Part shown: one piece after another, positions 1 through 32,512 of the stretch | Layout: every line of letters starts with the position of its first letter | Numbering within the stretch: the stretch's first letter is position 1 | NCBI GenBank assembly: GCA_002346305.1 | Contig: DDZI01000072.1 | Coordinates: forward strand, 4,217 to 36,728 | DNA: 32,512 bases | From: Actinobacteria bacterium UBA3012 | Lineage (GTDB): Bacteria; Actinomycetota; Actinomycetes; Nanopelagicales; Nanopelagicaceae | Direction of reading: 5' to 3' | Notes under the pieces: model-generated | Told to the model about the DNA's origin: nothing | Database searches by the model: none | The model's input: only the letters and a program-made list of their open reading frames with translations | Program-made: the position numbers and the translations under genes

Positions 1-153
1 TCTTGAAGTAAACCGTGCCCAATTGTTGAAACATTTTTCGAACCTGGATCGGGAACAAACATCAAACCATCTTTTGCAACAGTTTCATCAAGAGTTTGAT
101 TTGTAACTCCAGGCTGGACAACTGCCAACATTTGGGCACGGTTTACTTCAAGA
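1..153. repeat. Perfect 22-nt inverted repeat (arms 1-22 and 132-153, 109-nt spacer) at the window terminus
   Basis: tcttgaagtaaaccgtgcccaa (1-22) is the exact reverse complement of ttgggcacggtttacttcaaga (132-153). The match ends at 23/131. Confidence 0.95.
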
Positions 154-461
154 ATTTTATTCATCTTGTTCATACTCAAAACAATTCCACCATTTAATGG
201 AACAGTCGCAGCGCACAAGTTACTTCCGGCTCCTCGAGCAATTATCGGAGTCTTAGTACTTGCTGCAAATTTCACGATTTCGACAACTTCTTGAGTAGAC
301 CTTGGCGTAACTACAACTTCTGGCAATCCATGAAAAAGTGGAGTTGCATCACGACTATAACTTTCTAAAGCAACAGCATCACCATGCACTATTTCAGCGC
401 CAACCAGAGCAGTCAGGCGATCAACCAATTTTTGGTTATCGGGGTTTGGGGCTGGTGACAT
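1..461 (-). CDS. FAD-binding oxidase, GlcD / FAD-linked D-lactate dehydrogenase family (N-terminal ~153 codons; gene runs off the window start)
   Basis: Absent from the ORF track because it is open at the window edge. Reverse-strand ATG at 461-459 reads MSPAPNPDNQKLVDRLTALVGAEIVHGD..SYSRDATPLFHGLPEVVVTPRSTQEVVEIVKFAASTKTPIIARGAGSNL..VQPGVTNQTLDE..GLMFVPDPGS..STIG. This is the FAD_binding_4 layout of glycolate oxidase GlcD and FAD-linked lactate dehydrogenases. The last ~7 codons (nt 1-22) look artefactual (see findings). Confidence 0.8.
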   Translation of the reverse strand, partial: MSPAPNPDNQKLVDRLTALVGAEIVHGDAVALESYSRDATPLFHGLPEVVVTPRSTQEVVEIVKFAASTKTPIIARGAGSNLCAATVPLNGGIVLSMNKMNKILEVNRAQMLAVVQPGVTNQTLDETVAKDGLMFVPDPGSKNVSTIGHGLLQ

Positions 462-491
462 TGGGGCTTGCCTGCCTTTCTGCCGGTGTTA

Positions 492-529
492 GGGGGTACT
501 CAAATTAGGGGTACTCGCCGTAGAGTACC
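492..529. promoter_or_regulatory. Candidate operator in the divergent promoter region between the GlcD-like gene and the lactonase operon
   Basis: GGGGTACTC occurs twice as a direct repeat (493-501 and 508-516). The second copy forms an inverted repeat GGTACTC(510-516)-N6-GAGTACC(523-529). The site lies in the 97-nt gap between divergent start codons at 461 and 559. Confidence 0.45.
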
Positions 530-558
530 GCTCAAAGATAACCATAAATGGGGGCAAA

Positions 559-1434
559 ATGCAGGCAACCGTCTTTGATCAGCGGCGAAACATTCTCGGT
601 GAGGGCCCAACCGCCACCGGCGCTAAAAATCAGCAGATTCAATGGGTCGACATCATGGGCAAGGCGGTTCGCTCCCGTCATTTAATCTCTGGAGAAATTT
701 CGGAATATGCAACAGCTGAGCATGTTGGTTTTGCAATCCCGCGCAAGAGTGGCGGAGATGTAATCGGAACAGCGAATGGACCACACCTTCGTGATGCTGA
801 TGGAACTTTGCATAAATTGCCAACTCGGATAGATGCCGATGGTTTTAGTGCGACACAAGTAGTTCGCTGGAATGATGGGAAAATTTCTCCTGCTGGAGAT
901 CTATTTTTGGGAACGATGGGTTATAAATTTGAAAGTAATGCCGCTGCTCTTTACCAGATGCGCGGAGATGGAAAACATATGCGCCGGATTTTTGGGGATG
1001 TAACAATCAGTAATGGTCTGGATTGGACGCCTGACGGCAAAACCATGTTTTACATTGACACTACTTTACAAAGAGTGGATAAGTTAGATGTGGTCGAACG
1101 AGATGTGATCAACCGTCGTCCATTTATTAATTTTTCAGAGAGCATGGGAATGCCAGATGGAATGTCAGTTGATGCAAACGGAAATCTTTGGGTCGCATTT
1201 TGGACCGGTTCTGCAGTGCGTTGCTTTGATGGTGAAAATGGAAAGCAACTTGATGAAATAAATTGTCCTACCCCGAGAATTACTTCATGTGTATTTGCTG
1301 GTGAAAATTTAGATCAATTAATTATCACAAGTGCTCGTGAAGAAAGTGAAGTGGGAGAACCAAAGGAATCAGGAATGACATTCATCGCAACTCCCGGAGT
1401 GCGTGGTCAAAAGACCACACTCTTTGGAGCGTAA
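559..1434 (+). CDS. SMP-30/gluconolactonase/LRE-family sugar lactonase
   Basis: Propeller-family hallmarks are present: LGEGP..WVD, NGLDWTPDGKTMFYIDT, PDGMSVDANGNLWVA and ITSCVFAGENLDQLIITSA. Its stop overlaps the next start (TAATG). Confidence 0.9.
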   Translation: MQATVFDQRRNILGEGPTATGAKNQQIQWVDIMGKAVRSRHLISGEISEYATAEHVGFAIPRKSGGDVIGTANGPHLRDADGTLHKLPTRIDADGFSATQVVRWNDGKISPAGDLFLGTMGYKFESNAAALYQMRGDGKHMRRIFGDVTISNGLDWTPDGKTMFYIDTTLQRVDKLDVVERDVINRRPFINFSESMGMPDGMSVDANGNLWVAFWTGSAVRCFDGENGKQLDEINCPTPRITSCVFAGENLDQLIITSAREESEVGEPKESGMTFIATPGVRGQKTTLFGA

Positions 1435-2387
1435 TGCCTGATCTATATACCTTTGGCGAAGCAATGGCGTTGTTTCTATCCGAGGACACCGACTCAGTTA
1501 TTGATGCAAAGTTGTATCGCAGAAGCACGGCTGGTGCGGAAGGAAATGTTGCTGTAGCAGTTTCAAGGCTTGGTCTGCATGCGCATTTTTATACCCATTT
1601 AGGACAAGATGAATTAGGTACTGCAATTCTTGATGATTTCATCGCTGAGGGTGTGGATGTATCTGAAGTTAAGCGAGTGCCAGAATTTAGTGGCACCATG
1701 ATCAGAAATCCTGGTACTACCCGCCCTGTTGAAGCTACCTACTTAAGAAAAGGTGCAGCAGCGACAACAATTTCTCCTGCTGACATTAATTTAGGAATGT
1801 TGCACTCATCTAAATGGGTTCATACAACTGGGATTACTTGTGCAATCTCAACAACTGCGGCAAGTGCTGTTGATTTTGCATTAGCAAAAGCTAGGGATGC
1901 AAAAATTGCTTGCAGTTTAGATTTGAATATCAGACGAAAGTTATGGAGCGAAGCCCAGGCACGAGTTGTCCTTGAACCATTAGCCCATGATGTTGACCTG
2001 CTTATCGGTGGAGAAGATGAGTACCTTGCGATTTTCGGTGAGCAGGATCCAAAGCGCGCCTTGGAATTAGTTGCAGAGCGTGGATGCAAAATAGCGATCA
2101 TGACCAAAGGTGACCAAAAAATTCGTTACCTTATTAATGGAGAGTTTGGGGAAATCACTCCACCAAAAGTCAAAGCTGTAGACCCAGTTGGATCAGGAGA
2201 TGCATTTACAGGTGGTGTGATCTCAGGTTTGCTAAGTGGATTAACTCCCATAGATGCAATAAAGCAGGGAAGTGTTTCTGGTGCTCGCGTAGCAAGCCAA
2301 TTTGGCGATTGGGCTGGATTGCCAACTGGGGTTAAAGGTAGGACTGACCCAGCGATAATTGCCCAACTAACCGGAGGAGTCCAATGA
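1434..2387 (+). CDS. kdgK: PfkB-family sugar-acid kinase, most likely 2-dehydro-3-deoxy-gluconate/galactonate kinase
   Basis: Ribokinase-like fold with the C-terminal DPVGSGDAFTGGVISGLL motif. It sits between a lactonase and a KDPG-type aldolase and overlaps both neighbours at stop/start. Confidence 0.8.
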   Translation: MPDLYTFGEAMALFLSEDTDSVIDAKLYRRSTAGAEGNVAVAVSRLGLHAHFYTHLGQDELGTAILDDFIAEGVDVSEVKRVPEFSGTMIRNPGTTRPVEATYLRKGAAATTISPADINLGMLHSSKWVHTTGITCAISTTAASAVDFALAKARDAKIACSLDLNIRRKLWSEAQARVVLEPLAHDVDLLIGGEDEYLAIFGEQDPKRALELVAERGCKIAIMTKGDQKIRYLINGEFGEITPPKVKAVDPVGSGDAFTGGVISGLLSGLTPIDAIKQGSVSGARVASQFGDWAGLPTGVKGRTDPAIIAQLTGGVQ

Positions 2388-3004
2388 GTGTTATTAAAAC
2401 ATTATTGAAAAGTGGCGCAGTTGCAATTGTCCGTACCGCCGATCAAGCCAGTTGCCAGGAAGCTGCTGATGCAATTGTTGGCGCTGGATTAACTTCAATT
2501 GAAATCACACTTACAACACCAGGGGCTTTTGATGTAATTGCTTCGCTTGCGGCACGGTCAAATGTCTGCGTCGGAGTAGGAACAGTTCTGACAACCTCTG
2601 ATGTTGCAAATGCAGCAAAAGCTGGTGCAACTTTTGTGGTTTCTCCAAATACAAATCCTGAAGTAATTACAGCGACAAAAAAAGCAGGTTTGATTTCAAT
2701 TCCTGGAGTTGCGACTCCAAGTGATGTTGCTGCGGCACTTGCTGCGGGTGCCGATGTGTTGAAATTATTTCCAGCATCTTCATACGGACCAGCGCATCTG
2801 AAAGCATTACGCGATCCATTTCCCGGAAATCTATGGTGTCCAACTGGTGGATTAAGTGTGGGTGCGGTCCCAGATTGGTTTGCTGCTGGCGCAAATATGG
2901 TTGGTCTTGGTGGACCCCTTCTAAAAGGTGGCCTGAGTGCTATCCCAGTAAATGTGGCTGCATTCTTGGCTGTTGTTGCGCAAGTAAGAGAGATAAACTC
3001 CTGA
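2384..3004 (+). CDS. eda: 2-dehydro-3-deoxy-phosphogluconate / 4-hydroxy-2-oxoglutarate aldolase (KDPG aldolase family)
   Basis: Family motifs seen: AIVR, IEITLTTPGA, VGVGTVLT, AGATFVVSPN, IPGVATPSDV and GADVLKLFPA (Schiff-base Lys context). ATGA overlap with kdgK. Confidence 0.85.
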   Translation: MSVIKTLLKSGAVAIVRTADQASCQEAADAIVGAGLTSIEITLTTPGAFDVIASLAARSNVCVGVGTVLTTSDVANAAKAGATFVVSPNTNPEVITATKKAGLISIPGVATPSDVAAALAAGADVLKLFPASSYGPAHLKALRDPFPGNLWCPTGGLSVGAVPDWFAAGANMVGLGGPLLKGGLSAIPVNVAAFLAVVAQVREINS

Positions 3005-3006
3005 TC

Positions 3007-3765
3007 ATGAAATTACCAAATGACCATATTTTAGTAACTGGCGGAGCAAAAGGAATTGGCGCTGCAATTGTGCTCGATGCAGCACAAGCGGGAGCACGTG
3101 TCTCCTTCGTAGATATCGATGTTGCAGCTTCTGAAAAATACCTTGGTGAATTAAGAGCTGCCGGTCACAAAGTCGAATTTGAGCGCGCGGATGTAGGTAA
3201 CTTTGCTGATGTAGAACAAGCGCTCAAAAAGTTAGTTGCCAAGCAGGGTGATTTTACTGGCGTAGTGAATAATGCTGGAGTTGGTTCAAGTGCTGATCCA
3301 GTGACTATGACTGACGAAGAGTGGGATGTTTTTTTTGCGATTGATATGAAATCAATTTGGCACACTGCAAAGTTAACTTTGCCGGCCATGCGTAAAGCGC
3401 AAAAAGGCTCCATTGTAAATATTGCCTCGATTCATGGTCGTCTCACAGCGCCTAATTACTTTCCTTATGGTGCAGCGAAATCTGCAGTGCTCGGATTAAC
3501 CCGCAACATAGGAATTGATGAAGGTCATAACAACATTAGATGTAATGCAGTTTCTCCTGGATACATCATGACACCGCTTTCAGAAGCCTGGTATGCCGAA
3601 GAAGCCGGCCGTTACGAGCGTGCACTTTCAGTTCAATCAATGGGCCGCGTAGGCCAGCCAATTGAAATTGCTAAAGTCGTTACTTTCTTACTCTCAGATG
3701 CTGCCTCTTTTGTAAATGGATCAGATTGGGCTGTAGATGGCGGAATAGGAGCGCGGTCAGTATGA
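3007..3765 (+). CDS. Short-chain dehydrogenase/reductase (SDR), paralogue 1 of a tandem pair
   Basis: The real start is ATG 3007 (MKLPNDHILVTGGAKGIGAAI). The track ORF from 2833 is a Cys/Trp-rich out-of-frame run-in over eda. Contains TGGxxGIG, NNAG and S..YxxxK (ASIHG...PYGAAK). Confidence 0.9.
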   Translation: MKLPNDHILVTGGAKGIGAAIVLDAAQAGARVSFVDIDVAASEKYLGELRAAGHKVEFERADVGNFADVEQALKKLVAKQGDFTGVVNNAGVGSSADPVTMTDEEWDVFFAIDMKSIWHTAKLTLPAMRKAQKGSIVNIASIHGRLTAPNYFPYGAAKSAVLGLTRNIGIDEGHNNIRCNAVSPGYIMTPLSEAWYAEEAGRYERALSVQSMGRVGQPIEIAKVVTFLLSDAASFVNGSDWAVDGGIGARSV

Positions 3766-4550
3766 GTTCATCAAATTCATCAAATTCATCGATGGCATTA
3801 AAAGGTCATCACGTTTTAGTAACTGGCGGATCTCAAGGAATTGGCGCAGCAATAGTTGTAGATGCTGCGGCTGAGGGTGCTCGAGTTTCATTTTTTGATA
3901 TTGATGTAGAACGTGGTGAAGCGTTAGCCGCTAAATTAAATTCCGAAGGTAATGAAGTGCTCTTTGTTAAAGCTGATGTTTCAAAGTTCGAGCCATTTAA
4001 AGCAGCCTTTGATGTAGCTGTTGCAAAATTCGGCCCAGTAACCGCAGCCTGTTCAAATGCAGGACGAAACTCTTATGCAGATCCAGTCACTTACACAGAT
4101 GAAGAGTGGGAATCATTTTTTGCACTTGATTTAAAATCAAGTTGGTACATTTCAAAATTATGTTTACCTGAGATGCGCAAAGCCAAAAAAGGATCAATTG
4201 TTTTTATCTCATCGATTCATGGTCGGATGACCGCACCAAATTATTTCCCATACTCTGCTGCAAAAGGTGGATTAATTGGCTTAGCTCGCAACTTGGCTCT
4301 TGATGAGGGCCCACGAAATATCCGGACCAACACAGTTTCTCCAGGGTATACATTGACAGCCTTGGTTGACTCTTATTTTGACCTCTACCCTGATCGCAAA
4401 GCGGACGCCGAAGCGGTGCAACCTATGGCTCGAATGGGAAATCCTTCGGAAATTGCAAAAGTGGTCTCTTTTGTTTTATCTGATAATGCTTCGTTTATAA
4501 ATGGAGCAGATTTAATGGTTGATGGTGGACTTCACGCACGGTTTGCTTAA
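3762..4550 (+). CDS. Short-chain dehydrogenase/reductase (SDR), paralogue 2 of the tandem pair
   Basis: ATG 3762 overlaps the upstream stop (ATGA), with AGGAG at 3747-3751. An alternative start at ATG 3792 (MALKGHHVLVTGG) would match paralogue 1 in length. Contains TGGSQGIG and SSIHG...PYSAAK. Roughly half of positions match the upstream SDR by eye. Confidence 0.85.
   Translation: MSSSNSSNSSMALKGHHVLVTGGSQGIGAAIVVDAAAEGARVSFFDIDVERGEALAAKLNSEGNEVLFVKADVSKFEPFKAAFDVAVAKFGPVTAACSNAGRNSYADPVTYTDEEWESFFALDLKSSWYISKLCLPEMRKAKKGSIVFISSIHGRMTAPNYFPYSAAKGGLIGLARNLALDEGPRNIRTNTVSPGYTLTALVDSYFDLYPDRKADAEAVQPMARMGNPSEIAKVVSFVLSDNASFINGADLMVDGGLHARFA
3767..3790 (+). repeat. 9-bp in-frame tandem repeat (ttcatcaaa x ~2.7) encoding an SSNSSNSS tract
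   Basis: ttcatcaaa occurs at 3767-3775 and 3776-3784, followed by ttcatc at 3785-3790. It lies between the two candidate starts of SDR paralogue 2. Confidence 0.9.
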
Positions 4551-4585
4551 TTTAATTTTATAAATTGAAAAAAGGGGAGTAATAA

Positions 4586-5506
4586 ATGTCAGAGTGGAAA
4601 AGCAGTCGCGACCCAAAAGGTCCAATGCATGCTGGTATTTCATTATTAAGTAATCAAAAGGTCGTAAGTGCTGATGCAGATAATCTACCTGAGAGTGCAA
4701 AGAGATTTGCCGATGGAACTCGCTGGAAGGTGGAAATTCCATCTGTTGAAGGACCGGCTGCCATGCGCGTTGTTATTGAAGAAGCCGCAAAACATAAATT
4801 AGATTTCCATCGCGCCAGCCAAGGTAGCGGAATCATGATGCTTACAGATCCAGAGATTAAAGAATTTTTAGAGCTGGGCGAGAAAGCTAAAGCCGAAGTT
4901 TGTCTTTTTGTCGGCCCACGTTCCTCTTGGGATATTGGTCGTGCAACTATTGGCACATCAAGTGCAACAGTTCATCCATCACTACGTGGCGCCGATCAAC
5001 TTCGATTTGCCGTAGAGGATGTTCTGCACGGAGTCAAGCTGGGAGTTAAATCGATATTAGTTGGCGATATTGGATTACTTGATGTTTTAGGTAAAGCTAA
5101 ACGCAGTGGAGATTTGCCGGCAGATTTAGTATTGAAAACCTCAGTTGCACTTCCTTGCAACAACCCAGCGACCGCCGCGTTGTATGAAGATCTTGGCGCT
5201 TCTACTTTGAACCTAACTACCGATTTATCGTTGGCTCAGATTTCAGCTATCCGTTCGCAAGTTGATATCCCTGTGGATGTATACGTAGAAGCTGCTGACG
5301 ATTTTGGAGGAGCGGTTCGTCATTATGAGGTTCCAGATTTAGTTCGCGTTGCTGCTCCTATTTATTTGAAATTTACCGTTCGTAATGCTCCTGGGTTATA
5401 TCCATCTGGTACCCATTTGCAAGGTGCGGTTGAAGCAACGGCACGTGAACGAGTACGTCGTGCAGCAATTGGAACTGGAATGCTCACTCGCTACGAAATG
5501 AGTTAA
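4586..5506 (+). CDS. Conserved hypothetical protein, alternating beta/alpha (TIM-barrel-like); faint resemblance to the U32 'peptidase' barrel but without its Cys cluster
   Basis: 306-aa ORF with GGGGAG 8 nt upstream of the ATG. GVKSILVGDIGLLDVLGKA...LVLKTSVALPCNNPATAALYEDLGASTLNLTTDLSLAQISAIRSQVDIPVDVYVEA recalls the U32 barrel core. No family could be assigned with confidence. Confidence 0.7.
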   Translation: MSEWKSSRDPKGPMHAGISLLSNQKVVSADADNLPESAKRFADGTRWKVEIPSVEGPAAMRVVIEEAAKHKLDFHRASQGSGIMMLTDPEIKEFLELGEKAKAEVCLFVGPRSSWDIGRATIGTSSATVHPSLRGADQLRFAVEDVLHGVKLGVKSILVGDIGLLDVLGKAKRSGDLPADLVLKTSVALPCNNPATAALYEDLGASTLNLTTDLSLAQISAIRSQVDIPVDVYVEAADDFGGAVRHYEVPDLVRVAAPIYLKFTVRNAPGLYPSGTHLQGAVEATARERVRRAAIGTGMLTRYEMS

Positions 5507-5763
5507 AAATTTCACAAAGTAAAGCTTTTGTCTCCAAAATATCGATTCAGGGAGCGCAAATCGGGGGCGAAAATCCACTTCCGATTTTCAGAAATCAAAA
5601 TAGGGACCGCTCGGTAAAGTTTCTAAATGAGTTTTCTGCTGAACAAAGCAATTTAGTTGGATATGAAACTGGCGAAATCTATCCTCCACACCGTTGGCAA
5701 GACAGATACACCCGAGAATTAACTTCAACAGAAATCACCACAGTAGTTCTTGAAAATGAATAC

Positions 5764-7536
5764 TTGAAAGCAACTTTTTTGCCTGAACTTGGCGGACGTT
5801 TATACTCACTTTTTGATAAAGAGAATCAACGAGAATTACTGTTTACTAATCCAATTCTGCAATTTGCCAACCTGTCGATTTTAAACGCTTGGTTTTCAGG
5901 CGGTATTGAATGGAATATGGGGCAATATGGCCATACATTTGGAACCTGCTCGCCTGTTCATATCGCAAAGTTAATTGATGAAGATGGCCATGAATTTATC
6001 CGAATTTATGATTATGAGAGAACTCGGAATTTCCATTGGGCTATTGATTGTCATTTGCCCTCAGGAGCAAGGAATTTAAGAGTTCATGTCCGGATAATGA
6101 ATGATCGGACTGAAATGACGCCAATGTATTGGTGGACAAATATTGCAGTTCGTGAAACTCCAAAAGCCCGAGTATTTGGTAGCACCGATGATGTTATTTT
6201 CGTGGATCAAGGTTTTGCCGGCTATGGAACTGGCAAATTGCCTTATCTGCCAACAGTGCCAGGTGTTGACCTCTCTTTTCCTCAGAATTTTCCATTTGCA
6301 AATGAGTATTTCTTTCAAAACCCCAAATCTATTAGCTCGCCATGGGAATCAATCCTTTATGAGGACGGTCAAGTTTTTTATGAGCGCAGTACAGCTGCAT
6401 TGCGCTACAAGAAGATGTTTTGCTGGGGCAATCACGTTGGAGGAAGGGGCTGGCAGGAATTCCTTTCAGATGCTTCCTCACCAAATTTCTCTCCTTATTT
6501 AGAACTTCAGGCTGGACTTGCTCCAACCCAATTGCATGGTTACCAAATGCCTGGCCATTCGGAAATTACTTTCACACAATTTTTCGGTAGTTTTGAAAAA
6601 ACAGAAAATCAGCTACTACTCAAAGCAGAGTGGTCAGCTGCGCAAGAAAAAATGTCAGATCAAATAGAAAAAGTTGCTCCAATCGATTTACTTGAAAGTG
6701 AAAATCTGAGATTTGAAAAACTAGCGACTAAGGAACCAGCGGAGATTCTGTTCCGTGGAAGTAGCTGGGGTGCAGTTGAACAAAGACGCAGGGAAAAATC
6801 TGGAGAGAATATTCCTGCTGGCTTACTTTTCGAACCTGCCAAAAGCGATCAGACGGGCGATTGGATTGAATTACTTGAAAATGGAAATTATCCAATTAGT
6901 GATGTGACGAAGGTTCCCACATCATGGATGGTTCAAAAAGAATGGATTTCGCTTTTAGAAGAGAGCCGCCAAAATTGGTTAAGTGCACTTCATATTGGAA
7001 ATTACTATTTTGAAATTGGTGAGAAAGAATTAGCGATTTACCATTGGAATAAATCTCTAGATTTCGAATCTTCGCCTTGGGCACTACGAAATTTAGCAAT
7101 TGCACAAAGAGATTCTGGAAATTTATCGGCAGCTTTAGAGCTTTATGAAAAAGCTATAAACAAATTTTCTTCAGAGTTACATGATGCTTTTTATGAAGAG
7201 TATTTACAGTTACTTATTTTTGCAGAAAAATACGAGCAACTTTGGAAAATTTACACTGAGATTATTTCAATTAGAGTTCCAAGTGAGCGAATAGATTTAG
7301 CAGCGGCGAAAGCGGCGTTGCAATTAGGTCACTTTGAATTTTTAGCAAAGATCTTTACGCGCACTTTTGCCCAAATTCGAGAAGGCGAATCCACGTTAGT
7401 TGCGATCTGGTTTGAGTATCAGGCGATTTTGGCTGCGCAGGCATCCGGGGTTCCGGTTGATGATCAAATCAGAAAACAGGTCAGACAAAGTGCCAGGCCG
7501 CCAAAAAATATAGATTTTAGGATGATCGAGAGTTAG
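5764..7536 (+). CDS. DUF5107-type protein with C-terminal TPR-like repeats (canonical-start model; true start probably upstream near 5509-5560)
   Basis: LENEYLKATFLPELGGRLYSLFDK and WFSGGIEWN match my recollection of DUF5107. The C-terminus has TPR-like helices (LHIGNYYFEIGEKELAIYHWNKSLD, ALRNLAIAQRDSGNLSAALELYEKAI). TTG 5764 is the first canonical start, but the frame is open and family-like from 5449 (see finding). Confidence 0.8.
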   Translation: MKATFLPELGGRLYSLFDKENQRELLFTNPILQFANLSILNAWFSGGIEWNMGQYGHTFGTCSPVHIAKLIDEDGHEFIRIYDYERTRNFHWAIDCHLPSGARNLRVHVRIMNDRTEMTPMYWWTNIAVRETPKARVFGSTDDVIFVDQGFAGYGTGKLPYLPTVPGVDLSFPQNFPFANEYFFQNPKSISSPWESILYEDGQVFYERSTAALRYKKMFCWGNHVGGRGWQEFLSDASSPNFSPYLELQAGLAPTQLHGYQMPGHSEITFTQFFGSFEKTENQLLLKAEWSAAQEKMSDQIEKVAPIDLLESENLRFEKLATKEPAEILFRGSSWGAVEQRRREKSGENIPAGLLFEPAKSDQTGDWIELLENGNYPISDVTKVPTSWMVQKEWISLLEESRQNWLSALHIGNYYFEIGEKELAIYHWNKSLDFESSPWALRNLAIAQRDSGNLSAALELYEKAINKFSSELHDAFYEEYLQLLIFAEKYEQLWKIYTEIISIRVPSERIDLAAAKAALQLGHFEFLAKIFTRTFAQIREGESTLVAIWFEYQAILAAQASGVPVDDQIRKQVRQSARPPKNIDFRMIES

Positions 7537-7567
7537 CAAAATCCAGCCCTTCGAATAGTATTAAGGC

Positions 7568-8824
7568 ATGAGCGATCAGAGTAAAAACAAGGGCAAAACC
7601 AAAAATGTAAAACGCCAGTTTCCTAAATGGCGTGAACTCAAACCACTTTTGGTTTTTTCTTTGCCAACCTTGAAACGCAAGAAAGCCCGTCTGGCCGCCG
7701 CCTACACAATCTGGGATTTGCGCGATATCGCTAAAAGGCGCACCCCTACGGGCCCATTTGATTACACAGATGGTTCTGCCGAATCTGAAGTAAGCCTCGC
7801 TCGAGCCAGGAAGGCTTATCAAGATATCGAATTTAATCCAAGCATTCTCAAAGATGTATCAAAAGCAGATCTAACTTGTGAAGTTTTAGGTCAAAAGTTT
7901 TCGATGCCTATGGGAATCGCACCAACAGGTTTTGCGCGCATGATGCAAACCGAGGGTGAGATCGCCGGCGCACGCGCTGCTGAAAAATTTGGAATCCCTT
8001 TTTCACTTTCTACTCTTGGAACAACAACCATCGAAGATGTGGTTGCTGCAGCGCCCAATGGAAGCAACTGGTTTCAGTTGTATATGTGGAAAGATCGTGA
8101 AGGAAGCATGGCTCTCGTCGAGAGAGCACAAAAAGCTGGCGTAAAAAACTTGCTTCTGACTGTAGACGTTCCTGCATCCGGGCAACGAATTAGAGATTAC
8201 CGAAATGGTTTGACAGTTCCACCACGATTGAGTGCTAAAACTGTAATCGATGCTTTGCCTCGTCCAGCTTGGTGGATCAACTTCTTGACTACACCGGCAA
8301 TTCAATTTGCGTCACTATCAAATTGGCCTGGCACAGTGGGCGAATTGCTTGATTACATGTTTGACCCAACTATGACTTTTGAAGATTTGAAATGGGTTCG
8401 TGAACAGTGGAAAGGCAACTTGATCGTAAAAGGCGTCCAAAATTTAGAGGATGCCAAGAAATCTGCTGAGCTAGGCGCTGATGCGGTCTTGCTTTCAAAT
8501 CACGGAGGACGTCAATTAGATAGAGCCGCAGCTCCGCTCCATCTTTTAGCTGACATCAGAAAAGAGTTTGCTAAAGATTACGAAATACATATCGATACTG
8601 GAATCATGCACGGAGCCGATGTTCTTGCAGCCGTGGCATTAGGTGCGAAATTTACTTATGTCGGCCGTGCTTATTTGTATGGATTGATGGCCGGGGGACA
8701 AGATGGAGTTGAGCGAGCATTAGAAATTATGCAGTCTCAGATGATTAGAAATATGAAATTGCTAGGAGTTTCTACCTTGGAGGAGCTAACTCCGAACCAT
8801 GTGAAACTCTTAAACCGTCATTAA
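7568..8824 (+). CDS. lldD: FMN-dependent alpha-hydroxy-acid dehydrogenase, L-lactate dehydrogenase (LldD2-like)
   Basis: Motifs seen: FDYTDGSAESEVSLARARKAY, GIAPTGF..MQTEGEIAGARAA, NWFQLYMWKDRE, LLLTVDVP, LSNHGGRQLD and DTGIMHGADV. The basic N-terminal extension resembles mycobacterial LldD2-type enzymes. Confidence 0.9.
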   Translation: MSDQSKNKGKTKNVKRQFPKWRELKPLLVFSLPTLKRKKARLAAAYTIWDLRDIAKRRTPTGPFDYTDGSAESEVSLARARKAYQDIEFNPSILKDVSKADLTCEVLGQKFSMPMGIAPTGFARMMQTEGEIAGARAAEKFGIPFSLSTLGTTTIEDVVAAAPNGSNWFQLYMWKDREGSMALVERAQKAGVKNLLLTVDVPASGQRIRDYRNGLTVPPRLSAKTVIDALPRPAWWINFLTTPAIQFASLSNWPGTVGELLDYMFDPTMTFEDLKWVREQWKGNLIVKGVQNLEDAKKSAELGADAVLLSNHGGRQLDRAAAPLHLLADIRKEFAKDYEIHIDTGIMHGADVLAAVALGAKFTYVGRAYLYGLMAGGQDGVERALEIMQSQMIRNMKLLGVSTLEELTPNHVKLLNRH

Positions 8825-8836
8825 TTAGATTTTTGG

Positions 8837-9604
8837 TTAAGGACGACCGAGTACATCCATAGTCTTAATCAAGAACTCACGCGAACCGGCGATATGTGCA
8901 TGCAATGCCGCGCTTGCTCGCTCAGGATCTTTGGCGATGATTGCAGCGGTAACTTCTTTGTGCTCGGTAATGGATAAATGACCAGTGTCAGCCGAGTAGT
9001 AATGTCGAAATAAATCCGATACCGCATTTTCATCTACAGAGTTCTTGTCTCGTTGATTTTTGTTACTTTTTTCAGAAAAATACAGCCGATATAGATGTAA
9101 ATGGCAGTGGGTGCGCTCATAAGCCATCATCACCGAATTATTTCCAGATAATTTAGCAATTAGATTATGAAAACGGGCATCATGCTCGGTAATTGCGACA
9201 AAAGAATCCTCTTGCATGGTTGCTTCATCAGCCAGCGTTAACTCCCGCTGAAGAGCATCTCTTCCTGCTTCATTAATGTTTTCAGCCGCTTGTGCTGCAC
9301 CCCAAGGTTCAATTAATAATCTAAATTGAAAGAGATCATCAAACTCTTTTTTAGTAATCAAAGATGTAGCGGCGTAACCTTTCAGTGGTTCTTTAATAAC
9401 TAGGCCTTCAGATTCGAGGCGAGCAAGTGCTTCACGAATCGGAGTTTGTGAGACACCCATAGCTCTGCTTAATCCATCAATACTGATGTGTTCGCCAGGA
9501 GTGATTTCATAATGCAAAATTAACTCGCGGATGTGATCAAAAGTGTCATCAGAAAGGGCACTATGCCGCGGTATGTGTCGTGGACCAACGCTGTAATTAC
9601 TCAC
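8837..9604 (-). CDS. GntR-family transcriptional regulator, FadR subfamily (FCD effector domain)
   Basis: GTG start at 9604 with AAAGGGG upstream. Winged HTH LSRAMGVSQTPIREALARLESEGLV followed by an all-helical C-terminal domain. It converges on lldD with only 12 nt between the stops. Confidence 0.9.
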   Translation of the reverse strand: MSNYSVGPRHIPRHSALSDDTFDHIRELILHYEITPGEHISIDGLSRAMGVSQTPIREALARLESEGLVIKEPLKGYAATSLITKKEFDDLFQFRLLIEPWGAAQAAENINEAGRDALQRELTLADEATMQEDSFVAITEHDARFHNLIAKLSGNNSVMMAYERTHCHLHLYRLYFSEKSNKNQRDKNSVDENAVSDLFRHYYSADTGHLSITEHKEVTAAIIAKDPERASAALHAHIAGSREFLIKTMDVLGRP

Positions 9605-9653
9605 GAAGGGCCCCTTTCAAACGAGTTTAGGCAACCTTACTCGCCTACTTCAA

Positions 9654-10412
9654 TTATTTGGGAATCCGTAACCCTTGCATTCCGCCGTCGATACCCAATG
9701 CCGTTCCAGTAATTGCACTTTGCATTGGGCTGGCCAAAAATGCGATCGAACTGGCGATCTCTTCTGAGGTCACCAAACGACCAGAAGGTTGACGGGCTTC
9801 AAGACGTGCACGTTCTGCAACTGGATCGGCAGCTTGGGCAAGTAAACGTTGCACCCATGGAGTATCTGCAGTTCCTGGATTTACACAGTTGACGCGGATT
9901 TTGTCATTAATTAGATCGCAAGCCATCGCAAGAGTAAGAGTTAACACTGCACCTTTTGAGGCGCTGTAAATCGCCCGGTTTGGAATTCCCGCAGTAGCGG
10001 CGACTGAACACACATTTACTATTGCACCACTTTTACTTTTGCGCATTGAAGGTAGCGCAGTACGTGAAACGCGAGCTAATCCATAAACGTTGATGTTGAA
10101 GACTTTTTCCCAATTCGCGTCAGATTCACTTTCGATTGTTCCGATTGATCCGATTGCAGCATTGTTTATTAGTACGTCGATGACTGAAGTTTTCTTGGCA
10201 ACTTCGGCAAATGCTTTTTCTACAGAGGGGGTGTCACTAACGTCGCACTCAATCCAAGTTGCAACTCCGGTGGCTTCCATCTCACCCTTATTTAAATCAA
10301 GACCGTAGACAGTCGCGCCTCTAGTGTGAAGCAACGTTGCAGTAGCAAGTCCAATTCCCGATCCGGCTCCGGTAACAACTGCGGTCAATCCTTCAAACTC
10401 ACGTGCTGACAT
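9654..10412 (-). CDS. SDR oxidoreductase; by synteny a candidate 2-keto-3-deoxy-L-fuconate 4-dehydrogenase
   Basis: Contains TGAGSGIG, NNAA and YSASKGAV. It lies directly downstream of fucD, as in characterised L-fucose clusters. The substrate assignment is inference. Confidence 0.85.
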   Translation of the reverse strand: MSAREFEGLTAVVTGAGSGIGLATATLLHTRGATVYGLDLNKGEMEATGVATWIECDVSDTPSVEKAFAEVAKKTSVIDVLINNAAIGSIGTIESESDANWEKVFNINVYGLARVSRTALPSMRKSKSGAIVNVCSVAATAGIPNRAIYSASKGAVLTLTLAMACDLINDKIRVNCVNPGTADTPWVQRLLAQAADPVAERARLEARQPSGRLVTSEEIASSIAFLASPMQSAITGTALGIDGGMQGLRIPK

Positions 10413-10460
10413 TGTTTGTGCCTCTCTAGCGGTAGTTCCGGTTTCGGTTCATACTATTTC

Positions 10461-10493
10461 AGTACTTTACTCTCTTATTTAGTTTGTAGTACT
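10461..10493. promoter_or_regulatory. Possible internal operator/promoter spacer upstream of the SDR-gntR pair
   Basis: Two AGTACT palindromic hexamers (10461-10466, 10488-10493) lie in the 85-nt fucD-SDR spacer. The second is embedded in GTAGTAC (GT-N3-AC, FadR-subfamily-like core). Confidence 0.25.
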
Positions 10494-10497
10494 TGCG

Positions 10498-11799
10498 TTA
10501 TACAAAATCTTTCCACTGTGGACCTGTTGGATAAGTGAAATCTACCAAACTGCTCTTGAGCATTTCAGCGCCAGCTCCTGGTTTTGAGGGTGGGAAGTAC
10601 CTTCCATTGCGCACATCTGTTGGAACGGACATATGTTCGTGGAGGTGATCCATATACTCAATGATTCGATCATCATGATGGCCAGAAACTGCCACTGCAT
10701 CGAACATCGCAAAATGTTGGACCATTTCACACAACCCAACTCCGCCTGCGTGAGGACATACTGGAATACTAAATTTTGCGGCCAATAAAACATTTGCCAC
10801 ATTCTCATTTACGCCACCCACTCGTGCTGAGTCGATCTGCATGTAAGACAAACCTTTTAATTGCAAGAATTGTTTAAACATAACTCGGTTTGCACAGGCT
10901 TCGCCGGTTGCAACTTTTACGGGAGCAATACCTTTTGCAATTGCAGCATGGCCTACTACGTCATCTGGATTTGTAGGTTCTTCAACCCAATGCAGATTTA
11001 CATCTCCCAGAGCATTAATCCAATCAATTGCTTCCTGCACATCCCAAACCTGGTTGGCATCAACTGCAAGTTTTACATTTGGACCAACCGCTTCACGAGC
11101 AAGTCTTAGTCGGCGTTTGTCATCTTCTAAGGATGCACCGCATTTCAATTTAATTAGCGTAAATCCATCTGCAACAGCCTCTTTTGCAAGATGTACCATT
11201 TTTTCATCGGTATAGCCAAGCCAACCTGGGGTAGTTGTATAGGCGGGCAATCCTTCAGCAAGCATCTTGGCTTCATTAGCTGCACGATTTGGTTGAACTT
11301 TTTTTAGCATCTCTAAAGCTTCAACGGGAGTTAGTGCATCAGTTAGGTAGCGCCAATCAACTAATTCAACGATCTCTTCAGGAGACATATCTGAAAGCAA
11401 TTTCCAAAGAGGCTTTCCAGCAATTTTAGAAATTAAATCCCAGACGGCAGTAAGAACTGCTCCTGTTGCCATATGGGTTACGCCTTTTTCAGGTCCAAGC
11501 CATCTCACTTGGCTATCTCGAACTAATTCTTGAGCAAGTGCACCCATTGATTTAGAGAGTTGACCAAGATCGCGGCCGACCAAGGTTTGTGCGATTAAAT
11601 CTATAGCGTCACATGCGAGATCGTTTCCACGTCCTAAAGTAAATACAAATCCATTTCCTTCTAGTCCTGGCGTATCTGTTTCTAATGTCAGATACGCCGC
11701 GGAATAATCAGGATCTTTATTCATTGCATCCGAACCATCTAATCCACGAGAAGTAGGAAAACGCACATCCAAAGTTTTAAATCCGGTGATCTTTGCCAT
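10498..11799 (-). CDS. fucD: L-fuconate dehydratase (enolase superfamily, MR subgroup)
   Basis: Near-colinear with the characterised Xanthomonas FucD as I recall it: LDVRFPTSRGLDGSDAMNKDPDYSAAY, RWLGPEKGV, PAYTTTPGWLGYTDEK, IKLKCG, AVDANQ, WVEEP, ATGE, QIDSARVGGVNE and PHAGGVGLCE. The start at 11799 (MAKITGF) aligns with FucD. An in-frame ATG at 11817 is the alternative. Confidence 0.9.
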   Translation of the reverse strand: MAKITGFKTLDVRFPTSRGLDGSDAMNKDPDYSAAYLTLETDTPGLEGNGFVFTLGRGNDLACDAIDLIAQTLVGRDLGQLSKSMGALAQELVRDSQVRWLGPEKGVTHMATGAVLTAVWDLISKIAGKPLWKLLSDMSPEEIVELVDWRYLTDALTPVEALEMLKKVQPNRAANEAKMLAEGLPAYTTTPGWLGYTDEKMVHLAKEAVADGFTLIKLKCGASLEDDKRRLRLAREAVGPNVKLAVDANQVWDVQEAIDWINALGDVNLHWVEEPTNPDDVVGHAAIAKGIAPVKVATGEACANRVMFKQFLQLKGLSYMQIDSARVGGVNENVANVLLAAKFSIPVCPHAGGVGLCEMVQHFAMFDAVAVSGHHDDRIIEYMDHLHEHMSVPTDVRNGRYFPPSKPGAGAEMLKSSLVDFTYPTGPQWKDFV

Positions 11800-11851
11800 T
11801 CGCTTACTTACTTCCATTCTTCAAATTGAATTAGTAGTTCGGGGAATTAAC

Positions 11852-12955
11852 TTAGCCTTTTAAGAACTTTGCCAACTCCTTAGGAGCGCCCTTTTCAGCC
11901 CACAAAGTTTCATAGCCAATACCAGGCCCCTTTGGAGCATGGAGCATGCCGTTTTTATCTATCGCCGGATCTTGAGCCAATTCAATATATGGATTGTCTT
12001 TGATCAAGGATTCGTAATAAGAGTTGTTTTTAATCGCCATACAAAGATGTGCTTGTTCCAAGCCCATTCCATGTACTTCGGCGCGAAGGTGGAAAGTGTC
12101 AGCCAAATGTGCGATACGCATGGCCCCAGTGAAGCCACCACGTAAAAATGTGGAAACGCGAAGTGCGCTTGCGACACCTGTTGCCACGAAATCTCCAGCG
12201 CTCATATGTGCACCCTCGGTTACTTCGCCAAGTAGTAATGGAATTCGTACTCGCTCACCTAGCCACTTGTAAGCAGTGACTGAAAACTCGCGCATTGGCT
12301 CTTCATACCAAAGGAAGTCAGCCTCATCTAATGCATGTCCAAGATAAACAGCATCCATCAAATCAAAACCAGCTGAACCGTCATACATAAGTGCGATATC
12401 CGGCCCAACATGTGCCCGAAGTTTTAGCGATAACTCTGCATCTTTTTTAGCATCACCAAAAGCATGCAACTTAATTGCTTTGTACCCACGGTCTATACAT
12501 TGTGATGCGATATCAAGAAACTCTGGAATTGATGAGTAGGTAACAGTTGATGCGTAAGCCGGAATGGACTCACGATACCCACCGAGCAATTTGTAAACTG
12601 GAAGATTTGCAGCTTTCGCAGCGATATCCCATAGGGCAACATCAATTACGTGTGCCATGTTTGGTGCAAATCTTTCAATGCGATCTAATTCCCAAACGCG
12701 CTCCCAAAGATGTTCGCGCATCAGTGGGTCTTGGCCAATCATTTCTGAACGGAAACGACGGTCAACATAATCTTTCAAAATCACACCACGTGCCGCAGTG
12801 GCAAAGCCAGTGATGCCAGCATCAGTTTCAATTACTAACCAGCCACCAACAGATGGCCCGTCAGACCCGGGAATATTCTTACGCCAAACAAATGGAGGAT
12901 TAACCGCTGGGCGATCTACCAAGATAACTTCGATATTTGTAATTTTCATTTTCAC
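11852..12955 (-). CDS. Mandelate racemase/muconate-lactonizing-enzyme family protein (enolase superfamily), substrate unknown
   Basis: AGGAG lies 5 nt upstream of ATG 12955. Capping domain LWDIAAKAANLPVYKLLGG. Metal-ligand contexts MYDGS, WYEEP and LLLGE. The strand-2 motif reads IKLH rather than KxK (by eye). Confidence 0.85.
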   Translation of the reverse strand: MKMKITNIEVILVDRPAVNPPFVWRKNIPGSDGPSVGGWLVIETDAGITGFATAARGVILKDYVDRRFRSEMIGQDPLMREHLWERVWELDRIERFAPNMAHVIDVALWDIAAKAANLPVYKLLGGYRESIPAYASTVTYSSIPEFLDIASQCIDRGYKAIKLHAFGDAKKDAELSLKLRAHVGPDIALMYDGSAGFDLMDAVYLGHALDEADFLWYEEPMREFSVTAYKWLGERVRIPLLLGEVTEGAHMSAGDFVATGVASALRVSTFLRGGFTGAMRIAHLADTFHLRAEVHGMGLEQAHLCMAIKNNSYYESLIKDNPYIELAQDPAIDKNGMLHAPKGPGIGYETLWAEKGAPKELAKFLKG

Positions 12956-13053
12956 TCCTAAAGTTCCCGAGTTGGCGGATTCAGATAAGTAATTATTACC
13001 AGCAAAGTAGTACGAATTGTCCGAAATTGCTAGAGCGTGATGACTTTGGCTGA

Positions 13054-13860
13054 CTACTCAGGCAGGCGAGAGAGTTTCCACTCTTCCAATTCAGCCAATC
13101 CTTCTTCACTGAGTGGATAGTATTTGCGTAACGCTCCACCTGCAGCCAGGCGAGCCCTACTGAATTCTTCGCTTCCCTCGTAACGTTCAGCAACGTCAAG
13201 AATAATCTCGGCTACATTTATTGGTACAACTACCGCTCCATCATCATCAGCGATAATGATGTCTCCTGGCATGACAAGAACTCCACCTACTGCAATCGGT
13301 ACAGCATATGCCCATGGATAAAGGGGACCTTGTGAAGCGAAGTTTGGAGTAGCACCTAACGTCCAAAGTGGGATCTCCATCTTCTGGATACGCGGCCAGT
13401 CACGGATATAACCATCCACAACTATTCCGACTCCGCCACGACCTGCAAATGAAGTCACCAACATCTCCCCAAGACATCCAGTGTGCTTATCTCCGTAAGC
13501 TTGGACCATCAGGAAATCATTTTTTTGAACATCATCGAGGACTGCCCAAAGAGCTGAGGTATTTTCACCCTCTTCTTGTACTTTTCCTGATGCGATATCT
13601 TCACGTTGTGGCATAAATTGCATGGTTAGCGCGCTACCTACTGCGTGCTGCCCTGTTTTCAACGGGCGAGGACCCGTGATGAAGGTATATCTGATTCCGA
13701 GCATATACATAAGTGCAGATGCAGTTGCTGTACTAACTACTTCTAGGCGTTTGATCATCTCTTCAGGGGCACGAGTGAATCCATGGCCAGTAATTGGCAA
13801 TTTCAGCCCCTTAGGTTTCTCAATCTTTAAGTTGTCATCAAAAAGCTTTGGCTTGGCCAT
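13054..13860 (-). CDS. RraA / HMG-CHA aldolase-like protein (class II pyruvate aldolase / oxaloacetate decarboxylase fold)
   Basis: GCLGEMLVTSFAGRGGVGIVVDGYIRDWPRI..IPLWTLGATPN...VPIAVGGVLVMPGDIIIADDDGAVVVP is the RraA-like signature. At 268 aa it has N- and C-terminal extensions relative to minimal RraA proteins. Confidence 0.8.
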   Translation of the reverse strand: MAKPKLFDDNLKIEKPKGLKLPITGHGFTRAPEEMIKRLEVVSTATASALMYMLGIRYTFITGPRPLKTGQHAVGSALTMQFMPQREDIASGKVQEEGENTSALWAVLDDVQKNDFLMVQAYGDKHTGCLGEMLVTSFAGRGGVGIVVDGYIRDWPRIQKMEIPLWTLGATPNFASQGPLYPWAYAVPIAVGGVLVMPGDIIIADDDGAVVVPINVAEIILDVAERYEGSEEFSRARLAAGGALRKYYPLSEEGLAELEEWKLSRLPE

Positions 13861-13890
13861 TTACTGCACCTTTCTGTTGATTGGGTTTAC

Positions 13891-15114
13891 TTACATCCAG
13901 TTACGTGCAGCCGGCTTTACTTCTGCGATTGGGTGCATGATTTCTGCATGATAATTGAAATCTAAATAAGGGTATTTCTCTTCGAGGTTGTCAGCTAATT
14001 TGATTCCAAAGCCAGGAACTTGCGGTACAGCAAGCTTTCCTTTCGCAGTTGGAAGTCCATCAGCCAAAATTGCATCTCGTAGTGGACCTTGAGCGAAATT
14101 AACTTCAACCTGACCGTAAAGCGGTGCACCGGCCATGATGTGCGCATGCATAATTGCCATGGCTCCATTGTGCCATCCATGTGGATCACATGAAATTCCA
14201 TAGGTAGCTGCCATTTCCATCACTGCTTTCATTTCAGTAATACCCATCCAGCCTGCATCTGGGTGCAACATCTGCAGCGCACCTTGTTCAAAATATGGAC
14301 GGTATTGATCGAGTGATTGCATAACTTCGCCACCGCTGATGGTTAAATCTGGAGCAACTTTCTGCAACTCCTTAAAGCCATCAATATTGGTAATTACGAT
14401 GGCATCTTCAAACCAAATAAAGCCGAGATCATTTAGACCTTTGGCAACCTTTAATGCTTCTTCAAGGCTTAAGCGTGCATTTCCATCTACTGCTAAGCGG
14501 AAATCTGGACCTACTGCATCGCGAAGTTTTTTCATGTGCTTGATGAAGCGCTCTGGAGTTACACCATCAAATGCCCATTGGGTTCCCATACGAATCTTTG
14601 AGGTGGTGTATCCAAGATTTTTATAGCCGACAACTTCGTCAATTAATTGATCAGGATTAATACTCCAGTCGTAATTAACGCCACCGGATGCATATGCATC
14701 AACCTCTGTTACTTTTGGATCTGCACCAAGTAAAACGGCAACTGTCTTTCCAGTTATCTGGCCAAGAATGTCCCAGAATGCACAATCAAGACCAGCCACA
14801 GCGCCATCATGTGCCCAATTCACTCCACGTGGACGAGCAACGCGCCATGCTTCGGAAAGTGAACGACCAACCATGATTCGCGAAAACCAATCAATCCAAG
14901 ATTTAATAATTGGGGGACCACCATAAGAACAAACTTCACCATAACCAATCTGTCCTTGATCGGTTTCAACAACCACCATGTAAACGTCAGCCTTAACTGC
15001 ACGAATTACATGAGTACCCCAGGCTTTATCCGTATCGTGTAAACGAGAGAGCAAAATGCTCTTAACTGATTTAATTTTTACATCTGGATAATTCTCCTGA
15101 ATTAGCGTGTTCAA
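13891..15114 (-). CDS. Mandelate racemase/muconate-lactonizing-enzyme family protein (enolase superfamily), probable acid-sugar dehydratase
   Basis: TTG start at 15114 preceded by AGGAAGG at 7-nt spacing. Contains AFWDILGQITGKTVAVLLG, AVDGN, WFED, ISGGE, HPDAGWMG and DPHGW (His-Asp dyad context). The strand-2 motif reads SKIRMG (by eye). Confidence 0.85.
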   Translation of the reverse strand: MNTLIQENYPDVKIKSVKSILLSRLHDTDKAWGTHVIRAVKADVYMVVVETDQGQIGYGEVCSYGGPPIIKSWIDWFSRIMVGRSLSEAWRVARPRGVNWAHDGAVAGLDCAFWDILGQITGKTVAVLLGADPKVTEVDAYASGGVNYDWSINPDQLIDEVVGYKNLGYTTSKIRMGTQWAFDGVTPERFIKHMKKLRDAVGPDFRLAVDGNARLSLEEALKVAKGLNDLGFIWFEDAIVITNIDGFKELQKVAPDLTISGGEVMQSLDQYRPYFEQGALQMLHPDAGWMGITEMKAVMEMAATYGISCDPHGWHNGAMAIMHAHIMAGAPLYGQVEVNFAQGPLRDAILADGLPTAKGKLAVPQVPGFGIKLADNLEEKYPYLDFNYHAEIMHPIAEVKPAARNWM

Positions 15115-15292
15115 TTTAGTGCCTTCCTAATATTTGCCTGGCAAGAATTACACATTTTTCTAATAAATCAAAAGTAAAACCCTATAGGATCAGTGACTAG
15201 CAGGCAAGGAAAAGGATTAACATTTTTATATCTTTTCTTAATAAAATAAGAGAAGTTTACTACTTGGCGCACGTCCGAATAGGTGGATATTT
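15115..15292. promoter_or_regulatory. AT-rich divergent control region between the minus-strand enolase/fucD operon and the plus-strand lactonase operon
   Basis: 178-nt gap between start codons at 15114 and 15293. Contains palindromes TTGCC-t-GGCAA (15134-15144) and CCTATAGG (15181-15188). GGCAAG is repeated at 15140 and 15203, and ACATTTTT at 15152 and 15220. Confidence 0.5.
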
Positions 15293-16141
15293 ATGCGGAT
15301 AGATTCTCATCATCATTTATGGGATTTAGATATTGCTCCACGAGGATGGCTGGCTGGTGATGTGCTTGCGCCACTTAATCGCACATTTTCAATGGATGAT
15401 TTTTATGCTGAGCGAGCCTCAGCGAAGATAGATAAATCAATACTTGTGCAAACACTTTCTGATTACGAGGAAATGAAAGAATTTTTTAATGTAGCCGAAA
15501 ATCATGAGTCAATGGTTGGAGTTGTTGCGTGGATCGATACTAGTAGATCAGATTGCTTCGAAAAACTTGAAACTTATTTGGATTTGCCTGGATCAAACAA
15601 GTTAGTAGGCATTCGCGATGGAGCACAAGGACGAACTGACACAGAGTGGCTTGTAAGTGAACAAGTTGTAAAAAATATAACTCAGTTAGTGCAAGAGGGG
15701 CTAACTTTTGATTTACTGGTAGATCCACCGCATTTGGTGGCAAGTGCAAAATTAGTAAAACAATGCCCAGACACAACTTTCATTTTAGATCACATTGGAA
15801 AACCTAATATTGGCAAAGGTGATCCCGGAGAATTAAAAGAGTGGTCCAACCTTATTGAAGATTTAGCCGCTAATCAGAATGTCTCATGCAAAGTATCCGG
15901 AATGGTAACTGAGGCAAATTGGCAAGCGTGGAAAAATGATGATTTCAAAAGATACTTTGATGTTGTCCTAAATTCATTCGGTATCGATCGAATCATGTAC
16001 GGATCAGATTGGCCAGTTTGTAAATTGGCAGCATCGTATGAGCAGGTAGCTAACTTGGCAGAATATTTAGTAGCAGATTTGAGCGAAAGCGAAAAGGAAA
16101 AGTTCTGGAGCAAAAACGCGATTAATGCATACGGAATTTAG
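15293..16141 (+). CDS. Amidohydrolase_2 (COG3618-type) sugar lactonase, candidate L-fucono-1,5-lactonase
   Basis: RIDSHHHLWD at the N-terminus, ILDHIGKP and MYGSDWPV near the C-terminus. GGTGG lies 6 nt upstream of the ATG. The substrate is inferred from fucD proximity. Confidence 0.85.
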   Translation: MRIDSHHHLWDLDIAPRGWLAGDVLAPLNRTFSMDDFYAERASAKIDKSILVQTLSDYEEMKEFFNVAENHESMVGVVAWIDTSRSDCFEKLETYLDLPGSNKLVGIRDGAQGRTDTEWLVSEQVVKNITQLVQEGLTFDLLVDPPHLVASAKLVKQCPDTTFILDHIGKPNIGKGDPGELKEWSNLIEDLAANQNVSCKVSGMVTEANWQAWKNDDFKRYFDVVLNSFGIDRIMYGSDWPVCKLAASYEQVANLAEYLVADLSESEKEKFWSKNAINAYGI

Positions 16142-16186
16142 GGAACCCTGAAATCTCTCTCATTTCAAATAAATGAAAGGTAAGTC

Positions 16187-18229
16187 ATGACAGCTAAGAA
16201 TTTTGGGAAGATCAGCAACTACGCAAACCCAATCTTGCGCGACCACACTTACCTGCGAACAATGCCTGAATGGGCAGTATTGCAAAGGCGCTTATTTGAG
16301 GTTATGGATCAAGGCTGGAGAGTTTTTGACGAAAAGTTTTGCAACCCAGATGGGTCGTTGATTTTCAATCAGAGCATGGACCATTCTCGTGATGGGGCAG
16401 ATGATTTTTACGAAGCGTTTTTTAACTGGCCAGCGCTTTATATGCTTGGCGGTAGCGAAGACATTTTAAGTGCTGCCAAGAAATCTTGGAAAGGCGTTAC
16501 AGAACAATTAACTAAGCTTGGTTTAGTTAAAGATCAATATGAACGTGGATATGACTGGTTCCACCAGGGTGAATCAATGATCTTTTTTTATGCGATCTGT
16601 GCTGCCGATCCCAAAGATCAAGAGTTTAAGAAATTAGCTAAACAATTCGCAGATCTATATGCCGGTAAAAACTCACCAAATTATGTTGCAGACAAAAACA
16701 TTATCCCTGCCCCACATAACGGCTCTGACGGATTGCGACCAGGACTGGGTCAGGAAAACCAAGATGGATATCCTGCAGGTGACATCAATTCGGTTATGAA
16801 GCCATATGGATTGCCATTGCACTACGTAGAAGGTATTAATGAGTGGGACGACTTGGCAGTTAAAGAAAAATCTATACTTATGGCTTCCGAAATGGAACGC
16901 GTCCTAGGCTATGGAGATGTCGCTGTAAATCTCGCTGTAACTTCTTTGATTGCTAACCAATGGCTTTATGACAATGAGCAAAGCTCCGCCGATTGGATAA
17001 ATAAGTACATTCAAGGATGGGTAGATCGAGCAGAAGCCAATGACGGAATTATTCCTGACAACGTTGCTCCTAACGGCGAAGTTGGTGGATTGCACGATGG
17101 TCGATGGTTTGGTGGACATTATGGATGGACGTGGCCGCATGGTTTTTACAGCGTCTCACATGCAACTTTGGTCGCAGGTTTAAACGCAATTTTAGTATCA
17201 GGAGACAAGAGCGTATTGCAGCTAACCAGAACAGTTCTCCAAAAAGTTAAATCTCTTGGTCGCGTCGGCACGATTATCGAAACTGAAAGCAGTTTGCAAG
17301 CCGGAACTGAAAGATTTGGCGTTCCAGTTGATAAGCCTGTGGTGCTTGTTCCTTATCGTTATGGAAAAGATGGTTGGTTTGATTATTCGCCAATGATTAT
17401 GAGTCTTCCAATGTGGCTTTGGTACTTATCTATGAGTGATGAGGACGCCAAATTTATGGAGGAATTAATAGAGGGTATCGCTCCATTTGGCAGTTACTTG
17501 TCACCAACTCGAAACAAAGAAGAAGCCGGTCATGAGGCACCTTGGTTCTCGTACCTGCACGGAAAAAATGAGAATTATCCAACTACTGCTTTAGCTATGG
17601 CTTTAGGTCAAGTGGCTCGCAGAATGCGATTAATGGAGACCGAAGTAATAAGTGGACCTGGTGGAGTCAACATTCATTTCTGGCAAGAGGTGCAACCGAT
17701 TGTTACTGAAATCTTGACTCAGTTAACTTTGGGTGCACCACAAGTTCTTTATAACGGCGGGTTACAGGTGGCACGACTTAGATATTTTGATGCAGATGCT
17801 GGTCGGATCGGCTTACCGAATGAAGTTGCGGCATTGGTAACCAAAATAACTAAGGATGAAACCTGGGTTGAATTGGTAAACACCAGCATCACCCAAACTC
17901 GTAGAGTGGTCCTTCTTGCTGGAGCATTTGGTGAGCATCAATTTGAGTCGGTTACTCAACTATCCGAAAGTACCGACCCAAAGCATAGCGATCGCTTTGT
18001 TGATGGATACGAGCAAGCTATTTGTACCGGCGATAAAGGAGCACCGCTCACTTATCCTGGCTCAAGACGAGCATATGGATCGCCAGAACTACACGAAGAA
18101 AGTGTCACCACTGAGGTGACCAAGAATTCTTTTGCTGTAGAATTACCTGCTAACTCTTCAGCGAAATTGAGAATTAAAATGACGTTAAATGCTAATAAAC
18201 CAAAGTTTATTGGGCTTGCTGATCTTTAA
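16187..18229 (+). CDS. Large uncharacterised cytoplasmic protein (680 aa); possibly an (alpha/alpha)-barrel plus C-terminal beta-sandwich glycosidase/lyase-like architecture
   Basis: Long uninterrupted ORF with an AAAGG RBS. It has no signal peptide and no TM segments. Trp/Gly-rich motifs GYDWFHQGE and DGRWFGGHYGWTWPHG, and a C-terminal tail SFAVELPANSSAKLRIKM typical of beta-sandwich domains. No family was recognised. Confidence 0.75.
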   Translation: MTAKNFGKISNYANPILRDHTYLRTMPEWAVLQRRLFEVMDQGWRVFDEKFCNPDGSLIFNQSMDHSRDGADDFYEAFFNWPALYMLGGSEDILSAAKKSWKGVTEQLTKLGLVKDQYERGYDWFHQGESMIFFYAICAADPKDQEFKKLAKQFADLYAGKNSPNYVADKNIIPAPHNGSDGLRPGLGQENQDGYPAGDINSVMKPYGLPLHYVEGINEWDDLAVKEKSILMASEMERVLGYGDVAVNLAVTSLIANQWLYDNEQSSADWINKYIQGWVDRAEANDGIIPDNVAPNGEVGGLHDGRWFGGHYGWTWPHGFYSVSHATLVAGLNAILVSGDKSVLQLTRTVLQKVKSLGRVGTIIETESSLQAGTERFGVPVDKPVVLVPYRYGKDGWFDYSPMIMSLPMWLWYLSMSDEDAKFMEELIEGIAPFGSYLSPTRNKEEAGHEAPWFSYLHGKNENYPTTALAMALGQVARRMRLMETEVISGPGGVNIHFWQEVQPIVTEILTQLTLGAPQVLYNGGLQVARLRYFDADAGRIGLPNEVAALVTKITKDETWVELVNTSITQTRRVVLLAGAFGEHQFESVTQLSESTDPKHSDRFVDGYEQAICTGDKGAPLTYPGSRRAYGSPELHEESVTTEVTKNSFAVELPANSSAKLRIKMTLNANKPKFIGLADL

Positions 18230-18900
18230 TGGCAAATATTGTTCGGCATCAATTTAAGGCAAAAATCAAGGAAGGTTCTGTAGAGCGTTTTGCGGAATCA
18301 TTGCAGGATAAAAAAGCCGAGATTCATAATCAACTTGCTGTCATGGGAGTTCACTTTTTTAAAGTTTTTCAATTCAGCGATTTGCTTTTTATTTATCTTG
18401 AATCTGAGACCACTCTTGCAAAATTTGATTTACCTTCTAGTTTTGGTGGAATGCTCATGGATTGGCCGGGGGAGAGTGGCAACAGAAAATTTGTTTTGAT
18501 GCTGGACATCTTTCACGATGCGATTCCACGCTCTGAATCTGTCTGGCGGGATTCCGGATCACCTCGCGAAAGCCTTGGCTCGATAGTTTATCTACGTCCA
18601 GAAAAGTATTGCAGTTATGCTTTTTACCATTTTCAACTTCAAGAAGAAGGAATACGCAAATTCAATAAGCACTATGTAATTGGTGCCCATGAAAATTGCC
18701 TATTTTCATACCAAGAATTACCTGCAGTTATAGACAGTACAAATCATGACCGAGTCTTGGATACAAATGTAAGTCCGGGAAATTGGACTCAATTAATGGG
18801 CGAGCATTTTCGACCATGGCCAGAAGGTCTAGATATTGAAAAACCTTGGAAGAGCATGGAAGAGATATTTTCATTTTCTAGTAACTCTGGGGCCCTTTAA
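18229..18900 (+). CDS. Two-domain protein with tandem L-rhamnose-mutarotase-like (dimeric alpha/beta-barrel) repeats
   Basis: TAATG overlap with the 680-aa gene. Domain 2 (SIVYLRPEKYCSYAFYHF...LFSYQEL...MEEIFSF) parallels the bona fide RhaM at 25324 (YGSVIGIPKADWAEYERYH...LFSYFEY...IPEVFHVD). Domain 1 is more diverged (..LLFIYLESE...LMLDIFH). Confidence 0.65.
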   Translation: MANIVRHQFKAKIKEGSVERFAESLQDKKAEIHNQLAVMGVHFFKVFQFSDLLFIYLESETTLAKFDLPSSFGGMLMDWPGESGNRKFVLMLDIFHDAIPRSESVWRDSGSPRESLGSIVYLRPEKYCSYAFYHFQLQEEGIRKFNKHYVIGAHENCLFSYQELPAVIDSTNHDRVLDTNVSPGNWTQLMGEHFRPWPEGLDIEKPWKSMEEIFSFSSNSGAL

Positions 18901-18904
18901 TTTG

Positions 18905-19075
18905 ATGATGCTAAATTCCCCCGAATTATTTCCGCTTCTTGTCGGCCTGGGGCTGGGCCTAAGTACCGGAAATGCGCTTGTCGGAGTTCTTTTGATAGTC
19001 CCAGCCATCTTCGTTTTCATCGGCTCTCAGCGCTCGTTGGCACGGGGCATATTTGGTGGCTTGGTCAAGGGTTGA
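18905..19075 (+). CDS. Possible small hydrophobic protein (56 aa)
   Basis: ATG 18905 lies 4 nt after the upstream stop and gives MMLNSPELFPLLVGLGLGLSTGNALVGVLLIVPAIFVFIGSQRSLARGIFGGLVKG. The segment is locally GC-rich. There is no convincing RBS and no recognisable family. Confidence 0.3.
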   Translation: MMLNSPELFPLLVGLGLGLSTGNALVGVLLIVPAIFVFIGSQRSLARGIFGGLVKG

Positions 19076-19130
19076 TTCAGTAGAGTTCTGGCACTCTAGA
19101 CCTGAGAATCTGGCTGAATAAGGGAGCGGA

Positions 19131-21833
19131 ATGAGCGCGCAGTTAATCCATCCATTTACTTTTGGGGATCGTACTCAATCTGATTTGCTGGGTGGAAAAG
19201 GCGCAAACCTTGCTGAAATGGTTCGGATGGGTTTGCCAGTGCCTCCGGGTTTCACGATTACAACCCAAGCATGTCGCGAATATTTAGCTTCAGGAAAAAT
19301 GCCTGCGGGACTAATCTCAGAAATCAATGATTCATTAAATGAGTTAGAAAAAAGTTTAGATAAAAAATTTGGCGATCCCACTAAACCATTACTCGTCTCT
19401 GTTCGTTCTGGGGCGAAATTTTCAATGCCTGGAATGATGGAAACTGTTCTTAATGTTGGAATGACCCCAGAAGTTGCCGAGGGTTTAGCAAAGATATCCG
19501 GAAATGAAAAATTCGCATGGGACTCTTATCGCCGCTTTATAGATATGTATGGGCGCATAGTTTGTGATGTTCCACCTGCAGAGTTTCATCAAATAGAAAA
19601 TCGAATTCTTGAGTCTCATTCTGTCAAAAATATTCAAGAATTAGATGTTGCTGGGCTACAAGCGTTGGCTGCCGCCTTTATTAAAGAAATTGAGATTGTT
19701 ACAGGCAAGCCATTTCCAACTGATCCACGTGAGCATTTGATTAGTTCAGTAGAGGCTGTCTTTCATTCATGGAACTCTGAGCGTGCTCAACTTTACCGTC
19801 GTCGCGAGCGTATCTCTTCAGATCTTGGGACTGCAGTAAATATTCAATCAATGGTTTTTGGAAACTTAAGTGATGACTCTGGAACGGGCGTTGCTTTTAC
19901 TCGCGATCCTGCATCTGGTGAAGTCGGAAGTTACGGTGATTACTTAGACCGTGCGCAAGGTGAGGATGTTGTTGCTGGAATCCGTAACACCATGTCGCTC
20001 GAGGATATGGCGAAAAAAGAACCAGTCGTTCACGCCGAACTTGAAAAAGTTATGGGTTTACTTGAAGACCATTATCGAGACCTGTGTGATATTGAATTTA
20101 CAGTTGAGCGTGGAAAGTTATGGATTCTACAAACTCGCGTTGGTAAGCGAACTGCTGAAGCCGCATTCCGTATTGCGACTCAATTAGTTGATGAAGGCAA
20201 GATCACCATGGATGAGGCGCTATCTCGCACATCTGGTGATCAATTAGTCCAATTGATGTTTCCGCAGTTTGATTTGAGTGGTTCTATCAAGGAGATTGCG
20301 CGTGGAATTCCAGCCTCTCCGGGTGCTGCAGTGGGAGAAGTTGTTTTTGATTCTCGCCGAGCGTTTGATTTGGCTAGAAGCGGCAAAAAAGTGATTTTAG
20401 TAAGACGAGAAACCAGCCCTGATGATTTAGTAGGAATGGTGGCAGCAGAAGGAATTTTGACCAGCCGCGGAGGTAAAACTTCACACGCAGCTGTAGTCGC
20501 ACGCGGAATGGGTAAGACTGCCGTTTGCGGTACTGAAAGCATTTCAGTCGATGAACGTGCATCCCTTTTTACTGTTGGAAGCCTCACCGTTTATGAAGGT
20601 GAAACAATTTCAATTGATGGCACTACAGGAGCGGTTTACACTGGAGTCATTCCAGTTATTGCATCACCAGTAACGGCTTACTTAGAAGGTCGTTTGTCTG
20701 CAGGAGCCGACGAAGCATCACCAGTTGTTAAAGCAGTTGATCGGATTTTGAAACATGCTGATCAAATCCGAGCCTTACGAGTTAGGGCAAATGCCGATAC
20801 TCCAGAAGACGCAGTACGCGCGCGAATTCTTGGTGCAGAAGGTGTTGGCTTATGTCGCACGGAGCATATGTTCTTAGGCCCTCGTCGCATTTTTGTTGAG
20901 CGATTAGTTTTAGCAGAAAATGAAGATGTGCAACGTGGTGTAATCGCTGAGATGGAACCGCTTCAACGCGCTGATTTTGTCGGCATCATGATGGCGATGT
21001 CTGGATTACCAGTAACTATTCGCTTATTAGATCCACCGCTTCACGAGTTCTTGCCAGATTTAGCTTCTCTTACCGGAGAGATGGCACGTGCTGAAGCACT
21101 CGGCACTGAAGTTTCTACTAGAGATCAAGCAATTTTTGCTGCGGTAAGACGTTTGCATGAATCGAATCCAATGTTAGGTCTACGTGGTGTTCGTCTCGGA
21201 ATTTTAATTCCAGAGTTGTTTAAAATGCAGGTTCGTGCACTTGTCCACGCTTGTCTTGAAGTTAAACAACTTGGTCATAATCCAAAACCAGAGATAATGA
21301 TTCCATTGGTAGCCACCCAACGTGAACTTCTGTATTTGCGCGAAACACTAGAGGTTGAAATCGCCGAAACTCTTAAAGGCACTGGCCAGCAGATAGATAT
21401 TCCAATTGGAACCATGATTGAAACACCTAGAGCTGCTATTACGGCAACTCGATTGGGAGATTACGCGGATTTCTTCTCATTCGGAACTAACGATCTAACT
21501 CAATTAACTTGGGCGTTTAGTCGTGATGATGTGGAATCTACCTTCTTGCCAAGGTATCTAGATCTTGAATTATTGCCATTTAATCCATTTGAATCTCTTG
21601 ATCAAGATGGAGTTGGCCTTCTGGTCAAGATTGCAACAGAACAAGCGCGAGCATTACGACCTGATTTCAAATTAGGTGTGTGTGGTGAGCATGGTGGCGA
21701 TCCAAGAAGTATTCACTTCTTCCACGGTTTAGGTTTAGATTATGTATCTTGCTCACCATTCCGAGTTCCGGTTGCAAGATTGGAATCGGGTCGTGCACAA
21801 GTAATTAGTTCTTCAACTTCAAGCACCGCTTGA
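19131..21833 (+). CDS. ppdK: Pyruvate, phosphate dikinase
   Basis: Contains GGKGANLAEM, the phospho-His loop TSRGGKTSHAAVVARGMGK, GLCRTEHMF, FFSFGTNDLTQ and VSCSPFRVPVARL. Length is 900 aa and AAGGGAG RBS precedes the start. Confidence 0.97.
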   Translation: MSAQLIHPFTFGDRTQSDLLGGKGANLAEMVRMGLPVPPGFTITTQACREYLASGKMPAGLISEINDSLNELEKSLDKKFGDPTKPLLVSVRSGAKFSMPGMMETVLNVGMTPEVAEGLAKISGNEKFAWDSYRRFIDMYGRIVCDVPPAEFHQIENRILESHSVKNIQELDVAGLQALAAAFIKEIEIVTGKPFPTDPREHLISSVEAVFHSWNSERAQLYRRRERISSDLGTAVNIQSMVFGNLSDDSGTGVAFTRDPASGEVGSYGDYLDRAQGEDVVAGIRNTMSLEDMAKKEPVVHAELEKVMGLLEDHYRDLCDIEFTVERGKLWILQTRVGKRTAEAAFRIATQLVDEGKITMDEALSRTSGDQLVQLMFPQFDLSGSIKEIARGIPASPGAAVGEVVFDSRRAFDLARSGKKVILVRRETSPDDLVGMVAAEGILTSRGGKTSHAAVVARGMGKTAVCGTESISVDERASLFTVGSLTVYEGETISIDGTTGAVYTGVIPVIASPVTAYLEGRLSAGADEASPVVKAVDRILKHADQIRALRVRANADTPEDAVRARILGAEGVGLCRTEHMFLGPRRIFVERLVLAENEDVQRGVIAEMEPLQRADFVGIMMAMSGLPVTIRLLDPPLHEFLPDLASLTGEMARAEALGTEVSTRDQAIFAAVRRLHESNPMLGLRGVRLGILIPELFKMQVRALVHACLEVKQLGHNPKPEIMIPLVATQRELLYLRETLEVEIAETLKGTGQQIDIPIGTMIETPRAAITATRLGDYADFFSFGTNDLTQLTWAFSRDDVESTFLPRYLDLELLPFNPFESLDQDGVGLLVKIATEQARALRPDFKLGVCGEHGGDPRSIHFFHGLGLDYVSCSPFRVPVARLESGRAQVISSSTSSTA

Positions 21834-21865
21834 TTTAATCAGAAGTTAAGAAAGAGGTAGATCTG

Positions 21866-22849
21866 ATGCCACGCCATAGTGAGTTAGTAAAGATTGAAAG
21901 AACTGGTCTTGAAGTAACTAAACTTTCATTAGGTACAGCCCCACTTGGTGGATTATTTACCTCAGTTCCAGAAGCCGATTCTGACGGTGTGATTGCCGCG
22001 GCATTTGCTGCAGATATTAATTTTTTTGATACCGCACCGCTTTACGGTTCGGGACGCTCAGAGGTTCGCTTAGGCCGTGGTTTGAATGCAGCAAAGCGTC
22101 CCTATGTTCTATCCACCAAAGTCGGACGCGTTTTAAATCCAGTTTCTGGTGTTTCAAATGCTGGTGGCTTAGCAGGCTTTGCTGATGCGGATACTTCTGT
22201 AGAGCCAGTATTTGATTACTCAAGAGCTGGAGTTCGTAGATCATTTGAGGAGAGCTTAAAGCGATTAAATGTAGACAGAATTGATGTTGCATTAATTCAT
22301 GATGCAGATGATCGAATTGAAGAAGCAATCAAGTACGCATACCCCGCACTAGAAGAAATGCGCGCAGAGGGCATGGTCAGTACCATCGGAGTCGGAATGA
22401 ATTACTGTCCACCAACGATTAAAGCTGTTGTTGAAACTGACATTGACATAGTTTTAATAGCTGGACGTTACTCGTTGCTTGATCAGTCATCACAGGACCA
22501 ACTATTCAAAGAGACAATGAAACGAAAAGTTTCAGTAATGATTGGTGGAGTTTACAACTCGGGAATTTTGGCTAATCCAGTGGCTGGTGCCACTTATTTC
22601 TATGCACCTGCTTCAGATGAGGTTATTGCCAAAGCCCAAAAGATCAGAGATTTACTGGCAACTTTTAATGTCTCTCTAACTGCCGCAGCTATCCAATTTC
22701 CACTACGCCACCCAGCGGTCACGACCGTTCTTACTGGTTCGCGCAGTTCAAAAGAGCTACTTGCAAATATCGCTGATTTTGATTCAGAAGTACCAGCCGA
22801 GGCTTGGGAAGCACTAGAGAAGGCCGGATTAATCCCACCTATTGACTGA
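21866..22849 (+). CDS. Aldo/keto reductase, D-threo-aldose (L-fucose) 1-dehydrogenase-like
   Basis: GLEVTKLSLGTAPLGGLF, FFDTAPLYGSGRSEVRLGRGL and VLSTKVGR match the AKR subgroup that includes L-fucose/D-arabinose dehydrogenases. Substrate specificity is inferred. Confidence 0.88.
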   Translation: MPRHSELVKIERTGLEVTKLSLGTAPLGGLFTSVPEADSDGVIAAAFAADINFFDTAPLYGSGRSEVRLGRGLNAAKRPYVLSTKVGRVLNPVSGVSNAGGLAGFADADTSVEPVFDYSRAGVRRSFEESLKRLNVDRIDVALIHDADDRIEEAIKYAYPALEEMRAEGMVSTIGVGMNYCPPTIKAVVETDIDIVLIAGRYSLLDQSSQDQLFKETMKRKVSVMIGGVYNSGILANPVAGATYFYAPASDEVIAKAQKIRDLLATFNVSLTAAAIQFPLRHPAVTTVLTGSRSSKELLANIADFDSEVPAEAWEALEKAGLIPPID

Positions 22850-22861
22850 AAAATCGTTTTC
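22848..22861. promoter_or_regulatory. Weak LacI/PurR-type palindrome candidate
   Basis: GAAAAatcgTTTTC has 5-bp perfect arms and overlaps the AKR stop codon. It sits 16 nt upstream of the SBP-like gene start. Confidence 0.2.
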
Positions 22862-22876
22862 CCATAATCTCTGGCC

Positions 22877-24010
22877 ATGTCTAGCGAGGTCAGATTAACG
22901 GGGATGACTTGGGAGCATGTTCGCGGACATGGCTGTTTAGTTGCTTCAGGTCCTTTTTTGCAGAGTCACCTTGGCATAACCGTAGATTGGACCGCGCGAT
23001 CCTTACTGGCTTTTGGTGATCAGAAAATTGAGGAGTTCTACCAAGATTTCGATTTAATGGTGATTGATTATCCACATATTCCAGATGCGGTTGCTGCAGG
23101 AACAGTTTTACCTTTTGAAGATTTTGTATCAGCAGCAGATTTAGATCAACTTGCTCAAGAAAGCGTCGGCGGATCTCATCACTCTTATTTATTTAGAAAT
23201 AAACATTGGGCTTTGGCATTAGATGCCGCATCACAAGTAAGTGCTTACCGTCCTGATCGAGCAGATAGCGCTCCTCTAACTTGGGATGATGCGAAAGAGA
23301 TTGGCAAAGCGGGTAAATTGCTGTGGCCCTACAAGCCGGTCGATGCTTTTAGTACCTTTGCAACTTTATGCGCGCAATTAGGTGCACCTCTTGCTGGCAG
23401 TAAAAATTTCATTGATAACCAGATCGCAGCGCAAGCGTTAGATCTAATGATTGAATTTACACACCTCGTTCCAGATTTTTGTGCGACCTTTAATCCGATT
23501 GACACCGCAGAAGCGCTCGCCGATGATGGACCTTTTAGTCATGCAATCGCACTTTATGGTTATACAAATTACGGAAGAGTCGGATTCCGCAAAAATTTAC
23601 TTTCTTACGATGATATTCCATCATTTGACGGACAGTCTAGTGGCGCCTGTTTAGGTGGCACTGGAATCGCTGTTTCGAGTGCAACAAAAAATCCTGAAGC
23701 AGCATTCAAAGCAGCGCTGACTTTAGCCAAAGGAGATGTGCAGTCCACTGTTTACACGAAAGCTGGTGGACAGCCAGGAAATTTAAGGGCTTGGAAGAGC
23801 CGTGAATGTAATGAGATAACAAATTACTTCTTTAGAAACACATTAAGAACTCTTGAGCGAGCATGGATAAGACCACATGTGATTGGTTGGCCTGATATTC
23901 AAATGGAAATTTCGAAGATTGTTCACCCTTCTTTAGTAGCAAAGAAATTAACCGGAAAGGAAGTTGGTTTAATTGCTGAACTTTATGACCGACATGCGGT
24001 GATCGAATGA
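22877..24010 (+). CDS. Solute-binding-protein-fold (SBP family 1-like) protein lacking any signal peptide or lipobox
   Basis: SBP-like landmarks: [51 protein letters not shown] and [14 protein letters not shown]. The N-terminus [17 protein letters not shown] has no hydrophobic h-region, and the in-frame upstream sequence is closed. ATGA overlap with the downstream MaoC gene. Confidence 0.65.
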
Positions 24011-24435
24011 AATTCTCAGAGTATGAAATCGGATCGACTCGTAAAAGTTTCTCTCGAACAATCACAGAAGCCGACATCGTTACTCACGCTGGCCAAACTG
24101 GTGATTTCTACCCTCATCATATGGATGCCGAATGGTGTGCGACCCAACCTTTTGGAAAGCGAATGGCTCATGGAACATTAATTCTTTCCGTAGGAATTGG
24201 AATGATGGCCGGTGAAATAAATCCAGAAGCCATGAGTTACGGATATGAAAAAGTTAGATTTATAAAGCCGGTATTTATTGGAGACACCATCACCGTAACT
24301 TCTGAAATTATTGGCTCTCGTGATCACCCAAAGAAAAATGATCAATTTGGTTTTATTGACGAAAAAGTGACAATTACTAATCAAAAAAACGAAGTAGTGC
24401 TCTCACTATTTAAAATCTACATAGTAAACCGATGA
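24007..24435 (+). CDS. MaoC-like (R)-specific enoyl-CoA hydratase/dehydratase, hot-dog fold
   Basis: Hydratase-2 motif context [17 protein letters not shown], with Asp and the +5 His present, followed by GKRMAHG. Length 142 aa. Confidence 0.85.
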
Positions 24436-24454
24436 CCGCAGAGAGGAAAAGAAA

Positions 24455-25300
24455 ATGAGTAGCAATTCACAAATGATCGATACACATCAGCATCTTTGGA
24501 TTATTAGTGAAAGAGAGTATTCCTGGCTCAAGCCAGAGTACGGTGTAATTTACGACGATTTTGGACCTGAATTAATAGAGCCACAACTTGCCCCGGCTGG
24601 TGTAACTGGAACAGTCATGGTCCAATCCGCCGACACATATGCAGATACGTTCTACATGCTAGATGTTGCCGCAAAACATAAATTTGTTAAAGGAGTAGTT
24701 GGTTGGGTTCCACTAAACCGTCCTGATGAAGCTAGCGCCGCTCTAGATGTATTAGTTAAGAATCCGGTCTTTAAAGGGGTGCGAAATTTAATTCATGATT
24801 ACCCGGATCCGAAGTGGATATTAAAGCCAGAGGTTCTCGAGGGTATTGGACATCTTGCTTCACGTAATTTGGTTATGGATTTTGTTACTGTCAATACTTA
24901 TCATATGTCTTGCCTTCCAGTAATTGCTGAAAAGTATCCAAATCTAAAAATAGTGATTGACCATCTTTCAAAACCAGGAATTAAAAACAAGGAATGGGAG
25001 CCATGGGCTAGTGATATGGCGAAGGCCGCAAAGTATCCAAATATTTATGCAAAAATTTCAGGATTAAATACTGCTTCTGACTCCAATTGGTCATTTAAAG
25101 ATTGGATTCCATATGTGGATCATGTAGTTTCAATATTTGGCTCTAACCGAGTCATGCTTGGTGGGGATTGGCCAGTGATTTTACTAGCCAACGACTATAA
25201 AACTGTATGGAAAGCACAACAAGATGTAATTGCGCATCTTTCGCAAGATCAACAAGATGACATTAAATATCGCACAGCAACAAAGTTCTACTCACTCTAA
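24455..25300 (+). CDS. Amidohydrolase_2 (COG3618-type) lactonase, second paralogue; candidate L-rhamnono-/aldono-lactonase
   Basis: Contains IDTHQHLW, VIDHLSKPG and MLGGDWPV. GAGAGGAAAAG RBS. Adjacent to rhaM. Confidence 0.85.
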   Translation: MSSNSQMIDTHQHLWIISEREYSWLKPEYGVIYDDFGPELIEPQLAPAGVTGTVMVQSADTYADTFYMLDVAAKHKFVKGVVGWVPLNRPDEASAALDVLVKNPVFKGVRNLIHDYPDPKWILKPEVLEGIGHLASRNLVMDFVTVNTYHMSCLPVIAEKYPNLKIVIDHLSKPGIKNKEWEPWASDMAKAAKYPNIYAKISGLNTASDSNWSFKDWIPYVDHVVSIFGSNRVMLGGDWPVILLANDYKTVWKAQQDVIAHLSQDQQDDIKYRTATKFYSL

Positions 25301-25323
25301 TCGTTATATGAAAGGGAATTAAT

Positions 25324-25647
25324 ATGAAACGTTACGGATCAGTTATTGGAATTCCAAAAGCAGATTGGGCAGAGTACGAGCGTTATCACGCAGATGTATG
25401 GCCAGAGGTCCTAAAAACTATCTACGATTGCAATATTAGAAATTACTCAATTTATCGTTATGGTGAATTGCTTTTCTCATACTTCGAATATATTGGTTCC
25501 GATTTTGAGGCAGATAGTGCAAAAATGGCTGAGGATCCTAAGACTCAAGAGTGGTGGGATGTAATGAAGCCAATGCAACGTCCAGTTGCTGAATGCTCTG
25601 GAGACGAATGGTGGCATTCAATACCTGAGGTTTTTCACGTCGATTAA
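25324..25647 (+). CDS. rhaM: L-rhamnose mutarotase
   Basis: 107 aa, MKRYGSVIGIPKADWAEYERYHADVWPEVLKTIYDCNIRNYSIYRYGELLFSYFEY...WWDVMKPMQ...EVFHVD, the RhaM (DUF718) pattern. Confidence 0.9.
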   Translation: MKRYGSVIGIPKADWAEYERYHADVWPEVLKTIYDCNIRNYSIYRYGELLFSYFEYIGSDFEADSAKMAEDPKTQEWWDVMKPMQRPVAECSGDEWWHSIPEVFHVD

Positions 25648-25677
25648 TTCATAGAATTTCAATTTGAAGGGTGATCG

Positions 25678-26856
25678 ATGTCGCAACGAATTGCAAGGCC
25701 AGAACTTCCGCTGGATGGAATTTTAGTTCTTGATTTCAGCCAATTTTTAGCTGGCCCAGTTTCAGCTATGCGCCTTGCAGATTTAGGTGCCCGGGTAATA
25801 AAAATCGAACGCCCAGGTACCGGCGATATTGGCAGAACGTTGGCTTTCGCTGGAATTGCAAGCGATGGTGACACTCTCTCTTTTCACATAATGAATCGCA
25901 ATAAGGAAAGTTTTGCTGCCGATTTGAAAAATGAAAATGATAAAAAAGATGTACTTGAGTTGATCAAAAAAGCAGATGTAATAATTCAGAATTTTCGCCC
26001 AGGGGTGATGGAGCGGCTAGGTTTTGGATACGAGGCTGTAAAAGCGATAAATCCAAAGATAATTTACGCCAGCGCAACAGGGTATGGCGAAAAGGGTCCT
26101 TGGAAAGATCGCCCCGGTCAAGATCTACTAGCTCAATCTATTACTGGATTTCCTTGGTTGAACGGCAGCAAGAATGAACCCCCAATTCCAGTAGGAATTG
26201 CCATAGCGGACATTCTTACCTCGATTCACATTGCCCACGGAGTGACCGCATTGTTGTTACGTCGCGAGCGCACTGGAATCGGTGGTTTTGTGGATACCAG
26301 TTTGGCTGAATCAATGCTTGACTTACAATTTGAGTTACTGAGTGCGCACGCTTTTGATGATCAATTGCGAGTTAATCGTGGACCTCGAAATGCTGCACAT
26401 GCATTTTTGCCAGCACCATATGGAATATATCCAACCGCAGATGGATACCTAGCCATTGCAATGACACCGATAAATTCTTTAGGTGAACTAATTGGTCTCG
26501 AATCTATTGCATCATTTACAAATCCTGAGGATTGGTGGAGTCATCAAGAAGAAATCACTCAGGCACTTTCCAAATATCTAGCAACCCAGAAAACTGAGCA
26601 CTGGCTAAATATTCTCGATGCAGCGGATGTGTGGTGTGCACCAGTGCTTACCCTTCCTGAGTTAGTTGAACATGATGGCTTTGCACAACTTGAAATGATG
26701 CAGGAAACAGTTCGTGGCGAGGATGACGAGATTAAAATCAAAACAACTAGATCTCCAATGCGCCTAGACGGAAAAACATTGAAAAATCGCAAAGGCGCAC
26801 CAAGAGTTGGCGAAGATACTGAAAAGATTCGCATTGAATTCCTAGGAGGAATGTAA
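25678..26856 (+). CDS. Family III CoA-transferase (CaiB/BaiF family)
   Basis: [39 protein letters not shown] is the family N-terminal signature. Also [16 protein letters not shown] and [19 protein letters not shown]. Confidence 0.9.
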
Positions 26857-27380
26857 TGAAAAATCCAAATCATGATGTCGCAAAACGTTTGCAGGTTCCA
26901 GTATGGAATCAAGATAATAAATATTATGAAGATTACCAAGTAGGAGAAGTGGATCGCTCAATCAGGAGAACAATTTCCGAGGGCGAGATGATGCTCTTCA
27001 ACTGCTTGCTACTAGATATGCATCCATATGTGGGGGATGAGATATTTGCTACAAAAGAGGGAATGTTTGGCAAAAGAATTGTTCCGGGTGCTCTCGTTTT
27101 CTCTTTCGGTATGGGATTAATGGCACATAACAACACCCAGACTTTTAGCTACGGATATGATCGACTTAGATTTATCAAACCAGTCTTTGTCAATGACACG
27201 ATTTACACAATGCGAACATTGCTCGAAAAAACTCCCAAGTATGAGGAGTTAGGTTTATTTAGAGTTAGTTATGAAGTATTTCGCGCTGATGATGAAGAGT
27301 TAGTTCTCTACTGTGAACACCTTCAGACAGTGAAGTATCGTGATCCGGTTAAAGCACGTGCCAATATTGGAAAAGAGTAA
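26856..27380 (+). CDS. MaoC-like hot-dog protein with a degenerate hydratase motif
   Basis: TAATG overlap with the CoA-transferase. The motif region reads [15 protein letters not shown]: Asp is kept, the +5 position is Val not His, and a His sits at +2. It is followed by GKRIVPG instead of ..AHG. Confidence 0.8.
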
Positions 27381-27382
27381 CA

Positions 27383-28459
27383 ATGATTGATTTATTCAAA
27401 GAGGTTTCAGAGTTTGCAAAACTTGAAATACCAGAATCAATTAAGTTGCCGATTGCGATTGTTGGCGCTGGAGGAATTGTTGATGGCGCACACCTTCCTG
27501 CTTATAAAAAAGCAGGATTAGAAATCGTAGGTATTACAGATGTTGATCAAGACAGAGCTAAAGATGTAGCGAGCCGACACGACATATCAGTTGTTTATCC
27601 AGATTTAGCTACTATGTTGCGAGACAGCAAAGCAAAAGTGATTGATATTGCTGTTCCGCCAGCTGTTCAGCGAGATGTATTTATCGAAGTAGCGAAAAGT
27701 GGTCGGCACATTCTGGCTCAAAAACCCTTAGCAACAACTGTTGCCGATGGCGAATTGATAATTAAAGCGGCAAAAGAATCAGGGATTATTGCAGGAGTAA
27801 ATCAACAGTTGCGTTTTGAAGAAGGTATTGCTGCCGCATATAAAATGGTAGATCTAGGTTGGATTGGAAAAGTAACGTCGATATCTATCACGGTAAATCT
27901 TGCAACACCTTGGGAGATGTTTCCTTGGGCAAAAAATATGGAAAAGCTAGAAATCATGGTTCATTCAATTCATTATCACGATGTAATTCGCTGGTTTCTA
28001 GGCGATCCAATTTCGGTTTATTCATTAGCAGGGCGAACCAAGGGTCAATTCCCAATCGGAGAAACTAGAACTGTCAGTACCTATAAATATCCTGACGAGG
28101 TGAGTGCAATAGTTCATGCAAATCACGTCAACCGTGGTGGAGATAACTATGCAGAATTTAGAATTGATGGAGACAGTGGTTCAATCAGAGGAACCCTTGG
28201 TTTGTTGTATGACTACCCAACGGGTCGAGTCGATACCCTAGAAGTTAACTCATCAAAATTACCAACCGATGGTTGGACACCATATCCGGTTACTACTCGT
28301 TGGTTCCCGGATGCATTCATAGGGACCATGGGCTCTCTTCTTGGAGCGATTGCAGGCAAGCATCCTCTTCGTTCAAGCGTTGAGGAAAACCTTGGAACTC
28401 TAAAACTAGTTGCGGCTTTATATGAATCGATCGCAAATAATCGGGTAGTTGAACTCTAA
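27383..28459 (+). CDS. Gfo/Idh/MocA-family NAD(P)-dependent oxidoreductase (candidate sugar 1-dehydrogenase)
   Basis: Rossmann N-terminus IAIVGAGGIVDGAHLPAYKK and an EKP-like motif ILAQKPLA. Starts 2 nt after the upstream stop. Confidence 0.9.
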   Translation: MIDLFKEVSEFAKLEIPESIKLPIAIVGAGGIVDGAHLPAYKKAGLEIVGITDVDQDRAKDVASRHDISVVYPDLATMLRDSKAKVIDIAVPPAVQRDVFIEVAKSGRHILAQKPLATTVADGELIIKAAKESGIIAGVNQQLRFEEGIAAAYKMVDLGWIGKVTSISITVNLATPWEMFPWAKNMEKLEIMVHSIHYHDVIRWFLGDPISVYSLAGRTKGQFPIGETRTVSTYKYPDEVSAIVHANHVNRGGDNYAEFRIDGDSGSIRGTLGLLYDYPTGRVDTLEVNSSKLPTDGWTPYPVTTRWFPDAFIGTMGSLLGAIAGKHPLRSSVEENLGTLKLVAALYESIANNRVVEL

Positions 28460-28462
28460 TTT

Positions 28463-29479
28463 ATGACAAAACTAGTAGATGTCGCTAACGCCGCTGAGGT
28501 TTCTATCTCTATCGTTTCTAGAATATTGAATGAAGACCCATCGTTACGCGTAGCAGCCAAAACTCGCGAGCGAGTTTTATTCGCAGCGAGGGAACTCAGG
28601 TACCAGCCAAATCACGCAGCGCGGGCATTACGCTTATCAAAAAATAGCGCGATTGCACTACTCACGCCAGATTATGCAAACTCTATTTTTAGTGAAATTG
28701 CACAAGGAGTTGAAGAGCAAGCGAGACTTCTTGACCTATCAGTCTTAATAAATCGGGCAAGTGAAATTGAGGATGCCGATACTTGGCTCAGAAGAATAGT
28801 TGCCGAAAGAAGAGCTGATGGAATTTTACTTCAAGCTCCAGATGGAATCACTAAGGAAGGTTTATCGAAATTAACATCTGGGACACTTCCCATTGTTCTC
28901 ATAAATTCTCGAGATGATTCAGATACGTCTCAGATTATTTTTGATGATGCAGGTGCCGTTGAATTAGCATTAGAACACCTCTTTTCTTTGGGACATAAAA
29001 AGATTGGGTTTCTTGGAGGTGAATTAAGCAGTCCAACTGGTGCGCGTCGATTAGCTGGTTTTGTATCCGGGATGCAGCGAAAGAAATTAGAAGTAAATTC
29101 AGAATGGGTCACAAGAATTGGGTATACGGGAGTTGATGGCAGAAAGGCCGTTTCGCAAATTCTTGACCAACCAAACCGACCAACTGCCTTGATTGTTGCA
29201 AACGCTAACGCAGCCCTTGGAGCATTGGCTCAGATACATACCCTGGGATTGCGGGTACCCGAAGAAATTTCACTTGTCTCAATCCATGATATTTGGTTTG
29301 CCGATGCCACTTGGCCCCCGATAACTGCAGTGAAGATGCCAAATTACGAGATGGGTAAAGTGGCAATAGGGATGTTGCTCAAACAGATGGAAACCGGTGT
29401 TATTGAAAAAAACATTTTGACAGAGCCTCCAAATCAATTGGTTGTGCGTTCATCTACCGCCAAACCACCGATAGGCTAA
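28463..29479 (+). CDS. LacI-family transcriptional regulator
   Basis: HTH LVDVANAAEVSISIVSRILN, hinge YQPNHAARALR, and a periplasmic-binding-fold effector domain. Confidence 0.92.
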   Translation: MTKLVDVANAAEVSISIVSRILNEDPSLRVAAKTRERVLFAARELRYQPNHAARALRLSKNSAIALLTPDYANSIFSEIAQGVEEQARLLDLSVLINRASEIEDADTWLRRIVAERRADGILLQAPDGITKEGLSKLTSGTLPIVLINSRDDSDTSQIIFDDAGAVELALEHLFSLGHKKIGFLGGELSSPTGARRLAGFVSGMQRKKLEVNSEWVTRIGYTGVDGRKAVSQILDQPNRPTALIVANANAALGALAQIHTLGLRVPEEISLVSIHDIWFADATWPPITAVKMPNYEMGKVAIGMLLKQMETGVIEKNILTEPPNQLVVRSSTAKPPIG

Positions 29480-29501
29480 TGCCAGAATTTAAGGAGAATT
29501 T

Positions 29502-30362
29502 ATGAAACTTGCTGTCATCTCAACTGACACTAATCCATTTGCATTAGTAGTAAGTAAGAATGGTGTACTCAAAACTATTCCTGGTATCCCAACATTGACG
29601 CAAGCATTACAAATGCGAATGAGTGATTTAAAAGTCGCTATTGAAAAAGATGCCGGAAACGTGGTCACAGGCGAACTAGTTCCACCCGTTGCGCCTGAAA
29701 CAGAAGTATGGGGTGCTGGAGTTACTTACCTGCGTTCGCGTGATGCCCGCAAAGAGGAAAGTGACACACCTGATGTTTACCAAAGAGTTTATGAAGCCGA
29801 TCGGCCAGAGTTATTTTTTAAGGCAACTTGTCGCCGCACAGTCGGCAATGGGGATCCAATTGGTATTCGATATGACTCAGAGGCATCAGTTCCTGAGCCT
29901 GAAGTCGCAATTGTCGTAAACAAATACCGCGAAATTATTGGTTACTCAATTTGTAATGACATGACTGCCCGCACAATAGAAGGAGAAAATCCACTTTATC
30001 TGCCGCAAGCAAAATCTTATTTAGGTTCCACTTCACTTGGTCCGGATATCACTTTGTCTTGGTTGGCACCAAGTGCAGCCGAGATGAGCATTCACGCAGA
30101 AATTAAAAGAGGAAGTGTGATTGTTTGGCAAGCAGACACCGCCCTCTCAGGTTTGAATCGAACTCTCCCTGATCTAGTTGAGTATTTATTCCGTTGCCAA
30201 ACTTTTCCTGATGGAGTCATTCTTTCGACTGGAACCGGAATTATTCCGCCTCTTGAGTTCATCACAAAAGAGGGAGATGTAATCTCCATTACCGTAAATG
30301 GTCTTGGAGTATTAAGTAACCCTGTCGTAACAATCTCTGCAGATGTAAATGAGGCGATCTAA
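29502..30362 (+). CDS. FAH-fold 2-keto-3-deoxy-pentonate dehydratase-like protein (KdaD type)
   Basis: EVWGAGVTY, RPELFFKAT, VPEPEVAIVV, GYSICNDMTARTIEGENPLYLPQAKSY and PDGVILSTGTGIIPP closely track my recollection of Sulfolobus 2-keto-3-deoxy-D-arabinonate dehydratase. AAGGAG RBS. Confidence 0.75.
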   Translation: MKLAVISTDTNPFALVVSKNGVLKTIPGIPTLTQALQMRMSDLKVAIEKDAGNVVTGELVPPVAPETEVWGAGVTYLRSRDARKEESDTPDVYQRVYEADRPELFFKATCRRTVGNGDPIGIRYDSEASVPEPEVAIVVNKYREIIGYSICNDMTARTIEGENPLYLPQAKSYLGSTSLGPDITLSWLAPSAAEMSIHAEIKRGSVIVWQADTALSGLNRTLPDLVEYLFRCQTFPDGVILSTGTGIIPPLEFITKEGDVISITVNGLGVLSNPVVTISADVNEAI

Positions 30363-30364
30363 CT

Positions 30365-31267
30365 ATGAGTAAACATGTGGTTTGGACCCAATGGGATGAC
30401 CTTGAAGTACCTGAAGGAATCACTCGACTATCGCCAGGAAATCGCCCACTTGATACCTCGGATTTGTCAGATATAACTTTCTACGTGCCTTCATACATGG
30501 GTGGCAGAACTGCTCTTGAATTCAGCAAAAAAATGAGTTCCTTGCAAACACTGCAGATGCCAAACGCCGGATATGACGATGCCATGGAGTTTGTTCGTCC
30601 TGGAATCACATTATGTAATGGGCGCGGAATTCATGACGCTTCGACTGCTGAACTAGCAGTGGGATTAACAATCGCATCACTTCGAGGATTTCCTTTTTTT
30701 GCACTATCTCAAGCAAAGAGCGAATGGAATCATCAGAAATTTCGCTCGATGAATGATCGCAAAATGGGTTTAATTGGCTATGGCTCCATAGGTAAAAATA
30801 TTGAACGTAACCTTTCTGGCTTCGATGTTGAGGTTATTCCATTCAATCGTTCTGGTTCTGATGGAGCAAAAAAGATAAGCCAGTTAGATGAAAATCTGGC
30901 AGATTTAGATGTTGTTATTTTGATTTTGCCGCTAAATGATGAAAGTCGAAAGATGTTTGATGCAGCGCGGCTTGCCAAAATGAAGGATGGCGCCCTATTA
31001 GTAAATGTGGCTCGCGGCGCAATCGTTGACACAGATGCTTTAATTGCTGAATTGAAGAGCGGTCGAATTACGGCAGCCCTTGATGTTACCGATCCAGAAC
31101 CCTTGCCAAGTGATCATCCGCTCTGGCAAACCCCGGGTGTATTTATTGCTCCACACGTGGGTGGAAATACATCAATTTTTGAATCAAGGGCACGCAAGTT
31201 GATTCAACAACAGTTGCAAAAACTTGCCAGTGGCTTACCACTGGCAAATGTAATTGTCTCTAAATAA
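30365..31267 (+). CDS. D-isomer-specific 2-hydroxyacid dehydrogenase family protein
   Basis: Contains GLIGYGSIGKNI (GxGxxG), LVNVARGAIVD, LDVTDPEPLP and APHVGG (catalytic His). Confidence 0.88.
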   Translation: MSKHVVWTQWDDLEVPEGITRLSPGNRPLDTSDLSDITFYVPSYMGGRTALEFSKKMSSLQTLQMPNAGYDDAMEFVRPGITLCNGRGIHDASTAELAVGLTIASLRGFPFFALSQAKSEWNHQKFRSMNDRKMGLIGYGSIGKNIERNLSGFDVEVIPFNRSGSDGAKKISQLDENLADLDVVILILPLNDESRKMFDAARLAKMKDGALLVNVARGAIVDTDALIAELKSGRITAALDVTDPEPLPSDHPLWQTPGVFIAPHVGGNTSIFESRARKLIQQQLQKLASGLPLANVIVSK

Positions 31268-31286
31268 CTGTTTTAACTTTCTTTAA

Positions 31287-32138
31287 CTAGCGCTTAAATG
31301 CGACAGTTTTTGAGGTGATACTTCCGATTCCTTCAATCCCAGTTTCTACTACTGAGCCAGCTTTTAGGTATTTCGGAGGATTGAAGCCCATTCCAACACC
31401 TTCAGGAGTTCCACTGTTGATGATATCTCCAGCTTTGAGCTCCATGAATTGGCTCAAGTACCAAACGATGTGATCAATTCCAAATACTAAATCGCTAGTG
31501 CGAGAGTCTTGGCGCTTCTCACCATCAACAGAGCACCATAAGCGAACATCATGGGGATTGTAAGAATCTGAAGTTACAGCCACGGGTCCGATTGGATTAA
31601 AAGTAGGGAATGATTTTCCTTTTACCCATTGACCACTACGTTCAATCTGCCAGTGGCGTTCGCTAACATCTTGGCTGATTGAGTAAGCGGCGATGTAATT
31701 TTTGGAATCCTCAGGGGATTCTAAGTAAAGCGCAGTTTTGCCAATGATAATTGCGAGTTCAACCTCATAATCAGTTTTCTCGCTATTTGGTGGAATTACT
31801 AGGTCATCAAATCCACCGACACAAGTATCGGCAGCTTTCATAAAAACTACAGGCTCTGGAGCAACTGCCATCCCAGATTCTTTGGCATGTTTGGCGTAGT
31901 TCAGACCGATGCAAATAATTTTTGTTGGTCTGGCGACTGGTGAGCCGATTCGGTAATCAGCGACCTTCACTTTAGGAAGTGCGCTCAAATCCGCTGCTTG
32001 GACTTTCGCGATCGCACCATTTTCTAGTTCGCTGCGATTCCAATCCTTGATTAGGTGATCTACAAAGACCGCTTCGGTTTCGGAGACCATAACTGCTGGT
32101 TTTTCGGCTTCAAAAGCACCAAGGCGAGCAAATTTCAT
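31287..32138 (-). CDS. Fumarylacetoacetate hydrolase (FAH) family protein; candidate 2,4-diketo-3-deoxy-L-fuconate/rhamnonate hydrolase
   Basis: Contains KIICIGLNYAKHAKESG, DYEVELAIIIGK and GDIINSGTPEGVG. ATG 32138 (MKFARLG) is the preferred start. The track start at 32168 lacks an RBS. Confidence 0.88.
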   Translation of the reverse strand: MKFARLGAFEAEKPAVMVSETEAVFVDHLIKDWNRSELENGAIAKVQAADLSALPKVKVADYRIGSPVARPTKIICIGLNYAKHAKESGMAVAPEPVVFMKAADTCVGGFDDLVIPPNSEKTDYEVELAIIIGKTALYLESPEDSKNYIAAYSISQDVSERHWQIERSGQWVKGKSFPTFNPIGPVAVTSDSYNPHDVRLWCSVDGEKRQDSRTSDLVFGIDHIVWYLSQFMELKAGDIINSGTPEGVGMGFNPPKYLKAGSVVETGIEGIGSITSKTVAFKR

Positions 32139-32267
32139 GGGAATTTCCAACTTCCTGAGACGTGACATATCGGAGATATGTTCAGATATCCGGCTATCGT
32201 ATAGGGTTCCAATCGGATTGTTAAGTTATTCTTCGTACCAATCACTTTGGGTCAATTTGGGGGAACC
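32139..32267. promoter_or_regulatory. Divergent promoter region between the FAH hydrolase and the IlvD/Edd dehydratase
   Basis: Non-coding gap between divergent starts. Contains a direct repeat AGATAT-N5-AGATAT (32174-32190) and an 11-bp palindrome CAATC-g-GATTG (32210-32220). Confidence 0.35.
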
Positions 32268-32512
32268 ATGAGTTCAAAACACACACCAACAGGTCGCCGT
32301 AGCGGTGAATGGTTTGCATCGACCGGAAAAAACGGCTTTATCCATCGTTCATGGATGCGAAACCAAGGATTTGCCCCTGATTTATTTGATGGCCGCCCAG
32401 TAATTGGTATCGGTACCACTTGGTCGGAATTCACTCCATGTAACGCACATTTGCGCCGCGTTGCCGAATCAGTAAAACGTGGAGTTTGGGAAGCTGGTGG
32501 ATTCCCGCTTGA
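32268..32512 (+). CDS. IlvD/Edd-family aldonate dehydratase (L-arabinonate/D-xylonate-type), N-terminal 81 codons; runs off the window end
   Basis: Absent from the track because it is open-ended. ATG 32268 gives MSSKHTPTGRRSGEWFASTGKNGFIHRSWMRNQGFAPDLFDGRPVIGIGTTWSEFTPCNAHLRRVAESVKRGVWEAGGFPL. This is the N-terminal pattern of sugar-acid members of the dihydroxy-acid dehydratase family. Confidence 0.85.
   Translation, partial: MSSKHTPTGRRSGEWFASTGKNGFIHRSWMRNQGFAPDLFDGRPVIGIGTTWSEFTPCNAHLRRVAESVKRGVWEAGGFPL

Follow-up and report, generated by a model that had tools for sequence, protein, structure and literature searches.

The 32,512-nt stretch of freshwater actinobacterial DNA analysed here (the window) carries, within a locus for deoxy-sugar oxidation, two overlapping genes encoding a 680-aa protein of the family DUF8034 and a 223-aa single-chain protein made of two RhaM-like halves. 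DUF8034 is a large family without a studied member and a good candidate for a new class of carbohydrate-active enzyme; we propose that it comprises glycan-active enzymes built from an (α/α)6 barrel and a β-sandwich. In the reading placed first here, tentatively and at somewhat under an even chance, a cytoplasmic glycoside-cleaving DUF8034 enzyme acts on an imported fucose-type oligosaccharide and is followed by a dedicated mutarotase. The first-pass annotation of this DNA, which had delimited the same two ORFs, was partly supported overall.

The TAA stop codon of the first gene (18227–18229) and the ATG of the second (18229–18231) have one A in common, at 18229, as the earlier report of a TAATG overlap had stated. 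GAAAGG precedes the first ATG. A Shine–Dalgarno-like purine run was not found ahead of the second, and a search of the + strand between the two genes for promoters and terminators gave no match. The one-base overlap without an upstream Shine–Dalgarno-like sequence suggests that the genes are coupled by termination–reinitiation. An overlap of 1 nt or 4 nt was retained in the related loci L003–L006, L084 and L095.

No signal peptide or transmembrane segment was found in the 680-aa protein (maximum Kyte–Doolittle(19) value 1.35), in keeping with the first-pass annotation, and the protein is of cytoplasmic type. Its description as Trp/Gly-rich was right for motifs such as DGRWFGGHYGWTWPHG (residue 304; nearly invariant within its clade) but not for the overall composition (Trp 2.6%, Gly 8.8%). 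Nor is it an orphan: one search returned 1,289 homologues, every one tagged PF26099 (DUF8034). The family comprises 1,777 representative clusters, approximately 1,800 at 50% identity, with no characterised or crystallised member; its UniRef names include one ‘Linalool dehydratase/isomerase domain-containing’. An AlphaFold2 model (pLDDT 84.6, pTM 0.89) predicted an (α/α)6 barrel (approximately residues 28–515) and a C-terminal β-sandwich (531–666), and together with Foldseek bore out the earlier guess of such a fold. The Foldseek matches were remote (E ≥ 1e-4, TM ≤ 0.61 on the target) and all to (α/α)6 sugar enzymes, namely AGE epimerases/isomerases, GH88, GH127 and GH76. Epimerases, not hydrolases, came top: the best E-values were obtained with cellobiose 2-epimerases (3vw5, 1e-4), mannose isomerase 5x32 (TMt 0.56) and YihS (2rgk, 7ag4) were also matched, and GH88 2fv0 (TMt 0.52) ranked among the better matches. 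CAZy-linked Pfam families and PDB chains gave no sequence or profile match, a Pfam scan no signal for PF07221, other AGE families or PF07470, and Ldi was not matched in a local Pfam scan relaxed to E ≤ 10.

As judged from conservation, a candidate catalytic core (D72, D73, E76, D123, H126, E129, D244, N248, Y274, R281 and R348) runs through the whole family. Its carboxylate-rich part (D72 to D244, with H126) is kept in the cytoplasmic branch, to which the window's protein belongs, and in a distant secreted branch, so the chemistry is probably common to both. A crude test assigned signal peptides to 96 of 118 distant-branch proteins and to none of the 115 from the window's clade; within the distant branch, one protein bears a T9SS tail and one carries a fused GH32 catalytic domain. 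In Bacteroidota the secreted branch lies in polysaccharide utilisation loci (PULs) with GH95, GH28, β-helix enzymes and sulfatases, exemplified by a Cyclobacteriaceae locus (SusC–SusD–GH28–GH28–GH95–DUF8034–BNR propeller–sulfatase–AXE1) and a Saprospiraceae locus (GH95, two β-helix proteins, two sulfatases and DUF8034). At 66 positions, four of them His, the cytoplasmic clade is invariant in a way that the secreted branch is not, so the clade may have gained a new function; its clade-specific invariant residues include H177, H318, K444, E446, H449 and H497.

On sequence grounds the 223-aa protein consists of two RhaM-like units in tandem, a pseudo-dimer in which only the C-half has the Tyr/His motif intact; this upholds the tandem reading made earlier. 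Each half aligns end-to-end with RhaM, and the two have degenerated in complementary ways. The C-half (approximately 112–223) matched Pfam rhaM above threshold (residues 119–215, 31.9 bits; cut-off 23.4) and keeps Y130/H134, i.e. Y-x3-H, and LF-Y-E, the final His being lost. The N-half (1–111) is degenerate, with LF-Y-E and DIFH kept and Y..H lost, and is RhaM-like weakly, by sub-threshold, in-register rhaM matches in three of 10 family members; hhalign aligned it in register with the C-half (E 0.0026), and a β-α-α-β-β topology was confidently predicted for it. The structure model of the whole protein was of low confidence (pLDDT 65.7), and a whole-family profile matched no PDB chain. Genes for distant double-RhaM proteins adjoin further genes of cytoplasmic sugar metabolism, GH88/105 and GH28 among them.

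Table. Features of the window at and around the gene pair.
Feature	Position	Strand	Basis and remarks
RraA-like class II pyruvate-aldolase-type protein	13054..13860	−	5x15, 285 bits; 3noj, 64 bits
Enolase-superfamily acid-sugar dehydratase, divergently transcribed	13891..15114	−	best PDB match 5olc ‘galactonate dehydratase’, 138 bits
Amidohydro_2 sugar lactonase (fuconolactonase-like)	15293..16141	+	Pfam, 137.9 bits
680-aa DUF8034 ORF	16187..18229	+	ATG start; ORF list, homologues, AlphaFold2 model
Stop/start junction TTTAATG	18225..18231	+	sequence; reads ...GATCTTTAATGGCA
223-aa single-chain tandem RhaM-like protein (dimeric α+β barrel)	18229..18900	+	ATG start; Pfam, hhalign, Foldseek
Pyruvate, phosphate dikinase (PPDK)	19131..21833	+	TIGR01828, 1195 bits; within sugar operon, downstream of pair
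Aldo/keto reductase (AKR), candidate sugar 1-dehydrogenase	21866..22849	+	Pfam-type domain match
CUT1-type ABC solute-binding protein	22877..24010	+	domain match
Second Amidohydro_2 lactonase paralogue	24455..25300	+	domain/family match
Single-domain RhaM-family protein, L-fucose-mutarotase type	25324..25647	+	PDB comparison

The surrounding locus has a fucose-type signature, given by the L-fucose-mutarotase-type RhaM and the fuconolactonase-like Amidohydro_2 genes. The first lactonase gene opens the + strand unit and is separated by 45 nt from the DUF8034 gene that follows; the lactonase placed there by the first-pass annotation is an Amidohydro_2 protein, but its best NCBIfam match, L-fucono-1,5-lactonase, reached 193.8 of the 400 bits required. 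The single-domain RhaM, correctly taken as genuine, gave 95 bits (E 2.7e-26) to the Acidovorax L-fucose mutarotase 7byu and approximately 25 bits to L-rhamnose mutarotases. The RraA-like protein keeps an R-D pair aligned with that of HMG/CHA aldolase (IRD versus VRD, 3noj), PPDK occupies the same position in locus L003, and a PDB search with the solute-binding protein gave no relative. Short-chain dehydrogenases (SDRs), FAH hydrolases and further enolase-family dehydratases are also encoded in the window.

Gene neighbourhoods were surveyed in 80 genome loci encoding DUF8034 (Actinomycetota) and in metagenome loci. Members of the acI/Nanopelagicaceae lineage keep DUF8034 paired with the double RhaM. 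Of 22 informative metagenome loci, 16 have the two genes side by side, at identities that fall from 96% to 41%, and one distant lineage, whose double RhaM is 29–31% identical, also has them adjacent but in inverted order. Co-occurrence is not universal, the double RhaM being missing from 74 of the 80 genome loci and most distant double-RhaM relatives being without an adjacent DUF8034 gene; a lack of conserved pairing, named in the earlier work as counting against its interpretation, was thus found in part, outside acI/Nanopelagicaceae and that one distant lineage. The common Actinomycetota operon reads SBP–permease–permease–DUF8034–RraA-like–(AKR–lactonase / GH141). DUF8034 directly follows the CUT1 importer in 70 of the 80 loci, and its most constant partner is the RraA-like gene (74 of 80), which lies directly 3′ in 72 of the 74 non-acI loci, often with a 4-nt overlap. 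Amidohydro_2 was present in 58, AKR in 47 and GH141-type (endo-acting β-helix) genes in 31 of the 80 loci, the last flanking the operon, as does GH95, a recurrent neighbour in both Actinomycetota and Bacteroidota; pectinesterase, GH28 and Pel9A-like β-helix proteins were found near some loci. Characterised GH141 enzymes yield fucose-containing oligosaccharides, and the closest solved structures to the importer's binding protein in the Actinomycetota loci are oligosaccharide binders. Operons outside acI contained no recognisable sugar-acid dehydratase: an enolase-type gene was present in one of the 74 loci, and ILVD/EDD or UxaA genes in none of the five operons carrying Pfam tags. Among DUF8034 loci the enolase-type dehydratase occurs essentially only alongside the double-RhaM gene; in acI loci, the window included, it adjoins the RraA-like gene and DUF8034 is still kept. 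In Agromyces, the first nucleotides of a DUF8034 paralogue are shared with a GalM-type aldose 1-epimerase gene (4-nt overlap), so that two unrelated mutarotase folds, double RhaM in acI and GalM-type in Agromyces, are coupled to DUF8034.

In the favoured scheme four elements are inferred: that a glycosidic bond is cleaved, which substrate is used, that the 223-aa protein is a mutarotase, and in what order the steps run. The CUT1 ABC importer would bring in a small oligosaccharide of fucose type (6-deoxy-hexose or L-galacto-configured). The 680-aa enzyme would most likely cleave it and set free a reducing sugar in one anomeric form. The 223-aa pseudo-dimer, with its one intact Tyr/His site, would interconvert the anomers and let the sugar enter an oxidative route through AKR sugar dehydrogenase, Amidohydro_2 lactonase, enolase-type dehydratase and RraA-like aldolase to pyruvate, which PPDK may convert to PEP. 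A carbohydrate-active role for DUF8034 is supported by the secreted branch in Bacteroidota PULs and the common acidic core, so the glycoside-cleaving enzyme proposed in the first-pass annotation gained a carbohydrate context but neither glycosidase family membership nor an activity. Its idea of a dedicated mutarotase partner is reinforced by the Agromyces overlap and the inverted-order adjacency, but the constant partners are the RraA-like protein and the CUT1 importer. Against a glycosidase stand the missing CAZy-linked Pfam and PDB sequence matches, the weak Foldseek similarity with epimerases on top, a tightest partner that is RraA-like and not a sugar dehydrogenase or mutarotase, the confinement of the double-RhaM pairing to few lineages, and the clade-only invariant positions, by which function may have shifted in the cytoplasmic clade. 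A plain glycosidase also leaves the missing sugar-acid dehydratase outside acI unexplained.

Because those constant partners do not include a mutarotase, the main rival, an unlikely one that the first-pass annotation did not take up, sees DUF8034 as the missing sugar-acid (aldonate/aldonolactone) dehydratase in a route of deoxy-sugar oxidation that is widespread among actinobacteria. Sugar would pass to lactone (AKR), aldonate (Amidohydro_2), 2-keto-3-deoxy acid (DUF8034) and finally pyruvate plus aldehyde (RraA-like aldolase), with the sugar or the keto-deoxy acid, in its various anomers or ring forms, as the substrate of the double RhaM. The RraA-like gene immediately 3′ of DUF8034 and the scarcity of enolase-type, ILVD/EDD and UxaA genes fit this proposal, as does an operon with transporter, AKR, lactonase and aldolase-type enzyme in which DUF8034 is the sole enzyme without an assignment; the six clade-specific residues listed above would suit a new small-molecule site. 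Hydration and dehydration chemistry is possible in (α/α)6 barrels, for example GH88/105 and linalool dehydratase, the latter echoed by the one UniRef name. Sugar-acid dehydratases are not known to have this fold, however. Keto-deoxy acids would offer anomers to the double RhaM: 2-keto-3-deoxy acids cyclise and have anomers (PMC11199699), and YhcH is an anomerase (PMC8141875). Against a dehydratase, acI loci already have an enolase-type one beside the RraA-like gene, a periplasmic or secreted aldonate dehydratase in the PUL branch with the same acidic core is hardly sensible, and neither a metal-binding or Fe–S motif nor the Ldi match was identified in DUF8034; in non-acI genomes the dehydratase may also be encoded elsewhere.

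The epimerase matches in Foldseek would suit an AGE-superfamily-like isomerase or epimerase whose substrate is a free mono- or disaccharide, the mutarotase supplying the correct anomer, as modelled on YihS sulfoquinovose isomerase (anomer from YihR) and cellobiose 2-epimerase. Isomerase-plus-mutarotase pairs occur in sugar catabolism and are mirrored by the coupling of DUF8034 to mutarotases of two folds, and the window's clade is cytoplasmic. This explanation is nevertheless distinctly improbable, as PF07221/AGE sequence signal is lacking, the family-wide core is carboxylate-rich with a single conserved His while AGE enzymes work with a His pair, the C-terminal β-sandwich is absent from AGE enzymes, the distant branch is mostly secreted among glycosidases and sulfatases, and an oxidative pathway has no obvious need of an isomerase. 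A GH88/GH105-like unsaturated-uronide hydrolase or exolyase would release 4-deoxy-5-keto-uronate and, since this is already a 2-keto-3-deoxy-type acid, would make a classical dehydratase needless and account for operons without one; AKR and lactonase would oxidise the product, and the RraA-like protein would be a keto-deoxy-glucarate dehydratase/decarboxylase, like FlDet. Precedent for KDGR dehydratase/decarboxylase activity exists in the RraA family (PMC8563752), and the GH88 match and the pectin-type neighbours (pectinesterase, GH28, Pel9A-like β-helix) agree with such a hydrolase or lyase. We give this reading little credence: none of the genes adjoining DUF8034 could be confidently placed in a polysaccharide lyase family, PF07470 was not matched, the R-D pair kept in the RraA-like partner is that of an aldolase, the locus is of fucose/rhamnose type (fucose-mutarotase-type RhaM, fuconolactonase-like genes, GH95, GH141), and a mutarotase has no obvious role with an unsaturated uronate. 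Slightly less credible still is that the pair is no functional unit, the overlap being ordinary operon compaction and the proteins serving different branches of a multi-sugar island. The acI genomes are streamlined, many neighbouring window genes overlap or abut, and each gene mostly occurs without the other outside acI, yet the adjacency persists across the metagenome loci, outlasts inversion of gene order in the distant lineage, and has its parallel in the unrelated mutarotase of Agromyces.

The glycoside-cleaving reading has its nearest counterparts in GH127 (HypBA1), GH88/GH105 and GH76, which resemble DUF8034 in the (α/α)6 barrel (predicted in DUF8034), the cytoplasmic/secreted split of exo-enzymes, the placement in PULs or sugar operons and the carboxylate-rich core, GH127 also in the appended β-sandwich. 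DUF8034 differs in having no sequence or profile similarity to them (Foldseek E ≥ 1e-3, identity ≤12%) and no GH127 Cys/Zn site, the only invariant Cys of the window's clade, C138, being Gly in the secreted branch. The AGE superfamily ranked best by Foldseek E-value (1e-4 to 4e-3), and YihS–YihR is likewise a cytoplasmic enzyme coupled to a mutarotase, whereas DUF8034 is approximately 250 residues longer, with an extra β-sandwich, no Pfam match and no conserved His pair. The GH95 and GH139 α-L-fucosidases, the former an often-found neighbour, have an (α/α)6 catalytic toroid and fucose or L-galactose as target sugars. Both carry a 15-strand N-terminal β-sandwich ahead of the toroid (PMC12282258), whereas the helices of DUF8034 begin at residue 28; neither was among the best 50 Foldseek matches, and no PDB sequence was matched although GH139 structures are reported.

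Single halves of the 223-aa protein recovered RhaM/YiiL and L-fucose mutarotase (1x8d, 2qlw, 6hhn, 7byu) by Foldseek; known RhaM proteins are homodimers of approximately 105 aa, whereas here two halves are fused. The best full-length matches of its low-confidence model (E 1e-3 to 1e-2) were PenE (9kdp), FN1347 (3mcs) and the anthrone-oxidase-like 5f9p, ABM-type proteins that share its size (approximately 220 aa) and its fused two-barrel architecture. These are cofactor-free polyketide-pathway oxygenases, whereas the 223-aa protein has a RhaM sequence signal and a sugar-catabolism context. Non-phosphorylative L-fucose and L-rhamnose pathways use a sugar dehydrogenase, an Amidohydro_2 lactonase, an enolase-type dehydratase and an aldolase or a 4-dehydrogenase plus hydrolase; the window matches them with AKR, two fuconolactonase-like lactonases, enolase-family dehydratases, SDRs, FAH hydrolases, a protein of aldolase type and a fucose-type mutarotase. 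It departs from them in an aldolase candidate that is RraA-like, versus DHDPS or HpcH type in the published pathways, in an enolase member that is not a close FucD relative, and in DUF8034 and the double RhaM, extra components without a published counterpart.

The 680-aa and 223-aa ORFs of the window were located on the same strand and share a single base, common to the TAA stop of the first and the ATG of the second, within the junction sequence GATCTTTAATGGCA. The first ATG is preceded by GAAAGG, and no Shine-Dalgarno-like sequence was found upstream of the second. Scanning of the + strand between both genes for promoters and terminators gave no match, a result that is uninformative because matches were fewer than in shuffled sequence. 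An overlap of 1 nt or 4 nt between the two genes was also present in the compared loci L003-L006, L084-86 and L095. All features of a coupled pair were thus found (stop/start overlap, no independent ribosome-binding site, arrangement kept in relatives), which suggests that the genes are translationally coupled, as predicted from sequence. Hydrophobic segments were absent from the 680-aa protein (Kyte-Doolittle(19) peak, 1.35), and the motif DGRWFGGHYGWTWPHG was located at residue 304, where it is nearly invariant within the clade. The first-pass annotation had described the ORF pair with its TAATG overlap, the lack of a signal peptide or transmembrane segment and this Trp/Gly motif; with ORFs, junction, missing hydrophobic segment and motif all confirmed, the descriptive part of that finding is correct. 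Coordinates are collected in the table.

Coordinates of features in the window and in compared loci
Feature	Coordinates	Strand	Remarks
Window, sugar-acid catabolic island	559-15114 and 25678-32168
Window, three overlapping ORFs	2384-3004, 2833-3765, 3726-4550	+	overlaps of 172 and 40 nt
Window, Peptidase_U32 match	4586-5506		weak
Window, DUF5107 + TPR protein	5764-7536	+	590 aa, TTG start
Window, RraA-like gene	13054-13860	-	~60% identity, 285 bits to PDB 5x15 'Putative transferase'
Window, 680-aa ORF	16187-18229	+	DUF8034 protein
Window, 223-aa ORF	18229-18900	+	double-RhaM protein
Window, PPDK	19131-21833	+	full-length; TIGR01828, 1195 bits
Window, fuconolactonase-like gene	24455-25300		second of the window
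Window, single-domain RhaM	25324-25647	+	L-fucose-mutarotase type; 95 bits, E 2.7e-26 to 7byu
L081 (Agromyces ramosus), DUF8034 paralogue	2854-4812	-
L081, DUF8034 paralogue	8066-10962	+
L081, DUF5107 + TPR protein	11959-15027		1022 aa
L091 (Bacteroidota PUL), BNR/Sortilin-Vps10-type propeller	11978-12964		328 aa
L093 (Bacteroidota PUL), BNR/Sortilin-Vps10-type propeller	11950-12936		328 aa
L092 (9.2-Mb genome), region of secreted DUF8034	2951-9772

The 680-aa protein had been regarded as an orphan, a status that did not survive database searching. A word-indexed search returned 1,289 homologues, all carrying the PF26099 (DUF8034) tag and nearly all named 'hypothetical protein'; the two entries identical to the query (P0001 and P0002, 100%) were tagged PF26099.1. 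The assignment to DUF8034 is based on this precomputed annotation together with 47-100% full-length identity to tagged proteins; local Pfam and NCBIfam scans gave no family match for the 680-aa protein, and Pfam was empty for 31 members at E <= 10. Neither the 680-aa sequence (phmmer) nor the family profile matched any PDB chain, and in the literature searched DUF8034/PF26099 was not mentioned and no characterised member or solved structure was found. DUF8034 is catalogued in Pfam but uncharacterised. An exhaustive profile search over 1.84 billion cluster representatives recovered 1,777 clusters at E <= 1e-3, of which 355 reached E <= 1e-30; the family comprises approximately 1,800 clusters at 50% identity, from Actinomycetota, Bacteroidota, Planctomycetota and other phyla. 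The nearest relatives (76-97% identity) were from metagenome-assembled genomes of Candidatus Nanopelagicaceae/Planktophila, the freshwater acI lineage; the GC content of the window is 43.5%.

The 223-aa protein had been described as two tandem RhaM-like half-barrels, and this was borne out clearly for the C-half, which lay above the Pfam threshold, and only weakly for the N-half, which lay below it. The C-half matched rhaM (PF05336) at residues 119-215 with 31.9 bits against a threshold of 23.4; when the N-halves of 10 members were scanned alone, three reached 13.7-15.4 bits, aligned in register to positions 1-56 of the profile. Y130 and H134 (Y-x3-H) were invariant in 28 members of the double-RhaM family and aligned with the equivalent motif in RhaM and in fucose mutarotase; we take its Tyr and His to be the catalytic residues in YiiL. 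When the halves were aligned with each other (hhalign), the shared motifs were in register (E 0.0026, probability 11%), and alignment of the halves together with genuine RhaM proteins showed both fitting end to end and retaining LF-Y-E. Y-x3-H is kept in the C-half only and absent from the N-half, whereas in the C-terminal motif (D/E)(I/V)FH the His survives in the N-half only (DIFH). The AlphaFold2 model was moderate (pLDDT 65.7), with a confident beta-alpha-alpha-beta-beta unit in the N-half. Full-length Foldseek matches, weak because of the moderate model, were fused tandem dimeric alpha+beta-barrel proteins of equal size, and single halves recovered mutarotases of the RhaM family; the profile of the double-RhaM family matched no PDB chain. 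We read the protein as a pseudo-dimer within one chain, its halves degenerated in complementary ways and probably with one functional site; it would offer a clean natural case of such a fusion derived from a homodimeric mutarotase. The separate single-domain RhaM of the window, preceded by the fuconolactonase-like gene, scored only about 25 bits to L-rhamnose mutarotases, far below its match to 7byu.

Conservation of the pairing was surveyed from both genes. Among 80 genome loci anchored on DUF8034, the double-RhaM gene lay directly 3' in 6/6 acI loci (one of them cut by a contig end) and within 8 kb in none of the 74 loci of non-acI Actinomycetota, which include Microbacteriaceae, Kribbella, Nonomuraea, Streptomyces, Isoptericola and Promicromonospora. 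The survey anchored on double RhaM covered 80 metagenome loci. At identities of at least 41% (27 loci), DUF8034 ended a few nt upstream in 16, lay 1.8 kb off in one and was missing despite adequate flank in six, with four uninformative; the pair was adjacent within a few nt in 16 of 22 informative loci. At 39% or less (53 loci), one gene was adjacent to DUF8034 and about 20 were clearly without it. Direct adjacency was lost by some double-RhaM genes of 48-66% identity (L103, L104, L109, L112, L113, L121 and L122): an insertion separates the two genes in L104, with DUF8034 approximately 1.8 kb upstream, and upstream, two 300-aa ORFs occupy the opposite strand in L109 and L121. A double RhaM of 29-31% identity adjoins DUF8034 in inverted order (AKR, enolase, double RhaM, DUF8034). 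In Agromyces ramosus, 4 kb separate two DUF8034 paralogues: the first belongs to a standard RraA/AKR/lactonase operon, and the start of the second is overlapped by 4 nt by a gene for a GalM-type aldose 1-epimerase, which is unrelated to RhaM. Taken together, these counts and cases show that the pairing is real and recurrent but lineage-restricted; co-occurrence across genomes, proposed as a check on the pair, held in acI and in most informative metagenome loci of at least 41% identity but not in other Actinomycetota, and a universal pairing is ruled out by the 74 unpaired non-acI loci and the unpaired metagenome relatives. Distant double-RhaM genes without DUF8034 had as neighbours CUT1 permeases, AraC regulators, SDRs, GH28, GDSL esterases and GH88/105, contexts that are likewise of cytoplasmic sugar processing.

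Outside acI, the gene order was strikingly conserved: SBP, permease, permease, DUF8034 and RraA-like. In one variant, AKR and Amidohydro_2 come next, sometimes accompanied by GntR and, in 5 loci, by a single-domain rhaM; in the other, a beta-helix gene of GH141 type comes next, and Amidohydro_2 or AKR is transcribed divergently on the upstream side. Neighbour genes were counted over 80 DUF8034 loci by targeted tblastn, which gave RraA-like in 74, permeases in 72-74, SBP in 65, Amidohydro_2 in 58, AKR in 47, GH141 in 31 and an enolase-type dehydratase in 3, two of them acI (1/74 non-acI). The RraA-like gene was next 3' of DUF8034 in 72/74 non-acI loci, the two exceptions being contig ends, and often overlapped it by 4 nt. 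No ILVD/EDD or UxaA family gene was present in five Pfam-tagged type II operons, as the non-acI arrangement is termed here. The counts for non-acI loci therefore describe an operon with a sugar dehydrogenase candidate, a lactonase, an aldolase-type enzyme and no recognisable sugar-acid dehydratase; the missing dehydratase is an unexplained pathway hole. In the literature searched, no description was found of an operon that combines DUF8034 with RraA-like and lacks a dehydratase. In acI, Amidohydro_2, DUF8034 and double RhaM, followed by PPDK, AKR and SBP, are transcribed away from RraA-like and an enolase-family dehydratase. Across the loci sampled, double RhaM and the enolase-type dehydratase were essentially both present or both absent. 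Identity of the adjacent enolase-family gene as a bona fide FucD was not supported, its best PDB match being 'galactonate dehydratase' (138 bits). The binding protein of the importer was weakly nearest to solved oligosaccharide binders. PDB 5x15, the match of the RraA-like protein, is presumably Streptomyces coelicolor RraAS2 (sco7163), and the Arg-Asp pair is retained in alignment with the HMG/CHA aldolase 3noj. RraAS2 was reported as an RNase ES inhibitor (PMC10126417). The fixed place in a sugar operon and the retained aldolase pair suggest a primarily metabolic role for the RraA-like group, to which RraAS2 seems to belong.

Several further genes were recorded. PPDK lies between double RhaM and AKR, also in L003, and may convert aldolase-derived pyruvate to PEP. 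DUF5107 + TPR is another uncharacterised family recurring in DUF8034 loci: one member is encoded in the window, where the true start may lie upstream because the Pfam match starts only at position 34 of the profile, and a larger one adjoins the second DUF8034 paralogue of Agromyces. The dense sugar-acid catabolic island of the window includes an SMP-30 lactonase, a PfkB kinase, a KDPG aldolase, three SDRs, an FMN-dependent dehydrogenase, GntR and LacI regulators, three enolase-family genes, a CaiB-type CoA-transferase, a MaoC hydratase, a GFO/IDH/MocA oxidoreductase, two FAH hydrolases and a 2-hydroxyacid dehydrogenase; the Peptidase_U32 match looks out of place there. In two SDR genes the Pfam match starts at residue 65 and residue 29, respectively, so that translation of both probably begins 3' of the mechanically called start.

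By a crude test, a signal peptide or lipoprotein box was found in 96 of 118 distant full-length DUF8034 members (about 30% identity) and none of 115 members of the window's clade looked secreted. Domain fusions were seen in the distant members P0354, P0297, P0254 and P0214 (GH32, FGE-sulfatase, T9SS tail and MORN repeats), among them one with a C-terminal GH32 catalytic (N-)domain (68.6 bits), one with an N-terminal FGE-sulfatase domain and one with a T9SS Por_Secre_tail. A Cyclobacteriaceae PUL was ordered SusC, SusD, GH28, GH28, GH95, DUF8034, BNR propeller, sulfatase and AXE1, then GHL15 and another sulfatase; in a Saprospiraceae genome, DUF8034 had as neighbours GH95, two beta-helix proteins, two sulfatases and a BNR propeller as in Cyclobacteriaceae. 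The propeller gene stands directly 3' of secreted DUF8034 in L091 and L093 and may form a second conserved pairing. In L092, a secreted DUF8034 was found near two GFO/IDH/MocA oxidoreductases, AP_endonuc_2 genes (sugar-isomerase-like TIM barrels), two SDRs and an HpcH/HpaI aldolase, with no dehydratase nearby. Both branches share a carboxylate-rich core (D72, D73, E76, D123, H126, E129 and D244) and N248, Y274, R281 and R348, and the cytoplasmic clade has 66 additional invariant positions of its own. GH95 also adjoins actinobacterial DUF8034 operons. Characterised GH141 enzymes are endo-acting and liberate fucose-containing oligosaccharides: BT1002 frees the disaccharide 2-O-Me-Xyl-alpha1,3-L-Fuc from RG-II, and others are endo-fucanases (PMC10154630, PMC12786026).

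The AlphaFold2 model of the 680-aa protein, built from an alignment of 31 sequences (pLDDT 84.6, pTM 0.89), comprises a helical domain at approximately 28-515 and a beta-sandwich at 531-666. Foldseek hits against the PDB with probability near 1.0 were all (alpha/alpha)6 enzymes, namely cellobiose 2-epimerases, mannose isomerase and YihS of the AGE superfamily and, among hydrolases, GH88 unsaturated glucuronyl hydrolases, GH127, GH76 and GH9. The similarity was remote (best E 1e-4, identity <= 12%, TM <= 0.61 on target). The (alpha/alpha)-barrel with a beta-sandwich tail proposed from the sequence was thus upheld by model and Foldseek alike, with no close solved relative; DUF8034 has a familiar fold class and is far from every solved structure.

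A glycan-active enzyme is indicated by the six-hairpin fold and the carboxylate core common with the secreted, PUL-embedded branch, and by the position after a CUT1 importer, the endo-fucanase-type and GH95 neighbours and the coupling to mutarotases of two folds. In the best-supported reading, which we favour tentatively and at somewhat less than even confidence, a fucose-type oligosaccharide would be imported by the CUT1 system and cleaved in the cytoplasm by the 680-aa enzyme, and double RhaM would equilibrate the released anomer, feeding an oxidative pathway. The earlier proposal of a glycoside-cleaving enzyme with an anomer-processing partner is accordingly supported in part: it gains from the fold, the PUL-embedded branch and the mutarotase coupling, but the pairing itself is lineage-restricted. 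That the two genes have no functional link is the least probable reading of all, since the inverted-order pair and the GalM-type overlap in Agromyces favour a link between DUF8034 and a mutarotase. The main rival, that the cytoplasmic clade supplies the missing aldonate/lactone dehydratase, is unlikely: DUF8034 is the only unassigned enzyme of the conserved operon and stands immediately before the aldolase, but acI loci encode an enolase-type dehydratase as well and the core residues are common to the secreted branch. Pfam and NCBIfam models of known sugar-acid dehydratases (MR_MLE, ILVD_EDD, GD_AH and UxuA) did not match DUF8034, which, if a dehydratase, would be of a new type. A wider reading is likewise unlikely, namely that DUF8034 is a new (alpha/alpha)6 sugar-acid dehydratase, RraA-like/RraAS2 a metabolic aldolase and double RhaM an anomerase acting on a cyclic keto-deoxy acid or on a sugar; the pathway, widespread in actinobacteria, would then run from ABC importer through AKR, Amidohydro_2 lactonase and DUF8034 to RraA-like aldolase, with a new enzyme type. 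DUF8034 is central to a very conserved actinobacterial sugar operon and also occurs in marine and freshwater PULs near GH95 and GH141, and its reaction, once assigned, would define a new glycoside hydrolase-type family or a new dehydratase fold. A new hydrolase-type family would bear on how fucose-rich glycans are turned over, RG-II-like pectins and fucoidans among them, and could cover linkages uncleaved by known enzyme sets.

The known families were compared individually. GH139, a fucosidase family with a structure solved in 2025, resembles GH95, and both have an N-terminal 15-strand beta-sandwich, an (alpha/alpha)6 toroid and a C-terminal sandwich, with an Asn base and a Glu acid (PMC12282258). 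GH139 was excluded because the DUF8034 model has no such N-terminal sandwich or likeness to GH95, and neither family was in the Foldseek top 50 or matched by PDB sequence or profile searches. Ldi (PF18566), hinted at by one UniRef name, was rejected, as neither P0024 nor other members gave a Pfam match at E <= 10 and linalool dehydratase/isomerase was missing from the Foldseek top 50. In GH88/GH105 (PF07470), a catalytic Asp pair hydrates a vinyl ether; membership was rejected, with no Pfam match in 31 members at E <= 10. The GH88 structure 2fv0 was a weak fold match (E 1.2e-3), and a GH88/105-like unsaturated-uronide hydrolase feeding an FlDet-type RraA enzyme (PMC8563752) is highly improbable. 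The AGE superfamily (PF07221) gave no HMM match to DUF8034, yet its members were the strongest Foldseek matches by E-value (1e-4). An isomerase or epimerase of AGE type is improbable: the superfamily conserves a His pair on inner helices, whereas one His only, H126, is conserved across both branches of DUF8034. GH127 (PF07944, DUF1680) has a Cys nucleophile and a Cys3-Glu zinc site; membership was rejected, with no HMM match and a Foldseek E of 1.3e-3, and 66% of secreted-branch members have Gly in place of C138, the sole invariant Cys of the clade.

Follow-up and report, generated by a model that had tools for sequence, protein, structure and literature searches.

A four-gene module encoding a family III CoA-transferase, two MaoC-type hot-dog proteins (MaoC1 and MaoC2), and a leaderless SBP-like protein is linked to L-fucose-type sugar-oxidation genes in three phylum-level groups. 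It lies within a tightly packed seven-gene run in the stretch of DNA analyzed here (32,512 nt, hereafter the window), which belongs to a freshwater actinobacterium of the Ca. Nanopelagicaceae (acI). We saw directly which genes are present, which catalytic residues their products keep, that the SBP-fold protein has no leader, and that the linkage to fucose-type genes is conserved across phyla, and this conserved, uncharacterised four-protein set suggests a CoA-dependent step in a pathway thought to be CoA-free. Our best explanation, a tentative one, is that the seven-gene run would be the core of an oxidative, non-phosphorylative L-fucose-type island with a CaiB/CaiD-like CoA-cycling hydro-lyase module acting on a sugar-derived hydroxy acid. 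No description of the module was found in the searchable literature.

Gene Organization in the Window

Eight ORFs, all on the forward strand, occupy positions 22877–29479 (Table 1). Their coordinates agree exactly with the ORF calls of an earlier first-pass annotation, whose account of seven co-directional, packed genes and of their junctions was correct. Read directly from the sequence, the SBP-like and MaoC1 genes overlap by 4 nt (ATGA) and the CoA-transferase and MaoC2 genes by 1 nt (TAATG), while the other intergenic gaps along the run are 19, 23, 30, 2, and 3 nt. Pfam backs all domain calls of the seven-gene run, and the domain assignments made earlier all hold. A gap of 27 nt separates the aldo/keto reductase gene from the SBP-like gene downstream of it, and the pyruvate phosphate dikinase gene, found in the same place in many acI loci, is probably the first gene of the run's transcription unit. 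In Microbacteriaceae loci, too, a LacI gene follows the Gfo gene.

Table 1. Features of the window discussed in the text.
Feature	Position	Strand	Support
FMN-dependent 2-hydroxy-acid dehydrogenase, L-lactate dehydrogenase/oxidase type	7568..8824	+	Pfam FMN_dh 423 bits
SDR, candidate 2-keto-3-deoxy-L-fuconate 4-dehydrogenase (function from context only)	9654..10412	-	Pfam adh_short_C2 195 bits
L-fuconate dehydratase (FucD)	10498..11817	-	570 bits, E 4e-170, to PDB 1yey/2hxt L-fuconate dehydratase
Enol367, second enolase-superfamily acid-sugar dehydratase	11852..12955	-	best PDB match 1rvk/4hcd, 174 bits
RraA-like class II aldolase/decarboxylase family protein, 268 aa	13054..13860	-	Pfam RraA-like 105 bits, NF006093 240 bits
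Pyruvate phosphate dikinase	19131..21833	+	Pfam PPDK_N, PEP-utilizers, PEP-utilizers_C
Aldo/keto reductase, candidate aldose 1-dehydrogenase	21866..22849	+	Pfam Aldo_ket_red 138 bits
SBP-like, leaderless MalE-fold, 377 aa, core of module	22877..24010	+	Pfam SBP_bac_1 33 bits (weak)
MaoC1, hot-dog, 142 aa	24007..24435	+	Pfam MaoC_dehydratas 77 bits
Amidohydro_2 (cog3618-type), putative aldonolactonase	24455..25300	+	Pfam 141 bits
RhaM-family mutarotase	25324..25647	+	Pfam rhaM 106 bits
Family III (CaiB/BaiF) CoA-transferase, core of module	25678..26856	+	CoA_transf_3 PF02515 342 bits, full length
MaoC2, hot-dog paralogue, 174 aa	26856..27380	+	Pfam MaoC 48 bits
Gfo/Idh/MocA dehydrogenase	27383..28459	+	Pfam GFO_IDH_MocA 74 bits
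LacI-family regulator	28463..29479	+	Pfam LacI + Peripla_BP_3
FAH-family hydrolase, candidate 2,4-diketo-3-deoxy-fuconate/rhamnonate hydrolase	31287..32168	-	NF053535 248 bits, below cut-off of 500

A Conserved Four-Gene Module

Linkage of the four module genes extends over Actinomycetota, Alphaproteobacteria, and contigs from soil metagenomes, the last of which are probably Acidobacteriota. We defined well-flanked loci as those in which the module has 7 kb or more on each side; among them, the full set of four was present in 30 of 31 from Actinomycetota and 16 of 19 from soil. With some 50 well-flanked loci, spread over three phylum-level groups, sharing these genes, the arrangement is far beyond chance. 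Gene order is permuted between loci, and neighbors often overlap by 1–4 nt: SBP-like with MaoC1 and CoA-transferase with MaoC2 in the window, CoA-transferase with SBP-like in Roseibium and S. meliloti, and SBP-like, CoA-transferase, and MaoC2 in succession in locus L088. In S. meliloti the module genes are scattered, and MaoC2 lies downstream of a TRAP (organic-acid) transporter operon. The earlier proposal that the four genes form one unit tied to sugar-oxidation genes is borne out by this linkage across the three groups. No locus was found in which the quartet stands beside a citramalyl- or malyl-CoA lyase or other organic-acid genes without sugar genes, and its adjacency to sugar genes is not incidental.

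The SBP-like protein has no NCBIfam match. Its AF2 model (pLDDT 93.9) has a complete MalE fold, with MalE3 and SmoF as the top Foldseek matches (TM ~0.8). The protein of the window starts 10 residues ahead of the first conserved strand and lacks a signal peptide, and its homologues in Actinomycetota, Alphaproteobacteria, and soil start 4–10 residues before the same invariant strand with no hydrophobic leader. A signal peptide was found in no phylum; at 50% identity the leaderless clusters number over 500, and in 150 representatives of 370–400 aa the match begins at residues 1–10. The family has 53 columns invariant across three phyla, with TW.H.RG, LGG.G, GGQP, and RPR among them; Arg, Trp, and Tyr are abundant in these columns. 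The MalE fold, together with the label "sugar ABC transporter substrate-binding protein" in many sources, could suggest an ordinary exported transport binding protein with a mis-called start codon or signal peptide. This is scarcely credible in view of the leaderless homologues in three groups, the match starting at residues 1–10 across the representatives, and a gene that overlaps those for MaoC or CoA-transferase, not those for permeases. Moreover, the ABC operon of relatives has its own, unrelated binding protein, to which the SBP-like protein is dissimilar. The first-pass view that the protein is cytosolic and not a transport component therefore stands. Its remark that no permease or ATPase gene lies nearby applies to the whole window, in which Pfam detected none, but not to relatives, whose ABC transporter and its binding protein are encoded about 5 kb upstream.

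The catalytic Asp of the CoA-transferase, in RPGQDLLAQ, aligns with the Asp of YfdE and formyl-CoA transferases. The best equivalog models are those for mesaconate, glutarate, and oxalate transferases, at about 200–210 bits and all far below their cut-offs, with succinyl-CoA:mesaconate CoA-transferase scoring highest. Two distinct hot-dog paralogues are always present. MaoC1 has a complete Asp/His hydratase motif, with both residues kept in all aligned homologues, and scores 147 bits against PDB 4ffu from S. meliloti. MaoC2, at 65–85% identity across phyla the most conserved protein of the cluster, has the invariant motif LDMHPYVGD, with Val in place of the canonical His. Its AF2 model is a hot-dog fold whose active-site overhang (residues 53–77) has low confidence in the monomer, and in its features MaoC2 is reminiscent of the non-catalytic subunit found in heteromeric hot-dog dehydratases. 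For both MaoC proteins the best NCBIfam match is the PaaZ C-terminal domain (80 and 60 bits).

The Sugar-Oxidation Context

The neighbors of the module are almost always RhaM, a Gfo-family dehydrogenase, a cog3618 lactonase, L-fuconate dehydratase, and an FAH hydrolase. Among the well-flanked loci, Gfo was found in 31/31 from Actinomycetota and 16/19 from soil, RhaM in 30/31 and 14/19, and the FAH hydrolase in 23/31 and 10/19; in the Actinomycetota loci the lactonase was found in 31/31, Enol367 in 29/31 (62–81% identical), the aldo/keto reductase in 26/31, and the FMN-dependent 2-hydroxy-acid dehydrogenase in 23/31. SAF + GD_AH take the place of Enol367 in soil loci, and the SDR stands beside FucD in other loci as well (57–67% conserved). 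Family models gave scores below their cut-offs for the lactonase (L-fucono-1,5-lactonase in NCBIfam, 154 bits against 400) and RhaM (TIGR02625, 43 bits against 99.6), and the nearest solved structures to Gfo score at most 63 bits. Clusters in Roseibium and S. meliloti combine a sugar ABC transporter with RhaM, Gfo, MaoC1, the SDR, and the FAH hydrolase, and fucosidases lie nearby in some loci (GH95 in L087, GH29 in L088). The sugar-oxidation context proposed at first is supported, and can be narrowed specifically to the L-fucose type from the match of FucD to 1yey and the GH29 and GH95 genes.

Family composition would also fit the lower protocatechuate 4,5-cleavage pathway, with Gfo, Amidohydro_2, and RraA-like proteins as counterparts of LigC, LigI/LigJ, and LigK in a core that degrades an aromatic or humic pyrone or lactone. 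The RraA-like protein of 268 aa scores 101 bits to the LigK model, PmdC is among the PDB matches of Gfo, and a LigB-family gene lies nearby in locus L004. We regard this as very improbable, as the neighbors are a RhaM mutarotase, sugar ABC or RhaT transporters, FucD, and GH29/GH95, the top model for the lactonase is L-fucono-1,5-lactonase, and the Lig-type scores are all below cut-offs.

In most loci one to three conventional acid-sugar dehydratases (FucD + Enol367, or FucD + SAF/GD_AH) stand beside the module, so that the earlier suggestion of a plain alternative to enolase/IlvD dehydratases for L-fuconate had to be given up. Some clusters are minimal: a RhaT-type transporter and Gfo, in some cases joined by an SDR, are all that accompanies the module, and glycosidases lie in the vicinity. 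Neither a lactonase nor a conventional dehydratase was found within 10 kb of these minimal clusters, and the FAH hydrolase and aldolase are both absent. Apart from the occasional SDR, Gfo is their sole extra enzyme.

These clusters also bear on whether the module belongs to a separate organic-acid pathway merely co-regulated or co-located with the fucose genes, be it one of the itaconate/mesaconate type or one that handles an imported (hydroxy)dicarboxylate or aldarate. The top transferase model and a weak RipB/Ich score point that way, as do the membership of Enol367, GD_AH, and the RraA-like aldolase in families with aldarate or carboxylated substrates and the position of S. meliloti MaoC2 after a TRAP transporter. 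However, the linkage to RhaM, Gfo, and lactonase is kept in three phylum-level groups, minimal clusters join the module to sugar transporters and glycosidases rather than organic-acid genes, the equivalog scores are all far below cut-offs, and no annotated locus contains an HpcH/CitE-type CoA-ester lyase. We consider such a pathway improbable. The first-pass statement that a lyase partner is absent is accurate for CoA-ester lyases but not for the lyase class as a whole, an RraA-like class II aldolase being almost universal among relatives (30/31); these carry a different RraA-like gene (214 aa) between MaoC1 and the lactonase.

Possible Function of the Module

Under the explanation that we tentatively favor, the island would serve 6-deoxy-hexose catabolism in a Ca. 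Nanopelagicaceae (acI) bacterium. The CoA-transferase, MaoC1 as the catalytic and MaoC2 as the non-canonical hot-dog partner, and the cytosolic MalE-fold protein would probably form one complex. The transferase would load CoA onto a sugar-derived hydroxy acid, most likely a 6-deoxy-aldonate or its lactone made by the adjacent Gfo-family dehydrogenase; the MaoC1/MaoC2 enzyme would remove or add water beside the thioester; and the transferase would then hand on the CoA to a further molecule of substrate, making the use of CoA catalytic. The SBP-fold protein may hold the sugar-derived ligand for the transferase. The assembly of a complex, the making of a CoA ester, the nature of the substrate, and the reaction direction are all inferred. 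The minimal clusters, in which the module is accompanied by a transporter and Gfo and at most an SDR, place it directly after the Gfo step and circumstantially favor action on the aldonate over action on a product acid. CoA-dependent dehydration of L-fuconate itself would be redundant given the conventional dehydratases of most loci. Dehydration of a 2,3-dihydroxyacyl-CoA would yield a 2-oxoacyl-CoA, an unusual and labile thioester, and we know of no precedent. Counting against the explanation are also the lack of a canonical catalytic His in MaoC2, the scattered S. meliloti genes with MaoC2 after the TRAP operon, the use of dicarboxylates by the nearest characterised transferases, and the fact that no enzyme supplying a CoA donor was found in the clusters.

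A rather unlikely alternative is that the module acts on a small end-of-pathway acid and not on a C6 aldonate, such as L-glycerate (from L-galactose), glycolate (from D-arabinose), L-lactate, or another 3-hydroxy acid; L-glycerate, for example, could pass through glyceryl-CoA and an enoyl or 2-oxo thioester to pyruvate. In its favor, the cluster encodes an FMN-dependent dehydrogenase of the lactate type along with an FAH hydrolase, Roseibium and S. meliloti have the whole canonical pathway (Gfo, lactonase, dehydratase, SDR, and FAH hydrolase) even with the module left out of account, and the nearest transferases use small acids. On the other hand, minimal clusters lack the FAH hydrolase and aldolase, and L-lactate is already dealt with by the FMN dehydrogenase in acI loci. 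Moreover, dehydration of lactoyl-CoA requires radical enzymes and is not open to a hot-dog hydratase.

Somewhat less likely still, the CoA ester could be a handle or alpha-proton activator for chemistry other than net dehydration: C2/C3 epimerisation of an aldonate by dehydration and rehydration, feeding a non-cognate 6-deoxy-aldonate into the FucD route, or ring-opening hydrolysis as by the PaaZ hot-dog domain. This would account for the coexistence of conventional dehydratases with the module, and is in line with the PaaZ matches of both MaoC proteins, the constant presence of two different hot-dog paralogues, and the racemases that share the family III transferase fold and are among the PDB matches. 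Yet the transferase-type Asp is kept, the best alignment is with true transferases, and no sequence feature marks an epimerase activity.

Comparison With Known Systems

The closest parallel to the CoA-cycling hydro-lyase that we favor is CaiB/CaiD, in which a family III CoA-transferase and a hydratase achieve net dehydration of a free hydroxy acid by CoA cycling. Both systems couple a transferase genetically to a hydratase/dehydratase, have neither a ligase nor a CoA-ester lyase, and share the logic of catalytic CoA. Unlike CaiD, which has a crotonase fold, the hydratase of the module is a MaoC hot-dog pair; the transferase reaches 90 bits to the CaiB equivalog (cut-off 413), and the module sits in a sugar-oxidation context with an extra SBP-fold protein.

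The itaconate (Ict/Ich/Ccl) and mesaconate (Mct/Mch/Mcl) pathways likewise combine a family III transferase and a MaoC-type hydratase. Of the transferase models, Mct gives the highest score, and the PDB matches include structures of mesaconyl-CoA hydratase. Module loci differ in having no HpcH/CitE lyase, in equivalog scores far below cut-offs, and in their neighbors (mutarotase, lactonase, FucD, and fucosidases).

A structure already exists for one component: PDB 4ffu, a "putative MaoC-like protein, similar to NodN" from S. meliloti, is the MaoC1 orthologue, with the same motif, and its gene lies between Gfo and SDR genes in the pSymB fucose-type cluster; unlike the systems compared here, it is a structural-genomics entry without an assigned function. 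In HadAB/HadBC, one subunit carries the Asp/His motif and a paralogous subunit without the His shapes the substrate site, much as MaoC1 has the motif and MaoC2 lacks the His; HadAB chains are among the Foldseek matches of the MaoC2 model. The Had enzymes, however, act on long acyl-ACP substrates in mycolic acid synthesis and are encoded by two adjacent genes, whereas the MaoC1 and MaoC2 genes are apart and coupled to the SBP-like and transferase genes.

The oxidative L-fucose pathway of the Xanthomonas, Burkholderia, and Campylobacter type shares with the island FucD, the cog3618 lactonase, the RhaM-like mutarotase, the SDR, and the FAH hydrolase, as well as a UxaA-type dehydratase in soil loci, and a 2026 review of the pathway gives exactly these steps. 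In contrast to the island, the known route has no CoA-dependent step, hot-dog protein, or cytosolic SBP-fold protein.

Organization of the gene run and its surroundings

The seven-gene run and the regulator gene that follows it occupy exactly the coordinates that the first-pass annotation had assigned, as judged against the ORF list, and each of its domain calls is supported by Pfam. The ATGA and TAATG junctions that it described are present in the sequence, and the remaining gaps measure 19, 23, 30, 2, and 3 nt. None of the run's proteins reached an NCBIfam equivalog cut-off, so that family membership is established and specific function is not. A promoter and terminator scan returned fewer sites than shuffled sequence and is therefore uninformative on the limits of the operon.

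Genes of the run and the adjacent regulator (window coordinates)
Feature	Coordinates	Strand	Source
SBP-like protein	22877-24010	+	ORF list
MaoC (MaoC1)	24007-24435	+	ORF list, Pfam
Amidohydro_2 (lactonase)	24455-25300	+	ORF list, Pfam
RhaM	25324-25647	+	ORF list, Pfam
Family III CoA-transferase	25678-26856	+	ORF list, Pfam
Second MaoC (MaoC2)	26856-27380	+	ORF list, Pfam
Gfo/Idh/MocA	27383-28459	+	ORF list, Pfam
LacI	28463-29479	+	ORF list, Pfam

The window in its entirety is a sugar-acid island. Upstream of the run, the minus strand encodes a GntR regulator, a short-chain dehydrogenase (SDR), and an L-fuconate dehydratase (FucD; 570 bits to the Xanthomonas enzyme structures 1yey/2hxt). A second dehydratase of the enolase superfamily has 1rvk/4hcd as its best PDB match (174 bits), and beyond it, on the minus strand, lie genes for an RraA-like aldolase-family protein and a third enolase-superfamily protein. 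Before the run, the plus strand encodes another cog3618 amidohydrolase, proteins of 680 aa and 223 aa (the latter RhaM-like), pyruvate phosphate dikinase, and an aldo/keto reductase that directly precedes the run; two FAH-family proteins and a 2-hydroxy-acid dehydrogenase are encoded downstream. NCBIfam lactonase models of the oxidative L-fucose pathway scored 154 and 194 bits against a cut-off of 400, and the 2,4-diketo-3-deoxy-acid hydrolase model scored 248 bits against 500. Among solved structures in the PDB the Gfo enzyme has distant matches only (at most 63 bits), from which its substrate cannot be inferred.

The 680-aa protein (window 16187-18229) has no match in Pfam, NCBIfam, or PDB sequences; its gene overlaps by 1 nt that of the 223-aa protein (18229-18900), whose C-terminal half is RhaM-like. 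At least eight other loci have a homologue with 30-33% identity beside the module. The 680-aa protein is a candidate for a new family of sugar-active enzymes. In most relatives (comparison loci L001-L004 and L006) window 13054-18900 is replaced by an ABC transporter consisting of a 435-441 aa binding protein without a Pfam match and two permeases, and the segment is wholly absent from L006, a 96%-identical relative; it is thus a variable insert within the island. The pyruvate phosphate dikinase gene (19131-21833) lies 32 nt upstream of the aldo/keto reductase gene here and in many acI loci, a placement inside a catabolic cluster which suggests channelling of pathway-derived pyruvate to PEP. 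A separate sugar-acid set at window 559-7536 comprises an SMP-30 lactonase, a PfkB kinase, a KDPG aldolase, and two SDRs, together with a 306-aa protein that has only a weak Peptidase_U32 match and a 590-aa DUF5107+TPR protein. After LacI, the window's sublineage encodes an atypical FAH-family protein (55 bits in Pfam, a weak GguC/AraD1 match) and a D-2-hydroxy-acid dehydrogenase (29502-31267), the position held by an SDR in other acI lineages.

Conservation of the module beside sugar genes

MAGs named Candidatus Nanopelagicaceae, with 93-97% protein identity, are the closest genomic relatives. The protein collection holds more than 650 homologues of the SBP-like protein, each approximately 375 aa long, and when species-representative genomes were scanned with a pattern, relatives turned up in 377 genomes of Nanopelagicales and Microbacteriaceae, including the cultured Rhodoglobus aureus JCM 12762 and strains IMCC26103 and IMCC26077. 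Gene content was counted by tblastn with our own reference panel over a span of 10 kb, for Actinomycetota by mapping proteins of the window onto 31 fetched loci with at least 7 kb on either side. All 31 carried the SBP-like protein, MaoC1, the lactonase, the transferase, and Gfo; genes for MaoC2, RhaM, and an RraA-like protein were each found in 30, and the second dehydratase and ABC permeases each in 29. Aldo/keto reductase (26/31), FAH hydrolase (23/31), FucD (22/31), and SDR (20/31) genes were also detected. In most relatives a 214-aa RraA-like gene lies between MaoC1 and the lactonase gene, where the window's sublineage has none. The earlier observation that the run has no permease or ATPase nearby thus holds for the window and does not extend to relatives, where ABC permeases in 29 of the 31 loci place a transporter near the module.

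Homologous clusters occur in two species of Alphaproteobacteria. On a Roseibium aggregatum plasmid, the MaoC2, transferase, and SBP-like genes are consecutive, the latter two overlapping by 4 nt; beside this trio lie genes for an amidohydrolase and an IclR regulator as well as a sugar ABC transporter of four genes, and after these come an enolase-superfamily gene, RhaM, Gfo, MaoC1, SDR, L-fuconate dehydratase, and FAH hydrolase, with 37% to 63% identity to the window proteins. On pSymB of Sinorhizobium meliloti, transferase and SBP-like genes (731,300-733,582) likewise overlap by 4 nt, approximately 9 kb from a homologous cluster, and the gene between Gfo and SDR encodes the protein crystallized as PDB 4ffu, to which no function was assigned. 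The ABC genes adjoining this cluster reportedly carry the annotation L-fucose transporter in the Fitness Browser. In S. meliloti strain R14 (locus L170, 40259-40721) the gene for the 4ffu protein is present only as a 110-aa ORF starting from an internal Met and has no entry in the annotation table; that assembly may contain a frameshift in it. A MaoC2 homologue is found immediately after a DctP-type TRAP transporter operon on pSymB (locus L171, 5860-9480), approximately 480 kb from the transferase/SBP-like pair, which hints that an imported carboxylate may also feed the module.

A MaoC2-anchored scan recovered 80 soil metagenome contigs, which have no taxonomy of their own; one related cluster representative is named Bryobacterales by NCBI. 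The recurrent order in these contigs is FAH, Gfo, FucD, RhaM, lactonase, transferase, and IclR, then MaoC1, SBP-like, MaoC2, and RraA-like, then SAF and GD_AH, which together represent an altronate-dehydratase-type enzyme. By tblastn, the 19 soil loci with at least 7 kb on both sides contained the transferase (19/19), SBP-like protein (18/19), MaoC1 and Gfo (16/19 each), lactonase and RhaM (14/19 each), RraA-like and FucD genes (13/19 each), GD_AH (12/19), and FAH (10/19). The module adjoins a GH95 enzyme on one contig and a GH29 alpha-L-fucosidase on another. The first-pass annotation would have regarded the proximity to sugar genes as incidental if the four module genes were conserved beside a CoA lyase or other organic-acid genes with sugar genes absent; no annotated locus has that arrangement, so the link between module and sugar genes is a conserved functional association.

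The module proteins

The transferase matches PF02515 (CaiB/BaiF) over profile positions 1-366 of 366 (342 bits), and retains the catalytic Asp: that of its RPGQDLLAQ motif aligns with the Asp of YfdE (4hl6) and formyl-CoA transferase. In family III CoA-transferases the catalytic Asp forms a mixed anhydride. The transferase's NCBIfam scores are below the equivalog cut-offs for Mct (210 vs 700 bits), succinate-glutarate (209 vs 750), YfdE (202 vs 522), Frc (189 vs 504), and CaiB (90 vs 413); the nearest characterized transferases, all at scores far under cut-off, act on mesaconate, glutarate, oxalate, and hydroxymethylglutarate.

The two MaoC proteins (77 bits for MaoC1 and 48 bits for MaoC2 with the Pfam MaoC profile) are distinct paralogues. 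MaoC1 has a complete D-x4-H hydratase motif, within a ten-residue stretch, with the Asp and His kept in all homologues. MaoC2 has a conserved N-terminal extension and the motif LDMHPYVGD (LDMHPYV[AG]D across homologues, invariant), in which the Asp is kept and Val occupies the canonical His position, so that it lacks the catalytic His of D-x4-H. It is nonetheless the most conserved protein of the cluster, with 65-85% identity across phyla. The monomer model has a hot-dog fold, with an active-site overhang of low confidence, and Foldseek matched it to 4ffu, 1q6w, PaaZ, and PhaJ. By analogy, the pattern resembles that of the non-catalytic partner in heteromeric hot-dog dehydratases. RipB/Ich models scored 38 and 30 bits against the MaoC proteins (cut-off 340) and methylfumaryl-CoA hydratase 17 bits (cut-off 560). 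The idea that MaoC1 and MaoC2 are the halves of a split mesaconyl-CoA hydratase was rejected: the two halves of 8hgn match MaoC1 almost equally well (26.6 and 23.7 bits), leaving the idea without support.

The SBP-like protein is predicted to adopt a complete two-lobe MalE-type (type II) fold (AF2 pLDDT 93.9; TM 0.8 to MalE3 and SmoF). In three phyla, only 4-10 residues precede an invariant TW.H.RG strand, and neither a signal peptide nor a lipobox was found there or in 150 representatives. The gene is coupled to no permease in the window and elsewhere overlaps MaoC or transferase genes. The relatives' ABC binding protein is unrelated to it; with no similarity between them, a paralogous origin from that protein was ruled out. 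The suggestion that this leaderless protein is not a transport component is supported by the lack of export signal and permease coupling. With E of 1e-30 or better, an exhaustive profile search delimited at least 534 clusters at 50% identity. Almost all are 370-400 aa long and match the profile from the first residues, and none carries a fused extra domain; the best 150 representatives included no Rosetta-stone fusion to a transferase or MaoC protein, the longest being 430 aa. Ten sequences of only 30-37% identity share 53 invariant columns, including several Arg, Trp, and Tyr, a degree of invariance that fits an enzyme subunit or obligate partner better than a transport receptor. Invariant residues of the family include R41, R125, and an RPR motif besides TW.H.RG. 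The family, whose members are routinely mis-annotated as ABC transporter components, points to a large group of cytosolic "binding proteins" recruited to enzyme function. A second, distinct leaderless SBP-like family (399-417 aa; N-terminus FRIA[IV]R[RK]F.PFES) follows MaoC2 in some soil clusters (loci L088, 10516-11715; L101, 3404-4657; also L091 and L125).

A possible CoA-dependent step in sugar-acid catabolism

The oxidative L-fucose route comprises mutarotase, 1-dehydrogenase, lactonase, dehydratase, 4-dehydrogenase, and hydrolase steps, and it can be assembled from the neighboring genes without the module. A July 2026 review describes two characterized routes of L-fucose degradation, neither of which uses CoA. 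The module would therefore have to add a reaction. Its conservation in fucose-type clusters in three settings, namely one of the most abundant bacterial lineages of fresh water, S. meliloti, and soil metagenomes, suggests that this well-studied pathway lacks a reaction or branch in current descriptions.

In CaiB/CaiD and 2-hydroxyacyl-CoA dehydratase systems, CoA is cycled between substrate and product, so that a free acid can be hydrated or dehydrated. By analogy, a family III transferase that is combined with a hydratase but has neither ligase nor lyase beside it would follow the same logic. The first-pass annotation had proposed a CoA-dependent alternative to enolase/IlvD dehydratases, which is consistent with six of the 19 soil loci and L088 but not with Actinomycetota, where none of the 31 loci is free of a dehydratase; as a general substitute for a conventional dehydratase, the module was overall rejected. 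The six soil loci and L088 are minimal clusters, containing the module, a RhaT-type transporter, Gfo, and at times one further dehydrogenase only, with glycosidases near them and no known acid-sugar dehydratase within 10 kb. The module stands directly after the Gfo gene in these clusters, which favors a 6-deoxy-aldonate or its lactone as the CoA acceptor. The main objection to an aldonate target is that one to three conventional dehydratases usually lie beside the module. The target may accordingly be another stereoisomer, for example from L-rhamnose, L-galactose, or 6-deoxy-L-talose, or the chemistry may be epimerization or ring opening rather than net dehydration. Action on a terminal C2 or C3 acid, or membership of an independent dicarboxylate pathway, is also possible, although each fits the minimal clusters more poorly than does a 6-deoxy-aldonate.

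We tentatively suggest, while considering it rather unlikely, that a family III transferase and a heteromeric hot-dog dehydratase, together with a cytosolic subunit of SBP fold, form a new class of CoA-dependent 6-deoxy-aldonate hydro-lyase. Such a complex could possibly take the aldonolactone directly, retaining the energy of the lactone as a thioester. If this were true, a CoA-thioester step would exist in oxidative sugar catabolism, and the system would have a broad distribution, spanning soil Acidobacteria, rhizobia, and the acI Actinobacteria that are abundant in fresh water. S. meliloti offers a genetically tractable model in which the MaoC1 orthologue has already been crystallized, without an assigned function.

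Comparison with known systems

The window shares L-fuconate dehydratase (570 bits) with the oxidative L-fucose pathway. In working logic the module would be like CaiB/CaiD; the hydratase fold differs and the CaiB equivalog score is under cut-off. It also resembles Ict/Ich and Mct/Mch, with sub-threshold equivalog scores and no lyase. The itaconate and mesaconate pathways differ in having an HpcH/CitE CoA-ester lyase, and the absence of such a partner, first remarked on for the window, extends to every annotated locus: none was found in L001-L004 and L087-L089 (Pfam), in the annotated regions of Roseibium and S. meliloti, or among the top 30 gene clusters from soil. In fold the SBP-like protein matches MalE-type ABC binding proteins, without their export signals or coupling to permease genes. 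The full-text literature searched, which lay outside subscription journals and included the GapMind paper, a genomic reconstruction from 2017, and the 2026 review on fucose, contained no description of the module. Three aspects are novel relative to these systems: the setting among sugar genes, the split hot-dog pair, and an SBP-fold partner in the cytosol.
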